Translations under genes and position numbers: made by a program
From: an uncultured Acidobacteriota bacterium
GTDB taxonomy: Bacteria; Acidobacteriota; Thermoanaerobaculia; Multivoradales; UBA5704
Assembly: GCA_963770895.1 (NCBI GenBank)
Contig: CAVYRF010000001.1
Span: forward strand, 1,728,001 to 1,792,000
DNA: 64,000 nucleotides
Direction of reading: 5' to 3'
The notes under the pieces: generated by a model
The model's input: the letters and a program-made list of their open reading frames with translations, nothing else
What the model was told of the DNA's origin: nothing
Databases searched by the model: none
Shown here: piece after piece, positions 1 through 64,000 of the stretch
Layout of the letters: each line of letters begins with the position of its first letter
How positions within the stretch are numbered: position 1 is the first letter of the stretch

Positions 1-496
1 GGTAGGCCTCATCCTCCAGGTTGGCCTCGCCCTTGGGGAGGCTCTGCGCGCGGATGACGCCGGCGCGATCGATCACCACCAGCTGCGGCACCTGCATGCG
101 ATCGGCGGCGCCGCGGCCCAAAAAGGCGTCCACCTTGTCGGCGGAGGTGAAGCCGACGGGAAACGTGATCCGTGAGCGGGTCACGAAGTCGGCCACCAGC
201 GGTCCGTTGACGTCGTTGTCGAACGCCACGGCGACCGGCGTGAAGCCGTTCGGGTCCAGCTCTTTGCGCAGCTTGTCGAGCGTCTGGGCCAGGCGCCAGC
301 AGTGTGGGCAGTGGGTGAGCAGGAACTCGACGACGACCACCTTTCCCTTGAGCGCCGGCAGCGAGATCGCCGGCTTGGCGGGCGGCGCCGACAGCGGCAG
401 GTCGCCGGCCGGCCGCGGCACCGGCGCGGCGGCGCCCATCCAAAGCGCGGCGACCATCAAGATCAAGACTGCCGTGGCGCGGTTGCGTGCAATCAT
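1..496 (-). CDS. TlpA/thioredoxin-like disulfide reductase, secreted (3' end off window)
   Basis: Not in the ORF track (no stop in window). Minus-strand translation MIARNRATAVLILMVAALW...LKGKVVVVEFLLTHCPHCW...VPQLVVIDRAGVIR has a signal peptide, a CxxC motif and the cis-Pro loop typical of TlpA. Confidence 0.8.
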   Translation of the reverse strand, partial: MIARNRATAVLILMVAALWMGAAAPVPRPAGDLPLSAPPAKPAISLPALKGKVVVVEFLLTHCPHCWRLAQTLDKLRKELDPNGFTPVAVAFDNDVNGPLVADFVTRSRITFPVGFTSADKVDAFLGRGAADRMQVPQLVVIDRAGVIRAQSLPKGEANLEDEAY

Positions 497-527
497 AGGA
501 TCGACCCCCTCATGAAAGAGATGTGCG

Positions 528-1892
528 TCAAGCTTGCTGCCAGGTGTCAGCGATCCGTTTCACCTCTTCCTCCGCCGTGTGCGCCGCCTCGTCGGGATTC
601 TGTTCGCCCTTGAGAACACGTAGGAACATCCGCGGCACGACGAAGGTGTTGAACGCTTCCATCGCCACCGGGTTGGCGAATCCGGGATAGCCGAGGTTGG
701 TGGTCCAGTGCAGCGCGTCCTTGAGCTCCTTGTACTTGTAAGGCGGCTCGCCGCGCGCATCGTTTTCCAACCGGACGATGAGGTTCGGCACCGTTTTTTG
801 AAAGATCGGAAAGTTACAGCCCAGCGTCTGCTCGTAGATGACCCTGGAGCTGTCGATCATGTCGACCAGGAACTGCCGCGCCGCCGCGCCGTTGTCGGCA
901 AAATTCCACACTGTCGAGCAGTTGGTGGCGTGGGGAAACGCCATGATGCCGGTGACGCCGAGCAGCGGCGGGCTCAGGCGCATCTGCCTGGCCGCTTCGG
1001 GGTTCTCCTTTTCGGCCATGCGCAGCACGGCGATCGAGCCGACGGTGCAGGAGGTCTGGCGCGCCACCATGGCGCGCAGGTTGGCCGCCGACCCCCAGGC
1101 CAGCTGTTCGGCGGCGCCGGCTTCGTCGACCAGCTTTTTGACGTACTTGAGCGCCGCCTGGGTGCGGGAGCCGCGATTGATCAGGATATTGCCGGCGGCG
1201 TCCAGCACGCTGCCGCCAAAGGAGCAGAGCAGGCCGTTCAGGGTGATGTTGCCTTCCAGGGTCGGCGTCAGCGCCAGGCCGCAGGGCGCGCCCAGCTGGG
1301 AGCGGATTCTGCCGCCGCCGCTGGCCAGCCCGTTGTAGTGCGTCGGCCCCAGCGGCATCTTGACCGCGCCCCACGAGTCCGCAAAGTAGTGGATCGGCGT
1401 CGGCAGCCACGAATCGGCGAAGGCATAGTACCGTTTGCTCTTGGGATCGAACGTGGAGCGGTGCCCCAGCCGGTCGATCGAGCCGTGCTTGAAGCTGACG
1501 TCCTGGTAGACCACCGCGTGATCGATCGCATGGCGCGCGAACTCGGCCGGCGGCCAGGGAAACATGAACAGGTCGTGTCCCTTGCCGGCAGCCGTTTCGG
1601 CGGCGGCGCGCGCATGGACTTCCTCCACCGGGATGAGATCGACGATCACCTTGGTGTCGTTGCGCTCGCCCCACTGCTTGGCCAGCACCTGCTCGAACCA
1701 CACGTCGTACTCGGGAATGAAATGCGCCCACTTGGCGATCTTCAAGGTGCCCGGCGCGAGCGAGGCGCCGGCGCGGCCTGCGGTCAGCAGCGCCGGTCCC
1801 GCCGCGGTGGCGGCCGCCGCCGTGCCCGCCGCCAGCCGCAGGAAGTCCCGCCGCGACACGCCTCGCTGCTGCGGCGGCGTCGTGCTTGCCAT
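528..1892 (-). CDS. Tat-exported ABC-type extracellular solute-binding protein
   Basis: VSRRDFLRLAAG Tat motif; sugar-SBP-like layout; GGAGGA RBS before ATG at 1892. Confidence 0.75.
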   Translation of the reverse strand: MASTTPPQQRGVSRRDFLRLAAGTAAAATAAGPALLTAGRAGASLAPGTLKIAKWAHFIPEYDVWFEQVLAKQWGERNDTKVIVDLIPVEEVHARAAAETAAGKGHDLFMFPWPPAEFARHAIDHAVVYQDVSFKHGSIDRLGHRSTFDPKSKRYYAFADSWLPTPIHYFADSWGAVKMPLGPTHYNGLASGGGRIRSQLGAPCGLALTPTLEGNITLNGLLCSFGGSVLDAAGNILINRGSRTQAALKYVKKLVDEAGAAEQLAWGSAANLRAMVARQTSCTVGSIAVLRMAEKENPEAARQMRLSPPLLGVTGIMAFPHATNCSTVWNFADNGAAARQFLVDMIDSSRVIYEQTLGCNFPIFQKTVPNLIVRLENDARGEPPYKYKELKDALHWTTNLGYPGFANPVAMEAFNTFVVPRMFLRVLKGEQNPDEAAHTAEEEVKRIADTWQQA

Positions 1893-1988
1893 CTGCTTGC
1901 TCCTCCCGTTACCGCGCCTGTTCCAAAGCCGGCCATGGAGCCGCACCGGCGATCGCGCGCGACCGCCGGCTTTGCGTCTACGGAGCGT

Positions 1989-3188
1989 CTACCGCATGCT
2001 GCTCGCGGGGGCCGGCAGGATGCCCTGCGCCACCGCCGCGTTTTGCTGCGTCGGCGTCAATTCCGCGCAGTATGCCCCAAAGAACTGCAGGCAGAGGAAG
2101 TCGGCCAGGATGTGCACGTCGACCGGGAGGCCGTTCGGCTGGCTGACGTGATCGAGGAACGCGTCCAGCGTGATCGCCCCGTTGCGCGGATCGGGCAGCG
2201 CCGGGCAGATGAGCCACACCGAGCCGCCGTCGGCGCCGCCCGGATCCTCGTTGCCTTCCATGGCGCAACCCGGACTGGGCGGATTGGTACCCAGGAAGCC
2301 TGGAATCGGATTGGAGCCGACCACCTGGCCCTCCAGGAAGTTCAGCTCGTCCGGCGTCTTGATGATCGGGGTGCCGTCCAGGGTGAGGCCGTTTTTCTGC
2401 TGCAACGACGCCAGCATCGCGTGGCACTGCGCGGTCTGGTGCGGGCCGAAGCCGGTGTCCATGTACCAGAAGTAGGTGATGATCCACATGCCGAGCAGGT
2501 CGTCGCAGAAGTAGCCGAAGGGGGCGCTGCCGTCCACGGCGTTGCGGTTGGTGGCGAAGCGCCAGTCCTGCCGCAGGGTTGGCGTGGCGACGCTGGTCAC
2601 CGGGAAGCACGGCTTGGTGCCGTCGCCCATGGTGCCGCAGGGGGTGCCGGCGAAGACGCCGTTGACGAACTGTTTGGGCGCGGCGTAGGCCTCGAAGTTG
2701 CCGACGATGTCGACCATCTGCAGGCCGCGCGCGTTGGCGACGCCGGTGAAGAAGTTCTGATTCAGGACAAAGGCGATGATCGAGATGAACTGCGTCGGTG
2801 CCGTCGGGTCGTCGCTGTAGCCGCCGGTGGTCGCCAGGATGCGGATGTTCTTGCGATCGGGGTCGTCGACGGAGTTGTCCACCACCCAGTTCACCTGGCC
2901 GTGGCCGGCCGGTGGACCGGTCTGGCGGAAGAAGCCGAAGCGTGCCGCCGCCGCCGTGTCGAGCTCGGTCAGGTTGATGCCGTTGGCGGTATAGAACGCA
3001 TCGTTGAAGTCGAACGGGGGGGCGTTGAACACCGGGAAATTGAGGAAGCCGGGCGGCTCCGCGGGCGCCGCGCCCGCGGCTTGCGCCGCAAGCCGGGTCG
3101 CCGGGGCCAGCCAAAGCAGCAGCAGTGCCACCACTGTCAAAGCCGCGACGCGGGCAGCGAGCGGCCTGTTGTCGATCGTCCTGTTCAC
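1989..3188 (-). CDS. Secreted hypothetical protein with 8 Cys
   Basis: Signal peptide (AALTVVALLLLWLAPA), strong GC3 codon bias, GGAGGA RBS, co-oriented with the copper genes. Confidence 0.75.
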   Translation of the reverse strand: MNRTIDNRPLAARVAALTVVALLLLWLAPATRLAAQAAGAAPAEPPGFLNFPVFNAPPFDFNDAFYTANGINLTELDTAAAARFGFFRQTGPPAGHGQVNWVVDNSVDDPDRKNIRILATTGGYSDDPTAPTQFISIIAFVLNQNFFTGVANARGLQMVDIVGNFEAYAAPKQFVNGVFAGTPCGTMGDGTKPCFPVTSVATPTLRQDWRFATNRNAVDGSAPFGYFCDDLLGMWIITYFWYMDTGFGPHQTAQCHAMLASLQQKNGLTLDGTPIIKTPDELNFLEGQVVGSNPIPGFLGTNPPSPGCAMEGNEDPGGADGGSVWLICPALPDPRNGAITLDAFLDHVSQPNGLPVDVHILADFLCLQFFGAYCAELTPTQQNAAVAQGILPAPASSMR

Positions 3189-3336
3189 AAATCTATCCTC
3201 CTCCGAGCGGCCCGGCCGGCGCCTGTCGCCAGGCGATGCGGGCCCCCGGAATCACGAGTTTTGACAAACTGAACGCCAGGGTCGATGGTCTCCATCGCGG
3301 AAGCCTGCGCTCGCGGCAGCGCCGTGAGCCGTCGCT

Positions 3337-3975
3337 TCACGCGCCCGTCCTCGCCGCATCCGGATGGATCATCCAGCCGACCGATTCGGCGATCCATTCG
3401 GCACGCGCCTGTCCGGGGCAGGCCCCCCACAGCATCAGCGGCTCGTTGCCGTAGCGGATGTTGCCGATGTGCTGGTTGACGTCCTGATCCAGCTTGACGT
3501 CCGGATTGGTGAAGCCCAGGCTGCGGCGCAGCCGTTCGACGTCGCCGCGGTCGCCGGTCAGGAACGTCCAGCCCGGACCCGCGCCGTGCATCTTGGCGAA
3601 GGCCTTCAACACGTCGGGCCGGTCCTGATCGGGCTTGAGCGTGATCGAGGTCATGAACACCTCGCGACCGACCTTGTCGCCCAGCAGGTGCTGCACCTTG
3701 GCGAGGTTGGCCATGACCAGCGGACAGATCTCCTTGCATTCGGCAAAGAAGAAGTTGATCGTCACCACCTTGTCCTTCACCAGGTCGTCATACAGGCGCA
3801 CCGGCTGATCGTCCTGGTTGCGCAGCACGACGTCGGGGAAGTAGCGCTGACGGATGCGATCGCGCGGCGCCGAGGGGGTGAACTGCGTTGCTTCCGCAGC
3901 TCTTCCCAGGACGGTTCCCGCCAGGGGAGCCAGCGCCGCCAGACCGAGAAGCTTGCGTCTTGAAGGCTGTTGCAT
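3337..3975 (-). CDS. SCO1/SenC family copper chaperone (Tat signal)
   Basis: SRRKLLG Tat motif; FFFAECKEICP CxxxC motif; SITLKPDQD, WTFLTG and a distal His (NQHIG). Confidence 0.88.
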   Translation of the reverse strand: MQQPSRRKLLGLAALAPLAGTVLGRAAEATQFTPSAPRDRIRQRYFPDVVLRNQDDQPVRLYDDLVKDKVVTINFFFAECKEICPLVMANLAKVQHLLGDKVGREVFMTSITLKPDQDRPDVLKAFAKMHGAGPGWTFLTGDRGDVERLRRSLGFTNPDVKLDQDVNQHIGNIRYGNEPLMLWGACPGQARAEWIAESVGWMIHPDAARTGA

Positions 3976-4000
3976 AACCTTTGCTCCCTCCTTGGCCCGG

Positions 4001-5890
4001 CTACGGCACCAGGACGTTGTCCCCTTCGGGTTGGACGTGCCACAGGGCCATCATGGCGTGGTCTTCGTGCACGACGTTGTGGCAGTGGATCGGATACTTG
4101 CCCAGCCAATCGCGGAAGCGGAAGAACAGCAGCACGCGCTCGTTGGGATGGAGCTGCGTCACGTCCTTGCGCGAACGTTCGACGGCGAGCGGCGGCGGCA
4201 CCCGGTTGCGGGAGAGGATCTGGTGCTCTTCCAGGTGGATGTGGACCGGGTGGGTCCAATCGCCGGTGAGGTTCAACAAGATGAAGTTTTCGACGCTGTT
4301 CTGCTGCACCGTGAAGCGGAACGTGCCGCAGTCCATGAACTGGCCGTTGACCGACCACTGGCCGTTCAAGCGGTCGAACTTGAAGGTGCGGGTGATGCGC
4401 GGCGCGGCGTTGGTGCTCGGCAGTTGATAGAACGTCTGGGTCGCCGGGTTGGCGCTGCCGTCGTGCACCGCCGTGCCGCTCACCCTGAACTGCAGCAGCA
4501 GGTTACCCTGGCCCGCCGGGAGCACCGTGGGTACCGGGTTGCCGTTGGCGTCGGTGCATTCGCCGGCGTTGACCGGGCCCATGCCGTTGAGTTGATTCAG
4601 GCGGTTTTCCAGGTACATCGTCTTGCCGGCGTACTGGCTGAAGTCGATGATCACGTCCATGCGCTCGGCCGGGCCGATGCGGGCGCTGGTCACCTGCACC
4701 GGAGCGGGCAGCAGGTTGCCGTCGTTGGCGATCACCCAATACGGGTTGGTGGCGCCCAGATTGTTCAGGTTGGTCAGGTAGTACTCGTAGAAGCGCGACG
4801 GCCCGGTGTCGAGCAGGCGGAAGCGGTAGCGCCGCGGCTCGACGTTCAGATAGGGCTGGATCTGGCCGTTGACCAGGAACTTGTCGCCCAGGATGCCGTC
4901 CAGGCTGAACAGATCGAAGGCCAACTCGCCGCTCGAAGGGTCGTAGACCTTGTCGGCGAACACCAGCGGGATGTCGAACTGCGGGAAGCTGGGCAGCCGG
5001 AAGCCGGTGCTTTCGTTGCCGGTGTCGTACTGATTGAACAGCAGGTAGTACCCGACCAGTCCCTTGTAGGTGTTCTGCGACGTGAAGTCGACGCGGTGGT
5101 CGTGGTACCACAGGGTGCTGAGCGCCTCGTTGACGTCGCCGTTCGGCTTGTGATCGGAGTTGAAGCCGGCCAGGACGTTGGGGTAGTACTGGTCGCAGAA
5201 GTTGCCGATGCCGTAGAAGTCGCAGGGGTTGCCGTCGCTTTCCGACGGGTTGTGCGCGTTGTGCAGGTGGGTGGTCACCGATGGCATGCCGAAGCCGCCG
5301 TTTTGACTCACCGGCGGCAGCGCGTTGGTGTTGCGCGTCAGCTGCGGTACGCCGTAGTTGGCGACGTAGGTCGGACCGGGGCTGGAGATGTGCACGCCGT
5401 CGCTGAAGGCCCAGATGGTCTGCGGCGGCAGGTCCGGCGACTGCGACACCTGCGTCATCTTCTGGGTGAAGTGATACAGCCTGGGCGGCGGGAAGGGGAA
5501 GCCCAGGGCCGGCGCCTGGTGGGGCGCCGAGCGCACCTCGCCGGCGGCGGTGTTGGGTGCGATGGTCGGCGCCGGGCTGAGCGAGCTCACCGTCTGGGCG
5601 ATCGGCATGATCGTCAGCGGTTCGATGAACAACCGCGTTGGCGGGCTGGCCGGCAGGCCGGCCCCGGCGCACAGATTGGGGATCCCCTGCTGAAAGGTCT
5701 GCGCGAACGCGCGGCTGCTCAAGCCGTTCTTGAGAATCAGCATGCCGCTGGCGCTGAGCAGACCCATCTTGAACAGGTCCCGCCGGCTGGTCAGGCCCGC
5801 GGCGATCAGCTCGCGCCGATTGTTGGCGGCGTTGAGCATCTCGCGGTACCGCCTCCTCGACACCTTCTCGCCTAAAGAGTTGTAATACAT
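4001..5890 (-). CDS. Tat-exported multicopper oxidase (CotA/bilirubin oxidase-like)
   Basis: All four Cu motifs present: THLHN, WYHDH, HPVHIH, HCHNVVHEDHAMM; SRRDLFK Tat motif. Confidence 0.92.
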   Translation of the reverse strand: MYYNSLGEKVSRRRYREMLNAANNRRELIAAGLTSRRDLFKMGLLSASGMLILKNGLSSRAFAQTFQQGIPNLCAGAGLPASPPTRLFIEPLTIMPIAQTVSSLSPAPTIAPNTAAGEVRSAPHQAPALGFPFPPPRLYHFTQKMTQVSQSPDLPPQTIWAFSDGVHISSPGPTYVANYGVPQLTRNTNALPPVSQNGGFGMPSVTTHLHNAHNPSESDGNPCDFYGIGNFCDQYYPNVLAGFNSDHKPNGDVNEALSTLWYHDHRVDFTSQNTYKGLVGYYLLFNQYDTGNESTGFRLPSFPQFDIPLVFADKVYDPSSGELAFDLFSLDGILGDKFLVNGQIQPYLNVEPRRYRFRLLDTGPSRFYEYYLTNLNNLGATNPYWVIANDGNLLPAPVQVTSARIGPAERMDVIIDFSQYAGKTMYLENRLNQLNGMGPVNAGECTDANGNPVPTVLPAGQGNLLLQFRVSGTAVHDGSANPATQTFYQLPSTNAAPRITRTFKFDRLNGQWSVNGQFMDCGTFRFTVQQNSVENFILLNLTGDWTHPVHIHLEEHQILSRNRVPPPLAVERSRKDVTQLHPNERVLLFFRFRDWLGKYPIHCHNVVHEDHAMMALWHVQPEGDNVLVP

Positions 5891-6186
5891 GCCTTGCCCC
5901 CCTTTACTGCCACTCCATGATTGCCAACGTGCCGGCCGGCACGATGCCGTCAACGTCTCGCCGGCATGCCTGCGCTCACCGCCGGCCCAGGCCCCACGGA
6001 CGTGGGACCTGCGGTGGCGTCGTGTTATCGCTCAACCCAGCTTGCGATGGGCTTGAAAGCAGATTGGACGGCTATTTGGCAAAATGTGAGCTCCCCCAGA
6101 GCTCAGCGATACTCCCCGCCGGAAATCCCAGCTGAAAGGAGGTTCGCCAGTGTCGCGTTGCGCGATCGACTTTGAAAGCGACTGCG

Positions 6187-6215
6187 AAACTACAGGCTGC
6201 TAAGAATATTGTCAA
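6187..6215 (-). promoter_or_regulatory. sigma70-type promoter for the copper oxidase operon
   Basis: Minus strand reads TTGACA-17 nt-TAGTTT, in an AT-rich patch upstream of the oxidase. Confidence 0.6.
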
Positions 6216-6609
6216 CACCCAATGTGAAATTTTTATAAGACGGTTCGCAGAACTTATTTCACCAGTAACTCAGTCTCTCAAAGAAAGGCTCCCGCCCTAT
6301 GTGCTGCAGCAATAATTAAGGTCGCGTTGCGATAGAAAGATGGGCGCGGATGTATGTTCCCACGCTCAATTTGCTGCGCCACAAGGACGGCATCCATGCG
6401 TGCAGGCACGACGGCCGCGGTGTGTGATCGAAGAGGCCCGGCTCGGTGCGGATCTGCGCCCAGAGACAGTGCCGCGGACGACCCCTCTCCTTGTACCAAC
6501 AAACATCGTTGCACGATCTACATGCGATGAAAGTGCGGATTTACATCGGGCGGGGCCGGGCAAGCGGTGGCGCGAAACCAAGCAGCCCTGACACCACAGG
6601 TTCGGCCTG

Positions 6610-6915
6610 GCCTCGCCGCGCAGGCCGCAGTGGCCGGGTGCGGGCCGCAGTGGCCGGGCGCGGGCCGTTCGCCGCGCGCAGGCCGGCCGCTTGGCGCAGG
6701 CCGGTCGCTTGGCAGGCCGGTCGCTTGGCGCAGGCCGGTCGCCTGGCGCAGGCCGCGGTTACCAAGGCGCTGGCCCCGGTCGCCTGGCGCAGGCCGCGGT
6801 TACCAAGGCGCTGGCCGCGGTCGCCTGGCGCGGGGCGCGGTTACCAGGGCGCAGGGCCGCGGTCGCCAGGGCGCAGGCCGCGCCGTCGCCGTGCACAGGC
6901 CGCGGGGTCGCTGGT
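6610..6915 (+). repeat. Degenerate GC-rich tandem repeat (16-21 bp units)
   Basis: About a dozen units such as GGCGCAGGCCGGTCGCTT and GGCGCAGGCCGCGGTTACCA, with no unique spacers. Confidence 0.7.
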
Positions 6916-6976
6916 AACATCGCGGGGCGTAGAGACGCCAGAAGACGATGGGTGCTTACGACCAAAGGAGCCGTTC

Positions 6977-7915
6977 ATGCGAGTACGTCTGTTTGCTCAA
7001 CAAGCCGCGGTCCTGGCGGCCCTGGCGGCGTCGCTGCTCGTCCCAGGGTCCGCCGCCGGGGCGGTCACCTATGACGTGGCGGCGAGCTGTGCGTTTTCCG
7101 CCGACCCCGGCGACGACGTGAGCCGCGGGTTTTACGTCACCAATTACGGCGCGACCAACCTGGGAGAGGTCGAGCTGCTGTACAGCGCCAGCGTCGACGG
7201 CTTTTACCGGGTCGTGCTGGAGGCGCACCGCGGCTCCTTCGACGGGCCGCTCATCGGCTCGCCGCAGATCGCGACCCCCTTCGTGGTTTCGACCAGCCAG
7301 ACCTTTACGCTGTTCGACTTCAACGGCGCCCCCGTCACGCCGGGCGACACCATCGCCTTCACCCAGACCTATCAGCAGATCTCGGGGGGAACCACCGGCA
7401 GCTTGACCTACAACATCGGCAGCCCGGGCCAGAACTGCCCCGACGTCTTCGAAACCAACGGCACCAGCCCGCCCCTGGACTCCTTCCGGCGGCATGCCTT
7501 GGGCCTGCTGATCCGGTCGCAGGTCGCCAGCACCTCCTGCGTCGCCTCCGACACCGTGATGTGCATCGACGGTGTGCCCGGCGACCAGCGATTCCAGGTC
7601 TCGGTCACCTACAAGACTTCGCAAGGCGGCGGCTCGTCGGGGAGCGGCCAGGAGATTCCGCTGACGCCGCTCGGCGTGAGCCACGGCGGCCTGATGTGGT
7701 TCTTCGACTCCACCAATCCCGAGATGGTGCTCAAGATCCTCAACGGCTGCCTGGTCAACGGCAAGTACTGGGTCTTCATCTCGGCGGGAACCAACGTCGG
7801 GTTCGAGGTGACGATCACCGACACGCTCTTCCACAAGACCGTGACCTACAGCAACCCCGACCTCACGCCGGCAGTGCCGGTCGAGGATGTCGGCGCCCTG
7901 CCGGGTTGCGTGTAA
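6977..7915 (+). CDS. Secreted hypothetical protein with a WFF..N.E.vlKilnGC..NG.yWVF C-terminal domain
   Basis: AAAGGAG RBS, ATG at 6977, signal peptide. The ORF-track N-terminal extension is translated repeat. Confidence 0.75.
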   Translation: MRVRLFAQQAAVLAALAASLLVPGSAAGAVTYDVAASCAFSADPGDDVSRGFYVTNYGATNLGEVELLYSASVDGFYRVVLEAHRGSFDGPLIGSPQIATPFVVSTSQTFTLFDFNGAPVTPGDTIAFTQTYQQISGGTTGSLTYNIGSPGQNCPDVFETNGTSPPLDSFRRHALGLLIRSQVASTSCVASDTVMCIDGVPGDQRFQVSVTYKTSQGGGSSGSGQEIPLTPLGVSHGGLMWFFDSTNPEMVLKILNGCLVNGKYWVFISAGTNVGFEVTITDTLFHKTVTYSNPDLTPAVPVEDVGALPGCV

Positions 7916-8061
7916 GCGGCCGCCGGGCCTGCTCACCTGTCAGCCGCGCGCGGCGTCGAAAGCCGGCGCCGCGCGGAGTCGATCGCGGAGTCGTTGCCCA
8001 GGAAGCGTGCGGCCTGGGCCTGGCCCATCCCAGTGCCTGCCGGCGACCTGCCGCCGGGAGC

Positions 8062-8604
8062 TTACGGCTGCGGCTGGCTGGGGGCCGCGCCGCTGCCGGC
8101 GCTGCCGTTGGTGGCGGCGTCGCTGTCGCTGCCACTGCCGCTGTTGGGATCGACGATGGCGAAGCGCTCGGTGTCGACCTTCTGGCCGCCCACCGAGAGG
8201 TCGGCGTGGTAGTCGCCCTTGGCCCAGCCGCTGGTCTGCTTGACGAAGTCCATGGTGTGCTGGCCCTTGCTCACGGTCTTGTCGTCGCCGCCCAGCGAAT
8301 CGCCGTTGGGGCCGACCCAATCGACGTGCACCGGCGTGCCGACCGGCGCCTTGCCGATGGTCAGGGCGACCATGACCGGCTGGCCGATGGTGAAGTTGTT
8401 GCCCTTCTGGTCGCCGGCGATCGAGCCGTCGGCGCCCACCTGGTGCCCCACCGACACGTCGGCCAGAGAAGCCTGCGCCTGGCGCGAGGTCATCTCGCCC
8501 GGCGGCATCTGGTTGGCCGATGCATCGTCGTGACAGGCCGCTACCGTCAGCGGCAGCGCCGCCACCATGAGGGATGCCATCCAAAGGCTTTTTTTCGTCT
8601 TCAT
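8062..8604 (-). CDS. Lipoprotein with an Ig-like domain
   Basis: Lipobox-like TVAAC after a hydrophobic stretch; AGGAGG RBS; low-complexity Ser/Gly tail. Confidence 0.7.
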   Translation of the reverse strand: MKTKKSLWMASLMVAALPLTVAACHDDASANQMPPGEMTSRQAQASLADVSVGHQVGADGSIAGDQKGNNFTIGQPVMVALTIGKAPVGTPVHVDWVGPNGDSLGGDDKTVSKGQHTMDFVKQTSGWAKGDYHADLSVGGQKVDTERFAIVDPNSGSGSDSDAATNGSAGSGAAPSQPQP

Positions 8605-8836
8605 CTCCAGCCTCCTGACTTGGAAGAATCACGTTGAAGGTACCGGCCGGCTCGACTGTTGCGTGCCCGATGCGCCGACGGTACCGGCTAGAGCTGCAAC
8701 CTGGCGGCGCCGCTGCTGCTGCCGGCGCCCACGCCATGATGGAGAGGCAATCAGCGTGCCAGGTACCGGGTAATGTCCGCCGGCGCGAGCTCGCCACCGC
8801 CGCCTCCGGCCGCATCTTGATCTACAATCGCCAGGC

Positions 8837-9316
8837 ATGAGCGACGACCTCGCGTCCACCCCCGGCCCGACCGATTGGCGGCACCATGGGGTCAAGGTGA
8901 TCCCCGGCAACGCGCTGGACTCCAACACCCCGCAGACCCCCGGCATGAGCCGCGCGGCGGCGATCAGCTTCGCCCGCTGCGGGGCGCAGAAGCTGTGGGC
9001 CGGCACGGTGCAGATCCATCCCAACGCCAAGACCGGCGCCCACCACCACGGCGCCCTCGAAAGCGTGATCTACGTGCTCAAGGGGCGCGCCCGCATGCGC
9101 TGGGGAGACCAGCTGGAATTCGTCGCCGAAGCGGGGCCCGGCGACTTCATCTTCGTGCCGCCCTACGTGCCGCACCAGGAGATCAACGCCTCCACCGAAG
9201 AGCCGCTGGAATGCGTGCTGGTGCGCAGCGACAACGAAGCCGTGGTGGTCAACCTGGACATCGAACCGGCGGAGAAGCCCGAACAGGTGCGCTGGGTCGA
9301 CCCGATCCATCGCTGA
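8837..9316 (+). CDS. Cupin domain protein
   Basis: GAHHHGALESVIYV...GPGDFIFVPPYVPHQE cupin motifs. Confidence 0.85.
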   Translation: MSDDLASTPGPTDWRHHGVKVIPGNALDSNTPQTPGMSRAAAISFARCGAQKLWAGTVQIHPNAKTGAHHHGALESVIYVLKGRARMRWGDQLEFVAEAGPGDFIFVPPYVPHQEINASTEEPLECVLVRSDNEAVVVNLDIEPAEKPEQVRWVDPIHR

Positions 9317-9343
9317 CCTGGCCGGATCAAGGGAGCTTGCAAC

Positions 9344-9544
9344 ATGTGGGGATTCATCGCCTGGCTGATCCTGCTCGTGGTCTACTGGCCGCTCGCGCTG
9401 CTGGCGCTGGTGCTCTATCCGATCGTCTGGCTGCTGCTGCTGCCGTTCCGCCTGGTCGGCATCACCTTCGAAGCGGTCTTCGTGCTGCTGAAGTCGATCC
9501 TCTTTCTGCCCGCCCGCCTGCTCGGCGAGCACCGCAACCGCTGA
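9344..9544 (+). CDS. Small hydrophobic membrane protein
   Basis: 66 aa, almost entirely hydrophobic; GGGAG RBS. Confidence 0.65.
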   Translation: MWGFIAWLILLVVYWPLALLALVLYPIVWLLLLPFRLVGITFEAVFVLLKSILFLPARLLGEHRNR

Positions 9545-9549
9545 GGCCA

Positions 9550-10299
9550 GTGGCCGCCGGCCCCACCTACCGCGAGCTGCCGCCGCCGCCCCACCTGGCA
9601 GCGGAAGTGGAATGCCTGTGGACGGTCGACACCGGCGGCGGCCACCCCGCCTACCTGGTGCTGCCGGACGGCTGCACCGACGTGCTGGTGCAGCCGGCGG
9701 CGGACGGCATGCCGCACGTGAGGATGGTCGGCACCATGACCCGCAGCCAGCACGTGGCGCTGCCGGCGGGGCAGCGGCTGTTCGGCGTCCGCTTTCGGCC
9801 CGGCATGGCCTTCCGCCACCTGCCGGTGGCGGCGGTCCATCTCACCGACCGCATGGTGCCGCTCGACGCCGTGTGGGGCGGAGCCGCCGCCGCCCTGGAG
9901 CGCCACCTGGCCGACGTCCCCACGGTGGAGCAGGCGCTGGATCTGCTGACCGCCCGCCTGGCGGCGCCGCGCGCTCCGGCGGGCGTCGTGCAGCGGCTGT
10001 GCGGATGGCTCGCGGCGCGCCGCGGCCAGGTCCGCGTCGACGACCTGGCGCGCCACTCCGGTCTGTCCTCCCGCCAGCTGCGGCGCCTCTTCCTGGAGCA
10101 GGCCGGCGTCGGTCCCAAGCACCTGGCCCGCATCCTGCGCTTTCGCCATGCGGCGGCGCTGGCCGTGGCCGGTCCGCGGCCCGACTGGGCGGGACTGGCG
10201 CTCGACGCGGGCTATGCCGACCAGGCCCACCTGATCCACGAGTTCGGCGCCTTCGCCGGCTGCACGCCGCGCCAGCTCGCCGCCGGCACCGGCCGCTGA
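9550..10299 (+). CDS. AraC family regulator (start uncertain)
   Basis: VLPDGCTD N-terminal domain; C-terminal HTH SSRQLRRLF...GPK...RILRF...GYADQAHLIHEF. Confidence 0.82.
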   Translation: MAAGPTYRELPPPPHLAAEVECLWTVDTGGGHPAYLVLPDGCTDVLVQPAADGMPHVRMVGTMTRSQHVALPAGQRLFGVRFRPGMAFRHLPVAAVHLTDRMVPLDAVWGGAAAALERHLADVPTVEQALDLLTARLAAPRAPAGVVQRLCGWLAARRGQVRVDDLARHSGLSSRQLRRLFLEQAGVGPKHLARILRFRHAAALAVAGPRPDWAGLALDAGYADQAHLIHEFGAFAGCTPRQLAAGTGR

Positions 10300-10551
10300 G
10301 CGCCGCCGGCGGTCGCCCCGGCGGGGGAGCGCCGTAGATCGATCCGCCGCTTCGCCCACCGCGGCCGCATCGGCATCCCTTGGCGGGTCCGCAGCCGCCG
10401 CCCCGGCGGCCGATTCTTACAATCCCGCGGCCCACCGGCTGGCATACGGTTGCTGCTGCGCACACGGCGCCGCCACCGGCGCCCGACGACATCGTTCCCG
10501 TCGGCGCCACCCGCGCCGGCGCCGGCGCCCACAACCGCAAGGAGAGATCGC

Positions 10552-10923
10552 ATGAAGATCACCCCCGTTCTGTACATGGACCGCATCGAGCCGTCGCTGG
10601 AGTTCTGGCTGGGGCGCCTGGGCTTCGAAAAGACCGTCGAGGTGCCGCATGAGGACGCCCTGGGCTTCGTCATCCTGCAGCGCGGCGCGGCGGAGCTGAT
10701 GCTGCAGACCCGCGCCAGCCTGGCCGCCGACCTGCCGGCGCTGGCCGACTACGCACACCCCGTCTGCGGCCTGTTCATCGAGGTCGAAGATTTTGCCGAC
10801 CTGCTGCGCCGCGTCCAGGGCGTGCCCATCGTCGTGCCCGTGCGCACCACCTTCTACGGCATGCAGGAGATCGTCGTGCGCGAGCCGGGCGGCAATCTGG
10901 CCTGCTTCGCCGCGCGCGCCTGA
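10552..10923 (+). CDS. VOC/glyoxalase family protein
   Basis: ITPVLYM...FW..RLGF...TFYGMQEIVVREPGGN; AAGGAG RBS. Confidence 0.82.
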   Translation: MKITPVLYMDRIEPSLEFWLGRLGFEKTVEVPHEDALGFVILQRGAAELMLQTRASLAADLPALADYAHPVCGLFIEVEDFADLLRRVQGVPIVVPVRTTFYGMQEIVVREPGGNLACFAARA

Positions 10924-11135
10924 CCCGCCTGGCCGGCCGAGCGCGGCGCGCACGCCGGCGCCACGGTGGGCGGGTAGTGGGTCAGTGAGCCACTCCTGGT
11001 GGGTGGTTCATCTTGCCCCGCCCTGGCAGGGATGTTAGGGTCCCTCATCATGTTCAGTGTTTGCGGATACACTGGCATCACGGCCCTGCGCACGTAGCGC
11101 CGGACGGCGGCTGGAAATCCAGCAAGGAGAGCACC

Positions 11136-12857
11136 TTGGTCTTCGACGGCGGCAAGAAACCCAACCTGGTACTTTTGATCACCGATCAGCAGAGCGGACA
11201 CCCGCATTGGCCGCCCGGCTGGGCGGAGGAGAACCTGCCGACGATGCGCCGCCTGCAGGAGTGCGGGCTGACGTTCGAAAACGGCTACACCAATTCGTGC
11301 ACCTGCTCGCCCAGCCGCACGACGCTCTTCACCGGGCTCTATCCGGCGCAGCATGGCGTCACCGAGGTGCTTGAATTTGGCAACTCGGGCCGCCCCGATC
11401 CGCAACCGGACGGCGCCAGCAGCGGCGCGCAAATGGCGGCCTCGGCGCAGCTGGTCAAGGAGCGCCGCCAGGTCGGTCTCTCCTCGCAGCTGCAAAACCT
11501 GGCGAAGATCCTGCGCACCGCCGGATATCACGTGGTGTACAAGGGCAAGTGGCACCTGACCAAACCGGTGCAGTACAGCCTGTCGCTCGATCAGAAGTAT
11601 TGGACCGAAGCGGACGCCGTGCACCTGGCCGACCTGTACGGCTTCGACGGCTGGAACATGCCCGACGCCGGCGACAACCTGGCGCTGGCCAACATGGCCG
11701 GCGGCCGGATCGACAACGACGGCCGCTTTGTCGACGGTCACGGCCAGGCCGCCCAATACGGCTACAGCATCCCGCTGGATCGCCGCGAGCGGCAGAGCGC
11801 CGTGCGCTTTCTGCAAACCTACGACGGCGCGGCGCCCTTCTGCCTGATCGTCTCGCTGGTCAACCCGCACGACGTGCTCGCCTTTCCCGGCACCGCCGGC
11901 AGCTACGTGACCCTCGCCAACGGCACCCAGGTGCCGCTCTACCTGGCGGCGGGCTATCGCGACAGTGAGTTCACCTCGCTGCCGATCGAGCCGCCGGCAA
12001 CGGTCGACGAGAGCCTCGATACCAAGCCGCACGCGCAGCGCCAGTTCCGCGTCCTGTCCAACCTGGGCAACGGCCCCATCGGCCCGAAGGACGTCGAAGA
12101 CCAGCGGCGCTACTGTCAGTTTTATGCCTACCTGAACCAGCTGGCCGACACCCACCTGGGCAAGGTGCTGGACGCCCTGTACGCCCGGCCCGGCGGCCGC
12201 GAAGAGACCGTGGTCTTCCGGCTGAGCGATCACGGCGACATGGCGATGTCGCACGGCCGGCAGCGGCAGAAGATGTACAACGTCTACCAGGAAACGGTGA
12301 ACGTGCCGTTCATCGTTTCCAATCCGCGCCTGTTTCCCAAGCCCGCAACCACCTCGGCGCTGGCCAGCCTGATCGACGTGTTGCCGACGGTGGCGACGCT
12401 CGCCGGCGTGCCGGAACGCGGCCGCTGGCTGTTCAAGGGGCGCGACCTGGCCCCCGTGCTCGCCGACCCGCGCGCCGACGTGCAGGACTACGTGCACTTC
12501 ACCTACGACGACCTCTACTTTTACGTGCCGGCCGCCAACCACATCCGCTGCCTGATCGAAAAGCAGTGGAAGTACGCGGTGTACTACGACATCTACACCG
12601 GCCGCGAACCCGAATACGAGATGTACGACCGCGCCACCGATCCGCTGGAGGTCCACAACCTGGCCCACCCCGGCGCCACCGTCTCCGCCGCCGTCCAGGC
12701 GCAGCGCCAGCGCCTGCACCAGCGCCTGACCCAGGCCATGGCGCACCTCGGCACCACCCCCGACACCATCGTCTGGCCCAAGGTCTCAGGCGGCGACGCC
12801 TTCGTCACCACCGACCTGCCGGACCGCAAGCTGAACCCGGAGGACTTCACCGAGTAG
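11136..12857 (+). CDS. Cys-type (formylglycine) sulfatase
   Basis: PNLVLLITDQQ, CSPSR signature, GKWHL, SDHG; probable TTG start after AAGGAG. Confidence 0.88.
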   Translation: MVFDGGKKPNLVLLITDQQSGHPHWPPGWAEENLPTMRRLQECGLTFENGYTNSCTCSPSRTTLFTGLYPAQHGVTEVLEFGNSGRPDPQPDGASSGAQMAASAQLVKERRQVGLSSQLQNLAKILRTAGYHVVYKGKWHLTKPVQYSLSLDQKYWTEADAVHLADLYGFDGWNMPDAGDNLALANMAGGRIDNDGRFVDGHGQAAQYGYSIPLDRRERQSAVRFLQTYDGAAPFCLIVSLVNPHDVLAFPGTAGSYVTLANGTQVPLYLAAGYRDSEFTSLPIEPPATVDESLDTKPHAQRQFRVLSNLGNGPIGPKDVEDQRRYCQFYAYLNQLADTHLGKVLDALYARPGGREETVVFRLSDHGDMAMSHGRQRQKMYNVYQETVNVPFIVSNPRLFPKPATTSALASLIDVLPTVATLAGVPERGRWLFKGRDLAPVLADPRADVQDYVHFTYDDLYFYVPAANHIRCLIEKQWKYAVYYDIYTGREPEYEMYDRATDPLEVHNLAHPGATVSAAVQAQRQRLHQRLTQAMAHLGTTPDTIVWPKVSGGDAFVTTDLPDRKLNPEDFTE

Positions 12858-12913
12858 CGGCCGAGGCGGCCGGTCGACGCACCTGACTGGCCGCCAGTGG
12901 CGCTTGGCCTCCG

Positions 12914-13906
12914 TCATGCGGGGAATGCGGATTGATCGCGGAGAGAAATTAGTTCCTGTGCCAGGATCTCTTCCAGGTGGCGAATTGATTTGTACACGAG
13001 CACCCGCTGGCCCTTTACGTTGAACTTCAGCTCTGCTTCATCGCGCACGGTGAGGATGGTCTGCCGGCTGCACCCCCAGGCGTAGCCAACCTCCAGATAG
13101 ACGTTCGGATTTGCCGTCGAAAGATCCGCAATGACCAGTGTTGCGCGCGAGATCCTCTGCTTGACCCATTCCACCACGTCGCCGCTAAATGCGGAGAGAT
13201 CGGCCCGCTCGCAAAGCAGTCCAGCTCGATGCACCGCTCCCTCGATACCATAATGAAACAGGTCCGTCATGGCGCCATCGAAGGGCATCGCCACAAACAC
13301 GTACGGTTTGGCAGCCGAGTCATAGCCTACGGTTCGCAGTAGCTCTCTCTGTCCATCGGCAAGCGCGGCAAGCGGATTTACCGTGTCGGTGGCAAGCCCA
13401 TCCGTGGGCACCAGCAGGGAGAGCGCGGTCTTCAGACGGTATGCGCGATTGGGGTCGCGCTCGACGAAGGACACTCTTGCAAGCGCGGCCGGGTAGCGGT
13501 TCCAACTGATCGCTTCGATGAGACCCGCAAGTTCAGCCCGAAATGCTTCCACTTCGTCCAGCCCATAGCCAGGCCCATGGATCGTCAAGGCGACATGCCT
13601 GGCCGCAGGCGCCTCAACGGCAAGGCATGCCAGCACCTTCCGCCCGAATTCTCTGATCTGGTGGTAATCAAGGTTGTGCAGTGGCACTACGCCGAGAAAC
13701 AAGACGGCATGCGCCCCAAGGCGGCTATCGGTAATTTCCAGCGTCCAGTCGTCGATCTCTGGCAGGCGAGGCGGACGTCTGCCAGAATCCGACAAATGCT
13801 TGTAGACCGCGAAGTCCACGCCGTACAGGCTCTGCGCGAACTTTAGGGCTAGCACGTCACATGGAAAATGGAGTGCGTCACCTTCGACGATCTCGATCTT
13901 GACCAT
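12914..13906 (-). CDS. Macro-like domain fused to a nucleoside 2-deoxyribosyltransferase-like domain
   Basis: N-term KIEIVEGDALHFPCDVL (macro-like start); C-term VFVAMPF...IADLSTANPNVYLEVGYAWG; visibly lower GC than neighbours. Confidence 0.6.
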   Translation of the reverse strand: MVKIEIVEGDALHFPCDVLALKFAQSLYGVDFAVYKHLSDSGRRPPRLPEIDDWTLEITDSRLGAHAVLFLGVVPLHNLDYHQIREFGRKVLACLAVEAPAARHVALTIHGPGYGLDEVEAFRAELAGLIEAISWNRYPAALARVSFVERDPNRAYRLKTALSLLVPTDGLATDTVNPLAALADGQRELLRTVGYDSAAKPYVFVAMPFDGAMTDLFHYGIEGAVHRAGLLCERADLSAFSGDVVEWVKQRISRATLVIADLSTANPNVYLEVGYAWGCSRQTILTVRDEAELKFNVKGQRVLVYKSIRHLEEILAQELISLRDQSAFPA

Positions 13907-13946
13907 GGCGCCAGTTCTCAGTTGTCCGCTGCCGGCGGGGCAGGCG

Positions 13947-14558
13947 TCAGGGGCAGGTCTTGATGACGACTTCGACGCGGCGGTTTTTCTGCCGGCCGGC
14001 GGGGTCGTCGCTGCCGTCGGGTTTGGTGTTGGGCGCGACGGGGCGCTTCTTGCCGTAGCCCTTGATCGGCGTCGCCGCTGGCACGAAGCCGTGCGACGCC
14101 AGCCAGTCGCGCACCGTCGTGGCGCGCTGCTCGCTGAGCGTCTGATTGTGGGCGTCCGAGCCGATCGCGTCGGTGTGGCCTTCGAACACCAGCGGATGCT
14201 TGCCGCGCTGCGCGATCTGCGGCCCCAGCACCGCCAGGGTCTGCTCGGCGTCGGGGTTGAGGGTGGCCTTGTTGAAGTCGAACAGGGCGTCCGCCACGGT
14301 GGTCAGGCGCTCCTCGCACGCCGACTTTTCGGCGTGGATCGCCTGGATCCCCTTGGGCACCTGGATGTCGCCGGGGGTCTGCCAGTTCCCTTTCGGCTGC
14401 TGGATCGCGCCCGGCTTCTGCCACGTCCCCGACGGTGCCTGCTGCGCACCCGACGCCGGCCAGGAGCCGCCCAGAGCCATCACCACCAGCACTGCGGCCG
14501 CGCTCGATGCCACGCTCCGCGCGGCACGGCCGCGCTCCGCCTTCCCCCCGTCGCCCAT
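13947..14558 (-). CDS. OmpA family protein
   Basis: LFDFNKATL, EGHTDAIG, NQTLSEQRA, NRRVEV OmpA_C motifs. Confidence 0.9.
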   Translation of the reverse strand: MGDGGKAERGRAARSVASSAAAVLVVMALGGSWPASGAQQAPSGTWQKPGAIQQPKGNWQTPGDIQVPKGIQAIHAEKSACEERLTTVADALFDFNKATLNPDAEQTLAVLGPQIAQRGKHPLVFEGHTDAIGSDAHNQTLSEQRATTVRDWLASHGFVPAATPIKGYGKKRPVAPNTKPDGSDDPAGRQKNRRVEVVIKTCP

Positions 14559-14652
14559 CCCGTATCCTCCCGTTGTTTGGTGACAGCTTAGGGAAGAAGG
14601 GGACGGCTGTCAAAGCCCGCTCGGACCAGGCGTAGCGCCCTGGGACGCCGCT

Positions 14653-15741
14653 TCAGCCGAGGTACTCGGGGTGCTGGGCGGTGGTGTCGAAGTGCTGCGA
14701 GATCTTGTACAGCTCGTACTTGCCGTCCTGGGCGGCGGCGGCGGTTCTGGCCAGGAGCGCTTTGGACTGGTCGGCGGTGAGCGGCTGGAAGGTGCGGGCG
14801 GCGTCCAGGGCTTGGTGGAGGATGGGGAGGGAGTCGCAGCCGGTGATGACGACGCTCACCGGCAGGCTCATGGCGTAGTGCAGGCACTCGACGGGAGTGA
14901 CGACCTTGCTGTCGAGGATGAAGTGGCTGCCCATCGGCTTCATCGCCAGGACGCCCATGCCGCGGCCCAGGGCGGCCGGCAGCACGCGCTGGCCGAAGCT
15001 GTTGAAGTGGGCGTCCATGACGTTGAGCGGCATCTGCACGGTGTCGAACACGAAGCCGTGGGCGGCGGCCACCTCCAGCATGTGGAGGTGGATGTCGGGG
15101 CTCTTGTGGCCGGTGAAGCCGATGTAGCGGATCTTGCCCGCCTGGCGCGCCTGGAGCGCGGCTTCCATGCCGCCGCCCGGCGCGAAGATGCGGTCGGCGT
15201 CGGTCATGCGGATATTTTCGTGGAACTGCCACAGGTCGACGCGATCCGTCTGCAGGCGGCGCAGCGAATCGTCCAGCTGCTTGGCGGCGGACAGCCGGGT
15301 GCGGCCGTCCACCTTGGTCATCAGGAACACCTTCTGGCGATAGCCGTCGCGCAGCGCCTTGCCCATCCGCTCTTCGCTCTTGCCGCCGTTGTAATCCCAG
15401 CAGTTGTCCAGGAAGGTGACGCCGTTGTCGATCGCGGTGCGGACGATGCGAATGCTCTCCTGTTCGTCCTTCTGGGTGCCGATGTGCGAGCCGCCGATGC
15501 CGATCAGCGACACCTTCTCACCGGTGCGTCCGAGCGTCCGGTAGGGCATGGCGCCGCTCGCCGGGGCGGGGGCCGCGCCCGCCCAGCGCGCGCCGCCGGC
15601 GGCGACCGCGGTGGCAAGCGACAGCTCCAGGAAGCTCCGCCGGCTGACGGCGCCGTGCTCTGATCCCTGCGATGCCTGCGATCGCAGCGATTCCGCGGTT
15701 GCCGCGGTCCGCGGCGAGGGCTCTTTCCCGCTGTCGTGCAT
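14653..15741 (-). CDS. Aldo/keto reductase with a Tat-like leader
   Basis: YRTLGRTGEKVSLIGIGG, FLDNCWDY, SLRRLQTDRVDL, GKIRYIGFTGH; SRRSFLEL. Confidence 0.88.
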   Translation of the reverse strand: MHDSGKEPSPRTAATAESLRSQASQGSEHGAVSRRSFLELSLATAVAAGGARWAGAAPAPASGAMPYRTLGRTGEKVSLIGIGGSHIGTQKDEQESIRIVRTAIDNGVTFLDNCWDYNGGKSEERMGKALRDGYRQKVFLMTKVDGRTRLSAAKQLDDSLRRLQTDRVDLWQFHENIRMTDADRIFAPGGGMEAALQARQAGKIRYIGFTGHKSPDIHLHMLEVAAAHGFVFDTVQMPLNVMDAHFNSFGQRVLPAALGRGMGVLAMKPMGSHFILDSKVVTPVECLHYAMSLPVSVVITGCDSLPILHQALDAARTFQPLTADQSKALLARTAAAAQDGKYELYKISQHFDTTAQHPEYLG

Positions 15742-15835
15742 CGGCCTGCCTCCTTCCATCGTCCGCCGCAGGCATCCGCAAAAACCATGCCGGTGCGGCA
15801 CCGCTCGGCCGCCGGCGGTGCCGCGCCGGCGCGGG

Positions 15836-16240
15836 TCACCGGCAGCTCAGGGAGGCGAACAGGTCGTGCCACTGCGCCGCGATGCGATCCCAGCGATAGC
15901 GCAGGGCGGTGGCGGTACGAAAGGCGCTGCGGCCACGCTCGGCGCGGTAGCACGGGTCGTCGTACAGGCGGGCGAGGCTCGCGGCGAGCGCGTCGGCGCT
16001 GACGTCCTGGCCTTCGCACAGGGCGCAGGGAGCGCGGCACGTGGCGACCGGCTCCAGGAAGACGCCGGCGTCCTGCCACAGCTCGGCGCAGGCGCTGTGC
16101 CGCGGCACGATCTGCGGCGCCCCCGCCGCCGCGGCATGCTCGAACGCCACCAGCCCCCAGCCTTCGCCGGAGGAGGTGTTGACCCCCACGTCGCAGGCGT
16201 TGTAGAGCCGGTTGAGCTCGCCGGGCGTCAGCTCGCGATG
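15836..16240 (-). pseudogene. C-terminal fragment of a GT4 glycosyltransferase
   Basis: LNRLYNACDVGVNTSSGEGWGLVAFEHAAAAGAPQIVP (ExxxxxxxE GT-B motif) without an N-terminal domain. Confidence 0.65.
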
Positions 16241-16385
16241 GCGATTTGGCGTCCACCTGGTTGAGCAGATCGCGCTCCGCGTCGCCGCCGCCCTTGACGC
16301 GGATGGCGACGGTCTTGCTGGCGCGATAGCTTTTCCATTCCTGCTCGCTCGACATCTCCGCCTCGATCGGTGGTGCTCAGCCATG

Positions 16386-16414
16386 CTCTGCCGCGTCGGC
16401 GCGATTCATCTCAC
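16386..16414 (-). promoter_or_regulatory. Putative ECF promoter motif, copy 1
   Basis: Minus strand GTGAGAT-GAATCGCGCCGAC-GCGGCAGAG, about 30 nt upstream of ATG 16355. Confidence 0.55.
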
Positions 16415-16459
16415 CTGGCTTGCCGCCTCGCATCCAGGATGGAAAGATTGGCCGCGAAT

Positions 16460-19400
16460 ATGGGAAGATCGCTGCACTTGGCCCACATATTCCCTCTGGT
16501 TCTGGGTTTGGTTTTGGCGCCGGCGCCGCCGCTGCTGCCAGGGCAGACGCTCACCGCGACCCTCGCTCCCGGCGCGACGTTCGCGGCCGTGCTCACCAAG
16601 GGCGCCGACGGTGCGCCGGCGGGCGGCGCCGCGCTCCTGGTCGCCGCCGACCAGCTGGGCGTCGACGTCGTGCTCGACGTGGTGGCTCCGGGCGGCGCGC
16701 ATCTCGGGCCGGTGGACAGCCCGACCGATCGCGAAGGCGCCGAATCGCTGCTCATCCCCGCCGCCGCCGCGCCCGGCGTCTATCGCGTCGAGGTGCGGGC
16801 GGCGGCCGGCGCCCTGCCGCCGGGCAGGGTCGAGCTGCGCGCCGAAGCGCTGCCGGCGGCCAGCGCCAGCGACCGCCGGCGCCTGGCGGCGGAGGGCGCG
16901 ATGAGCGAAGCCGGCCGCCTGTTCGCGGCCGGCGGCGCGGTGGCGCGGCGCGCCGCGGCGGCGCGGCTGGCGACGGCGCTCGACCTGTGGCGCGCGGCGG
17001 GGGAGCGCGGCCAGCAGGCGCGCACCCTCTACTGGCTGGCGCAGATCCAAGGCGCCCTGGGCGAGTCGCGCCAGGCGCTCGATCTCTACGGCTAGGCGCT
17101 GCCGCTGTGGCAGGCGGCCGGCGATGCCGGGCGCGAAGCCGACACCCTGACCGGCATGGGGCTGGCCAGCTGGCGGCTGGGCGACAACCCGTCGGCGCTG
17201 GCGGCGTTCCAGCGGGCGATGGCGCTCGAGCGGCAGCTGGGCGACCGCCACCGTGAGGCGGTGACGCGCAACAACCTCTGCCTGGTCGAGCACGCGCGCG
17301 GCGAGCTGCGCCAGGCGCTCACCTGTTACCAGGACGCCCTGGCGTCGCTCGCCGGCCAGGGCGAGGAGCGGCAGCAAGCCGTGCTGCTGCTCAATGCCGG
17401 CGCGGCGTCGGAAAGCCTGGGCGAGCCGCGCCTGGCGATCGCGCGCTTCCAGCAGGCGCTCGTCCTGCTGCGCGCCGCCGGCGACCGCAAGCAGCAGGCG
17501 CAGGCGCTCAACAACCTCGCGGTGGTGTGGAGCGAGCTGGGCGACAAGGACCGGGCGCTGACCACCTATGGGCAGGCGCTCGACCTCTTCCGCCAGGCCG
17601 GCGACCGCCTGGGCGAGGCGCGGGCGCTGCACAATCTCGGCGTCACCTACTTTGCGCTCGGCGAACCGCGGCGCGCGGAGGCGCACTACGAGCAGGCGCT
17701 GGCGCTGCGGCGCGAGCTGGGCGACCGCCGCGGCGAAGCCAGCACGCTGGAAAAGCTGGCCGCCGCCTACGGCGCGGAGGGCGACGCCGCCAAGGCGCTG
17801 GCCGCGGCCAGCCAGGCGCTGGCCCTGGCGCGCGCCGCCACCGATGGCGCCGACCGCGGCGCCCTGGCCGACGCGCTCGCCCTGCTGGGCAGGGAGCAGG
17901 CGGCCGGCGGCGACCTGGCCGCGGCGACGGCCAGCCTCGGCGACGCCGCCGCGGCGCGGCGGGCGACCGGCGATCGTGGCGGGACCGCCCAAGCCTTGGA
18001 GCAGCTGGGGGAGGTGCAGGCGCAGGCGGCGGCCGCCGCCGCGGGCCTGGCGCCGGCGGCCGCCGCGGTCGCAGAGGCGCTGGCCATCCGCCGCGAGATC
18101 GCCGATCCCGGCGCCCAGGTCGAGTCGCTCGACGCCCTGGCGCGGATCGAGCGGCGGCGCGGCCGCGCGGCGGCGGCGCGCGCCGACGCCGAGGAGGCGA
18201 TGCGCCTGGTGGAGTCGCTGCGCACGGCCATTGCCGGCCCGGCGCTGCGCGCCTCCTTCCTGGGCGCCCGCCACAGCGCCTACGAAACCGAGATCGACCT
18301 GCTGATGGATCTCGACGCCGCCGATCCCGGCCAGGGCCACGCCCGTCAGGCGTTCGAGGTCAGCGAGAGGGCGCGGGCGCGCGCCCTGCTCGACCTGCTC
18401 GGGGAGGCCCGCGCCGGCGCCCCCGCCGGCGGCCTGCCGCCCGACGCGGCGGAATTCGCGCGCCGCCGCCAGGCGCTCGACGAGCGCCTGCGGGCCAAGC
18501 AGCGCCGCCGCCTGGAGGCGAGCGCCGGGACCGGCGCCGCCGCCCCCGGCCAGGACCCGCCGCCAGCGGCCGAGCGGGCGGCAGCCGAGCGGCGGGCGGT
18601 GGCAGCGCAGGTCGCCGGGCGCGAGGTCGCAGCGGTGCTGCGCGAGCTCGACCAGCTGGACATCGAAATGCGTGCCGAGCGGCCGCGCTACCTGCAGCTG
18701 GCCGACCCGCGGCCGCTCACCGCGGCGCAGATCCAGGCGCTGCTCGATCCCGCGACGCTGCTGCTGGAGTTCGCGTTGGGGGAGGAGCACAGCTTCCTGT
18801 GGGTGGTGGGCAGCGACCGCCTCGACAGCTACCAGCTGCCCGGCCGCGCGGCGGTCGAAGAGCAGGCGCGCCGGGTGTACGGCCAGCTCGCCGCGCCCAG
18901 CCTGGACGCGCACGAGGCGGGCGCGGCGCGGCGCGACGCGGCGGCGCTCTCCCGGCTGCTGCTCGGCCCGGCCGCCGGCCGCCTGGGGGATCGCCGGCTG
19001 GTGGTGGTGGCCGACGGCGCGCTGGTCTACCTGCCTTTCGCGGCGCTGCCGCAGCCCGGCGACCCCGACCAGCCGCTGCTGGCGCGCCACCAGTTGGTGT
19101 CGCTGCCGGCGGCGTCGCTGCTGCCGCTGCTGCGGCAGGGCGCCGCCGCGCTGCCGCCGGCCGCTGCCGGCGCGGCGCCGCCGGCGATGACAGCGCCGGC
19201 GGCGGGGGTGGCGCGGACCCTGGTGGTGCTGGCCGACCCGGTGTTCTCCGCCGACGACCCGCGGGTGGCGGCCGGCGGTGGCGCCGTTGCGCGGGGCGCC
19301 GCGGGCGCCGCACCCGTCCTCGATCGCCTGCCGGCGACGCGGCGCGAAGCCGAGACGATCGCCGCCTTGTTGCCGGCGGACCAGGAGCGCCTGGCCCTGG

Positions 19401-19897
19401 ATTTCGCTGCCAGCCGCGACCTGGTGCTGGCCGGGGGCCTGGCGCCCTATCGCTACGTGCACTTTGCGACGCACGGGCGGATCGACGCCCAGGACCCGGC
19501 GCTCTCCGGCCTGGAGCTTGCCGGCGTCGCTCCCGACGGCACGCCGCGCGACGGCTTTCTGAGCGTCGGCGACATCTACGGCCTGCGCCTGGCCGCCGAC
19601 CTGGTGGTGCTGTCGGGCTGCGAGACCGCCCTGGGCAAGGCCATCCGCGGCGAGGGGCTGGTCGGCCTGGTGCAGGGATTCCTGGTCGCCGGCGCCGACC
19701 GGGTGGTGGCCAGCCTGTGGCGGGTGCCGGACCGCGCCACCGCCCAGCTGATGGGGAGCTTCTATCGCGCGCTGCTGGTCGACCGGCTGCCGCCCGCGGC
19801 GGCGTTGCGGCAGGCGCAGCTGGCGCTGGCCGGGGAGCGGCGCTGGCGAGCGCCGTACTATTGGGCGTCGTTCGTGCTGCTGGGCGACTGGCGGTGA
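16460..19897 (+). pseudogene. TPR-CHAT (caspase-like) protease interrupted by one in-frame TAG at 17093-17095
   Basis: ORFs 16370..17095 and 17156..19897 are in the same frame and the TPR repeats continue across the stop. CHAT dyad motifs HFATHG and VLSGCET are intact. Confidence 0.75.
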
Positions 19898-20493
19898 TCG
19901 ACGCCGACGTCCACGCGGTCGTCGACCAGGCGGCGATCGAGCTGGCGCGGCGCATCGGCAGCGGCGACGCCGCGGCGGAAGGCGAGCTGGTCGAGCGCTA
20001 TAGCAAGGGCGTGCTCTTCCTGCTGCGCCGCATGACGCGCGATCGGGCGCTGGCCGACGATCTGCATCAGGAAACCTTTCGCGTCGTGCTCGAACGCCTG
20101 CGCGGCGCCAGCCTGGAAGAGCCCGGCAAGCTCCCGGCCTTCGTCTTGCGCACGGCGCGCAATCTCTTCCTGGCCGGCTACCGCAAGCGCGTGCGGCGCG
20201 GCGAGCACCACGACCTGGCGCCGCCCGAAAGCGTGCCCGATCCGGCGCCCGGCCAGCTGGAGGAGGTGCTGCGCGCCGAGCGGCGGGCGCAGGTGCGGCA
20301 GGTGATCGAAGAGCTGCCCACCGAACGCGACCGCCTCATCCTGCTGCGCTACTACGCCGCCGACCAGGACAAGGAGCGGATCTGCGCCGATCTCAACCTG
20401 TCGGCGCAGCACTTTCATCGCGTACTGTTCCGCGCGCGGCAACGTCTGCGGGAGCTGCTGGTGCGGTCGCCGCGCGATCGGGGGGTGAGATGA
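19894..20493 (+). CDS. ECF-type RNA polymerase sigma factor
   Basis: GTGA overlap with the CHAT stop; ADDLHQETF (region 2); LPTERDRLILLRYY...FRARQRLR (region 4). Confidence 0.88.
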   Translation: MIDADVHAVVDQAAIELARRIGSGDAAAEGELVERYSKGVLFLLRRMTRDRALADDLHQETFRVVLERLRGASLEEPGKLPAFVLRTARNLFLAGYRKRVRRGEHHDLAPPESVPDPAPGQLEEVLRAERRAQVRQVIEELPTERDRLILLRYYAADQDKERICADLNLSAQHFHRVLFRARQRLRELLVRSPRDRGVR

Positions 20494-20513
20494 ACCGCAC
20501 GCTGGCGGCAGCT
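20485..20513 (+). promoter_or_regulatory. Putative ECF promoter motif, copy 2
   Basis: GTGAGAT-GAACCGCACGCTG-GCGGCAGCT immediately upstream of the anti-sigma gene. Confidence 0.6.
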
Positions 20514-20542
20514 CTAAAGCGGTGGGAGCGTTGGTGACAGTG

Positions 20543-21484
20543 ATGGAACACCGAAAGATCGAAGACGAAGACTGGATCGCGCGCTATGCCGCCGGTACCC
20601 TGCCGGACGAGCAGGCGGAGCTCTTCGCCCAGCACCTGCTGCTATGCGGCGAATGCCGCGAGCAGCTGGAGCTTGAGGAGACGCTGCGCGACGGGGTGCG
20701 CGCCTGGAGCGTCGAGCAGGCGGCGCGCCAGCAGGTGGTGGTGCGCGCAAGCCTCGCCGCCTGGCTGGCCCGGCACGGCCGGTCGCGCACGCTGGCGATC
20801 GCCTGGACGCTGCTGCTGGTGGTCGCCTTGACTCCCGGCGGATGGCTGCTGCGTCAGGCGGTGGAGCAGCGCGGCCAGCTGGCGCGCGAGCGTGCCGCCG
20901 CCACCGCCGCGGCCGCGGCCGCGGGAGCGGTCGCCCCCGCCGCCGCCACCGCCGCCGCCGCGGCGCGCCGCATCGAGCAGCTGCAGGCCCAGCTGGCGGC
21001 GCAGCAGCTGGCCGCCGACCGCGCCGGCGCCGCCGAGCGCCGTGAGCGCGAGGGCCGCCAGGCCCTGGCGCGCCAGCTGGACCTGGAGCGCCAGCCGCGC
21101 GTCGACACGCCGATCGCCGTCCTGAGCGCGCTGCGCTCGGCGGCGGCGGGTGGGGGAGCGGCGCCGCCGGTGCGCATCGCCCTTCCCGTTGCCGCCGCCG
21201 CGCCGGCCCCGGCCGGTGCCGCGCCGCCCACCGCCTGGATCGCGCTGGCGCTGGAGCTGGACGGCCCGCGTCTTGCCTCGTACGCGGTGACCCTGGCCAC
21301 GGCGCGGGGCAAGACCGTCTGGCGCTGCCAGGGGCTGCACCTGGACGCGGCGGACCAGCTCACCTTGAGCCTGCCCGCATCGCTCCTGGCGCCGGGCGAC
21401 TACGAGCTGCGGGTCCAAAGCCTGGCGGCGGGCGCGCCGCCGGTCCCCGTCGCCCGCTTTGCGTTCCGCGCCGTGGCCAGGTGA
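20543..21484 (+). CDS. Membrane anti-sigma factor with a zinc finger (zf-HC2-like)
   Basis: QHLLLCGEC (HxxxCxxC), one TM helix, coiled coil, C-terminal beta domain; follows the ECF gene. Exact start uncertain (20522-20543). Confidence 0.75.
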   Translation: MEHRKIEDEDWIARYAAGTLPDEQAELFAQHLLLCGECREQLELEETLRDGVRAWSVEQAARQQVVVRASLAAWLARHGRSRTLAIAWTLLLVVALTPGGWLLRQAVEQRGQLARERAAATAAAAAAGAVAPAAATAAAAARRIEQLQAQLAAQQLAADRAGAAERREREGRQALARQLDLERQPRVDTPIAVLSALRSAAAGGGAAPPVRIALPVAAAAPAPAGAAPPTAWIALALELDGPRLASYAVTLATARGKTVWRCQGLHLDAADQLTLSLPASLLAPGDYELRVQSLAAGAPPVPVARFAFRAVAR

Positions 21485-21509
21485 GATCATCCGCGCTCTC
21501 GCGGCAGCT
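21481..21509 (+). promoter_or_regulatory. Putative ECF promoter motif, copy 3
   Basis: GTGAGAT-CATCCGCGCTCTC-GCGGCAGCT; 24/29 identical to copy 2 with the same spacing. Confidence 0.6.
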
Positions 21510-21570
21510 ACTTGCTGACCACCCAAGCACCGCCGGCCGGCTGCCGGCTCGACCCTCGAAAGGAGCGCCC

Positions 21571-21912
21571 ATGGATCGCCAGTCTTCGCTTCCCGCTTCC
21601 TGGAGCATCACCGAGTCGGACAACCCCACGATCTACCCGGTCGGCGCCCAGGTGGCGATGACCCCCGCGGACGACGGGCTCTACCAGCTGGGCTGGGGCG
21701 GATACCTGCTCGCCAACCTGGTGCATTTCGGCGGTGAAACCTTTCATTCGCTGCACGGCCACCCGGCCTTCGACGGCGCGCAGACTCCCTATCAGGTCGA
21801 AGTCCGGTTCGCCGCCGACGCCGGCCACATCCACGTCACCGTGCGCGCCGGCAACAGCGGCAGCGATCCGGGAGACCTGTCCGGCACCTGGGGCGCCGAC
21901 GCCAAGAACTGA
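21571..21912 (+). CDS. Small hypothetical protein (113 aa) ending DLSGTWGADAKN
   Basis: AAAGGAG RBS, good codon bias. Confidence 0.7.
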   Translation: MDRQSSLPASWSITESDNPTIYPVGAQVAMTPADDGLYQLGWGGYLLANLVHFGGETFHSLHGHPAFDGAQTPYQVEVRFAADAGHIHVTVRAGNSGSDPGDLSGTWGADAKN

Positions 21913-21920
21913 TGAGGCCA

Positions 21921-21952
21921 GCCGGGGCGGGGCGCCGCCGCCCCGCCCCGGC
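21921..21952 (+). terminator. Perfect 14-bp GC hairpin (terminator-like, no U-tract)
   Basis: GCCGGGGCGGGGCG-CCGC-CGCCCCGCCCCGGC, 8 nt after the stop codon. Confidence 0.5.
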
Positions 21953-21980
21953 CATAGCCCACCGTGCTAGCATTTGCGGG

Positions 21981-22442
21981 ATGGGTGAGGAAGACGAATT
22001 CAAGGCGCGCATCGGCCGCCTGTTCGATCGCCACGGCGAGGGTAAGCAGGTTGCCGCCAACGTGTCCAAGGCCATGCGCGAACGGGGCGAGCGGTCCCTG
22101 ATGCACTTCCGCGACAAGCTCCACCAGGTCATCCTGCCGATCCTGCGCCAGGCGCATGAAAGCAGCGCGGAAGCGCAAAAGCTCCTGACCGTCAAGCACG
22201 ACGACGGCTCGGCCGCGCGTCCGGCCATGGCGCTGATCGGCACCCAGGACAGCTGGCTCGAGTTTCGCGCCGATATCAACCTGGGCAGGGTGGACATCTA
22301 TCGCGAGATCAACCGCCCCTCGTTTGCCTCGGTCAAGCCGGCCGCCCTGGCCTTCCTGCCGATCGCCAAGATCGAAAAGCCGGTCGTGCAGGAATACGTG
22401 GAGCGCTTCATCCTCCTGCTGTTCAAAGCCAAGAAGCTGTAA
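21981..22442 (+). CDS. Hypothetical protein
   Basis: Natural amino-acid composition and GC3 bias from MGEEDEFK onward. Confidence 0.65.
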   Translation: MGEEDEFKARIGRLFDRHGEGKQVAANVSKAMRERGERSLMHFRDKLHQVILPILRQAHESSAEAQKLLTVKHDDGSAARPAMALIGTQDSWLEFRADINLGRVDIYREINRPSFASVKPAALAFLPIAKIEKPVVQEYVERFILLLFKAKKL

Positions 22443-22703
22443 CAGAGCGCAAGCTCAGGCGCCGCGAGCCGCGCTGCGGCGGCGGCTCGTCCGGATGCCG
22501 AACCATCCTCCGCGGAGCGCAGTGCGCATTGCACACTGCGCAGGTGGCGCCCCGGGGCTCCGGCTTGCTCAGGTCGTGCTTGACAGCTGCACGGCTTCAA
22601 GAGATACACTTAAGCATCATTCGCGCAGCTTGAAAGCCATTGCACCCGCCGGTCGCGAGCCCATCTGGTGCCGATCGGTTGCCAGGCGGTGAGGAGTCAT
22701 CGA

Positions 22704-23948
22704 ATGTCTCCGATGCAGCTTTCCCATCCGGCTCGCAGGCGCTACGAACCGATCCGGGACCTGGCGGCGTTGCAGTTGCACCTGCAATGGGCGACGTCGC
22801 TCGAACTGTCGACCATCGCGCCGTATCTGTGCGCGCTCTACTCGGTGCAGGACCAGACCAGCGCCGCCGCGACGCTGGTGCGCGGCGTCGCCATCGAGGA
22901 GATGCTGCACATGATGCTGGCCAGCAACCTGATGAACTCGGTCGGCGCCAGCCCGAAGCTGTCGGGGGAGTTCGTCGCCAAGTACCCGACCTTCCTGCCG
23001 CACCACGCGGCCGGCGGCCCGTACGTGCAGCTGCAGGCGCTGTCGCCGGCGCTCGCGTCGACGACGTTCATGCCCATCGAGCAGCCCGAGGCGTCGCCGC
23101 AGGCGCCGCCACAGGGCGACTACTTTCAAACCATCGGCCAGTTCTACAAGGCGATCGAGCTGGGTTTCCGCCACCTGGCGGCGGAGCACGGCGAAAAATG
23201 GCTGTTCGGGCACGACACCGGGTGCCAGCACGGCGATACCTACTTCGGCGGCGGCGGCGGTCACCTGGTGGTGGTCGAAGACCTCCAGTCGGCACTGCTG
23301 GCGCTCCAGGAGATCACCGAGCAGGGCGAGGGCGCCGCCTGGCCCCACCCGCCGCTGCCCGGCGAAGACCCCTTCGGCAGCTACGAGCAGTACGGCATCC
23401 GCCTTGACGGCACCTACGGCCCCATCCTGGGAACGCCCTGGGAGATGTCGCACTACTACAAGTTCAAGCAGCTGGCCGACGGCACGGTGGCCGCTCCCGC
23501 GGTCTATCCGATGCAGGCAAACCCGGACAGCGATTCGCTCAGCGGTGCCGTTCGCAAGCTTTCGGAGCTGTGCGACGCCAGCTACGGCCTGCTGCTGCGC
23601 GCCCTCGAAAAGGCGCTCGGCACGCGGCGCGAGCAGGCCGACTTCTTTGGCATCGCCTTCCCGGTGATGCAGTTCGTGCTGCCGCGGCTCTCGGCTCTGC
23701 TGATGCAGACCGCCCTGCTGCCCGAGGCCGACCCCACGCTGGGTCCGAACGCCGGCCCCAGCTTCATGCCGCGCAACGTGCCGGCCGCGGAGGTCGCTCG
23801 CCAGGCCGAAGAGCTGCTCGCCGCGCCGCCGGCCGACCGCGGCGACAGCTACGCGACGTTGTGGGTTACGACCCTGGGCGCGGTGACCCCCGTCCTGCGC
23901 CACGCGGCAGCGCTGGCCCGCGGCCACGCCGCGCTGGACGCTCCCTAG
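22704..23948 (+). CDS. Ferritin-like domain protein (VioB/chromopyrrolate synthase-related domain)
   Basis: LELSTIAPYLCALYS, IEEMLHM, TIGQFY, ITEQGEG, SHYYKF motifs; GAGGAG RBS. Confidence 0.8.
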   Translation: MSPMQLSHPARRRYEPIRDLAALQLHLQWATSLELSTIAPYLCALYSVQDQTSAAATLVRGVAIEEMLHMMLASNLMNSVGASPKLSGEFVAKYPTFLPHHAAGGPYVQLQALSPALASTTFMPIEQPEASPQAPPQGDYFQTIGQFYKAIELGFRHLAAEHGEKWLFGHDTGCQHGDTYFGGGGGHLVVVEDLQSALLALQEITEQGEGAAWPHPPLPGEDPFGSYEQYGIRLDGTYGPILGTPWEMSHYYKFKQLADGTVAAPAVYPMQANPDSDSLSGAVRKLSELCDASYGLLLRALEKALGTRREQADFFGIAFPVMQFVLPRLSALLMQTALLPEADPTLGPNAGPSFMPRNVPAAEVARQAEELLAAPPADRGDSYATLWVTTLGAVTPVLRHAAALARGHAALDAP

Positions 23949-23999
23949 GCCCGCGGACCCGACACCAGGCCCGCGGCGATCGCACTTCGAGGGGACAGC

Positions 24000-26060
24000 A
24001 TGGACCCGCAACCGCACTTCAAGATCCATCCGGCCATCGGCGTCGCCCGCCTGGGCGACAGCGAGGAGTACTACCTGGCGCCCGAAACCGCGGGCGGCCT
24101 GCCGCTGCTGCCGGATGGGCGGCCGTTTGAGGCCGGCGACTTCCGCGATTCCCATCACGGCCTGCGCCGCCAGGGGGCCCGCTTCACGATCTATCGTTAC
24201 GACGGTCCCGACGACGCCGGCGTCGAGGTGAAGGCGGGCGACCACGGCGTCGCCCGCATCGAATGGCAGGTGCATCTCGCCAACAAAAAGGCCATCTGGT
24301 ACCAGTTCGAAGTGCTGCTCGGCGAATTCGGCTATTCCCCCGACCATCCGCTGCGCAACGCCCAGGTGACCGAACCGGCGAAACGCCGGGCGATGATCAT
24401 CGATCCGGGCCCGCGCCGGCTGACCGGTCCCGGCCAGGCGGTGGAGTTTTCGCGCGCCGACAACCCGCACCACTACCCGATGACCTGGCCGCCCAAGGAC
24501 CTGCAGCCGTTCACCATCGATTCGCTGGGCGGCCTGCGCACCGACGCCCAGGGGCGCCTGGTGGTGCTCGGCGGCTACGGCCGTTCGGGATCGTCGATCC
24601 ATCCGCCGCAGATCCAGCAGTACGCCAACAATCCCGGCTGGTGGGACGACACCGCCGACGGGCCGGTGACCGCGGAGATCGTGTTCGAAGACGGCCGCCG
24701 CCAGCCGGTGGAGGTGCCGTCCTGGGTGTTCGTGGCGCCGCCGCGCTACGCGCCGCAGCTGCTCAACCTGGTGACGCTGTACGACACGGTGTTCGACACC
24801 TTTGTGCGCAACGCCGGCCTGCGGCCGGAGGTCTTCGCCGAGGGTCAATGGCAGCGCGACTACCACCCGGACTGGAACGGCGAGATCCTGCCGATCCTGG
24901 AACGCATCCGCCGCTACCACTGGGTGGTGGCAATCCCGCCGCAGGCGCACGACCTGGACCTGCCCAAGCTGGGCGACCGCGCCGCCGAATACAACGCCCT
25001 GCGCCAGTTCTATCTCAGCGTCATCCGGCCGCCGGCAAGGCCCAACTCGCTCACCGGCGCCGCCAACGGGCTGACCCAGATGCCCTACCTGGCGGGCGAC
25101 AACTGCCTGCAACCGGATGCGCTCAACTCCAACTACCTGACGGTCACCAACACGCAATATTTCTTTTTGCAGCAGTGGGCGCTCGGCAGGTTCCGCCACG
25201 GCACCGCGGCGGCGCCCGTCGCGCCGACCCCGCCGGGCATGGCGCTCGACCGCGCGGCGCTCGAAAACTGCGTTGGCGGCGCCTTCTCGCCCGGCATCGA
25301 AATGACCTGGATCAGCCGCGACCTGCGCATCTACGCGCAGCCGTTCCGCATCAAACACAAGCCGCACGTGGTGCCGCCGCTCAGCCTGGGCGAAGACTTC
25401 GCGCAGGGCCTGGAGCCGGGCGACGTCGGCAAATACATGGCCCAGCCCTGGCAAGCCGATTTCAACGAATGTTCGTCGCAGCCGATCGGCGATCGCGTGT
25501 TCTGGTGGTGGCCGGTGCAGCGGCCGCTGTTCGTGCACGTCGAAACGGAAGGCATGCTCAGGCAGGTCCCCTGGCTGGGCACCGACGCCGACCAGAACGC
25601 CGACGACTACCTGCAATTCGGCATGGACATCCAGATGGTGTCGGGTTGGAAAGACCTCGGTTTCGTGATCGATCAGGGCACGCCGGGTCACCCCCGCTTC
25701 GTCGAGGTCCAACGCAACCTGCCGCGGCCTCCCGCGCCTGCCGCCTCCCACGCCGCCACGCAGGCCGGCCACGGCGGCCAGGCCAGCCGCGGCGGCGGGC
25801 ACCAGACCCACCACGTGGCGGAGGCCGGCGCTGCCGGCGCTCCCGGCGGCGGCGGCGTCCACGGCGCCGGCGTCCATGGTGCTGCAGAGCATGGCGAAGC
25901 GAGCCCCGGCGGCGGCTCTCACGGCGGCGTCCCTGACGGTGGCGGCGTGCGCGGTGGCGGCGTCGCCGGCGGTGGCGGTGTGCACGGCGGCGGCAGCGGC
26001 GTGCACGGCAGCGGCAGGGGTGGCGGGGGAGCCCGTGGCGGCGGCGACGGCCAGGTTTGA
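24000..26060 (+). CDS. LodA/GoxA family CTQ-dependent amino-acid oxidase with a Gly/His-rich tail
   Basis: KIHPAIGVARLGDS, VHLANKKA, WWDDTADGP, ENCVGGAFSPGIEMTW (CTQ Cys), PWQADFNEC, WWPVQRP (CTQ Trp). Confidence 0.92.
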   Translation: MDPQPHFKIHPAIGVARLGDSEEYYLAPETAGGLPLLPDGRPFEAGDFRDSHHGLRRQGARFTIYRYDGPDDAGVEVKAGDHGVARIEWQVHLANKKAIWYQFEVLLGEFGYSPDHPLRNAQVTEPAKRRAMIIDPGPRRLTGPGQAVEFSRADNPHHYPMTWPPKDLQPFTIDSLGGLRTDAQGRLVVLGGYGRSGSSIHPPQIQQYANNPGWWDDTADGPVTAEIVFEDGRRQPVEVPSWVFVAPPRYAPQLLNLVTLYDTVFDTFVRNAGLRPEVFAEGQWQRDYHPDWNGEILPILERIRRYHWVVAIPPQAHDLDLPKLGDRAAEYNALRQFYLSVIRPPARPNSLTGAANGLTQMPYLAGDNCLQPDALNSNYLTVTNTQYFFLQQWALGRFRHGTAAAPVAPTPPGMALDRAALENCVGGAFSPGIEMTWISRDLRIYAQPFRIKHKPHVVPPLSLGEDFAQGLEPGDVGKYMAQPWQADFNECSSQPIGDRVFWWWPVQRPLFVHVETEGMLRQVPWLGTDADQNADDYLQFGMDIQMVSGWKDLGFVIDQGTPGHPRFVEVQRNLPRPPAPAASHAATQAGHGGQASRGGGHQTHHVAEAGAAGAPGGGGVHGAGVHGAAEHGEASPGGGSHGGVPDGGGVRGGGVAGGGGVHGGGSGVHGSGRGGGGARGGGDGQV

Positions 26061-27360
26061 CGTTGCCGTCGCCGGCGGCGGTCCCGCCGGAGCCGCCGCG
26101 GCCATTGCCCTGGCGCGCGCCGGCCTGCGCGTGGCGTTGATCCAACCGGCTCCGCCCGCCGCCGTCGCGCCGGGCGTTGGTCTGGTCTACCCGCACGGCG
26201 CCGTTTTCACCGATGGTGCCACCCTTGCCGCCGGTGCCGCATCGGCGGTGGCGCCTGCTTGCGCCACTGCCGCGTCGGCCGCCGGCGCCGGTTCGGCGGC
26301 AGACTCTGCCGGCGCCGCTGTAACGCCTGACGAGGCTCCCGATCGTGGCGCCGGCGCGCTGCGCCTGGGCGAAAGCGTGCCAGCGGATGTCCGCCCGGAA
26401 CTGGAGGCTCTGGGCGCCTGGAGCTCCTTTGCGGCCGCCTCCCACCTGGCATCGCGCGGCACGGCGTCCAGCTGGGGGAGCGGCCAGCTGCTCCTGCGCG
26501 ACGCCTTCTGTTCCGCGACCGGCGCCGGCTGGCAGCTGGACCGGGCGCGCTTCAACGCCGACCTTGTGGCTCATGCGCACCGCGCCGGCGCGCAGCCGCT
26601 GGCCGGCCATGTCGTCGCCGCCTGGCGCGCGGCAGGCGGCTGGTCCGTGGACCTGGCGCGGACCGGTGGTGGCGGCAGTGGCCCCTTGCGCTTGGCCGCC
26701 GGCTTCCTGGTCGACGCCACCGGCCGCCACGCCGCGGTCGCCCGGCGGTGCGGCGTGTCGCGCCTGCGCCTGGACCGGCTGGTCGGCGCCGGCGCCGTCT
26801 TCGCCTGGCCCGGCGGCGCGGCGCCGCCGCCGCGCCACATGCTGGTCGAGGCCGCCGAACAGGGCTGGTGGTATGCCGCGCGCCTGCCGCGGGACCGCGC
26901 CGTGGTGTGTTGGATGAGCGACGGCGACCTGCTGCGCCAGATGGGCCTGCACCGCGCCGCCCCCTGGGAGGCGCACGCGGCGCAGGCGCCGCACCTGCGC
27001 CAGCTGCTGGCGGGCGCCGGGCGCGTCTCGCCGCTGGCGGTGGTGTCCGCCGCCTCCCACCGGCTGGCTCGCTGCGCCGGTGCCGGCTGGCTCGCCGCGG
27101 GCGATGCCGCGGCGGCGTTCGATCCGCTCTCCTCGGCGGGCATCGTGCTGGCGCTGCGGTCGGGCCGCGAGGCGGCGGCGGCCGCCGCCGCATGGCTGGG
27201 CGGCGACGCCTGCGCCCTGGAGGCCTACGAGCAGCGGGTGGCCGGCCGGTATCGCCACTACCTGCTGGGGCGGCGCCAGATGTATGCGCTGGAGACTCGC
27301 TTTCCAACCGCCGAATTCTGGCGCCGGCGGCACGCTGCCGCCGCGGCGCTCGCCGCTTGA
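26035..27360 (+). CDS. LodB/GoxB-like FAD-dependent oxidoreductase (CTQ maturation)
   Basis: FDVAVAGGGPAG, GESVP, LVDATGR, AGDAAAAFDPLSSAGI; probable GTG start at 26035 after GGGGGAG. Confidence 0.85.
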   Translation: MAAATARFDVAVAGGGPAGAAAAIALARAGLRVALIQPAPPAAVAPGVGLVYPHGAVFTDGATLAAGAASAVAPACATAASAAGAGSAADSAGAAVTPDEAPDRGAGALRLGESVPADVRPELEALGAWSSFAAASHLASRGTASSWGSGQLLLRDAFCSATGAGWQLDRARFNADLVAHAHRAGAQPLAGHVVAAWRAAGGWSVDLARTGGGGSGPLRLAAGFLVDATGRHAAVARRCGVSRLRLDRLVGAGAVFAWPGGAAPPPRHMLVEAAEQGWWYAARLPRDRAVVCWMSDGDLLRQMGLHRAAPWEAHAAQAPHLRQLLAGAGRVSPLAVVSAASHRLARCAGAGWLAAGDAAAAFDPLSSAGIVLALRSGREAAAAAAAWLGGDACALEAYEQRVAGRYRHYLLGRRQMYALETRFPTAEFWRRRHAAAAALAA

Positions 27361-27505
27361 TATCTTGATTGCTGTATAGCTTCATGATGGACCGAGGGCA
27401 ACAGGAGTGGTTCCCGATCCGGGGCGCGTCCCCGCGACCTGCGTCCACGAGGGGCGCCGGCGCCGAGGAAACGCGTGCCGGGTCGGGTCAGCAAGGAGGT
27501 CATTG

Positions 27506-29431
27506 ATGCGCACTGCATCGCAACGCCGGTCGCTTGGCCCGGCTGCCCTGGCCGTGGTGGCGGCGCTCGCCGCTTCCGGTCCGGGTCTGCGGGGACCGCT
27601 GTGGAGCCAGAGCCCGGTGATCACGCCCCAGGTGAGCATCGACCAGGACCAGCTGCAAGCCGGCAAGTACCCGCTGGCGAAGGTGCTCGAATCGGGCGGC
27701 CAGTTCTTCAGCACGCCGTTCCTGCCCTACGACGCGGCCACCAACAGCGGCGACGGCTACGGCGAGGGCAAGTACGGACCGCGCACCCTACAACGAAAAG
27801 CTTTCTATCCTCCCGCCTGGCCCGACTATCACTTCCTGCGCCTCAACGGCCTGGATTCCCAGAGCTGCTTCGAATGCCATAACTCGATCGGCAGCTACGT
27901 GCCGCCCGGCAGCAGCGCCTTAATCCGCAAGCCCGGCACCGTCGCCGGCTCGGCGGGTTCCAACAGCAACGCCTTCATCAACTCGAAGTTTCCGAATCCG
28001 CTCACGTTTCTCATCCGCCAGCCGCCGCACGTCTTCGGCAGCGGCTACACGCAGACCCTGGCGAGCGAAATGACCGGCGACCTTGCCGCCGAGGTGGAAG
28101 CGGCCCGCGCCACCATCCAGGGGCATCCCGGCAAGTCGGTCAAGGTCAATCTCCAGTCCAAGGGCATGGCGTTCGGCACCTTCGTCACCACCTATACCGG
28201 CGGCGCCGCGCGCGTCGTCGGCTGCACCGAGGCGTGCCCCAACACCCAGCCCACTTACGGCGCCAAGGGTTTCACCGACAACGTCAAGGGTGTCACCGGC
28301 GTGGCCTGCGACCTGGTGGTGCGGCCCTTCCAATGGAAAGGCATTTCGTCCAGCATCCGCCACTTCGCGCGCGACGCCCTGGACTTCCACTTCAGCATGC
28401 AGGCGGTGGAGAAGTACGGCCACCTCGATTGCGACAAGGACGGCAAGATCGACGAGATGACCCTGGGCAACGTCTCGGCGCTGGTGTCCTTCGTCACCAT
28501 GACGCGCCCGCCCGACCAGGTCATCCCGGCGGACCAGAAGCACCAGGTGGAGCTGGGCCGCGACATCTTCATCGGCAAGAGCGCCGACACCGCGCTGCAA
28601 GCCAAGCTTTCGGGCCAGATGTGCGCCACCTGCCACATGCCGACCCTGACCGTCGACAAGGCGCAGCTCTTCATCGACAATCCGGGCATCGCCAACGTCA
28701 CCCAGAAGGACTGCAAGACGCTCGATGCCGGACTGGTGACGCCGCTCGCGTCGCACCAGCAGCTGGAAGCCTACCGTCTGATCCAGAAACCGCTGCGCGA
28801 CGCCCGCCAGGCGGCCGTCGCCAATGCCGACAGCCCGGCCCATGCCATGCTGGCGGCGCACGCGGAGGCCTCCTCGCCGGAGCTGATCAAGGCACTGAAG
28901 CAGGCCGCCGCCGCCCAGCCGGCGCCTCCCGGCTACACCATCGACCTGTCCCACCCCGGGCCGGGGCCGGTGCCCACCTTCTCCCTGCCGCGCCTGCCGG
29001 CGGAGGACGACGGCAAGGTGGCCGTGCCGCTGTTCAGCGACCTGCGCACGCACAACATGGGCATCCGCCTGCAGGACCGCGGCGCCCAGGGCGCGGACGT
29101 GGCCGACATCTGCATCCCGGCGCCGATCTTCCTCACCCGGCCGCTGTGGGGTGTCGCCGACACCGGTCCCTGGCTCCACGACGGCCGCGCCCTCACCCTG
29201 CGCGACGCCATCCTGATGCACGAAGGCAAAGGCAGCGAAGCCAACCCGGTGGTGGCGGCGTTCAAGCTGCTGACCCCCGCCGAGCAGCAGTCCGTGGTGG
29301 ATTTCCTGCTCACCCTCCATCTGCCGATCGAATCCGACCTGGTCCCCGGCAGGACCGCCGCCATGACCCCGGTCCCCGCCGCCCCGGCCGGCGCGGCCGG
29401 CGCGACCCTTGCCGCCCACGCCGCACCCTGA
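27506..29431 (+). CDS. Secreted di-heme oxidoreductase (DHOR / cytochrome c peroxidase-like)
   Basis: Two CxxCH motifs (SCFECHN, CATCHM); PLFSDLRTHNMG, LWGVADTGPWLHDGRA; AAGGAGG RBS. Confidence 0.85.
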   Translation: MRTASQRRSLGPAALAVVAALAASGPGLRGPLWSQSPVITPQVSIDQDQLQAGKYPLAKVLESGGQFFSTPFLPYDAATNSGDGYGEGKYGPRTLQRKAFYPPAWPDYHFLRLNGLDSQSCFECHNSIGSYVPPGSSALIRKPGTVAGSAGSNSNAFINSKFPNPLTFLIRQPPHVFGSGYTQTLASEMTGDLAAEVEAARATIQGHPGKSVKVNLQSKGMAFGTFVTTYTGGAARVVGCTEACPNTQPTYGAKGFTDNVKGVTGVACDLVVRPFQWKGISSSIRHFARDALDFHFSMQAVEKYGHLDCDKDGKIDEMTLGNVSALVSFVTMTRPPDQVIPADQKHQVELGRDIFIGKSADTALQAKLSGQMCATCHMPTLTVDKAQLFIDNPGIANVTQKDCKTLDAGLVTPLASHQQLEAYRLIQKPLRDARQAAVANADSPAHAMLAAHAEASSPELIKALKQAAAAQPAPPGYTIDLSHPGPGPVPTFSLPRLPAEDDGKVAVPLFSDLRTHNMGIRLQDRGAQGADVADICIPAPIFLTRPLWGVADTGPWLHDGRALTLRDAILMHEGKGSEANPVVAAFKLLTPAEQQSVVDFLLTLHLPIESDLVPGRTAAMTPVPAAPAGAAGATLAAHAAP

Positions 29432-29501
29432 CCCTCGCTGGTGACCCACCCACCCGTCGCCGGGCAGCGATCGCTGCCCGGCGGCGGGTCCGCCGGAGGC
29501 G

Positions 29502-30884
29502 TCACAGGTAGCTCAGCCAGCGGGCGTCGCCGCGCCGTTTCACCCCCGCGTACCAGCGGCAGAGCGGGTAGAGGGAAAGCACGACGGCGATCCAGATCAG
29601 GTAGACGATCGGCAGATCGAAGCCCCAGCCGGGCGGCGTAGTGAACGGGAAGCGGTCGCGGCTCGGCGACTGGAACATCCAGTGCGCATCGCCGTACCGG
29701 ATCAGGCAGACGGCGGCGGCGGCCAGGTGGATCAAGGGCATGTGCACCAGGTAGTAGAACAGCGGCACGCGGCCGAACACCAACGCCGGCTGCAGCGGGC
29801 GCCCGTCTCGCGGGGGTCGCCCGGCTTGCGCGGCTGATCTGGCGTGCGCGGCTGACCCGGCGTGCCCGGCCGGCCCGGCTCCCGCGGCTGCCCCGGCTCG
29901 CGCCGCTGCCTCGGCTCCCGCGGCCGGCCCGGCTCCCGCGGTTGGCCCGGCTCCCACGGTTGGCGAGGGCGCCGCCGGCCGGCGCTCCAGCGCCGCCAGC
30001 AGCAGCAGGATCGGCCCCAGGGTCATCAGCAGGAACAGCAGCGACGGCGGGTACTTGACGGTGCTCAGAAACGACATCGCCGTGCGCAGCGCCGAAGCCT
30101 GGCGCGACCAGCGCAAGGGGTCGCCGTACAGGTTGAGCGCCCGCAGCGCCACGAAGCCGGCGCAGCACCCGGTGCCGAGCCGTGCCAGCAACGCCCGGCG
30201 CCGTCCCTCCGGCCAGGCGTACGTCCGGCCCAGCACCCAGCCCGCGGCCGTGACCGCGATCCAGGGGACCAGCGGATAGCCCACCAGCACCGTCACCCGC
30301 GGCGTCGCCAGCAGCACGCCGGGCACGTGCAGGATCGACCACAGCGGCGCCAGGGCGCCGAACGCCGCCGGCGCCACCCCATCGAACGCGTTGTGCGCCG
30401 CGATCGTCACCACCGCGAACGCCAGGATGGCCCCGTCCGGCAGGTGGATCAAGCCGGCCAGCACGATCATCGCCCAGCCCAGCGCCCAAAGCACGATCAG
30501 CATCGTCACGCGATAGTCGACGTTGAACTGCAGCCCGAAGCAGCGCACCACGAACACGTCCAGCACCAGCAGCCACACCCCGCGCGCCGCCAGAAACCGC
30601 GACAGCTGCGCCTTTGACTTCTGCCGCAGACCCAGGCGGGCGCCCACCCCCGTCAACAGAAAGAACCCGGGCGCGCAAACGTGCGTCACCCAGCGCGTCA
30701 GGAACAGCCCGGCGCCGGCATGCGCCACGTCCAGCGGATTGGCTCCGGGCTGGCCGAAAAAGTCGCGCACGTGGTCCAAGGCCATCAAGATCATGATTAC
30801 GCCGCGCACCGCGTCGATCGAATCCAGGCGGGGAAGGGGAGCGCGCGGCACGTCCAGCGCCCCCGCGGTCGGCAAGCTCGTCAA
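29502..30884 (-). CDS. DUF1624 / HGSNAT-like membrane acyltransferase
   Basis: RLDSIDAVRGVIMILMALDHVRDF, TRWVTHVCAPGF, KYPPSL, FGRVPLFYY; TTG start after GAGGAG. Confidence 0.85.
   Translation of the reverse strand: MTSLPTAGALDVPRAPLPRLDSIDAVRGVIMILMALDHVRDFFGQPGANPLDVAHAGAGLFLTRWVTHVCAPGFFLLTGVGARLGLRQKSKAQLSRFLAARGVWLLVLDVFVVRCFGLQFNVDYRVTMLIVLWALGWAMIVLAGLIHLPDGAILAFAVVTIAAHNAFDGVAPAAFGALAPLWSILHVPGVLLATPRVTVLVGYPLVPWIAVTAAGWVLGRTYAWPEGRRRALLARLGTGCCAGFVALRALNLYGDPLRWSRQASALRTAMSFLSTVKYPPSLLFLLMTLGPILLLLAALERRPAAPSPTVGAGPTAGAGPAAGAEAAARAGAAAGAGPAGHAGSAAHARSAAQAGRPPRDGRPLQPALVFGRVPLFYYLVHMPLIHLAAAAVCLIRYGDAHWMFQSPSRDRFPFTTPPGWGFDLPIVYLIWIAVVLSLYPLCRWYAGVKRRGDARWLSYL
29815..29965 (-). repeat. 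In-frame 18-bp tandem repeat inside the DUF1624 gene
   Basis: Units like CCCGGCTCCCGCGGTTGG encode PTVGAG/PTAGAG/PAAGAE/AAARAG/AAAGAG hexapeptides. Confidence 0.7.
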
Positions 30885-31249
30885 GGCATCTCTCCTCTCC
30901 CGTTGGCATCCGGCTTCAGCCACCATCCTCGCTCCGCGTCCCCACCCCAGGCTATCCCGCCACCTTCCACCGCCGGGCCGCCGATCCGAAGGCCGCCGGA
31001 GGCACCCTTGCGCGCGGCGGCAGGAAGCCCGTCCGGCGAACGGCCGCCCGCGCCGCGGTAAGATCGCGGCGGCGGCGTTCGCAGCTTGCTGCTGACGCCC
31101 GCAATCCCTGACCGCGGCGGCTTTGCACAAAGGGCACCGGCTCGGGAGCGTGCCGGGCGCGCGGCAACAGCGACAAGCTCGGCCCGGTCAGGCGGGCAAC
31201 GCTGTCGCCGGCGCGCGACATGAAACGCGACACGAAAGGGGACGCGACG

Positions 31250-32281
31250 ATGGAATTTCGACAGCTGGGCGGCTCGGGTCTGAAGGTGCCCGCGCTGACC
31301 TTGGGTACCGGTACGTTTGGCGGCGGCGGCAAGCTGTTCGGCGCCTGGGGGGCGAGCGACGCGGCGGAGGCGACGCACCTGCTCGACGTCTGCCTGGACG
31401 CCGGCCTGAACATGTTCGATTCGGCGGACGTGTACTCCAACGGCATGGCCGAAGAGATCCTGGGCCAGGCGATCCGCGGCCGCCGCGACAAGGTGCTGAT
31501 TTCCACCAAGGGGACGTTCCGCACCGGCGAGGGGCCCAACGACGCCGGCTCCTCACGCCAACACCTGCCGCGGGCGGTGGACGCCAGCCTGCGGCGCCTC
31601 GGCACCGACTACATCGACCTGTACCAGCTGCACGGCTTCGACGCCCTGACCCCGGTCGAAGAGGTCCTCGCCACCTTGGGCGACCTGGTGCGCGCCGGCA
31701 AGATCCGCTACGTCGGCTGCTCCAACTTCTCCGGCTGGCACCTCATGAAGTCGCTGTCAGCGGCAGACCGCGGCGGACTGCCGCGCTACGTCGCCCACCA
31801 GGCCTATTACTCCCTGGTCGGGCGCGACTTCGAGTGGGAGCTGATGCCCCTGGCCCTGGACCAGAAGGTCGGCACGGTCGTCTGGAGCCCGCTCGGCTGG
31901 GGCCGGTTGACCGGCAAGGTGCGCCGCGGCCAGCCGCTTCCCGCCACCAGCCGCCTGCACAGCCAGGTTTCCAACGAAATCGGCCCGCCGGTGCCCGACG
32001 ACAGGCTCTACAAGATCGTCGACGCGCTCGATCAGGTGGCCCACGACACCGGCAAGACGGTGCCGCAGATCGCCCTCAATTGGCTCCTCCAGCGGCCCAC
32101 CGTGGCGACCGTCATCATCGGCGCGCGCAACGAAGAGCAGCTGCGGCAAAACCTGGGAGCCGTCGGCTGGGACCTCTCCCCGGACGCCGTCGCGGCGCTG
32201 GATGCCGCGAGCGCCACCACCCTGGCCTATCCCTACTGGCACCAGCGCGGCTTCGCCGAGCGCAACCCGCCGCCGGTCTGA
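31250..32281 (+). CDS. Aldo/keto reductase
   Basis: MEFRQLGGSGLKV, FDSADVYS, SLRRLGTDYIDLYQLH, GKIRYVGCSNF. Confidence 0.92.
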   Translation: MEFRQLGGSGLKVPALTLGTGTFGGGGKLFGAWGASDAAEATHLLDVCLDAGLNMFDSADVYSNGMAEEILGQAIRGRRDKVLISTKGTFRTGEGPNDAGSSRQHLPRAVDASLRRLGTDYIDLYQLHGFDALTPVEEVLATLGDLVRAGKIRYVGCSNFSGWHLMKSLSAADRGGLPRYVAHQAYYSLVGRDFEWELMPLALDQKVGTVVWSPLGWGRLTGKVRRGQPLPATSRLHSQVSNEIGPPVPDDRLYKIVDALDQVAHDTGKTVPQIALNWLLQRPTVATVIIGARNEEQLRQNLGAVGWDLSPDAVAALDAASATTLAYPYWHQRGFAERNPPPV

Positions 32282-32475
32282 CGACCGCTCCACGCAAGTG
32301 TCCGGGGCATGCGAAGGAACCGGACGGGTCGCCTAGCGCCGCCGCGATCCAAGGTCCCGCCGGGTGGCCGTTCCATACCACCTGGCGCAGGCCGATGCGC
32401 CGTCAGTTCAGATAGTATTGCGCTTCGATGGTCACGTCCTGCTGCACTTCGACTTTGCTAACCAAAGGAGGAAGC

Positions 32476-32781
32476 ATGCGCACCTGGATCGTCGCCCTGT
32501 TTGTCCTCACCTGTCTGGTCGCTCCGCTCGCCGCTCACGCCGCATCGCAACCCGCGGCGGCCGCTTCCTTCCAACCCGCCGCCGTCGCGGCCAACCCGTT
32601 CCAGCTCCCCGCGGAGCCCGCGGCGCAGCCGGCGGTGGCGCCGCAGGTCGCCGGCTTCCTGCAGTTCATCGCCACGACCGGCACCAGCCGCCAGCTGGGC
32701 AAGGTCTGCTCGATCTCCTGCCGCGAATGCGTGTCCACCTGCCCGCCCGGCGAAGGGGTCTGCTTCCACGGCGGTTGCTGA
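32476..32781 (+). CDS. Secreted Cys-rich peptide precursor (signal + Ala/Pro linker + 6-Cys core)
   Basis: AAAGGAGG RBS; Sec signal ending AHA; C-terminus VCSISCRECVSTCPPGEGVCFHGGC. Confidence 0.75.
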   Translation: MRTWIVALFVLTCLVAPLAAHAASQPAAAASFQPAAVAANPFQLPAEPAAQPAVAPQVAGFLQFIATTGTSRQLGKVCSISCRECVSTCPPGEGVCFHGGC

Positions 32782-32942
32782 CCCTACCTTCGTTGCAGCC
32801 AGGCGTCGTCGTCCACGGTGAGCCGTGGCGCGACGCCTGCGCCCCCCCGTCGTCCCTCCTGCCAGCCTTGCCGGCGACCGGTGCATCCCGCGGCCTCTCT
32901 GTGAGAGCATGACGCCGGCACCGACCGGCGAAAGGACCAGCG

Positions 32943-33749
32943 ATGCGCGACGACCTGGCGGGAAAATCCATCATCGTTACGGGCGCGTCGCAAGGCATCG
33001 GCAAGGCGCTCTGCCTCGACCTGGCGGCGCGGCGCGCCAAGCTCACGCTGGTGGCGCGCGATGCCGCGGCGCTCGAGCAGGTCGCCGGGGCCTGCCGCGC
33101 CCTGGGCGGCCAGACGCTGGTGGCGCCGGCCGACGTCGCGCAGCCCACTGAGTGCGAAAACGTGGTCCGCCAGGCGATCGCGGCCTGGGGCGGCATCGAC
33201 GTGCTGATCAACAACGCGGGCATCAGCATGAGCGTCCGCTTCGATCAGGTGCAGGACCTGTCGGTTTTCGAGCGCCTCATGCGGGTCAACTACCTGGGAT
33301 ACGTCTATCTCACCTTTTTCGCCCTGCCCGAGCTCAAGCGCACCCAAGGCCGCCTGGTGGCGGTTTCCAGCCTGGCCGGCGTGAACGGCGTGCCCGAGCA
33401 CACCGGCTACGCCGCCACCAAGCACGCCATCTTCGGCTTCTTCGATTCCCTGCGCATCGAGCTCGCCGGCAGCGGCGTCTCCGTAACCCTGGTGGCGCCC
33501 GACTTCGTCCTCTCCGAGATCCACCGCCGCGCCGCCGGCGCCGACGGCCAGCCGATCGGCAAAAGCCCGCTGCAGGAATCCCGCATCATGACCGCGCAAG
33601 CCTGCGCGCGGGCGATCGTCGACGCAACCGAAAAGCGCCAACGCCTGCGCATCCTCTCCCTGCGCGGCCGCGTCGGCCGCATCGTCCGCCTCTTCGCCCC
33701 CGGCCTCATCGACGCCATCGCCGCCCGAGCCGTCCGCCGCGGCGTCTGA
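32943..33749 (+). CDS. Short-chain dehydrogenase/reductase
   Basis: TGASQGIG, NNAG, YAATK motifs. Confidence 0.92.
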   Translation: MRDDLAGKSIIVTGASQGIGKALCLDLAARRAKLTLVARDAAALEQVAGACRALGGQTLVAPADVAQPTECENVVRQAIAAWGGIDVLINNAGISMSVRFDQVQDLSVFERLMRVNYLGYVYLTFFALPELKRTQGRLVAVSSLAGVNGVPEHTGYAATKHAIFGFFDSLRIELAGSGVSVTLVAPDFVLSEIHRRAAGADGQPIGKSPLQESRIMTAQACARAIVDATEKRQRLRILSLRGRVGRIVRLFAPGLIDAIAARAVRRGV

Positions 33750-33760
33750 CCCGCGCAAAG

Positions 33761-33880
33761 GACTGGAGAGGTTTGCGAGCGGCGGTCGCGGCGGCAGGTT
33801 GCGCGCTGCCGCCGCTCGCGGCCATGCCGCACGGCGTCGATACTGCGACCTTCCGGCCGCTCGCCGCCTCCGAGCCGCGG
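33761..33880 (+). pseudogene. Short internal fragment of a GT4 glycosyltransferase
   Basis: Translates as LRAAVAAAGCALPPLAAMPHGVDTATFRPL, matching the interdomain PHGVD..F.P motif of GT4 enzymes; no start context. Confidence 0.45.
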
Positions 33881-33900
33881 GTACCCCACCGCCGCCAAGC

Positions 33901-33998
33901 CAGCACCGTGTACACCTGGTGGCTCATCTTCGCCCCCGCAACAGGCAGCAGGCTGCATCGTGGTGATGCGGTGAGATTCCCAGGATGTTCAGTGCCAA
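33901..33998 (-). pseudogene. Collapsed relic of a carbamoyltransferase paralog (first 62 nt fused to last 36 nt)
   Basis: 55/62 nt match to 44373-44434 and 32/36 nt match to 46113-46148 by manual alignment. Confidence 0.8.
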
Positions 33999-34113
33999 TC
34001 GCCTGCTTTCCGCGGTCCGCAAGGCCGCGGACAGCGCACCATCGCGCACCACCGCCGCGAAACCCATCCGCAGGGCACGATGTGCCGGCTCCCGAGGTGG
34101 AGTGACGGACGGC

Positions 34114-36354
34114 TCAACCGGCCACATCGATGGGCGCTTGCTGTCTCAGGGTGATCAACCCATGGCCGGCGAGTTTCTTGAGGTACCGCACCAGCCTCTC
34201 CACCTGCGGACTCTCGATGCTGCGCAGCAGATCGTCCAGCACGACCGGCTGGGGCGACTCCGTCAGCAACCGGTAGACCAGCGGGTCGAGGCAGATGCAC
34301 TTGGCACCCGCCATGCTCCAATATTTCCGCTGCCGTCCCGGCGCCAGGTTGGGCCGCGCCTCGGCCCACTCCTGAAACGAGCGGAGCGTCGGCTCGCGCG
34401 GCGTCTTGTCGAGCTGGCGCAGGTATGACGCCATGCTCTGGCGTTCTTTGATGATCTTGGCAAGATCGAATGGCGTATCGCGAACCACTCCCCGCGGTAC
34501 CACCACGCAGCCGTGCAAACCGGCATCGGCAATCTCGGTGCCATCGTCGCTGGTTTGTTGCAAATCGCGAAAAAAACGCCGTCCGTAATGATCGAAATAG
34601 ATCATGCTGTGCAGGCTGTCCACCCCTCCCGCCCAGGGCCTGCCCAGCAGGGCAGGAAAGACTCCCCCACGGTCTTCGAAGGAGGCATCCCGGTCCTCGG
34701 TGAGCAGCGTGCGCCCCTCGGCCTCGCCCGCTGCCTGTCCGTCCATCTCGTAGCCGGGAGCCCGTTCGATGTCGGCATCCTGCTTGTCGATCAACCGCAG
34801 TCCGAAACGCGAGGGGTCGCGGGCGACAATGGCCGACCCGGTGAGCTGGAAGGTCCCCATCCCGCCGGCGGACCAGAACCCGTCGTGCTCGCGGACGAAG
34901 CGCAGGGTCTCCTCTTTTTCGGCTGCGGTTTCCGACGGGAAGCCGCTGAATGTCATCAGCTGCACCGCCACTCCGGCGCCGGCAAAGTTCTTCATGGTCT
35001 CGCCCATGAAGGCAACCTTGGTGCCCTTGTCGATCAGATCGAGGACGCGCTGGTTGCCCGACTCCATGCCGAACGACACGCAGACGCAGCCGCTCTTCGC
35101 CAGCTTCTTGCAGCGCTCGGCGGAGAAGACCCTTTCCATGCGCAGCTCGGCGCCCCAGCGGATGTCCAGGCCGGCATCGACGATCGCATCGGTCAGGCGG
35201 TCCAGGTAGGCGGGCGACATCACGTCCACTGCGAAGTACACATAGCGGGTGTGGGTCGCGCCGACGATGTGAGCCAGATCCTCGATCACTTGATCCACGC
35301 CGCGCTCGCGCCACGGCGATGTCGGCTTCGAGGTGTTCAACCCATAGTCGCAGAAGGTGCAGCGATTCCAGTAGCAGCCGCGGGTCGGCGAGTAGTTGAT
35401 GCCGCGCTCCGGTGCCAGGTAGAGCTCCCATGGATAGCGGTAGAGGGGGCGGCCCAGCTGGGGTACGTTTTCATAGTGGATGTGCTGCGGCAGGAAGAGC
35501 TTCCCAGACCGTTTGTCGAAGGTGATCAGGTTCTGCACCCTGGCGCCAGGCACGACGCCGCCCGCATCGGCAATCTCGCACAGCGCAGTCTCGCCTTCGC
35601 CGACCACGATGCCGTCGCAGACGGCGAAAAAATCGGCCATGCGCTGCTTGTCTTTCATGTACTTGTAGAGCTGACTGATGGAGGTGCCGCCGAACAGCAC
35701 CTGCTTGGCAGGCCAGGCCTGCTTCACCCAGCGCGCCAGGTGCAAGGCGTGGAAAATCTGATGATCGTAGGCGACGCTGATGCCGACGCAATCGGCGGAG
35801 GAGAATTGCTCGTCCGCCGCCAGGCGCCCATCGAGGAAGCGGTCGAAGACCTGGCAGATCCTGCCGCCCAGGATCGGATCGAATAGATCGCGCAGATTGT
35901 AGGGTGAAAAGCGGCCGCGATTTGCCAGCCTGAAAGTGGTCAGCTCGCTCGGATAGCCGAGCGCTCCGAGCATCTCCATATAATCAGAGAGATCTGTTTG
36001 GTAGCGCTGGTAGTCTGGAAACGAAAGAAAGCAGCGGCGGTCACGCATCCCGGCGGCGGCGTGTCGAAGATCGTCATACCGCACCCGCCGCTGGCGCCAG
36101 AGTGCCAGATATTCTTCCTGCTCGGCAAAGCTGAGCGCAGCCTGGCGCTCGAAGGCGCTCAGCCGTCGCGCGGCCTCCTCGTAGAAGGCTGCGACGTTCT
36201 GCTCTTCCAGGGCCCAGTTGACCATCTCGATGTTGACGTCGCGGATCACCACGTCCGCAAACCCGGAATGAACCAGATGGCCGGCCAGGTAGGCGGTGGC
36301 GTGGTACGGCAGCGTCGGATCGTCGAGCGGAGGATGGGCCAACAGGATCTTCAT
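34114..36354 (-). CDS. B12-binding-type radical SAM enzyme, copy 1 (putative RiPP maturase)
   Basis: HPPLDDPTLPY N-terminus; Rossmann-like VGIS...FGG...IVVGEGE; RGCYWNRCTFCDY CxxxCxxC; FGMESG. Confidence 0.85.
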   Translation of the reverse strand: MKILLAHPPLDDPTLPYHATAYLAGHLVHSGFADVVIRDVNIEMVNWALEEQNVAAFYEEAARRLSAFERQAALSFAEQEEYLALWRQRRVRYDDLRHAAAGMRDRRCFLSFPDYQRYQTDLSDYMEMLGALGYPSELTTFRLANRGRFSPYNLRDLFDPILGGRICQVFDRFLDGRLAADEQFSSADCVGISVAYDHQIFHALHLARWVKQAWPAKQVLFGGTSISQLYKYMKDKQRMADFFAVCDGIVVGEGETALCEIADAGGVVPGARVQNLITFDKRSGKLFLPQHIHYENVPQLGRPLYRYPWELYLAPERGINYSPTRGCYWNRCTFCDYGLNTSKPTSPWRERGVDQVIEDLAHIVGATHTRYVYFAVDVMSPAYLDRLTDAIVDAGLDIRWGAELRMERVFSAERCKKLAKSGCVCVSFGMESGNQRVLDLIDKGTKVAFMGETMKNFAGAGVAVQLMTFSGFPSETAAEKEETLRFVREHDGFWSAGGMGTFQLTGSAIVARDPSRFGLRLIDKQDADIERAPGYEMDGQAAGEAEGRTLLTEDRDASFEDRGGVFPALLGRPWAGGVDSLHSMIYFDHYGRRFFRDLQQTSDDGTEIADAGLHGCVVVPRGVVRDTPFDLAKIIKERQSMASYLRQLDKTPREPTLRSFQEWAEARPNLAPGRQRKYWSMAGAKCICLDPLVYRLLTESPQPVVLDDLLRSIESPQVERLVRYLKKLAGHGLITLRQQAPIDVAG

Positions 36355-36396
36355 CGCACATCTCCTCGCGCCTTGAAGCTCATCAAGGGGGCCGCG

Positions 36397-36975
36397 CTAC
36401 TCCTGCCTGGCAAGCCTGGCGGCCTGCGCAGCCTGGTGCTCGGCGACGAGCGACTTGAGCTTCGGCCACATCTCCTTGTAGGGGCAAAGGGAGCTGTTGA
36501 GGAACCGGCCGGCGGCCGCCGACCAGCCCCTGCCCAGCGGCAGCATGCAGGCGCCGAACTCGACCAGCCGGGCTACATTGGCGCGCACCGCCGGATGCGC
36601 CCACATCTCCGGCGCCATCGCCGGGCCGAAGGCGACCGGCCCGGTGAAGCTCAGATAACAGTGGGCGAGCAGCGTCTCCGCCGAACCTCCGGCGCAGCGC
36701 GCAAGGGTGGTGGCGCTGGCCGGTGCGACCAGGAAGAGATCGATGTCCTTGACCAGTTCGGGCGGGGAACGCATCGGACGCGGGTCGGACCACGGATCGA
36801 CATGCACGTCGACGCGCACCATGGCCTCGAGCGCCTGCGGATTGACAAAGCGAGCGGCGGCTGACGTCATGACCACCCGCAGCTCCTCGACCTCGGGCTC
36901 GGCCCGGAGGTTGATCAGGTAGGAGTGGATGTTAAGGACGCCGATCGAGCCGCTCACGCCGACCAGGATTCTCAT
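36397..36975 (-). CDS. EpiD/LanD-like HFCD flavoprotein
   Basis: ILVGVSGSIG, APASATT, PAMAPEMW; stand-alone 192 aa with no CoaB domain; adjacent to a Cys-terminal peptide. Confidence 0.82.
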   Translation of the reverse strand: MRILVGVSGSIGVLNIHSYLINLRAEPEVEELRVVMTSAAARFVNPQALEAMVRVDVHVDPWSDPRPMRSPPELVKDIDLFLVAPASATTLARCAGGSAETLLAHCYLSFTGPVAFGPAMAPEMWAHPAVRANVARLVEFGACMLPLGRGWSAAAGRFLNSSLCPYKEMWPKLKSLVAEHQAAQAARLARQE

Positions 36976-36997
36976 CGCGCAGGCTCCGCGCGCTGCC

Positions 36998-37044
36998 GCC
37001 GGTCTGCCGGAGAGGGCGTGCGACCGCCGTCTTGGCAGACCGGC
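36998..37044 (-). promoter_or_regulatory. Stem-loop directly downstream of precursor 1
   Basis: GCCGGTCTGCC (36998-37008) pairs with GGCAGACCGGC (37034-37044). Confidence 0.55.
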
Positions 37045-37053
37045 CCTGACAGC

Positions 37054-37197
37054 TCAACAGCCGCCGTTGTTGTTGATATTGGTTTCTTCGTCTGAGGATG
37101 CCGCGCCGCCCGAGACATCTTCCAGCACGGTTTCGTCGATCTCACCGCTGCCAGCGTCCTCGAGTTCCTTTGCAACGTCTTCCGGTTTCTGGTCCAT
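37054..37197 (-). CDS. RiPP precursor peptide 1 (47 aa)
   Basis: MDQKPEDVAKELEDAGSGEIDETVLEDVSGG|AASSDEETNINNNGGC; AAGGAGG RBS; double-glycine leader. Confidence 0.88.
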   Translation of the reverse strand: MDQKPEDVAKELEDAGSGEIDETVLEDVSGGAASSDEETNINNNGGC

Positions 37198-37280
37198 GGA
37201 TTGCCTCCTTTGCCGGATCGCGACCGGCATTTGTCTGGTAAGGCACGCGGCACATGCCGCGCCCGTCGAAACCCTTACAT

Positions 37281-38756
37281 CTACTCGACGCCAGCCGCGG
37301 CGGTCTCGCCGTGCAACGGCACCGATGTCGATTCGCTTCGCCCCTCGACGGCGTCGATCAGTTCGAACTTGGCATTCCGGCGCAGCGGCGAGCACGGCGA
37401 ACTGCCGGTGTCCATGCGGATCTGCGGGCAGTAGACACCCTGGCAAACCGGCAGGATGGTGCACTTCCGGCACTTGGGGTCCTGCTCGAAGGCCGGTTCG
37501 GTCCACAACGCAAGCTTGTCCTGATCGAGCTCCATGCGACCGTCGGGGCGGAGGTAGCCCACCACGTTGCGGTCGTGCTTGTCGAGGTCGACCGTGCACT
37601 TCATCACCTTGCCGCTCGCCCCGATCAGGAAGTTGTAAGGCCGCGCCGCGTAGCAGACGTGCGAGCCCAGGCCCACTTCGGTGATCCCCGAGGCAAGGCT
37701 GAGGCCGCGCCGCTGGGCCTCCTTTTTCATCTCGCGTTCCATGCTCCAGGCGTCCTCGACGCCGCAGACCGCAAGGCTGGCGTCGTTCGGCCCACCCCAC
37801 TTGCCGACGGCGTAGAAGCGCATCTTGAAGCGCGGATCGCCGCCGAGCTCGCGCTCGATGATGTCGAGAAAGCCGCGGTAGCTCATCACGTTGTTGCGGT
37901 CGAAGTTGAAGCGCAACATGACCGTGAAGTCCTCGCTGCGGCGTGACAGCGCCTTGAGGTTGGCGAGGATGGTGCCGAAGGTTTCCTGGCCGTCGCGGGT
38001 GGGTCGAGTGCGGTTGTGGTCCTCCGGCACTCCGTCGATGGTGATCTGGAAAAACGCCACTTCCCAGGCCAGGAGCCGCTCGGCCACCTCCGGTGTGAGC
38101 AGGAAGGCGTTGGTGGTCATGTTGCTGGAGAAGCGGACCGAGTGTTCGCGGGCGATCGCCTGGAAGAACGGCGCGAGGTCCTCGATGGCCTCGAAGCCGT
38201 AGAGCGGCTCGCCGCCGAACCACGCCACCGACAGAGAGCTGAGCGAGCGGATGCGCGATTCGGTCAGCTTCTTGATGGCGGTGCGCACCGCCGGCTGCAT
38301 GGTGCCGCGGGCGAAGTCCTCGTAGCAGTAGGTGCAGCGGAAGTTGCAGTCTTCGGAGGCGAGGAGGATGAGTTGCAGGATGTCGGTGCGGTACTGGGCC
38401 TGGCCGAATTCGAGCTGGATGCGCCGGTATTCGTCAGTCCCCTCCTGGACCAGGAAGCCACGCTCGTAAAGGAGCTTGACGGCGCCCCGCCGTGCCGCCG
38501 TAAAACCCTTCTGCGTCAACAGGGTCTCGATCTTACGCCGGACTGCGACGGGGAAGACGCTCATCGTGCCGCGCAAGCTGTTCCACAGCACCAGACGGCC
38601 GTCGGTGGTGGTGGCGCGGGTGTTGTAGCGCGAGGGCACCCACCGCGTGGCGCCGGCCTCGGCCATCGCACTCCCTCCGGCGGGCACCGAGGGGATCTCC
38701 GTGTCGAGAGGAGATCGCACCAGAATGGGAAGCTTATCGCCGAGGCCGAGACTCAT
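37281..38756 (-). CDS. Radical SAM/SPASM peptide maturase
   Basis: RRE-like N-term (SRYN...LVLWNSLRG...GFLV); CNFRCTYCY; WFGGEPL; SPASM cysteines CYAA..KC..KCRKCTILPVCQGVYCP..C. Confidence 0.9.
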   Translation of the reverse strand: MSLGLGDKLPILVRSPLDTEIPSVPAGGSAMAEAGATRWVPSRYNTRATTTDGRLVLWNSLRGTMSVFPVAVRRKIETLLTQKGFTAARRGAVKLLYERGFLVQEGTDEYRRIQLEFGQAQYRTDILQLILLASEDCNFRCTYCYEDFARGTMQPAVRTAIKKLTESRIRSLSSLSVAWFGGEPLYGFEAIEDLAPFFQAIAREHSVRFSSNMTTNAFLLTPEVAERLLAWEVAFFQITIDGVPEDHNRTRPTRDGQETFGTILANLKALSRRSEDFTVMLRFNFDRNNVMSYRGFLDIIERELGGDPRFKMRFYAVGKWGGPNDASLAVCGVEDAWSMEREMKKEAQRRGLSLASGITEVGLGSHVCYAARPYNFLIGASGKVMKCTVDLDKHDRNVVGYLRPDGRMELDQDKLALWTEPAFEQDPKCRKCTILPVCQGVYCPQIRMDTGSSPCSPLRRNAKFELIDAVEGRSESTSVPLHGETAAAGVE

Positions 38757-38782
38757 GGCCGATCCTCCTTGGTAACACGCTT

Positions 38783-38811
38783 ACTGTAGATAAGCAATTT
38801 CATTTTGTCAA
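38783..38811 (-). promoter_or_regulatory. sigma70-type promoter for the SPASM-precursor-flavoprotein-rSAM operon
   Basis: Minus strand TTGACA-17 nt-TACAGT, then AAGGAGGA RBS and ATG at 38756. Confidence 0.65.
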
Positions 38812-38997
38812 GTTATGCGTAAGTCTATTATTCCTACATAGATGCAAGTTGGCGCGAAGGAACGCGCATGCTCTCCTCCCGCTTGGGGTCCGCGATGGCC
38901 GGCTTGCGCAGACGCGCTGGTGGTCGCGCCTTGCCTTCTGGCGTTAGGCCAGGGCAGCCCTCATAATCCGCCCCATGGAATGGAAAGGAGTCTCAGG

Positions 38998-39993
38998 ATG
39001 ACCTGTCGCCCGCCGCGGCCGCCGGCCTTTGCCATCGCCCTGCTGTGCGGAGCGCCGCTGTTCGCCCCTGGCGTCGCCGCCGCGCAGCAGGGCGCGCCGC
39101 CCGATCCCGCGGCGTATCAGCAGGAGATCGAAGCGTGGCGCGCCAACCGCGTCGCCAGCCTCAAGCAGGACCAGGGGTGGCTGGCCGACGCGGGCAGGTT
39201 CCGGCTGGACGAGGGAGAAAGCCGCGTCGGCAGCGATCCGGCGTCGCGCGTGCTGCTGCCGTCCGGCAGGGCGCCCGCCTTTGCCGGCACGCTGGCGCGG
39301 CACGGCGACGCGGTAACCTTCGTGCCCGCTCCCGGCCTGGCTCCGCCGCCCACCGCCGAGCGCCACCAGAACGGCGACCACGGCGCCCTGCTGGCCGCGC
39401 CGGCCGGCGGCGCCTTTGCGGGATCGCTGGTCCTGGCGGACGACAGCACCGAAGGCGGCCCGACCGTCGTCCACCTGGGCGCGATTTCGTTCTATGTCAT
39501 CCGGCGCTTCGACAAGATGATCGTCCGCGTCAAGGACGCCCAGGCCCCGGCGATCGCCGCCTTCCAGGGCATCGACAACTTCCCGCTGCGCGCCGACTGG
39601 CGGGTCCAGGCCCGCTTCGAGCCCTACAAGCCCCCCAAGCCGCTCACCATCACCAACGTCGTCGGTGAGATCGACGACGGCCTGGTGCCCGGCGCGGTCG
39701 TCTTCGACCACGACGGCCACTCCTACCGCCTGGACGCTTTCGACGAGGCCGACGGCCGCCTCTTCATCGTCTTCGGCGACCAGACCAACGCCTTCGAAAC
39801 CTACGGCGCCGGCCGCTTCCTGGACGCCGAAAAGCCCGCCAAGGACGGCCGCCTGATTCTCGATTTCAACAAAGCGTACAACCCCCCGTGCGCCATCTCC
39901 ACCTACGCCGTCTGCCCTCTGCCGCCGCGCCAGAACCGCCTCCCCGTCCAGGTCCAGGCCGGCGAAAAGACCTTCCGCGGGGCCCACGGCTGA
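38998..39993 (+). CDS. DUF1684 family secreted protein
   Basis: FGDQTNAFETYGAGRFL, LDFNKAYNPPCA..CPLPP..N.L...V.AGEK. Confidence 0.88.
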   Translation: MTCRPPRPPAFAIALLCGAPLFAPGVAAAQQGAPPDPAAYQQEIEAWRANRVASLKQDQGWLADAGRFRLDEGESRVGSDPASRVLLPSGRAPAFAGTLARHGDAVTFVPAPGLAPPPTAERHQNGDHGALLAAPAGGAFAGSLVLADDSTEGGPTVVHLGAISFYVIRRFDKMIVRVKDAQAPAIAAFQGIDNFPLRADWRVQARFEPYKPPKPLTITNVVGEIDDGLVPGAVVFDHDGHSYRLDAFDEADGRLFIVFGDQTNAFETYGAGRFLDAEKPAKDGRLILDFNKAYNPPCAISTYAVCPLPPRQNRLPVQVQAGEKTFRGAHG

Positions 39994-40122
39994 GACGCCT
40001 CCCTTCTCAATGGCAGCCGCGCGACCTTGACTTGCCGCAGGGTTGCGCACAGCATATTGCGAAGATGCGTTAGTGCAAGCCACTGGACCTGACTCGGCCC
40101 GGTGGCGGGGGAGCGTGGCACC

Positions 40123-41364
40123 ATGATTCCCTACTTTCTGAACCTCGGCCAGAGCATCGAACGGGCCTGGCTGGCGCGGGGCTACGACGAAGAGGTGTTC
40201 CCTACGCTGGCGGTGGATCTCCTGGCGGAGAATCCACCGCAGCAGCATGTCGGGACGGCGGATGTCGTCGATTGGGTCTTCGGTACTTCCCACCCCTTTT
40301 TGCAGCCCGCTGGACGCGCCTTTTTCGGCGAGCCGCCGGTGCTGGTCTACCAGGGGCCGCGGTTCTATATCGAAGTTCTGTTCTGGATGGCGGCGACCAC
40401 CTCCATCCACGAGCATGGCTTCAGCGGCGCTTTCGCGGTCCTGGCCGGATCGAGCGTGCACAGCCACTGGCGTTTCGCGCGCGAGCGGACGATCAATTCC
40501 CGCCTGCTGTGCGGCCGGCTGGAGCGCGTGTCGACCGAGATCCTGCGGCCCGGCGCCATCCGCCAGATCGACTCCGGCAGCCGGCTGATCCACCAGCTTT
40601 TCCACCTGGAGCTGCCGTCGGTCACGATCGTCGTGCGTACCTATTCCGATCGCAAACATCAGCCGCAGTATCAGTACCTGCCGCCGGGACTGGCGATCGA
40701 CCCCGAGGACCACGACCCGCTGCGGGCGCGGCGCCTGCTGCTGCTCGACAACATGGCCCGCGGCCGGCTTCCGGGCCTGCCGGAGTACGCCGGCAGGCTC
40801 ATCGCCGTCGCCGATCCGGAGACGCTGTGGCAGATGTTCTCGACCTTGACCCGCCGCAAGGTGGACCGCGGCCTGCTCGACGGCCTGTTCCGGCTTGCCC
40901 GCGACCGCCACGGCGACGTGGTGGACCTGTTCCGCCGGGTGTGCGAAGACGAGCGGCGCACCCGCGTGGTGACCGCGCTGCGGGAAAAAGTCGTCGATCC
41001 GCAGGCGCGGTTCCTGCTGGCGCTGCTGATGCTGATGCCCGATCGCGACGCGATCGTCGAAACCGTGCAGCAACAGTTTCCCAACCTGCAGCCGGTGCCG
41101 GCGATCGAAACCTGGGTCGCATCCATGGCCGGCAAGGAAACCATCGGCTTTCACCTCACCGACCTCAACCGCCTCATCTTCCGCGGCCTGGTGGAAGGTG
41201 TCGACGCGGATGGCCTCTTGCAGCGGTTGCGGACCCAGCTCCAGGACGGCGCCGCCACCGATCCCGAGCACGCGCTCGACCACGCCAAGCGCATGGCGCG
41301 GCTGGACCTGTTCTATCCGTTGTTTTCACGTTCGCCGCTGCGCGAAGCGGCGCGGATGGCCTGA
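40123..41364 (+). CDS. Hypothetical protein with a cupin (thiol-dioxygenase-like 3-His) domain
   Basis: TTSIHEHGFSGAFAVLAG and distal LIHQLFH; helical C-terminal half. Confidence 0.6.
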   Translation: MIPYFLNLGQSIERAWLARGYDEEVFPTLAVDLLAENPPQQHVGTADVVDWVFGTSHPFLQPAGRAFFGEPPVLVYQGPRFYIEVLFWMAATTSIHEHGFSGAFAVLAGSSVHSHWRFARERTINSRLLCGRLERVSTEILRPGAIRQIDSGSRLIHQLFHLELPSVTIVVRTYSDRKHQPQYQYLPPGLAIDPEDHDPLRARRLLLLDNMARGRLPGLPEYAGRLIAVADPETLWQMFSTLTRRKVDRGLLDGLFRLARDRHGDVVDLFRRVCEDERRTRVVTALREKVVDPQARFLLALLMLMPDRDAIVETVQQQFPNLQPVPAIETWVASMAGKETIGFHLTDLNRLIFRGLVEGVDADGLLQRLRTQLQDGAATDPEHALDHAKRMARLDLFYPLFSRSPLREAARMA

Positions 41365-41470
41365 ACGGCCGGCGGGCTACGGGCGAAGGGGCGGCGTCCT
41401 GCGATGGCGTGCCGGTGCGACGCCCCCGGCCCTGCTGTGTACAACCAGACGGGCCAGGGGCACCGGGAGC

Positions 41471-41584
41471 TCAGTTGGGATTGTTGATGATGTTGTTGTT
41501 GTCGTCCGGCTTCGCATCGCCGCCCGACACGTCTTCCAGAACCTCGTCATCCAGCTCTGCACTCTTGGACTTCTCGTCGGCCAT
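41471..41584 (-). CDS. RiPP precursor peptide 2 (37 aa)
   Basis: Hand translation MADEKSKSAELDDEVLEDVSGG|DAKPDDNNNIINNPN*; AAAGGAG RBS; same LEDVSGG leader as peptide 1; below the ORF-track cutoff. Confidence 0.88.
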   Translation of the reverse strand: MADEKSKSAELDDEVLEDVSGGDAKPDDNNNIINNPN

Positions 41585-41676
41585 GGGATGGCTCCTTTGG
41601 GTGAATACCTCCGTTCAACATGAACGAAGGCCGTCATCAGCGTGGTTGCTATCCGCCATTGCAAGGTCAGGCGGGC

Positions 41677-44001
41677 TCATCTGGGCGCCGCCACCATCGG
41701 CGCGGGATCGGAACCCGGTTCCGAGTGTCGCGGCGTCCACCCCTGCCGGGGCCCGCGGGATCTCCCGGCAGCCGTCGGCATTGCCGCCTTCTGCGACGCC
41801 GTCAATACGATCAGGCCTTGCGCGGCGAGCCGCCGGAAGTAGCGCAGGAACCTGGCGGCCTCCGGCTGGTCGACACGGCCGAGCAGCTCCCGCAGCGTGA
41901 CCGTCTGCGTCTCGGTCGCCGCCAGCAGCTGGTAGACGAACGGATCGATCCGCACACACTTGGCGCCGGCCATCGCCCAGTAGCGGCGTTGCGGGCCGGC
42001 TGCCAGCGCGGTGCGGCCGGCAGCCCATTCGCGATAGGCCTGCTGCGTCGGTTCGCGCGGGACCTTGGCCAGCGCCGCCAGATAGGACGCCATCTGTTTG
42101 CGTTCGCGCAGGATCGTGGCCAGGTCGTACGGTGAGTCCCGCAGCACCCCCGGCACCCCGACGGCGCACGCCAGCAGCTGCTCGTCCGACATCGCATCGT
42201 CGGTGTCGAGGTTGTCGCGGAAAAAGCGCCGGCCGTAGAAATCGTAATAAATCATGCTGTGCAGGCTGTCGGTGCCGCCGGCCCAAGGTCTTCCCAGCAT
42301 CAGGGGAAAGATGTTGCCGCGGGCGTCGAACGAAGCGTCGCGGTCTTCGGTGAGCATCGCCTTGCTCTCTTCGCCCCGCGCGTCGTCTTCCAGCTCGTAG
42401 GCCGGCGCCCGCAGCACGTCGACGTCCTGCTTTTCGATCAGGCGCACGCCGAAGCGGCCGGGGTCCTTGGCGACGATCGCCGTGCCGGTCAGCAGGAAGG
42501 TGCCGATGCCGCCGGTGGACCAGTAGTCGTCGTGGTCGCGGACGAAGCGATGGGTCTCCGCCTTTTCTGCCGCGGTTTCCGATGGGAAGTCGGAGAACGC
42601 CATGAGCTGGACCGCGACGCCGGCCTCCGCGAAGTTCTTCATCGTTTCGCCCATGAAGGCGACCTTGGTGCCTTTGTCGATCAGGTCCAGGATGCGCTGG
42701 CTGCCGGACTCCATGCCGAACGAGACGCAGACGCAGCCGCTGGCCGCCAGCTTGGCGCAGCGGTCTTGCGTGAAAACCTTTTCCAAGCGCATTTCCGCCG
42801 CCCAGCGGATGTCCAGATCGGCGGCGGCGATGGCGTCGGACAGCCTGTCCAGGTAGGCGGGCGCCATGACGTCGACGGCGAAATAGACATACCGGGCACC
42901 GGTTTCGCCAATGGCGCTGCGCAGGTCGTCGACCGCCTGGTCGACCCGGCGCTCGCGCCATGGGGAGGTCGGCTTGGAGGTGTTGAGGCCGTAGTCGCAA
43001 AACGTGCAGCGATTCCAATAGCAGCCGCGCGTGGGCGAATAGTTGATGCCGCGCGCCGGCGCCAGGTACAGGTCCCACGGGTAGCGGAAAAGCGGGCGGC
43101 CCAGGGCCGGCACGTTCTCGTAATGGATGCAGTCGGGCAGGTACAGCTTGTCCGCCGTGCGGTCGTACGAGATGAGGTTGTGGACCTTGGCGCCGGGCTT
43201 GACCTGCCCGGCGTCGGCGATCTGGCACAGCGCCGTCTCGCCTTCGCCGACGACGATGCCATCGCACATTTCGAAAAAGCGCCGCATCTGCTGCTTGTCG
43301 CGGATGTACTTGTAAAACTGGCTGATCGAGGTGCCGCCCAGCAGGATCTGCTTGTCCGGCCAGCGCCGCTTCGCCCACCGTGCCATGTGCAGGGCGTGAA
43401 ACATCTGGTGGTCGTAGACGATGCTGAGCCCCAGGCAGTCCGCGGCGGCGAGCTGGGCGTCGTCCGCCAGCCGCTCGTCGAGGAAGCGATCGAAGACCTG
43501 GCAGATCGTTGCGGTCAGGCCGGGTTCGAAAAGATCGCGGAAGTTGTAGGGCGAAAAGCGGCCGCGGCTGACCTGCCTGAAGTTGGTCACGTCGCCGGGG
43601 TAGCTGAGGCTGCCGAGCATGCTTTCGTAACGCAGCAAGCTCATCCGAAAGGTCTTGTACTCATCGAAAGCAAGGAAGGCGTCGCGATCGCGCAATCCGG
43701 CGAGCGATCGTTGCAGCTGTTCGTAGGAGACGCGATGCTGGCGCCAGAGGCCGAGGTACTCTTCCTGCTCCAGGAAGGACAGCGACCCTTTGCGTTCCAA
43801 GGCCTTCAACCGCCGGTCGGCCTCTTCGTAGAACGACGAGAAGACCGCTTCCTCGAACGTCCAATTCACCATCTCGATGTTGACGTCGCGGATGGCGACG
43901 TCGTCGAAGCCGCAATGCACCAGGTGGCCGGCGAGGTAGGCGGTCGAATGGTACGGCAACGTGGGATCGTCGAGCGGCGGGTGCGCGAGCACGATCTTCA
44001 T
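41677..44001 (-). CDS. B12-binding-type radical SAM enzyme, copy 2
   Basis: MKIVLAHPPLDDPTLPY; shares the block RGINYSPTRGCYWNRCTFCDYGLNTSKPTSPWRER with copy 1; AAGGAGG RBS. Confidence 0.85.
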   Translation of the reverse strand: MKIVLAHPPLDDPTLPYHSTAYLAGHLVHCGFDDVAIRDVNIEMVNWTFEEAVFSSFYEEADRRLKALERKGSLSFLEQEEYLGLWRQHRVSYEQLQRSLAGLRDRDAFLAFDEYKTFRMSLLRYESMLGSLSYPGDVTNFRQVSRGRFSPYNFRDLFEPGLTATICQVFDRFLDERLADDAQLAAADCLGLSIVYDHQMFHALHMARWAKRRWPDKQILLGGTSISQFYKYIRDKQQMRRFFEMCDGIVVGEGETALCQIADAGQVKPGAKVHNLISYDRTADKLYLPDCIHYENVPALGRPLFRYPWDLYLAPARGINYSPTRGCYWNRCTFCDYGLNTSKPTSPWRERRVDQAVDDLRSAIGETGARYVYFAVDVMAPAYLDRLSDAIAAADLDIRWAAEMRLEKVFTQDRCAKLAASGCVCVSFGMESGSQRILDLIDKGTKVAFMGETMKNFAEAGVAVQLMAFSDFPSETAAEKAETHRFVRDHDDYWSTGGIGTFLLTGTAIVAKDPGRFGVRLIEKQDVDVLRAPAYELEDDARGEESKAMLTEDRDASFDARGNIFPLMLGRPWAGGTDSLHSMIYYDFYGRRFFRDNLDTDDAMSDEQLLACAVGVPGVLRDSPYDLATILRERKQMASYLAALAKVPREPTQQAYREWAAGRTALAAGPQRRYWAMAGAKCVRIDPFVYQLLAATETQTVTLRELLGRVDQPEAARFLRYFRRLAAQGLIVLTASQKAAMPTAAGRSRGPRQGWTPRHSEPGSDPAPMVAAPR

Positions 44002-44372
44002 TTGCGACCTCCTTGGCGTTGCGTTCCGCCTGCCGTCGGAGCGAAGGATCTGCCGGGGCGTCTCCTTCGTCTCATGGTGCTTCGTATATGCCAACATTAC
44101 CCTATAACAGTGAGTAGTTGATACGCAATACAACGTACAAATGAAATCATGTTTAATACCTGACAGGGGTGGTCAGTTTATGGGACAAGCGCCCCAATTA
44201 CAGGCCGCGCCAGACTCTTTTCGCCGGGTTTTTGTGCTGCTCAATCTGTGCTAAGTGCCTTGTAGAAATCGATGCTTACGTAGTACTCTCTGTTTTGCGC
44301 GGTTTTGTGAGGCCGCGGGGCGCTGTCCTGGGCCTGGCAGGCCTCTCCTCGTGGAGCGCGGGACAAGGGCGA

Positions 44373-46151
44373 ATGGCACTGAACATCCTGGGGATCTCAG
44401 CGCACTACCACGATGCATCCTGTTGCCTGTTGCGCGACGGGCAGCTCATCTGCGCGGCGGAGGAAGAGCGCTTCTCCCGCGTCAAGCACGACAGCCGCCT
44501 GCCCTGGCGCTCTTTTCGCTTCTGCCTCGAACAGGGGGGCATCACCCTGCCCGAGGTCGACTGCGTCGCCTACTATGAAAATCCTGAAAAGAAGCTGTCC
44601 CGGCAGATCTGGATGGCCCTGCATCCGGATGCCTCCGACTCCATCCGCCGCAGCGTTCTGAGCCGGCTGCCGGATCGCGTCGACCGGGTCGAACGGCAGA
44701 TCCGCCACCAGCTCGGCTACACCGGCCGGTTGGAGCTTTTCGATCATCACCAGTCTCACGCCGCCAGCAGCTTTTTTTACTCCGGGTTCGAAGAGGCCGC
44801 GGTGTTGACCGTGGACGGCGTGGGCGAATGGGCGACGACCGCCTTCGGCGCCGCCGCCGGCGCCGCCATCGATCTGTTCGAAGAGGTCCGCTTCCCCAAC
44901 TCGCTGGGCATGCTGTACAGCGCCATGACCGCGTATCTGGGCTTTGACGTCAACGACGGCGAATACAAAGTCATGGGGCTCGCCCCCTACGGAGAGCCGC
45001 GCTACGTCGACCAGGTGCGCGCCCTGGTGACGCGGCAAGGGGACGGCCAGTACCGGCTCAACCTCCAGTATTTCGATTTCCTGCGGCGCAACCGGATGTA
45101 TTCGGACCAACTGGTGGATCTATTCGGGGCACCGCCGCGGTTGCCCGAGGCGGAGCTGCTGGCATTTCACCAGGACGTCGCGCGCAGCGTCCAGTGGGTG
45201 CTCGAAGAGATCCTGCTCGAAAAAGTGCACTACCTCCACGACCGGGTTCCCAGCCGCAACCTCTGCATGGCGGGCGGCGTCGCGCTCAACTGCGTGGCCA
45301 ACAGCCGCATCCTCCGCGACGGGCCCTTCGCCCAGCTGTTCGTACAGCCCGCCGCGAGCGATGCCGGCGGCTGCCTGGGCGCCGCCGCCCTGGCGCACGT
45401 GCGCCTGACCGGCGAGCGGCCGGCCCAGGGCCGCCTGGCCCACATGTACTGGGGCCCCGCCACGCCGGTCGAAGACGTCGCCGGCATGCTCGCCGGAACC
45501 GCGCTGCCGGCCCTCGACTTCCGCTGCCGGCCCGACGACCTGCTGCAGGCGACCGTCGAGCGCCTGGCGGCCGGCAAGGTCGTGGGCTGGTTCCAGGGCC
45601 GCATGGAGTTCGGACCGCGCGCGCTGGGGGCCAGGTCGATCCTGGCGGACCCGCGCGACGAAGGCATGCGCGACCGGATCAACGCCCTGGTCAAGATGCG
45701 CGAAAGCTTCCGTCCCTTCGCCCCGGCGGTTCTCGAAAGCCGGGCGCGGGATCACTTCGCCATCGACCATCCCTCTCCCTTCATGCTGGAAACCTGCCCG
45801 GTCAGCTCGCCGATCCATCTGCCGGCGGTCACCCACGTCGACCGCTCGGCCCGCCTGCAGACCGTCGACCCGGCGTCGAGCCCGCGCTTCGCCGCCCTCC
45901 TGGAGCGCTTTGCCGATCGCACCGGCTGCCCGATCCTGCTCAACACCTCCTTCAACGTCCGCGGCGAACCCATCGTCCGCACGCCGGAGGAGGCGCTGCT
46001 CTGTTTTGCACGCTCGGGCATCGATACCCTGGTCCTCGAAGACTTCGTCATCGACCGCCAATCGGTGCCGCCGGCCTGGAGCCAGCTGCTGCCGAAGCAG
46101 GAGCGACCCGGCGGGCCGAGGGTGAGCCACCAGGTGTACACGCTGCTGTAG
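44373..46151 (+). CDS. CmcH/NodU family carbamoyltransferase
   Basis: ILGISAHYHD, EEERFSRVKH, HHQSHAAS, DGVGEW, GEYKVMGLAPYG, AGGVALN, EFGPRALG, LLNTSFN. Confidence 0.93.
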   Translation: MALNILGISAHYHDASCCLLRDGQLICAAEEERFSRVKHDSRLPWRSFRFCLEQGGITLPEVDCVAYYENPEKKLSRQIWMALHPDASDSIRRSVLSRLPDRVDRVERQIRHQLGYTGRLELFDHHQSHAASSFFYSGFEEAAVLTVDGVGEWATTAFGAAAGAAIDLFEEVRFPNSLGMLYSAMTAYLGFDVNDGEYKVMGLAPYGEPRYVDQVRALVTRQGDGQYRLNLQYFDFLRRNRMYSDQLVDLFGAPPRLPEAELLAFHQDVARSVQWVLEEILLEKVHYLHDRVPSRNLCMAGGVALNCVANSRILRDGPFAQLFVQPAASDAGGCLGAAALAHVRLTGERPAQGRLAHMYWGPATPVEDVAGMLAGTALPALDFRCRPDDLLQATVERLAAGKVVGWFQGRMEFGPRALGARSILADPRDEGMRDRINALVKMRESFRPFAPAVLESRARDHFAIDHPSPFMLETCPVSSPIHLPAVTHVDRSARLQTVDPASSPRFAALLERFADRTGCPILLNTSFNVRGEPIVRTPEEALLCFARSGIDTLVLEDFVIDRQSVPPAWSQLLPKQERPGGPRVSHQVYTLL

Positions 46152-46181
46152 GTTTGCCAGCGCCCTTACCCTGGAGGAGCC

Positions 46182-48212
46182 GTGCCGGAACAGCCTGACC
46201 ACGACCAGCTTTTGAAAGCGGTCGCCGACGCGACGGCGGGCCTGCTCAGCCAGGGCGACGGCGCCGCCGCCGTTCTGATCCTGGAGCGCCTGGGCCTGCT
46301 GAAGGCGGCGGCCAGGAAGACCGCCGCCGCCTCGCCCGGCACGATCGGCGTGTGGGAGGCCGGGCCGCAGGGGCACCAGCGTTCGGCCGCGCGGCGCGAC
46401 GACTGGCATTTCTGGGCCGATGTCCAGTCCATTCCGCCCAAGGGGGAGCGGCCGCGGGTGGCGCTGGTGGGCGAATCGGTGGCCCGCGGTTTTCTCTACG
46501 ACCCGGCGTTCAATCCGGCCCAGGCCCTGGAGGCTTGCCTGACGGCGGCCCTCGGACAGCCGGTCGAAGTGCTCGACCTCGCCAAGATCGACCTGCTGCC
46601 CCAGGAGCTCATGAGCCTCACCGAGGCGGCGACCACGCTGGCGCCCGACGTGCTGGTGGTCTTCGCTGGCAATAACTGGTTCATGCACGACCAGCGCGAC
46701 CTGCCGATCGAAGCGGCCGCCCTGCGCGAGCGGGGAGCTGCCGGGCTCAAGGAGCTGCGCGAGCAGCGCCTGGCCGCCTTTGCCGCCGGCACTTTCCGGC
46801 AGCTGCTCACCGAGCTATCCCAGCGCCAGCCGCTGGTGGTGGTGGTTCCAGAGATCAACCTCGCCGACTGGCGCCTGGATGCGGAAGCGGATGCGCCCTG
46901 GCTGCCGGACGGACGCAACCGCCTCTGGCTGGAATGCCGCGCGGCGGCCCGCGCCGCGCTGGCCGCCGGTCGCCTGGACCAAGCGGCGGCCCTGGCGCGC
47001 CAGATGATCGACCTGGACGGCGGCACCGCGGCTTCCGGCTGGACCCTGCTGGCCGACTGCGCGCGCGCCACGGCAGAGACGGAAACCGCCCGCGCCTGCC
47101 TTGAAAAGGCGCGCGACGCTCACACCTGGGACTACACCCACCAGACGCCGCGGATTCTCTCTCTCGCCCAGGGCGCCTTGCGGGACTGCGCGCTGCCCGG
47201 CCGCATCGCAATCGTCGACCTGCCGCGCTGTTTCGCCGCCTGGCGCCCCGGCGAGCTCCCCGGCCGGCGCCTGTTCCTGGACTACTGCCACATGAGCGCG
47301 GAGGGGATCCGCGTCGCCATGGCGGCGACGGCATTACAGGTTGCGACGCTGCTGGACGCCAGCCGGCCGCTTCCGGCGCTGGCGAGCGTGGTCGAAGCTG
47401 CCCCCGCCCCCGACGCCCGCATCGAGGCGGCGGCCCAGTTTGCCGGGGCGCTCCATTCCGCGCATTGGGGCCAGGTGAGCCCGTTCGTCTCGGCTCTCTG
47501 TCACCAGGCCGCCCAGACGTCCCCCGAAATCGCCCAGGCGATGCGGCTCTACCTGGAATTGCAGGTCCGGCAGGCGCCGGTGTGGGCCTGCGCGGCGGCC
47601 GGGCAGCTGGCCGACGTGGCGCCGCCTTTCCTGCGCCGCTACATCCTGCATCCCCACAAAAGGCTTTTCGACCCGGTGCTGCTGCCGGCCATCGCCGGCG
47701 CGCTCGAAGAAACCGGCCTGCCCACGCTGGCCTTTCTCACCGAGCTGCGCCAGCAGGAGAGGAGCCTTTCCAACCGTCCGCGCAACCTCCTGGACCCCTA
47801 CCATCGCGCGTCCTGGGCGGACCTCGACTGGCTGGACTGGCCCAACCATTTCTGCCGCGCCTACAGCCCCAGGTCGCGCTACCCCTGGGTTTCCCGCACG
47901 CCGCGCGACCTGGCGTTCACCCTGACCTGCCGGCGCCGGCACGCGGCCGGCCCCAGCGAGTGCCACCTGTCGATCAACGGCACCTGCGCCGGACGCCTGT
48001 CCCTCACCGCCGGCTGGAGCACCTATCGCTTCAGCGCCCCCGCGGCGCTGGTGCAGGCCGGAGTGAACTGGCTGGAGATCGACTGGCCTGCCGATCCTGC
48101 GGATGGCGAACAGGCGATCGGCAGCATCGCTCATCAGCTGGAGCTTCGCCGCTACACCCCGCTGCTTCCGGTCTTTGCGGAGATCTATTCGCTGACCGCC
48201 GTCGAGACCTGA
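46182..48212 (+). CDS. SGNH-hydrolase-like protein with a TPR-like insert
   Basis: LVGESVARG (block I-like), FAGNNW (block III-like), FLDYCH (DxxH, block V); GGAGGAG RBS. Confidence 0.55.
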   Translation: MPEQPDHDQLLKAVADATAGLLSQGDGAAAVLILERLGLLKAAARKTAAASPGTIGVWEAGPQGHQRSAARRDDWHFWADVQSIPPKGERPRVALVGESVARGFLYDPAFNPAQALEACLTAALGQPVEVLDLAKIDLLPQELMSLTEAATTLAPDVLVVFAGNNWFMHDQRDLPIEAAALRERGAAGLKELREQRLAAFAAGTFRQLLTELSQRQPLVVVVPEINLADWRLDAEADAPWLPDGRNRLWLECRAAARAALAAGRLDQAAALARQMIDLDGGTAASGWTLLADCARATAETETARACLEKARDAHTWDYTHQTPRILSLAQGALRDCALPGRIAIVDLPRCFAAWRPGELPGRRLFLDYCHMSAEGIRVAMAATALQVATLLDASRPLPALASVVEAAPAPDARIEAAAQFAGALHSAHWGQVSPFVSALCHQAAQTSPEIAQAMRLYLELQVRQAPVWACAAAGQLADVAPPFLRRYILHPHKRLFDPVLLPAIAGALEETGLPTLAFLTELRQQERSLSNRPRNLLDPYHRASWADLDWLDWPNHFCRAYSPRSRYPWVSRTPRDLAFTLTCRRRHAAGPSECHLSINGTCAGRLSLTAGWSTYRFSAPAALVQAGVNWLEIDWPADPADGEQAIGSIAHQLELRRYTPLLPVFAEIYSLTAVET

Positions 48213-48224
48213 CCCCTCCGCGGA

Positions 48225-50642
48225 TTACCGCGAACGCAGCGTCGCCGCGGTGTCCAGCCGCAAGGAGCGTCGCGAGGCGCCCAGCCCGGCCAGCGCCGCC
48301 GTCGCCAGCAGCACGACCGCCACCAGGCAGAACACCAGCGGATCGCGTGCGTCGATGCCGTAGAGCAGGCTGGCTAAAAAGCGCACCAGGACGAGCGCCG
48401 CCGCAAGCCCCAGCCCGATGCCGATCAGGGTCAGCCTGAGCGGCTGCGCCAGCAGCGCACCGAGCACCTGCCGCACGCTGGCGCCGAGCGCCACGCGGAT
48501 GGCGATCTCGCGCGTCCGCAGCGAGGCGTTGTAGGCGATGACGCCGTAGATGCCGAGGGTGGCGAGCAGCAGGCCCGCCGAGCCGAAAAACAGGAACAGA
48601 AAGTTGAAGAATCGGTTGCGCGCGCCGGCGCTCTCGACCAGATCGGTCAAGGCGAAGCTCTTGAGGATCGGCTGGTTGGGATCCACGGCGGCGATCTGCC
48701 GCTGCACCGCGACCTGCGGGATCTGCTGCGCGCCGGCGGTGCGCAAGACCACCACCATGCTGCTGTGCGGCAGCTGCAGGAAGGGAGCGTAGATCGCCGG
48801 CTCGGGGTCCGACTTGAGATCGGTGATGCGAGTGTCGCCCACCACGCCGACGACCTCGTAGGCCGTCTTGACGCTGCCGCGCACGGCCAGCATCAGGCGG
48901 CTGCCCAAGGGCTCGCGGTGGGCGAAGAAGCGGTCGGCCATGCGCTGGTTGATGACCACGACCGGTTGGGCGGCGGCGCCGTCCCGGTCGCTGACGTCGC
49001 GGCCCTTGATCAGCGGAATGCCCATGGTGTGGAAGTAACCGGGGGAGACGGCGCTGAACTGCGCGAAGACCCCGGCGGTCGGCGCCGCCGGGTCCGGCTT
49101 TTCAAGATCGAAGGCCTGGAGGTTGCGGCCGAAGGTTTCGAGCGGCACGCTGCTGGCGGCTGCCACGGCGCGCACACCCGGATAGGCCCGCAGCCGGTCG
49201 AGCAGCTGGGTGACGAACTGCACCCGGTCCGCGTCGCGGTCGTAGTGCTTGGGCGGTAGCGCGATCTCGATGCCGCTGGCACCCGCGGGCTGGAACCCCA
49301 GGTTCACCCCCTGCAGCCTGGCTGAGCTCAGCAGCATCAGGCCGGCGCCGATCAACAGGATGGTGGCGAGCGTGCTTTCGGCCATGACCAGGGCGGCGCG
49401 GAAGCGGCCGGCGCCGCGGCCCGACGAAGCTCCCGCCTGGTCCTTGAGGGCCTGCTGCACGCCGGCCCGCGCCATGCGCAGGCCCGGCGCCGCGCCGCAG
49501 GCGATTCCCGCCACCACCACCAGGCACAGGGCGAAGGCCAGCACCCATGGATCCACCCGGATCGTGCCCGCCAGCGGCAGCAGGCGCGGATTGCTGGCGA
49601 GCGCCGCGTGCAGCCCCCAGCTCGCCAGCGCCACGCCGACCACGCCGCCGGCCACCGCCACCACCAGGCTCTCGACCAGGAACAGCCGGAACAGGCTGCC
49701 GTCGCCGGCGCCGAGCGCGATGCGCAGCGCCGTTTCGTGACCCCGCGCCGCGGCCCGCACCAGGAACAGGTTGGTGACGTTGGTGCAGGCGATCAGCAGC
49801 ACCAGCAGGGCGGCGCCGAACAGCAGCAGCAGCGCCGGCCGGACCCGCCGCACCGTGCTGTCGCGCAGATCCTGCACGTCGCAGGACCAACCCCGGTTGG
49901 AGACCGGGTAGGCCGTCTCGAGATGCCGCGCCAGGGCGTTGATCTCCTGGCGCGCCTGGGCCAGCGAGGCGCCGGGCGCCAGCCTGCCGACGACCTGAAG
50001 GTAGTGGCTCTGGCGGTCGTCGGCGCCGCCGGGCGCCGGCAGCGCCAGCCACAGCTCGGTCGCCGCGCTGGGGAAGGCGAAATCCGCCGGCATGATGCCG
50101 ACGACGGCATAGGCGTCGTCGTCCAGCCGCAGGACCTTGCCGAGGACCGCCGGATCGCCGCCCAGGCGCCGCCGCCAGAACTCGTGGCTGACCACCACCG
50201 CCCGCGCCTGGCCGGGTTCCTGGTCTTGCGGCAGGAGCGTCCGGCCGCGGTCCGCCGCGGTGCCCAGCAGGTGGAACAGCTCGGGAGATACGGCGGCGAT
50301 GGGCACCGCCAGCGGCTCCTCGCCCCGCGTCCAGTTGGCGTTCCGGCTGGTGGCGGCGGCGAGCCCGCTCAGCGTGCGCAGCTGAGCACGGTAGTCGTAG
50401 AAGTCGCCAAGCGCCAGGCCGGCGCCCTCCAGCCCCCGCTCCAGGTTGGCGGCGCTGACCTGCACCAGGCGGTCGGCGTCCCGGTAGGGGAGGGGCCGCA
50501 GCAGCACGGCATACACGACGCTGAAGATCATCGTGCCGGCGCCAATGCCCAGCGCCAGGGTGGCTACCGAAACCAGGGAAAAGCTGGGCCGCTTGCGCAG
50601 CGCGCGGAAGGCTATCCGAAGTTCGCGAAGTACCGCCGCCAT
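48225..50642 (-). CDS. Duplicated MacB/FtsX-type ABC permease (ADOP-like)
   Basis: ALRKRPSFS..TLALGIGA, LLIACTNVTNL, E.ALRIALGA, REIAIRVALGA; no cognate ATPase adjacent. Confidence 0.88.
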   Translation of the reverse strand: MAAVLRELRIAFRALRKRPSFSLVSVATLALGIGAGTMIFSVVYAVLLRPLPYRDADRLVQVSAANLERGLEGAGLALGDFYDYRAQLRTLSGLAAATSRNANWTRGEEPLAVPIAAVSPELFHLLGTAADRGRTLLPQDQEPGQARAVVVSHEFWRRRLGGDPAVLGKVLRLDDDAYAVVGIMPADFAFPSAATELWLALPAPGGADDRQSHYLQVVGRLAPGASLAQARQEINALARHLETAYPVSNRGWSCDVQDLRDSTVRRVRPALLLLFGAALLVLLIACTNVTNLFLVRAAARGHETALRIALGAGDGSLFRLFLVESLVVAVAGGVVGVALASWGLHAALASNPRLLPLAGTIRVDPWVLAFALCLVVVAGIACGAAPGLRMARAGVQQALKDQAGASSGRGAGRFRAALVMAESTLATILLIGAGLMLLSSARLQGVNLGFQPAGASGIEIALPPKHYDRDADRVQFVTQLLDRLRAYPGVRAVAAASSVPLETFGRNLQAFDLEKPDPAAPTAGVFAQFSAVSPGYFHTMGIPLIKGRDVSDRDGAAAQPVVVINQRMADRFFAHREPLGSRLMLAVRGSVKTAYEVVGVVGDTRITDLKSDPEPAIYAPFLQLPHSSMVVVLRTAGAQQIPQVAVQRQIAAVDPNQPILKSFALTDLVESAGARNRFFNFLFLFFGSAGLLLATLGIYGVIAYNASLRTREIAIRVALGASVRQVLGALLAQPLRLTLIGIGLGLAAALVLVRFLASLLYGIDARDPLVFCLVAVVLLATAALAGLGASRRSLRLDTAATLRSR

Positions 50643-50715
50643 GGTCACCTCGTCGTCCTGGTTCACCAGCAGATCGACAGCTAAGCAGTGTAGCAGGCTC
50701 GCGTCGTAGCGGGCG

Positions 50716-51903
50716 TCATGCCGGCGGCACGCCGGCCGCCTGCTGCGGCCGCCAGCCGCAGGTGCGATCGTACGCGGCCGCGAGACGCACCGGAGCGCTG
50801 GCGTCCGCCAGGTCTTCCAGGCGCAGCGTGGCGAGCGCGGCGATGACCAGGGCGCGGTCGCGCGGCGTCGCCAGCGGCGGCCGGCGGTCGTCGTCGAAGC
50901 GTCCCAGGTTGGCTGCCGCGGCATGGACCAGCGCCCGCAGCACGGCAAAGGCGCCGTCCGACAGCGGCGGCGTGCCGCGATACACCTGCAGGCGGCCGGC
51001 CGGCCGGTAGCGCGGGAAGTCCTCGAGGCCCAGGAAGCGCAGCAGCCAGTCGGGACGGAAGCGGCCCAGGGCCGAGCCGATGCCGACAAAGTCGGCGATC
51101 AGCTCGTCGAGCAGGTTGTTGCGCATGACGCCGAACAGCCGGCGGGTGAAGTAGTGCGCTCCTTCGTGCTCGCGGCGGATGGCGAGCGACAGCTGCCGCC
51201 ATCGGCCGCCGTCCACGCCCAGCTGCTCGGCGGGCACGGCGCTGTACGGGCCGTCGCTGAGCAGGATGAGACGGTCCTGGTAGAGGTCCTTTTGCGGCCG
51301 CAGCCGCTCCATCTCCGCGGCCCAGGAGGCGGTCGCCCGCAGCGCGGCGGGCGTCGCCTCCCATGCCCGGCGCAGCTCGTGGAGCCGCGCCCAGTTGACG
51401 TAGCCGGAGATCATCTGGGCGCCCATCGCCTCGGGCACCGGCCACGGCTCGTTGCGCCGGCTGAGCGCCTGGACCAGCAGCACGAAGTCCTGGCGGCAGC
51501 CGGCGACGAGCAGGGGGATCCTGCCGGCGGGGCTCTGGTGCAGGACGATCTGCAACCGCTCCGGGGCGCTGAGCGTCAGGCCCTGGCCGCCCGGCGGCGG
51601 GTCGGGCGCCACGCCCTGCCGCGTCGCCGCCAGGTAGGGAGCGGTCTGGCTGATGCCCGCGGCGACGGGGAAGCGCAGCTGCGGCAGCTTGGCGCGCAGC
51701 ACCGCGAAGCTGCCGCGGTCGGCGGCCTCCAGGACACAGCTCTCCCAGAAGGCGATGAACGGTTCGTCGGCCAGGGGCAGCCGCGGCGCCGCGAAGATCG
51801 CCTCGCTGGCGAACAGGTTTTCGTTGTAGGCCAGGAGCTCCGCCACCTCGCCGGCGGCGGCGCCGAAGGTCGTCAGGGTGCCAGCTTGCCGAGCTTCAGC
51901 CAT
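50716..51903 (-). CDS. Hypothetical protein with an HExxH motif (DUF7005-like)
   Basis: LILLSDGPYSAV, IRREHEGAHYFT..DELIAD. Confidence 0.65.
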   Translation of the reverse strand: MAEARQAGTLTTFGAAAGEVAELLAYNENLFASEAIFAAPRLPLADEPFIAFWESCVLEAADRGSFAVLRAKLPQLRFPVAAGISQTAPYLAATRQGVAPDPPPGGQGLTLSAPERLQIVLHQSPAGRIPLLVAGCRQDFVLLVQALSRRNEPWPVPEAMGAQMISGYVNWARLHELRRAWEATPAALRATASWAAEMERLRPQKDLYQDRLILLSDGPYSAVPAEQLGVDGGRWRQLSLAIRREHEGAHYFTRRLFGVMRNNLLDELIADFVGIGSALGRFRPDWLLRFLGLEDFPRYRPAGRLQVYRGTPPLSDGAFAVLRALVHAAAANLGRFDDDRRPPLATPRDRALVIAALATLRLEDLADASAPVRLAAAYDRTCGWRPQQAAGVPPA

Positions 51904-51932
51904 CGCTATAGCATATGGTGGAGAGAGCGAGC

Positions 51933-53537
51933 ATGAAAGTATTGTCGGGCCAGGGCAACCGGGTCAGAGAGGGGTGGGGAGGCCGGCTGCTGGCGCTGCT
52001 GACCTGCGGCACCGTGGCCCTGGGAACAGCCGGCGGCCAGCTGCCCGCCGCCGCCCCGGCGCCCGCTCCAGGCCTCGGCCTGCTCGAGTCGGTGCGCCTG
52101 ATGCTCGCCAACGACCCCAACGTGGTGGTGGCACGCGCACACCTGACCAGCGCCCTGGGCGCACTGTCGGTGCAGAGCGGCACCTTCGACTCGGTGATCA
52201 CCGCCAGCACCTCCTACAGCGACACCCGCACGCCGGTCTTCAGCTTTCCCGCGGACCGCGAAACCGCCCTCACCAGCACCCTGGGCCTGACCCAGGAGCT
52301 GCGCTCCGGCACCACCCTGACGCCGCAGGTGAGCCTCAGCAGCGACAGCGAAAACACCGCGCTCAGCGGTCTGTCCGGTCCGCCGGTGATCTTCAATACC
52401 GCCAACGTCTCCTTCGCGCTGCGCCAGCCGCTGCTGCGCGGCCGCGGCGTCAAGGTGGCGGACGCTCCCGAGCGTGCGGCGCAGCGCGAAGCCGAAGCTG
52501 CCGCCCTCGACCTGCGGTTCACCGTCTCGCAGCGCATCCTCACCGTGGCGACGCAGTACTGGACGGCCATGGCCGCCCGCTACAGCCTCGACATCCTGCG
52601 CACCAACGAAGAGACCTCGCGCCGGCTGCTGACCACCACGCGGCGCCTGATCGAAGCCGACATCACGGCGCCGGCCGAAGCGGTGCAGCTGGAGGCCAAC
52701 CTGGCCGCCGCCGAGGCTTCCCGCGTCGCCGGCGAAAACGCGCTGTTCCGGGCGCGCCAGGACCTGGGCCGCGAGATCGGGCTCGACGGCGCCCGCACCG
52801 CGGCGCTGCCGGCGCCGGCCGGCCCCTTCCCGGAGCTGGCGCCGGGCGCCTTGGACAGCGCCGGCGCGGCGCGCTTCGTCGCCGCCGCGCTGCGCCGCCG
52901 CGCCGACCTGCAGGCGGCGCGCAAGCGCCTGGAAGAAAGCGACATGCTGGTCACGGCCGCCGCCAACGCGCTGCTGCCGCAGCTCGATCTGGTGCTCACG
53001 CCGAGCTATTCCGGGCTGATGGGCGGCGGCGGCGTCGCCGCGTCCCTCGCCGCGCTGACGCACCAGATCCCCGGCGTCAGCTCGTTGCTGTCGCTCAATC
53101 TCACCTGGCCGGTGCGCCGCGACGCGGCCTACGGCCAGTGGCTGCAGGCGACCGCCACGCGGCAGCAGAACGCGGCGCTGCTCGACCAGCTGGAAAAAAG
53201 CGTCGGCACCGACGTCCCCACCGACGTGGACACCGTGGCCCGCGGCGCCCAGCAGCTGGACCGGGCGCACGCGGCGGTCCATCTGTTCGAACGCGCGGTG
53301 GCCAACGAGGAGCGCAAGCTGCGCGCCGGCAGCTCGACGGTGCTGGACGTCATCACCCAGCAGGACCGGCTGCTGACCGCGGCGCAGACCGAGGTGGCGG
53401 CGGAGCTGTCGCTGGCCCAGGCGCTGGCGCAGCTGCGCTTCGCCACCGGCACGCTGATGGCCGAGAGCGGCGACCTGGAGGTGGTGGACGCCGACCGCAT
53501 CACCAGCGTACCGGCAGGCCAGGAGACGAGCCCATGA
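51933..53537 (+). CDS. TolC family outer-membrane efflux protein
   Basis: Signal peptide; RQPLLRG, LLPQLDL, EERKLRAGSSTVLDV; first gene of the exporter operon. Confidence 0.85.
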   Translation: MKVLSGQGNRVREGWGGRLLALLTCGTVALGTAGGQLPAAAPAPAPGLGLLESVRLMLANDPNVVVARAHLTSALGALSVQSGTFDSVITASTSYSDTRTPVFSFPADRETALTSTLGLTQELRSGTTLTPQVSLSSDSENTALSGLSGPPVIFNTANVSFALRQPLLRGRGVKVADAPERAAQREAEAAALDLRFTVSQRILTVATQYWTAMAARYSLDILRTNEETSRRLLTTTRRLIEADITAPAEAVQLEANLAAAEASRVAGENALFRARQDLGREIGLDGARTAALPAPAGPFPELAPGALDSAGAARFVAAALRRRADLQAARKRLEESDMLVTAAANALLPQLDLVLTPSYSGLMGGGGVAASLAALTHQIPGVSSLLSLNLTWPVRRDAAYGQWLQATATRQQNAALLDQLEKSVGTDVPTDVDTVARGAQQLDRAHAAVHLFERAVANEERKLRAGSSTVLDVITQQDRLLTAAQTEVAAELSLAQALAQLRFATGTLMAESGDLEVVDADRITSVPAGQETSP

Positions 53538-54775
53538 TCTTCCGCAAGGTGGCGCTGGAGCGCCTGTCGTCGCCCGAGCAGCTGGACCAGCTCCTGGAAG
53601 TCACCACGCCCATCGGCTGGCTGGCGCTCGCGGCGCTCGGCGCGCTGGTGGCGGCGGGGATGGCCTGGGCGCTGTTCGGCTCCATCCCGACGCTGGCCGC
53701 CGGCGAAGGCATCCTGCTGCGCCGCAGCGGCGTCATGGACTTGGTGGCGACCGCCGGCGGCCAGGTCGACGAAGTGCTGGTCCACGTCGGCGACGTGATC
53801 GAAAAGGGCCAGCGCGTGGCCTCCATCCGCCAGCAGGGGCTGCTGCGCCAGATGGAAGACCTGCGCGGCAAGCGCGCGGTCCTCGACCAGGAGTACCAGG
53901 CGCTGCTGCGGTTCACCGCCGGGCAGCAGCAGCTCAAGCAGAGCGAGCTCGAGCAGCAGCGCGCCAACCTGCAGCGCACCGTGGCCGCGCTGGGCAGAAA
54001 CGTGCAGCTGCTGGTCGAGCGCGTCACCGCCGAGCAGAAGCTGGTCGACGACGGATTGATCACCAAGCAGACCCTGCTGGCCTCCGAGCAGAGCTTGAAC
54101 ACCGGCCGCGACCAGCTGGCCGCCGCCCGCGTCGACCTCGCCGACCTCGAGCTCAAGCGGCGGGAATCGGAGGAGGCGCAAAAGGAGCAGCTGCTGGCGC
54201 GCAGCGCCCTGATCCGCGACCTGGACTCGCAGATCCACGAGCTGCAGGCCAGACTGCGCGAAGACGTCGACGTGGTTTCGCCCTACCGCGGCCGGGTGCT
54301 CGAACTGATGGTCAATCGCGGCGACCTGGTCAACCCGGGAGCGCCGATGCTCAACCTGGAGATGATCGGCGACGATCTGCTGGCGGTCCTCTTCGTGCCG
54401 GCGACGATGGGCAAGCGGGTGCAGCAGGGGATGCTGGTGCGGATCTCGCCGTCGACCGTCAACAGCGAAGAATACGGCTACATGCTCGGGCGGGTGAACT
54501 GGGTCGCCGACTACCCGTCCACGGCGCGCGGCATGACCCGCCTGCTGGCCAACGAAGCGCTGGTCAACCGCCTGATGGCGGCCGGGCCGCCGGTGCAGGT
54601 CAACGTGGCGCTGATCGCCGACGCCGCGACGCCGACCGGCTACCGGTGGTCGTCGATGCGCGGCCCCAGCCTCAAGATCAGCAGCGGCACGCTGGCCTCC
54701 GGCAGCATCGTGGTGCGCCAGGACCATCCCCTGCACCTGCTGGTGCCGACGGTGCGCGAGCGGCTCGGTGTCTGA
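53534..54775 (+). CDS. NHLM bacteriocin system secretion protein (HlyD-like)
   Basis: MIFRKVALERLSSPEQLDQLL signature; coiled coil; TPTGYRWSS; ATGA overlap with the TolC gene. Confidence 0.9.
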   Translation: MIFRKVALERLSSPEQLDQLLEVTTPIGWLALAALGALVAAGMAWALFGSIPTLAAGEGILLRRSGVMDLVATAGGQVDEVLVHVGDVIEKGQRVASIRQQGLLRQMEDLRGKRAVLDQEYQALLRFTAGQQQLKQSELEQQRANLQRTVAALGRNVQLLVERVTAEQKLVDDGLITKQTLLASEQSLNTGRDQLAAARVDLADLELKRRESEEAQKEQLLARSALIRDLDSQIHELQARLREDVDVVSPYRGRVLELMVNRGDLVNPGAPMLNLEMIGDDLLAVLFVPATMGKRVQQGMLVRISPSTVNSEEYGYMLGRVNWVADYPSTARGMTRLLANEALVNRLMAAGPPVQVNVALIADAATPTGYRWSSMRGPSLKISSGTLASGSIVVRQDHPLHLLVPTVRERLGV

Positions 54776-56981
54776 ACCTGCCGCCCCTGCCGATCCCGCC
54801 GCCGCCGCTGCCGCACCGGGCGAGCGGCGGCGGCCGCGGCGGGTGCGCACGCCGACGGTGCTGCAGATGGAGGCGGTGGAGTGCGGCGCCGCGGCGCTCG
54901 CCATCGTCCTGGCCACCTTCAACCGCTGGGTGCCGCTCGAGCAGCTGCGCGTCGCCTGCGGCGTGTCGCGCGACGGCAGCAAGGCCAGCAACGTGGTCAA
55001 GGCGGCGCGCACCTTCGGCCTGGAAGCCAAGGGCTACAAGAAGGAGCCGGCGGCGCTGCGCGACCTCGTGCCGCCGATGATCCTGCACTGGAACTTCAAC
55101 CATTTCGTGGTGCTCGAAGGGTGGAAGCGCGGCCGCGTCTACCTCAACGACCCGGCCTCGGGGCCGCGTACCGTCAGCGAAGAAGAGCTCGACCAGGCGT
55201 TCACCGGCGTCGTGCTGGTCTTCCGGCCGGGTCCCGGCTTCCAGCCCGGCGGCGGCGCCCCCAGCCTGCTCGCCGCGCTGCGCCAGCGGCTGGCCGGAAT
55301 GCGCGCGGCGCTGGCCTTCGCGCTGCTCACCGGCCTGGCGCTGGTGGTCCCCGGCCTGGCGGTGCCGGCGTACTCCAAGGTGTTCGTCGACGAAGTGCTG
55401 CTCGCCGGGCACCACGACTGGATGCTGCCGCTGATGGGGCTGATGGTGGTGACGGCGCTCGCCAGCGCCGCCCTGATCTGGCTGCAGCAGGCCTACTTGC
55501 TGCGCATGGAAACCAAGATGGCGCTGGCCGGTTCCAGCCGTTTCCTGTGGCACGTCCTGCGGCTGCCGCTGGAATTTTTCAACCAGCGCTTCGCCGGCGA
55601 CATCAGCTCGCGGGTGGCGATCAACGACCAGGTGGCGGGCCTGCTGTCGCGCGACCTCGCCTCGGGCGCCCTGGGGGCCCTGGTGGTGGTCTTCTACGCC
55701 ATCCTGATGCTGCGCTACGACGTGCCGCTGACCGTCCTGGGGCTGGTGATCGTGTCGCTCAACGTCGCCGCCCTGCGCTACGTGTCGCGCCAGCGGGTGG
55801 ACGGCAACCGCCGCCTGGCGCAGGACCGCGGCAAGCTCCTGTCGACCGCCATCGGCGGCTTGCAGATGATCGAGACGCTCAAGGCCATGGGCTCGGAGTC
55901 GGACCTGTTCGCGCGCTGGGCGGGCCACCAGGCCAAGGTGGTCAACGCGCGCCAGGGTCTGGAACGCTACACCCAGGTGCTCGGCGCCGTGCCGCCCGCG
56001 CTCGCGGCGCTCAACACCGCGGCGATCCTGGGCGTCGGCGGCCTGCGCGTCGCCAACGGCGGCCTCAGCCTGGGCGGCCTGGTGGCCTTCCAGGTGCTGA
56101 TGGCGGGGTTGACGGCGCCGGTCGAACGGCTGGTGAACCTCGGCGGCCAGCTGCAGACCGCGGAAGGAGACATGAGGCGCCTCGACGACGTGCTGCGCTA
56201 CCCGGAGGTGGCGGGCGGCGACGCGCCATCCGAGCCGCTGCCCGCCGGCCAGCCGGTGCGCCTGGCCGGACACCTCGAGCTGCGCGACGTCTCGTTCGGC
56301 TACAGCCGCCTGGATCCGCCGCTCATCGAAGGCTTCCACCTGGACCTCAAGCCGGGCGCGCGGGTGGCGCTGGTGGGCGGCTCGGGCAGCGGCAAATCGA
56401 CCATCGCCAAGCTGGTGCTGGGACTCTACGAGCCCTGGGAGGGCCAGATCCTGTTCGACGGCCGGCCGCGCCGCCAGGTGCCGCGGCGGGTGCTCGCCAA
56501 CTCGCTGGCGTACGTCGACCAGTCGATCTTCCTGTTCGAGGGCACGGTGCGCGACAACCTGACGCTGTGGGACTCGACCGTGCCGCTGCCGGAGATGATC
56601 GGCGCGGCCAAGGACGCCTGCATCCACGACGTCATCGCGGCCAAGGTGGGCGGCTACAGCAGCACGGTGCAGGAAGACGGCGCCAATTTCAGCGGCGGCC
56701 AGCGGCAGCGCCTGGAGATCGCCCGCGCGCTGGTCGGCCGGCCGCGCCTGATCGTGCTCGACGAAGCCACCAGCGCGCTCGACCCGGTGACCGAAGCAGA
56801 GATCGATCGGCACCTCAGGCGGCGTGGCGTCACCTGCCTGATCGTCGCCCACCGGTTGAGCACCATCCGCGATGCCGACGAGATCATCGTGCTCGACAAG
56901 GGCAAGGTGGCGCAGCGCGGCACCCACGACCAGCTCAAGGACGCGGCCGGCGCCTACGCCCGCCTGATCGGCGCCGAATGA
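54768..56981 (+). CDS. NHLM-type ABC transporter, C39 peptidase/permease/ATPase
   Basis: TPTVLQMEAVECGAA (catalytic Cys), HWNFNHFVV, NDPA; GGSGSGKST, FSGGQRQR, LDEATS. Confidence 0.93.
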   Translation: MSEPAAPADPAAAAAAPGERRRPRRVRTPTVLQMEAVECGAAALAIVLATFNRWVPLEQLRVACGVSRDGSKASNVVKAARTFGLEAKGYKKEPAALRDLVPPMILHWNFNHFVVLEGWKRGRVYLNDPASGPRTVSEEELDQAFTGVVLVFRPGPGFQPGGGAPSLLAALRQRLAGMRAALAFALLTGLALVVPGLAVPAYSKVFVDEVLLAGHHDWMLPLMGLMVVTALASAALIWLQQAYLLRMETKMALAGSSRFLWHVLRLPLEFFNQRFAGDISSRVAINDQVAGLLSRDLASGALGALVVVFYAILMLRYDVPLTVLGLVIVSLNVAALRYVSRQRVDGNRRLAQDRGKLLSTAIGGLQMIETLKAMGSESDLFARWAGHQAKVVNARQGLERYTQVLGAVPPALAALNTAAILGVGGLRVANGGLSLGGLVAFQVLMAGLTAPVERLVNLGGQLQTAEGDMRRLDDVLRYPEVAGGDAPSEPLPAGQPVRLAGHLELRDVSFGYSRLDPPLIEGFHLDLKPGARVALVGGSGSGKSTIAKLVLGLYEPWEGQILFDGRPRRQVPRRVLANSLAYVDQSIFLFEGTVRDNLTLWDSTVPLPEMIGAAKDACIHDVIAAKVGGYSSTVQEDGANFSGGQRQRLEIARALVGRPRLIVLDEATSALDPVTEAEIDRHLRRRGVTCLIVAHRLSTIRDADEIIVLDKGKVAQRGTHDQLKDAAGAYARLIGAE

Positions 56982-56994
56982 GCCGCGGCCAGCC

Positions 56995-59967
56995 ATGACC
57001 GAGCCCGCCGCGCAGGACCGCCTGGCGACGTCGCTCGCGGCCGCCGCCCAGGGGCTGGCGCTCACCGCCGCCTCGCCGCTGCGCCTGGACACCTCGGCGG
57101 CGCTCTGGCTGGTCGACTCCGGGCGGCTGGAGGTGTTCGCGGTGGTGGAGAAGGAGGGACCCGGCGCGGAGCCCGGCGCGCGCAGCCACCTCGCCACCGC
57201 GACCGCCGGCCAGCTGCTCTGCGGGCTGGCGTCGGCGGCGGGCGATGCCGGCGTCGGCGTCGGCGTCCTCGCGGTGGCAGCCCCCGCGGCGCGCCTGCTG
57301 CGGCTGGAGCCGGCCGCGGTGCGGCGGCTGGCCGCCGAGCCGGCGCTGCGCGAGCCGCTGGCAGTGCTGCTGGACGGCTGGCTGAGCCTGCTGGCGGCGG
57401 CGCTCGCCACGGAGCCGGGGCCGCGCGCCTTCACCGAGCTGCGGCGCGGCACCCAGGTGGATCTCGAGGCCGGGCGCCCGGCGCGGTGCCGCGAGGGCGC
57501 CGTCTGGGTGCGCCAGGTGAGCGGCGCGAGCGCGCTGCTGGGGCGGCCCGACCTGACCGTCGCGGCGGGCGAGCTGGCGCCGGTCGCGGCGGAGAGCTGG
57601 CTGGTCGCCGCCGAGCCGTCGTGCCTGACGGTCAGCGGCGGCGCCCACCTGGTGGCGGGCGACGACCTGTGGGCGGCGCTCGCACGCTTCCACGGCCGCT
57701 GGCTGGCGACGCTGGCGCGGCAGCGGGCCGGCAGCGAACGGCTGGACCGCGACCGCCTGGAGCGCAAGACGGCACTGGACCGCCAGCTGCTGCGCGGCGC
57801 CTTCACGCGCCTGGCCTCCGTGCTGGCGGCGGACCACCCGGCCGCCGGTGCTGAAGTCGCCGGCCAGGACGCCGCGGCCCAGCCCCTGCTGGCGACCTGC
57901 CGGCTGGTGGCGGCGGCGCAAGGCATGCGCTTCCAGGGCCGCCCCGAAAGCGCCGCCGGCGACCGCCGCCCGCCGGCCGGCGAGCACCTGGCCAGCCTCT
58001 GTGCGGCGGCGCGGGTGCGCCACCGGCGGGTGATCCTGCGCGGCGCCTGGTGGCGCCACGACAACGGCCCGCTGGTGGGCTTCCTGACGCCGCCGGCGGG
58101 GCCGGGGCCGACGGCGAGCCGGCCGGTCGCCTTGCTGCCCAGCTCGCGCACCAGCTACGACCTGGTGGACCCGGCGGCGGGCCGGCGGGCGACGGTCGAC
58201 CAGGCGACGGCCGAAAGCCTGGGGGCCGAAGCGTTCATGCTGTACACGCCGCTGCCCGAACGGCCGGTGACCGCCCGCGACCTGCTGCGCGCGGCGCTCG
58301 GCGGCCGGCGCGGCGACCTGTGGACGTTGCTGCTGATGGGGCTCGCCAGCGGCATTCTGGCGCTGCTGGTGCCGATCGTCACCGGCCAGGTGTTCGGCCA
58401 CGCGATCCCGGACGCCGACCGGCCGGGGCTGCTCCAGCTCACCCTGGTGCTGGTGGTCGGGGCGCTCGCGGCGAGCGCTTTCCAGCTCACCCGCAGCTTC
58501 ACCGTGGTGCGCCTGAGCGCCCGCCTGGAAGGCAGCGTCCAGGCGGCGATCTGGGATCGCCTGCTGGCGCTGCCAGTGGCCTTCTTCCGCCGCTACTCGG
58601 TCGGCGACCTGGCCGACCGCTCGCTGGGCGTCGAGCGCATCCGCGAGCTGCTCACCGGCAACGTCGTCACCTCGATCCTGGCCGCCGTCTTTTCGGTCTT
58701 CAGCTTTGCCCTGCTGTTCTATTACAGCTGGTCGATGGCCCTCATGGCCACGGCCCTGGTGGCGGTGCTGGTGGCCGCCACCGCGCTGCTCACCTGGATG
58801 CAGCTGCGCCATCAGCGCAGCCTGCTGGCCCGCCAGGGCAAGATTGCCAGCCTGCTGCTGGGCCTCATCCGCGGCATCGCCAAGCTGCGGGTGGCGGCGG
58901 CGGAGGAGCGCGCCTTCAGCCGCTGGGCGGAGAGCTTCGCCGAGCAGCGGCGCTTCTCGGTCGAGGCGCGGCGGATCGCCAACGCCCAGTCGGCTTTCAA
59001 CGCCGGCTATGGCGTGCTCACCTCGCTCGCCATCTTCGCCATGGTCACCTGGTCCAGCGCCGCCGGCATGCCGGTGGGCGACTTCCTGGCCTGGAACGCG
59101 GCGTTCGCCCAGTTCCTCACCGCCGCGCTGGCCACCGTCGCGCTGCTGTCGAGCATGCTCACCATCGTGCCCCTCTACGAGCGCCTGCAGCCCATCCTGG
59201 CGGCGGTCCCCGAAGTCGACGCCGGCCAGGCGGACGCCGGGGACCTGACCGGCGACATCGAATGCAGCCACCTGTGCTTCCGCTACGACGAACAGGGACC
59301 GCTGATCCTGGACGACGTCTCGTTCCACGCCGCCGCCGGCGAGTTCGTGGCGCTGGTCGGCGCCTCGGGCTCGGGAAAATCGACCTGCCTGCGCCTGCTG
59401 CTGGGCTTCGATCGGCCGGAGTCGGGATCGATCTATTTCGACGGCCAGGACCTGGCGGCGCTCGGCGTGCAATCGGTGCGCCGCCAGATCGGCGTGGTCA
59501 TGCAGCACAGCCGGATCGCGGTGGGCGACATCTTCACCAACATCGTCGGCGGCTCCAACCTGACGCTCGACGACGCCTGGGAGGCGGCCCGCATGGCCGG
59601 CATCGAGGACGACGTCCGCGCCATGCCGATGGGCATGCACACGGTGGTGAGCGAGGGGGGCGAAACGTTCTCGGGCGGTCAGAAGCAGCGGCTGCTGATC
59701 GCCCGCGCCATCATCAACCGGCCGCGCATCCTGCTGTTCGACGAAGCCACCAGCGCGCTCGACAACCGCACCCAGGAGATGGTGAGCCGCAGCCTCGAAG
59801 GGCTCAAGGCGACGCGCATCGTCATCGCCCATCGCCTGAGCACCATCGTCAACGCCGACCGCATCTACGTTTTCGACGCCGGGAAGGTGGTGGAGGTCGG
59901 CAGCTACCGCGAGCTGGTCGAGCGCGGCGGCATCTTCTCCGCCCTGGCGAGGCGGCAGCTGGCGTGA
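56995..59967 (+). CDS. NHLM-type ABC transporter, permease/ATPase (no peptidase)
   Basis: WWRHDNGPLV, GASGSGKST, FSGGQKQR, FDEATS; degenerate cNMP-like N-terminus. Confidence 0.92.
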   Translation: MTEPAAQDRLATSLAAAAQGLALTAASPLRLDTSAALWLVDSGRLEVFAVVEKEGPGAEPGARSHLATATAGQLLCGLASAAGDAGVGVGVLAVAAPAARLLRLEPAAVRRLAAEPALREPLAVLLDGWLSLLAAALATEPGPRAFTELRRGTQVDLEAGRPARCREGAVWVRQVSGASALLGRPDLTVAAGELAPVAAESWLVAAEPSCLTVSGGAHLVAGDDLWAALARFHGRWLATLARQRAGSERLDRDRLERKTALDRQLLRGAFTRLASVLAADHPAAGAEVAGQDAAAQPLLATCRLVAAAQGMRFQGRPESAAGDRRPPAGEHLASLCAAARVRHRRVILRGAWWRHDNGPLVGFLTPPAGPGPTASRPVALLPSSRTSYDLVDPAAGRRATVDQATAESLGAEAFMLYTPLPERPVTARDLLRAALGGRRGDLWTLLLMGLASGILALLVPIVTGQVFGHAIPDADRPGLLQLTLVLVVGALAASAFQLTRSFTVVRLSARLEGSVQAAIWDRLLALPVAFFRRYSVGDLADRSLGVERIRELLTGNVVTSILAAVFSVFSFALLFYYSWSMALMATALVAVLVAATALLTWMQLRHQRSLLARQGKIASLLLGLIRGIAKLRVAAAEERAFSRWAESFAEQRRFSVEARRIANAQSAFNAGYGVLTSLAIFAMVTWSSAAGMPVGDFLAWNAAFAQFLTAALATVALLSSMLTIVPLYERLQPILAAVPEVDAGQADAGDLTGDIECSHLCFRYDEQGPLILDDVSFHAAAGEFVALVGASGSGKSTCLRLLLGFDRPESGSIYFDGQDLAALGVQSVRRQIGVVMQHSRIAVGDIFTNIVGGSNLTLDDAWEAARMAGIEDDVRAMPMGMHTVVSEGGETFSGGQKQRLLIARAIINRPRILLFDEATSALDNRTQEMVSRSLEGLKATRIVIAHRLSTIVNADRIYVFDAGKVVEVGSYRELVERGGIFSALARRQLA

Positions 59968-60022
59968 GGCCGCATGCCGCCGCCGCGCCCGACCGATCCA
60001 CCCGTTTCCCTCAGGGGGGGCC

Positions 60023-60592
60023 ATGCGCAAAGTACTCTTCCTCTTCGGCCAGCTCAACGACGACGACGTCGAGTGGCTGATCGCGAGCGGCACGGTGCGC
60101 CAGGTGGCGCCGGGCGAAATCCTCATCCGCCAGGGGACCCACGTCGACGCCGTGTTCATCCTGCTCGCCGGCCGCCTGTCGGTGCTGCTGGCGCGGACAG
60201 GCGATCGTGAGATCGCGCGCCTGCAGGCCGGCGAGATCGCCGGCGAGATGTCGTTCCTGGATTCACGGCCGCCGTCGGCGACGGTGTGCGCCCTGGAGAC
60301 GTCGACGGTGTACGCCATCCCGCGCGCGATGCTGGCGGCGCGGCTCGCCGCCGACCTGGGCTTCGCCGCCCGCTTCTACCGGGCGCTGGCGATCTTCCTC
60401 GCCACCACCGTGCGCGAGCGCCACCGCAGCCTGGTGCTGACCGCCGGGGACGTCGGCCCGGCACCGCAGGCGGCCTTGGTCGCGGACGACGAAGAGGACG
60501 ACGCCGACGAGCTCGAAGGCAACGTGCTCGACAACGTCTACCTGGCGGGCGAGCGCTTCAACCGCATGGTCCGGCGCCTGACCGGAGCCTAG
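60023..60592 (+). CDS. Cyclic-nucleotide-binding domain protein
   Basis: MRKVLFLFGQLNDDDVEWL, GEIAGEMSFLDSRPPSATV. Confidence 0.88.
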   Translation: MRKVLFLFGQLNDDDVEWLIASGTVRQVAPGEILIRQGTHVDAVFILLAGRLSVLLARTGDREIARLQAGEIAGEMSFLDSRPPSATVCALETSTVYAIPRAMLAARLAADLGFAARFYRALAIFLATTVRERHRSLVLTAGDVGPAPQAALVADDEEDDADELEGNVLDNVYLAGERFNRMVRRLTGA

Positions 60593-60706
60593 CGCAGGCC
60601 CCCGGCCGGCCGCCTGCGCCGTGCGGATCGGTCCGGCGGACCGGCGGCGGTCGCAAGGGCCGGTTTCAGCTGGGGTGTACACTGTACATTCAGGAAGTTC
60701 TCCAGC

Positions 60707-63700
60707 ATGCACTGTCCGCACTGCCAGTTCGCCAACCCGCCGGGGATGAAATTCTGCGGCGCCTGCGGCGAGCGCCTGGCGCTGGTGTGCACGCGGTGCG
60801 GCGCCGAGATCCCCGCCGGCTTCAAGTTCTGCGGCGGCTGCGGCACGCCGCTGGCGCCGGCGGAGGCGGCGGGGGCGCCGCAGCGCGCCGGTACGCCCGC
60901 GGCCGACGGCCGGGCGCAGCCGTCCGCCGCCGCGGGCGCGCCGCCGCCCCCGGTGGCGCCCTACACGCCGCCGCACCTGGAGGCGCAGGGCATGAGCTCG
61001 CGCGCCTCCTTCGAGGGCGAGCGCAAGCAGGTGACGGTGCTGTTCTGCGACCTGGTGAGCTCGACGGCGCTGGCCGACCGCATCGGGCCGGAAGCCATGC
61101 ACGCCTTGCTGCAGGGCTTTTTCGAGCTGGCGCTGGGCGAAGTGCACCGCTACGGTGGCACCATCAACCAGTTTCTGGGCGACGGCTTCATGGCGCTGTT
61201 CGGCGCGCCGGTGGCGCATGAGGACCACGCGCGCCGCGCCGTGCTGTCGGCCCTGGCGGTGCGGCGGGCGCTCGCCCAGGGCGACCTGGGCCGGTCCGGC
61301 GGCGCCGCCCCCGGCGCGGACCCGGCGCCGCCGGAGGGCCTGGCGGTGCGCATGGGCCTCAACACCGGCTGGGTGGTGGTCGGCAGCCTGGGCGACCACC
61401 TGCGGACGGACTACACCGCGGTGGGCGGCAGCACCAACCTGGCGGCGCGGCTGCAACAGCTGGCGGCGGCCGGCGACATCCTGATCAGCGAAGCCACGCG
61501 CGCCCTGGCCGGCAGCGACATGAACGTCGAGGCGCTGGCGCCGGCGATGGTGAAGGGCGTGGCGAACCCGGTGACGGCCTACCGCCTGCTGGACGTCGCC
61601 GAAAGCGCCGCGCCGCCGGCCGCGGCTCGCCGCGAGCAGAGCCCCCTGGTCGGGCGCGAAGCGGAGATGCGCAGCCTCGAGGCGCTGGTGGAGCGGGCGG
61701 CGGCCGGCCAGGGTCAGGTGGCGGGAATCGTCGGCGATGCCGGCCTCGGCAAGTCGCGCCTGGTCCTGGAGCTGCGGCGCCGCGTCGAACCGCGGCTCAA
61801 CGTCACCTGGTTCGGCGGCCGCTGCCTGTCGTACGGGCAGGGCATCCCGTACCTGCCGTTCCTCAACCTGCTGCGCGAGGCGTGGTCGATCTCCGACGCC
61901 GATCCGCCGGAGGAGGTCGCGGCCAAGGTCGACGCCGGCTTGGCGCAGGCGGGGATCGCGAGCCGTGAGCCCGTGCCGTACATCCTGGAGCTGATGGGGG
62001 TGAGCCAGGGCGGCCATGCGGCGGCCGAGCTGGGTTCCCAGGTGATGCAGCGGCGCATTTTCGCCGCCCTGCGGCAGCTCTTCCTGCAAGCCAGCCGGCG
62101 CTGCCTGGTGGTGGTCGAGATCGAAGACCTGCACTGGGTCGACCCCACCTCGGAAGAGCTGCTGCTCAGCCTGGTGGAGGAGCTGCCGGGGGTCGCCCTG
62201 CTGCTGCTCGTGACCTACCGCACCGGCTACCGGCCGCCCTGGGCGGAAAAGTCCTATGCCACCCAGGTCGGGGTGCAGTCGCTGTCGATGCACGAAAGCC
62301 GCGAGCTGATCGAGGCCACGCTGCGCCGCTCCGACGTTTCCTGGGAGCTCACCGCCGCCATCCTGGAGCGGGCGGAAGGCAACCCGTTCTTCCTCGAAGA
62401 GCTGGCGCGTGCCGTCGAGGATCGGGTCACGGGCAGCGACAGCGTCGTGCCCGACACCGTGCAGGCGGTGCTGATGGCGCGCATCGACCGCCTGCCCGAA
62501 GAGCACAAGCGTCTGCTGCAGACCGCCTCGGTGCTCGGGCGCGAGCTGCAGCGCAGCCTGCTGGCGGCGGTCTGGGAGAGCCCGTCGACCCTGGACGCGC
62601 TGCTGCAGGACCTCAAGCGCTGGGAGCTGCTCAAGGAAGTGCCCGCCGCCAACGGCGAAACGCTGCTGATGTTCCGCCACGTGCTGGCCCAGGAGGCCGC
62701 CTACGCCAGCCTGCTGACCCACCGCCGCGAAGCGCTGCACGCGGCGGCGGGGCGGGCGCTCGAAGTGCTCTTCCGCGGCCGCCTCGAAGAGGCCTACGCC
62801 GGTCTCGCCTATCACTTCCCGCAGGCCAACGACACGGCCAAGGCGGTCGAGTACCTGGCGCGCTCGGCCGAATGGTGGGCGCGCCGCTTCGCTCACCCCG
62901 AAGCCGCCAAAGCCTTGCAGGAGGCGTTGCAGCACGCCGAGCGCCTGCCGGAGGCGGAGCGCGATCGCCGGCTGGTAGAGCTGGTGCTGCAGCTGGCCCA
63001 CTCGCTGCTGCCGCTGGCCCGCTTCCCCGACACCCTGGAGCTCTGCCTGGACCACCGCGAGCGCGTCGACCGCCTGGGGGACCCGGCGCTGACCGGCCGC
63101 TTCTACTTCTGGCTGGCCCACACCCACAGCTACCTGGGGGACCAGGCGCAGGCGGAGGTGGCGGCCGAGCGCGCCCTGGCGCTCGCGACGCAGAGCGACG
63201 ACGACGTGACGCGCGCCAAGGCGCACTACGTGCTGGCGCGAGACGGCTTCTGGTCCGGGCGGTTCGCCCACGGCGCCCAGCACGCGCTGCAAGCGGTGGC
63301 GCTGCTCGAACGGCACGGCGAGCGCTGGTGGCGCGGCCAGGCCTACTGGGTGGCCGGCTTCAACGAGTACGCGCTGGGCCGCTTCGCGCCGGCGCTGGAC
63401 GCCATGGCGCAGGCGCAGGCGATCGGCGAGGCGCTGGCCGACCCGCGGCTCGACACCTCCTGGAGCACCGGCTATTTCTACGCCACGATGGGGGAGTGGG
63501 AAGCGGCGATCCGCGACTGCCGCGGCGCCCTGGCGCGCTCGCGCGATCCGCTCAACACCACGGCGGCGCTCGGCTTCCTGGGCTACGCCTACCTGGAGCG
63601 GGGCGACCTGCCGGAGGCGGTGCAGGCGCTGGAGGCGGCGGTCGACAGCCTGCGCAAGGCGGGCTTCCGGCAGATGCTGGGGTGGTTCTGCGCCTTCCTC

Positions 63701-64000
63701 GCCGAAGCCTGCCTGCGCACCGGCAAGGCGGCGCAGGGGCGGCTGCTGGCCAGGGAGGCGCTCGAGATCGCCCGCGAAACCCGCTTCGGCTACGGCGCCG
63801 GGCTGGCGCAGCGGGCGCTGGGCAGGATCGCGCGCCAGGCCGGCACCGGGGGCGAGGCGGCGGAATGGCTGGGGGAGGCGCTCGCCACCTTCACGCAGCT
63901 CGCGGCGCGCTTCGAGATCGGGCGCTCCCACCTCGACCTGGCGGCGCTGGCCGCCGATCGCGGCGACGACCCGGCGGCCGAGCGGCACCTGGGCCTTGCC
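60707..64000 (+). CDS. Class III adenylate/guanylate cyclase with double zinc ribbon, AAA ATPase and TPRs (3' end off window)
   Basis: Not in the ORF track. MHCPHCQFANPPGMKFCGACG...; GERKQVTVLFCDLVSST; NQFLGDGFMALFGAP; TNLAARLQ; GDAGLGKSRL; EDLHWVD. Confidence 0.9.
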   Translation, partial: MHCPHCQFANPPGMKFCGACGERLALVCTRCGAEIPAGFKFCGGCGTPLAPAEAAGAPQRAGTPAADGRAQPSAAAGAPPPPVAPYTPPHLEAQGMSSRASFEGERKQVTVLFCDLVSSTALADRIGPEAMHALLQGFFELALGEVHRYGGTINQFLGDGFMALFGAPVAHEDHARRAVLSALAVRRALAQGDLGRSGGAAPGADPAPPEGLAVRMGLNTGWVVVGSLGDHLRTDYTAVGGSTNLAARLQQLAAAGDILISEATRALAGSDMNVEALAPAMVKGVANPVTAYRLLDVAESAAPPAAARREQSPLVGREAEMRSLEALVERAAAGQGQVAGIVGDAGLGKSRLVLELRRRVEPRLNVTWFGGRCLSYGQGIPYLPFLNLLREAWSISDADPPEEVAAKVDAGLAQAGIASREPVPYILELMGVSQGGHAAAELGSQVMQRRIFAALRQLFLQASRRCLVVVEIEDLHWVDPTSEELLLSLVEELPGVALLLLVTYRTGYRPPWAEKSYATQVGVQSLSMHESRELIEATLRRSDVSWELTAAILERAEGNPFFLEELARAVEDRVTGSDSVVPDTVQAVLMARIDRLPEEHKRLLQTASVLGRELQRSLLAAVWESPSTLDALLQDLKRWELLKEVPAANGETLLMFRHVLAQEAAYASLLTHRREALHAAAGRALEVLFRGRLEEAYAGLAYHFPQANDTAKAVEYLARSAEWWARRFAHPEAAKALQEALQHAERLPEAERDRRLVELVLQLAHSLLPLARFPDTLELCLDHRERVDRLGDPALTGRFYFWLAHTHSYLGDQAQAEVAAERALALATQSDDDVTRAKAHYVLARDGFWSGRFAHGAQHALQAVALLERHGERWWRGQAYWVAGFNEYALGRFAPALDAMAQAQAIGEALADPRLDTSWSTGYFYATMGEWEAAIRDCRGALARSRDPLNTTAALGFLGYAYLERGDLPEAVQALEAAVDSLRKAGFRQMLGWFCAFLAEACLRTGKAAQGRLLAREALEIARETRFGYGAGLAQRALGRIARQAGTGGEAAEWLGEALATFTQLAARFEIGRSHLDLAALAADRGDDPAAERHLGLA

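Follow-up and report, generated by a model that had tools for sequence, protein, structure and literature searches.

Double-glycine leaders usually carry hydrophobic residues at positions −4, −7 and −12, and class II bacteriocins are cationic or amphipathic peptides, while haloduracin is an example of the two-peptide lantibiotics. MgmA, the B12-radical SAM glutamine C-methyltransferase of methyl-coenzyme M reductase, methylates a carboxamide residue in a polypeptide. Class B radical SAM enzymes also perform non-methylating reactions, and those known to modify peptides are, to our knowledge, all methyltransferases. In polytheonamide, the residues Met, Gln, Ile, Thr and Val are reported to be C-methylated, in all likelihood, by PoyB and PoyC (PMC5682303), and PoyC is reported with a Cx7Cx2C motif (PMC5682303, PMC11285071). 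Here we analysed a 64-kb stretch of DNA from an uncultured Acidobacteriota bacterium (hereafter the window), in which a small precursor gene, pep2, and a B12-binding radical SAM gene (enzyme 2) resemble each of these systems in part.

With the proteusins (polytheonamide, aeronamide), the locus shares a precursor leader ending in GG and an Asn-rich core, a putative class B radical SAM enzyme that has the RiPP C-methyltransferase family TIGR03975 as its best NCBIfam match, and NHLM-type HlyD, ABC1 and ABC2 proteins that all score above their curated cut-offs in the window. It differs from them in that the pep2 leader is 22 aa long, compared with a nitrile-hydratase-like domain of ~80 aa in proteusins, and no NHLP or Nif11 match was found for pep2 (NCBIfam E ≤ 0.1, Pfam E ≤ 10). 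Neither an epimerase nor an Asn N-methyltransferase lies beside pep2, and instead of a long Val/Ala/Asn channel-former its core forms a short, hydrophilic stretch of Asn. In place of the Cx7Cx2C of PoyC, enzyme 2 carries a Cx4Cx2C motif, which is invariant in 24 of 24 aligned enzyme homologues. Its TIGR03975 score of 81.9 bits is far below the family cut-off of 281.85, which places enzyme 2 outside the characterised methyltransferase family.

Compared with the double-glycine-leader bacteriocins, the pep2 leader ELDDEVLEDVSGG likewise terminates in GG and places V at −4 and L at both −7 and −12, and the window encodes a C39 peptidase-ABC exporter; however, pep2-type genes invariably come with a radical SAM enzyme, and their cores are acidic and Asn-rich. 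The likeness to MgmA lies in the enzyme: the enzyme 2 model matches its class B radical SAM fold (rank 9, TM-score 0.54 on the target), and enzyme 2 matches NCBIfam TIGR04014 with an E of 2.3e-8, though with only 33 bits where the cut-off is 360. In contrast, MgmA acts on a folded protein, at one site and with no leader peptide.

The minus-strand ORF of pep2 (Table 1) translates into the 37-aa product MADEKSKSAELDDEVLEDVSGGDAKPDDNNNIINNPN, which divides into leader and core as MADEKSKSAELDDEVLEDVSGG/DAKPDDNNNIINNPN. The original prediction had presented it as a hidden precursor missed by the ORF track, with a strong ribosome-binding site, a leader close to that of peptide 1 and a core ending in Asn residues, and the sequence features were borne out. 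The ribosome-binding site is kept in all five DNA copies, as GAAAGGAG or AAAGGAG before the ATG, and a leader regular expression applied to six frames of all 64 kb matched the pep2 and peptide 1 ORFs alone. Translation confirmed six Asn among the last nine residues (NNNIINNPN) and no Cys, Ser, Thr or aromatic residue among the 15 residues past GG. The ORF was indeed unlisted, solely because of a length cut-off, the default listing omitting ORFs shorter than 60 aa; as to its being missed, the identical 37-aa protein is already public, as entry P0001 of a protein collection. GC3 of the gene is 0.79, compared with 70% G+C for the window, and the Asn codons are five AAC and one AAT.

Table 1. Features around pep2 in the window, with positions numbered from its first nucleotide
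Feature	Position	Strand	Remarks
B12-binding radical SAM enzyme 1	34114..36354	−	paralogue paired with peptide 1
HFCD flavoprotein	36397..36975	−	between peptide 1 and enzyme 1
Peptide 1	37054..37196	−	sibling precursor, 47 aa, ...EIDETVLEDVSGGAASSDEETNINNNGGC; core AASSDEETNINNNGGC
Radical SAM/SPASM enzyme	37281..38756	−	upstream of peptide 1
413-aa protein	40123..41364	+	thiol-dioxygenase-like cupin and helical domain; convergent on pep2; kept in L004, L010
Hairpin	41418..41465	−	15 bp, G+C-rich; begins 5 nt past the pep2 stop codon
pep2 precursor gene	41471..41584	−	ATG..TGA ORF, 37 codons and stop
pep2 core	41474..41518	−	residues 23-37
pep2 leader	41519..41584	−	residues 1-22, GG at end
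pep2 ribosome-binding site	41592..41597	−	AAGGAG, 7 nt ahead of ATG
B12-binding radical SAM enzyme 2	41677..44001	−	774 aa; precedes pep2 by 92 nt; proposed to modify the pep2 core
Carbamoyltransferase	44169..46151	+	
SGNH/TPR protein	46182..48212	+	
ADOP-family duplicated FtsX/MacB-like permease	48225..50630 (start approximate)	−	822.5 bits, cut-off 622.3
TolC-like outer membrane factor	51915..53537	+	TolC 69 bits, below cut-off 225; Pfam OEP E 1.2e-30
HlyD-type adaptor, NHLP export system	53537..54775	+	TIGR03794, 344.5 bits, cut-off 156.2
C39 peptidase/ABC exporter (NHLM_micro_ABC1)	54768..56981	+	TIGR03796, 1073 bits, cut-off 853; Peptidase_C39 E 1.1e-33
Second ABC subunit (NHLM_micro_ABC2)	56995..59967	+	TIGR03797, 919.5 bits, cut-off 709.4

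A profile of seven pep2-type peptides (A2), run over 1.84 billion protein cluster representatives, found 28 representatives at E ≤ 1e-3, 10 of them at E ≤ 1e-10. All 28 are 33-59 aa long and contain [LS]EDV[STA]GG; at least four Asn within a seven-residue window were found in 25 of the 28 cores and a run of at least three Asn in 21 of the representatives, while Cys occurs in just one core, and the cores consist of 34% Asn and 15% Asp plus Glu. A word-indexed search with the pep2 ORF lengthened to 47 aa gave two relatives, P0002 and P0003, with the cores AALPEDNNNNNNNNHRPR and VVSPDDNNNNNNNNHLQ. NCBIfam and Pfam have no model for pep2-type peptides, and the only NCBIfam matches of pep2, to XyeA triceptides and RaxX, are below the cut-offs (13.9 bits compared with 33, and 13.9 with 40).

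DNA was then fetched around relatives of the enzyme: 241 pattern matches gave 207 confirmed cases, from which 79 loci were kept, none of them identical to the window. A pep2-type ORF was found directly 3′ of the enzyme gene in loci L001, L003, L004 and L010. On the 26,102 six-frame fragments of the 79 loci and the window, the A2 profile detected five orthologues at E 1e-17 to 1e-21, then peptide 1 at E 5.8e-7, and thereafter only weak matches (E ≥ 0.02). Ten pairwise comparisons of the five DNA orthologues over the 12-codon leader block L-D-D-x-V-L-E-D-V-S-G-G counted 66 synonymous and 12 non-synonymous codon differences, which indicates selection on the leader protein sequence; the Ser codon of the block alone takes four forms (TCG, TCA, TCC and TCT). 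L11, V15, L16, V19, G21 and G22 are invariant in all seven aligned pep2-type peptides. A chance intergenic ORF would be conceivable for so short a gene, as high-G+C genomes give many spurious ORFs, but conservation, selection and synteny exclude it, and an Rfam search over 41000..42000 returned no meaningful match, none above E 0.3. We therefore regard the probability of a chance ORF as negligible and the pep2 gene as almost certainly real.

The true start of enzyme 2 was placed at 44001 by comparison with enzyme 1, to which it is 67% identical across 737 residues. Enzyme 2 scores 37.5 bits with Pfam Radical_SAM (cut-off 29.5) and 29.5 bits with Pfam B12-binding, just under the gathering score of 32.1. 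Its AlphaFold model (pLDDT 75.7, pTM 0.80) resembles the class B radical SAM structures AprD4, TsrM, OxsB, MgmA, CysS and TokK (Foldseek E 2.5e-10 to 1.6e-7); at the sequence level, a phmmer search of the PDB found nothing, and a profile search found just AprD4, at E 0.02. In the model, the last ordered ~70 residues follow a beta-beta-alpha-alpha-alpha pattern, like a peptide-recognition winged helix. We do not claim a RiPP-recognition domain here, as the pattern is one of the model and the C-terminal 135 and 235 residues have no match in Pfam at E ≤ 10. Co-folding with enzyme and peptide alignments lent weak support to the pairing of enzyme 2 and pep2, with a median score of 0.51 (runs 0.61, 0.51 and 0.51; best control 0.01), where scores ≤0.60 are those of only 18 of 157 solved complexes plus both mismatched pairs that passed; the mark itself is reached by 116 of these 157, as against 2 of 215 mismatched pairs. 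The runs gave a partner pLDDT of at least 50, and at least 48% of their contacts agree.

The position of the peptide gene behind the enzyme gene is fixed. The pep2-type gene starts 47-92 nt past the ~770-aa enzyme gene in the window, L001, L003, L004 and L010, and these five are every place, among the 79 loci and the window, where the A2 profile detects such a gene. Conservation beside radical SAM homologues, on which the original prediction had staked the gene, was thus found in all five loci having pep2. This bears on whether the peptide is modified at all. The product had been proposed to be linear, and a linear one is plausible, the core having no residue known to form a ring, whereas an unmodified one is unlikely given the fixed adjacency to the enzyme. 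In the corresponding alternative, pep2 would be a linear bacteriocin or signal peptide of the double-glycine kind that is only cut and exported, without modification, the enzyme serving something else. The core without Cys, Ser, Thr or aromatic residues and the complete C39 export set would fit such a peptide, but not the position behind the enzyme gene in five of five loci, nor the second leader type with a similar core beside relatives of the same enzyme (see below); moreover, the short, acidic and polar core is unlike class II bacteriocins. We consider this alternative improbable.

At least 690 relatives of enzyme 2 were found at E ≤ 1e-20 among the 8000 candidates scored, the named ones belonging to Thermoanaerobaculia, Blastocatellia, Holophagales and other Acidobacteriota. 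Candidate precursors were sought in 27 places, namely loci L001-L026 and the window, and fell into several types. In the window, L001, L003, L004 and L010, the gene next to the 3′ end of the enzyme gene encodes a GG leader with an Asn-run core, and a Cys-containing GG-leader peptide with an Asn and Cys core occurs in the window (peptide 1), L002 and L026. A second leader, PEELEPRLELQ.. (type B), occurs beside more distant members of the enzyme family and precedes runs of 6-13 Asn in L008, L012, L013, L020 and L024, a run of 13 Gln in L006, and the Asn/Cys core NNC[C]RDGG[NT]C in L007, L009 and L022, while L015 has an Asn/Cys peptide with yet another leader and a PPGGC end. Ten of the 27 places gave no candidate peptide (L005, L011, L014, L016-L019, L021, L023 and L025); L005 has an enzyme of the same clade as the GG-linked ones, yet no peptide was detected there. 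In L025, merely two distant Cys peptides were seen, ~6 kb off. In loci so rich in G+C, fragments with at least five Asn per 10 residues are rare: six frames of the 79 loci and the window contain 17. Of these, 14 are candidate precursors, 12 from L001-L026 or the window and two from the actinobacterial L030 and L034.

A PqqD-HExxH membrane protease is encoded directly upstream of the enzyme in eight loci with type-B relatives (L006-L009, L012, L013, L020 and L022), which is reminiscent of the HExxH intramembrane leader proteases of daptides; it scores 137.5 bits with the daptide protease model against a cut-off of 300 and so is not a member of that family, and the window lacks it. A quick maximum-likelihood tree of 29 enzyme sequences (29 of the 30 cluster members longer than 600 aa) united the GG-leader-linked enzymes and that of L005 in one branch (SH-aLRT 100), with L006 and L024 as the nearest outsiders and two long branches flagged, the second copy of L016 and L023. 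Two leader/protease systems thus serve one enzyme family. The carboxamide run is the sole feature common to both peptide types and is therefore the probable enzyme target.

On the minus strand, enzyme 2, pep2 and the hairpin are followed, in the direction of transcription, by the SPASM enzyme, peptide 1, the flavoprotein and enzyme 1. BLASTP gave no alignment between pep2 and peptide 1 because both are too short and compositionally biased, but the profile search did relate them, and the claim that pep2 is a second precursor, a sibling of peptide 1, is upheld by the common leader, by the profile match and by the position of each beside its own B12-radical SAM paralogue. The original prediction also suggested one half of a two-component peptide. 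In a scheme of this kind, each B12-radical SAM paralogue would mature the half encoded beside it. Such an arrangement would resemble the two-peptide lantibiotics, where two precursors have their own paralogous modifying enzymes and a common exporter, although the enzyme class differs. Two precursors with near-identical leader ends within one 8-kb stretch, their paralogous enzymes, a single export set common to the region, and cores that can be aligned by eye as D-[DE]-x-x-N-I-x-N-N speak for the idea. Joint conservation of the two precursor genes, however, was not found: the ~18-kb loci L004 and L010 hold the pep2 type alone, their flanks of ~8 kb to either side containing neither a peptide-1-type gene nor a SPASM enzyme or flavoprotein, and the 28 representatives found form a family of pep2-type peptides in its own right. 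Given these solitary modules in L004 and L010, a two-component partnership, although possible in the organism of the window, is not general, and we judge this explanation unlikely and an obligate half unlikely in particular. The best reading is that pep2 is a self-standing RiPP precursor, a sibling of peptide 1 and not an obligate second component.

As to expression, a scan of 41200..44400 found no promoter-like site and a single terminator-like site, which lies within the enzyme gene and is below shuffle expectation. As the gap between the two genes is only 92 nt and contains no terminator-like site, we infer that pep2 is co-transcribed with the enzyme 2 gene. The hairpin after pep2 likely marks the end of the transcript, in common with that of the convergent gene; in the window it has a z of −0.77, no better than shuffled sequence, and hairpins at the same site in L001, L003, L004 and L010 have z values of −3.5 to −6.4. 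In these four loci the ADOP permease gene comes next after the peptide gene, about 225-300 nt away across the strong hairpin. This arrangement, an Asn codon run by the stop codon followed by a strong hairpin and then ADOP, is what would be expected of a regulatory leader peptide, in which stalling at the Asn codons controls the hairpin and hence the downstream ADOP gene. In the window, though, no same-strand gene lies downstream and the next gene is convergent; purifying selection acts on an N-terminal leader of double-glycine form and not on the Asn run alone; and where type-B peptides carry these cores, the genes downstream are those for protease and enzyme, not ADOP. Attenuation is accordingly very unlikely, and pep2 is again best read as a precursor. 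The ADOP permease lies inside the fetched flanks of 18 of the 27 places, and a role in immunity or export would be a guess.

Other neighbours recur as well. In L004, L005 and L010 the genes for the carbamoyltransferase and the SGNH/TPR protein again neighbour that of the enzyme, in three gene orders; together with enzyme, peptide, ADOP and the 413-aa protein, they are present in the window, L004 and L010, again in three gene orders, and L005 has the carbamoyltransferase, SGNH/TPR protein and enzyme. This co-occurrence suggests a functional link among these genes, although all four organisms are close relatives, and a link of the carbamoyltransferase and SGNH/TPR protein to the peptide is possible. 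The 413-aa protein, which could be assigned to no family, was considered as a relative of DUF7005 or of the type-B PqqD-HExxH protein and was found by BLASTP to be unrelated to them. DUF1684 and DUF7005 genes were also observed around the pep2 and peptide 1 modules; DUF7005 has no PDB relative, and in the Atlas it matched its own family alone.

Judged from the sequence matches in Table 1, all components of an NHLP-type export system for double-glycine peptides are encoded in the window. The export genes are 10-18 kb from pep2, with the C39 gene ~13 kb away, and the exporter could mainly serve peptide 1. Elsewhere the association is closer: ABC2 adjoins the pep2 module in L010, and in L011, L019 and L021 the genes for HlyD, C39-ABC, ABC2 and DUF7005 immediately precede that of the enzyme, an order that mirrors the right-hand part of the window.

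Taken together, pep2 is probably a real precursor that is modified by the neighbouring enzyme and exported after GG cleavage. In the proposed pathway, the 22-residue double-glycine leader would dock pep2 on enzyme 2, which would then modify the Asn tract of the 15-residue core repeatedly. By analogy with PoyB and PoyC, our best guess for the chemistry would be repeated C-methylation of Asn side-chain carbons. Working with the HlyD and TolC-like proteins, the C39 peptidase/ABC exporter would cut after GG (G22), and the secreted product would be an acidic, Asn-rich peptide of 15 residues. We infer leader binding, modified residue, chemistry, cleavage and biological activity from these comparisons. 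Given that a modification occurs, C-methylation of Asn is a tentative assignment with somewhat less than an even chance, and other radical chemistry may act on the Asn tract instead; no precedent for radical C-methylation of Asn was found in the openly accessible full-text literature. The same literature yielded no paper on RiPPs with Asn runs or poly-Asn, on the pairing of pep2 and the enzyme, or on DUF7005.

The architecture of leader, radical SAM enzyme and C39 exporter is classical, whereas the literature found describes neither the substrate type nor the enzyme clade nor the ADOP link. With somewhat less than an even chance, pep2-type and type-B peptides together constitute a RiPP class that is still undescribed, in which a dedicated clade of ~770-aa enzymes would act repeatedly on homopolymeric carboxamide tracts (as many as 13 Asn, or the 13 Gln of L006), giving poly(C-methyl-Asn/Gln) or the products of a new radical chemistry on Asn. 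Delivery would be through two interchangeable systems, a GG leader and C39 exporter or a PEELEPRLELQ leader and PqqD-HExxH protease, with a tie to the orphan ADOP permeases of Acidobacteriota. If true, this could give the ADOP permease family its first function, and the recurrent ADOP adjacency is in itself a first handle on a large orphan permease family. Cores that are nearly pure Asn or Gln runs are a very clean substrate for learning the chemistry of the enzyme, and C-methylation of Asn, or any other action of the enzyme on Asn, would be a new post-translational modification. For annotation, precursor genes of 33-59 aa behind radical SAM genes are readily lost to length cut-offs. Acidobacteriota are abundant in soil, seldom cultured and chemically almost unexplored, and the pairing of pep2-type peptide and enzyme occurs across soil members of this phylum.

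In examining the surroundings of the 37-aa Asn-rich precursor (pep2), we found a gene for a 413-aa protein that also adjoins pep2-type modules in L004 and L010 (L numbers denote loci fetched around relatives of B12-radical SAM enzyme 2, which precedes pep2). This protein, for which 539 or more relatives were counted, was assigned to no Pfam or NCBIfam family. In its structural model (pLDDT 85), an N-terminal cupin resembling the thiol dioxygenases CDO, MDO and ADO (Foldseek E about 3e-6) precedes a C-terminal half that is helical. His96, His98, His113, His157 and His161 are invariant. The ADOP permease was a recurrent neighbour of the enzyme family, at 18 of the 27 related places, and in L001, L003, L004 and L010 its gene lies directly 3′ of the peptide gene. 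In L011, L019 and L021, loci of three distant Acidobacteriota, DUF7005 is flanked by NHLP-type export genes on one side and a B12-radical SAM gene on the other; a PDB search returned no relative, and no mention of it was found in a full-text search of open-access literature.

Features in the window and at related loci
Feature	Locus	Coordinates	Strand	Remark
413-aa protein	window	40123..41364	+	predicted cupin + helical half
ADOP-family 'orphan' duplicated permease	window	48225..50630	-	
DUF7005	window	50716..51903	-	beside export set
DUF7005	L011	6227..7393		
DUF7005	L019	6188..7396		
DUF7005	L021	6161..7303		
Second-family precursor	L006	6060..6638		13-Gln core
Second-family precursor	L008	6348..6524		Asn-run core
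Second-family precursor	L012	6304..6585		Asn-run core
Second-family precursor	L013	4703..4972		Asn-run core
Second-family precursor	L020	6252..6515		Asn-run core
Second-family precursor	L024	5970..6629		Asn-run core
Lantibiotic-dehydratase C-terminal domain protein	L026	1799..3199		near same-clade enzyme
Lantibiotic-dehydratase C-terminal domain protein	L003	6596..7633		near same-clade enzyme
Lantibiotic-dehydratase C-terminal domain protein	L005	12423..13706		near same-clade enzyme

The sibling precursor, peptide 1, has the core AASSDEETNINNNGGC with a C-terminal Cys, and its module (window 34114..38756, minus strand) comprises a TIGR04463-like radical SAM/SPASM maturase (190 bits; cut-off 525), peptide 1, an HFCD flavoprotein (CypD-like match, E 1.8e-7) and then B12-radical SAM enzyme 1. 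This arrangement suggests that the Cys is decarboxylated or cross-linked, in addition to the Asn-tract modification. A peptide ending in ...NNICPPGGC is encoded in L015 (5955..6098), with an ABC gene and a B12-radical SAM gene downstream. Elsewhere in the window, a ferritin-like protein with a LodA-type L-lysine epsilon-oxidase homologue after it (22668..26060, plus strand) and, further upstream, a TPR-CHAT protein adjoining a zf-HC2 anti-sigma-like gene (17156..19897, plus strand) seem unrelated to the pep2 finding.

A second precursor family carries a different leader, ..PEELEPRLELQVFVDPMG.., and cores of 6-13 Asn in succession (Gln in L006), matches no NCBIfam model, and is followed downstream by a PqqD-HExxH intramembrane protease and a B12-radical SAM gene. 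The same leader occurs in L007, L009 and L022, but with cores NNC[C]RDGG[NT]C. L007 is labelled 'uncultured Clostridia bacterium'; its enzyme, peptides and ADOP gene cluster tightly with Blastocatellia locus L009 (SH-aLRT 100), and the contig may be mis-binned. Two neighbouring small ORFs in L025 (1474..1593 and 2242..2367, minus strand), with the pattern ..ELE[ED]RLEFFPKCTIN.., look like a further precursor pair.

Actinobacterial enzymes about 36% identical to the window enzyme were found in 23 Micromonospora loci (among L047-L079; about 4.9-5.4 kb) and in L033, L036, L030 and L034. In these loci, long-leader GG precursors with weak NHLP similarity (17-21 bits; cut-off 50.9) lie about 2.6 kb upstream of the enzyme gene. 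Their cores take the form VAPIADNNVNIIAVLIL, except that L030 and L034 have NNVNNNLYQSK, and share a D-N-N-x-N-I-I stretch with pep2.

The GG-leader peptides of L002 and L026 have Ser/Cys-Cys cores. Together with the lantibiotic-dehydratase-domain neighbours, these cores indicate that the B12-radical SAM enzyme also appears combined with lanthipeptide-type machinery.
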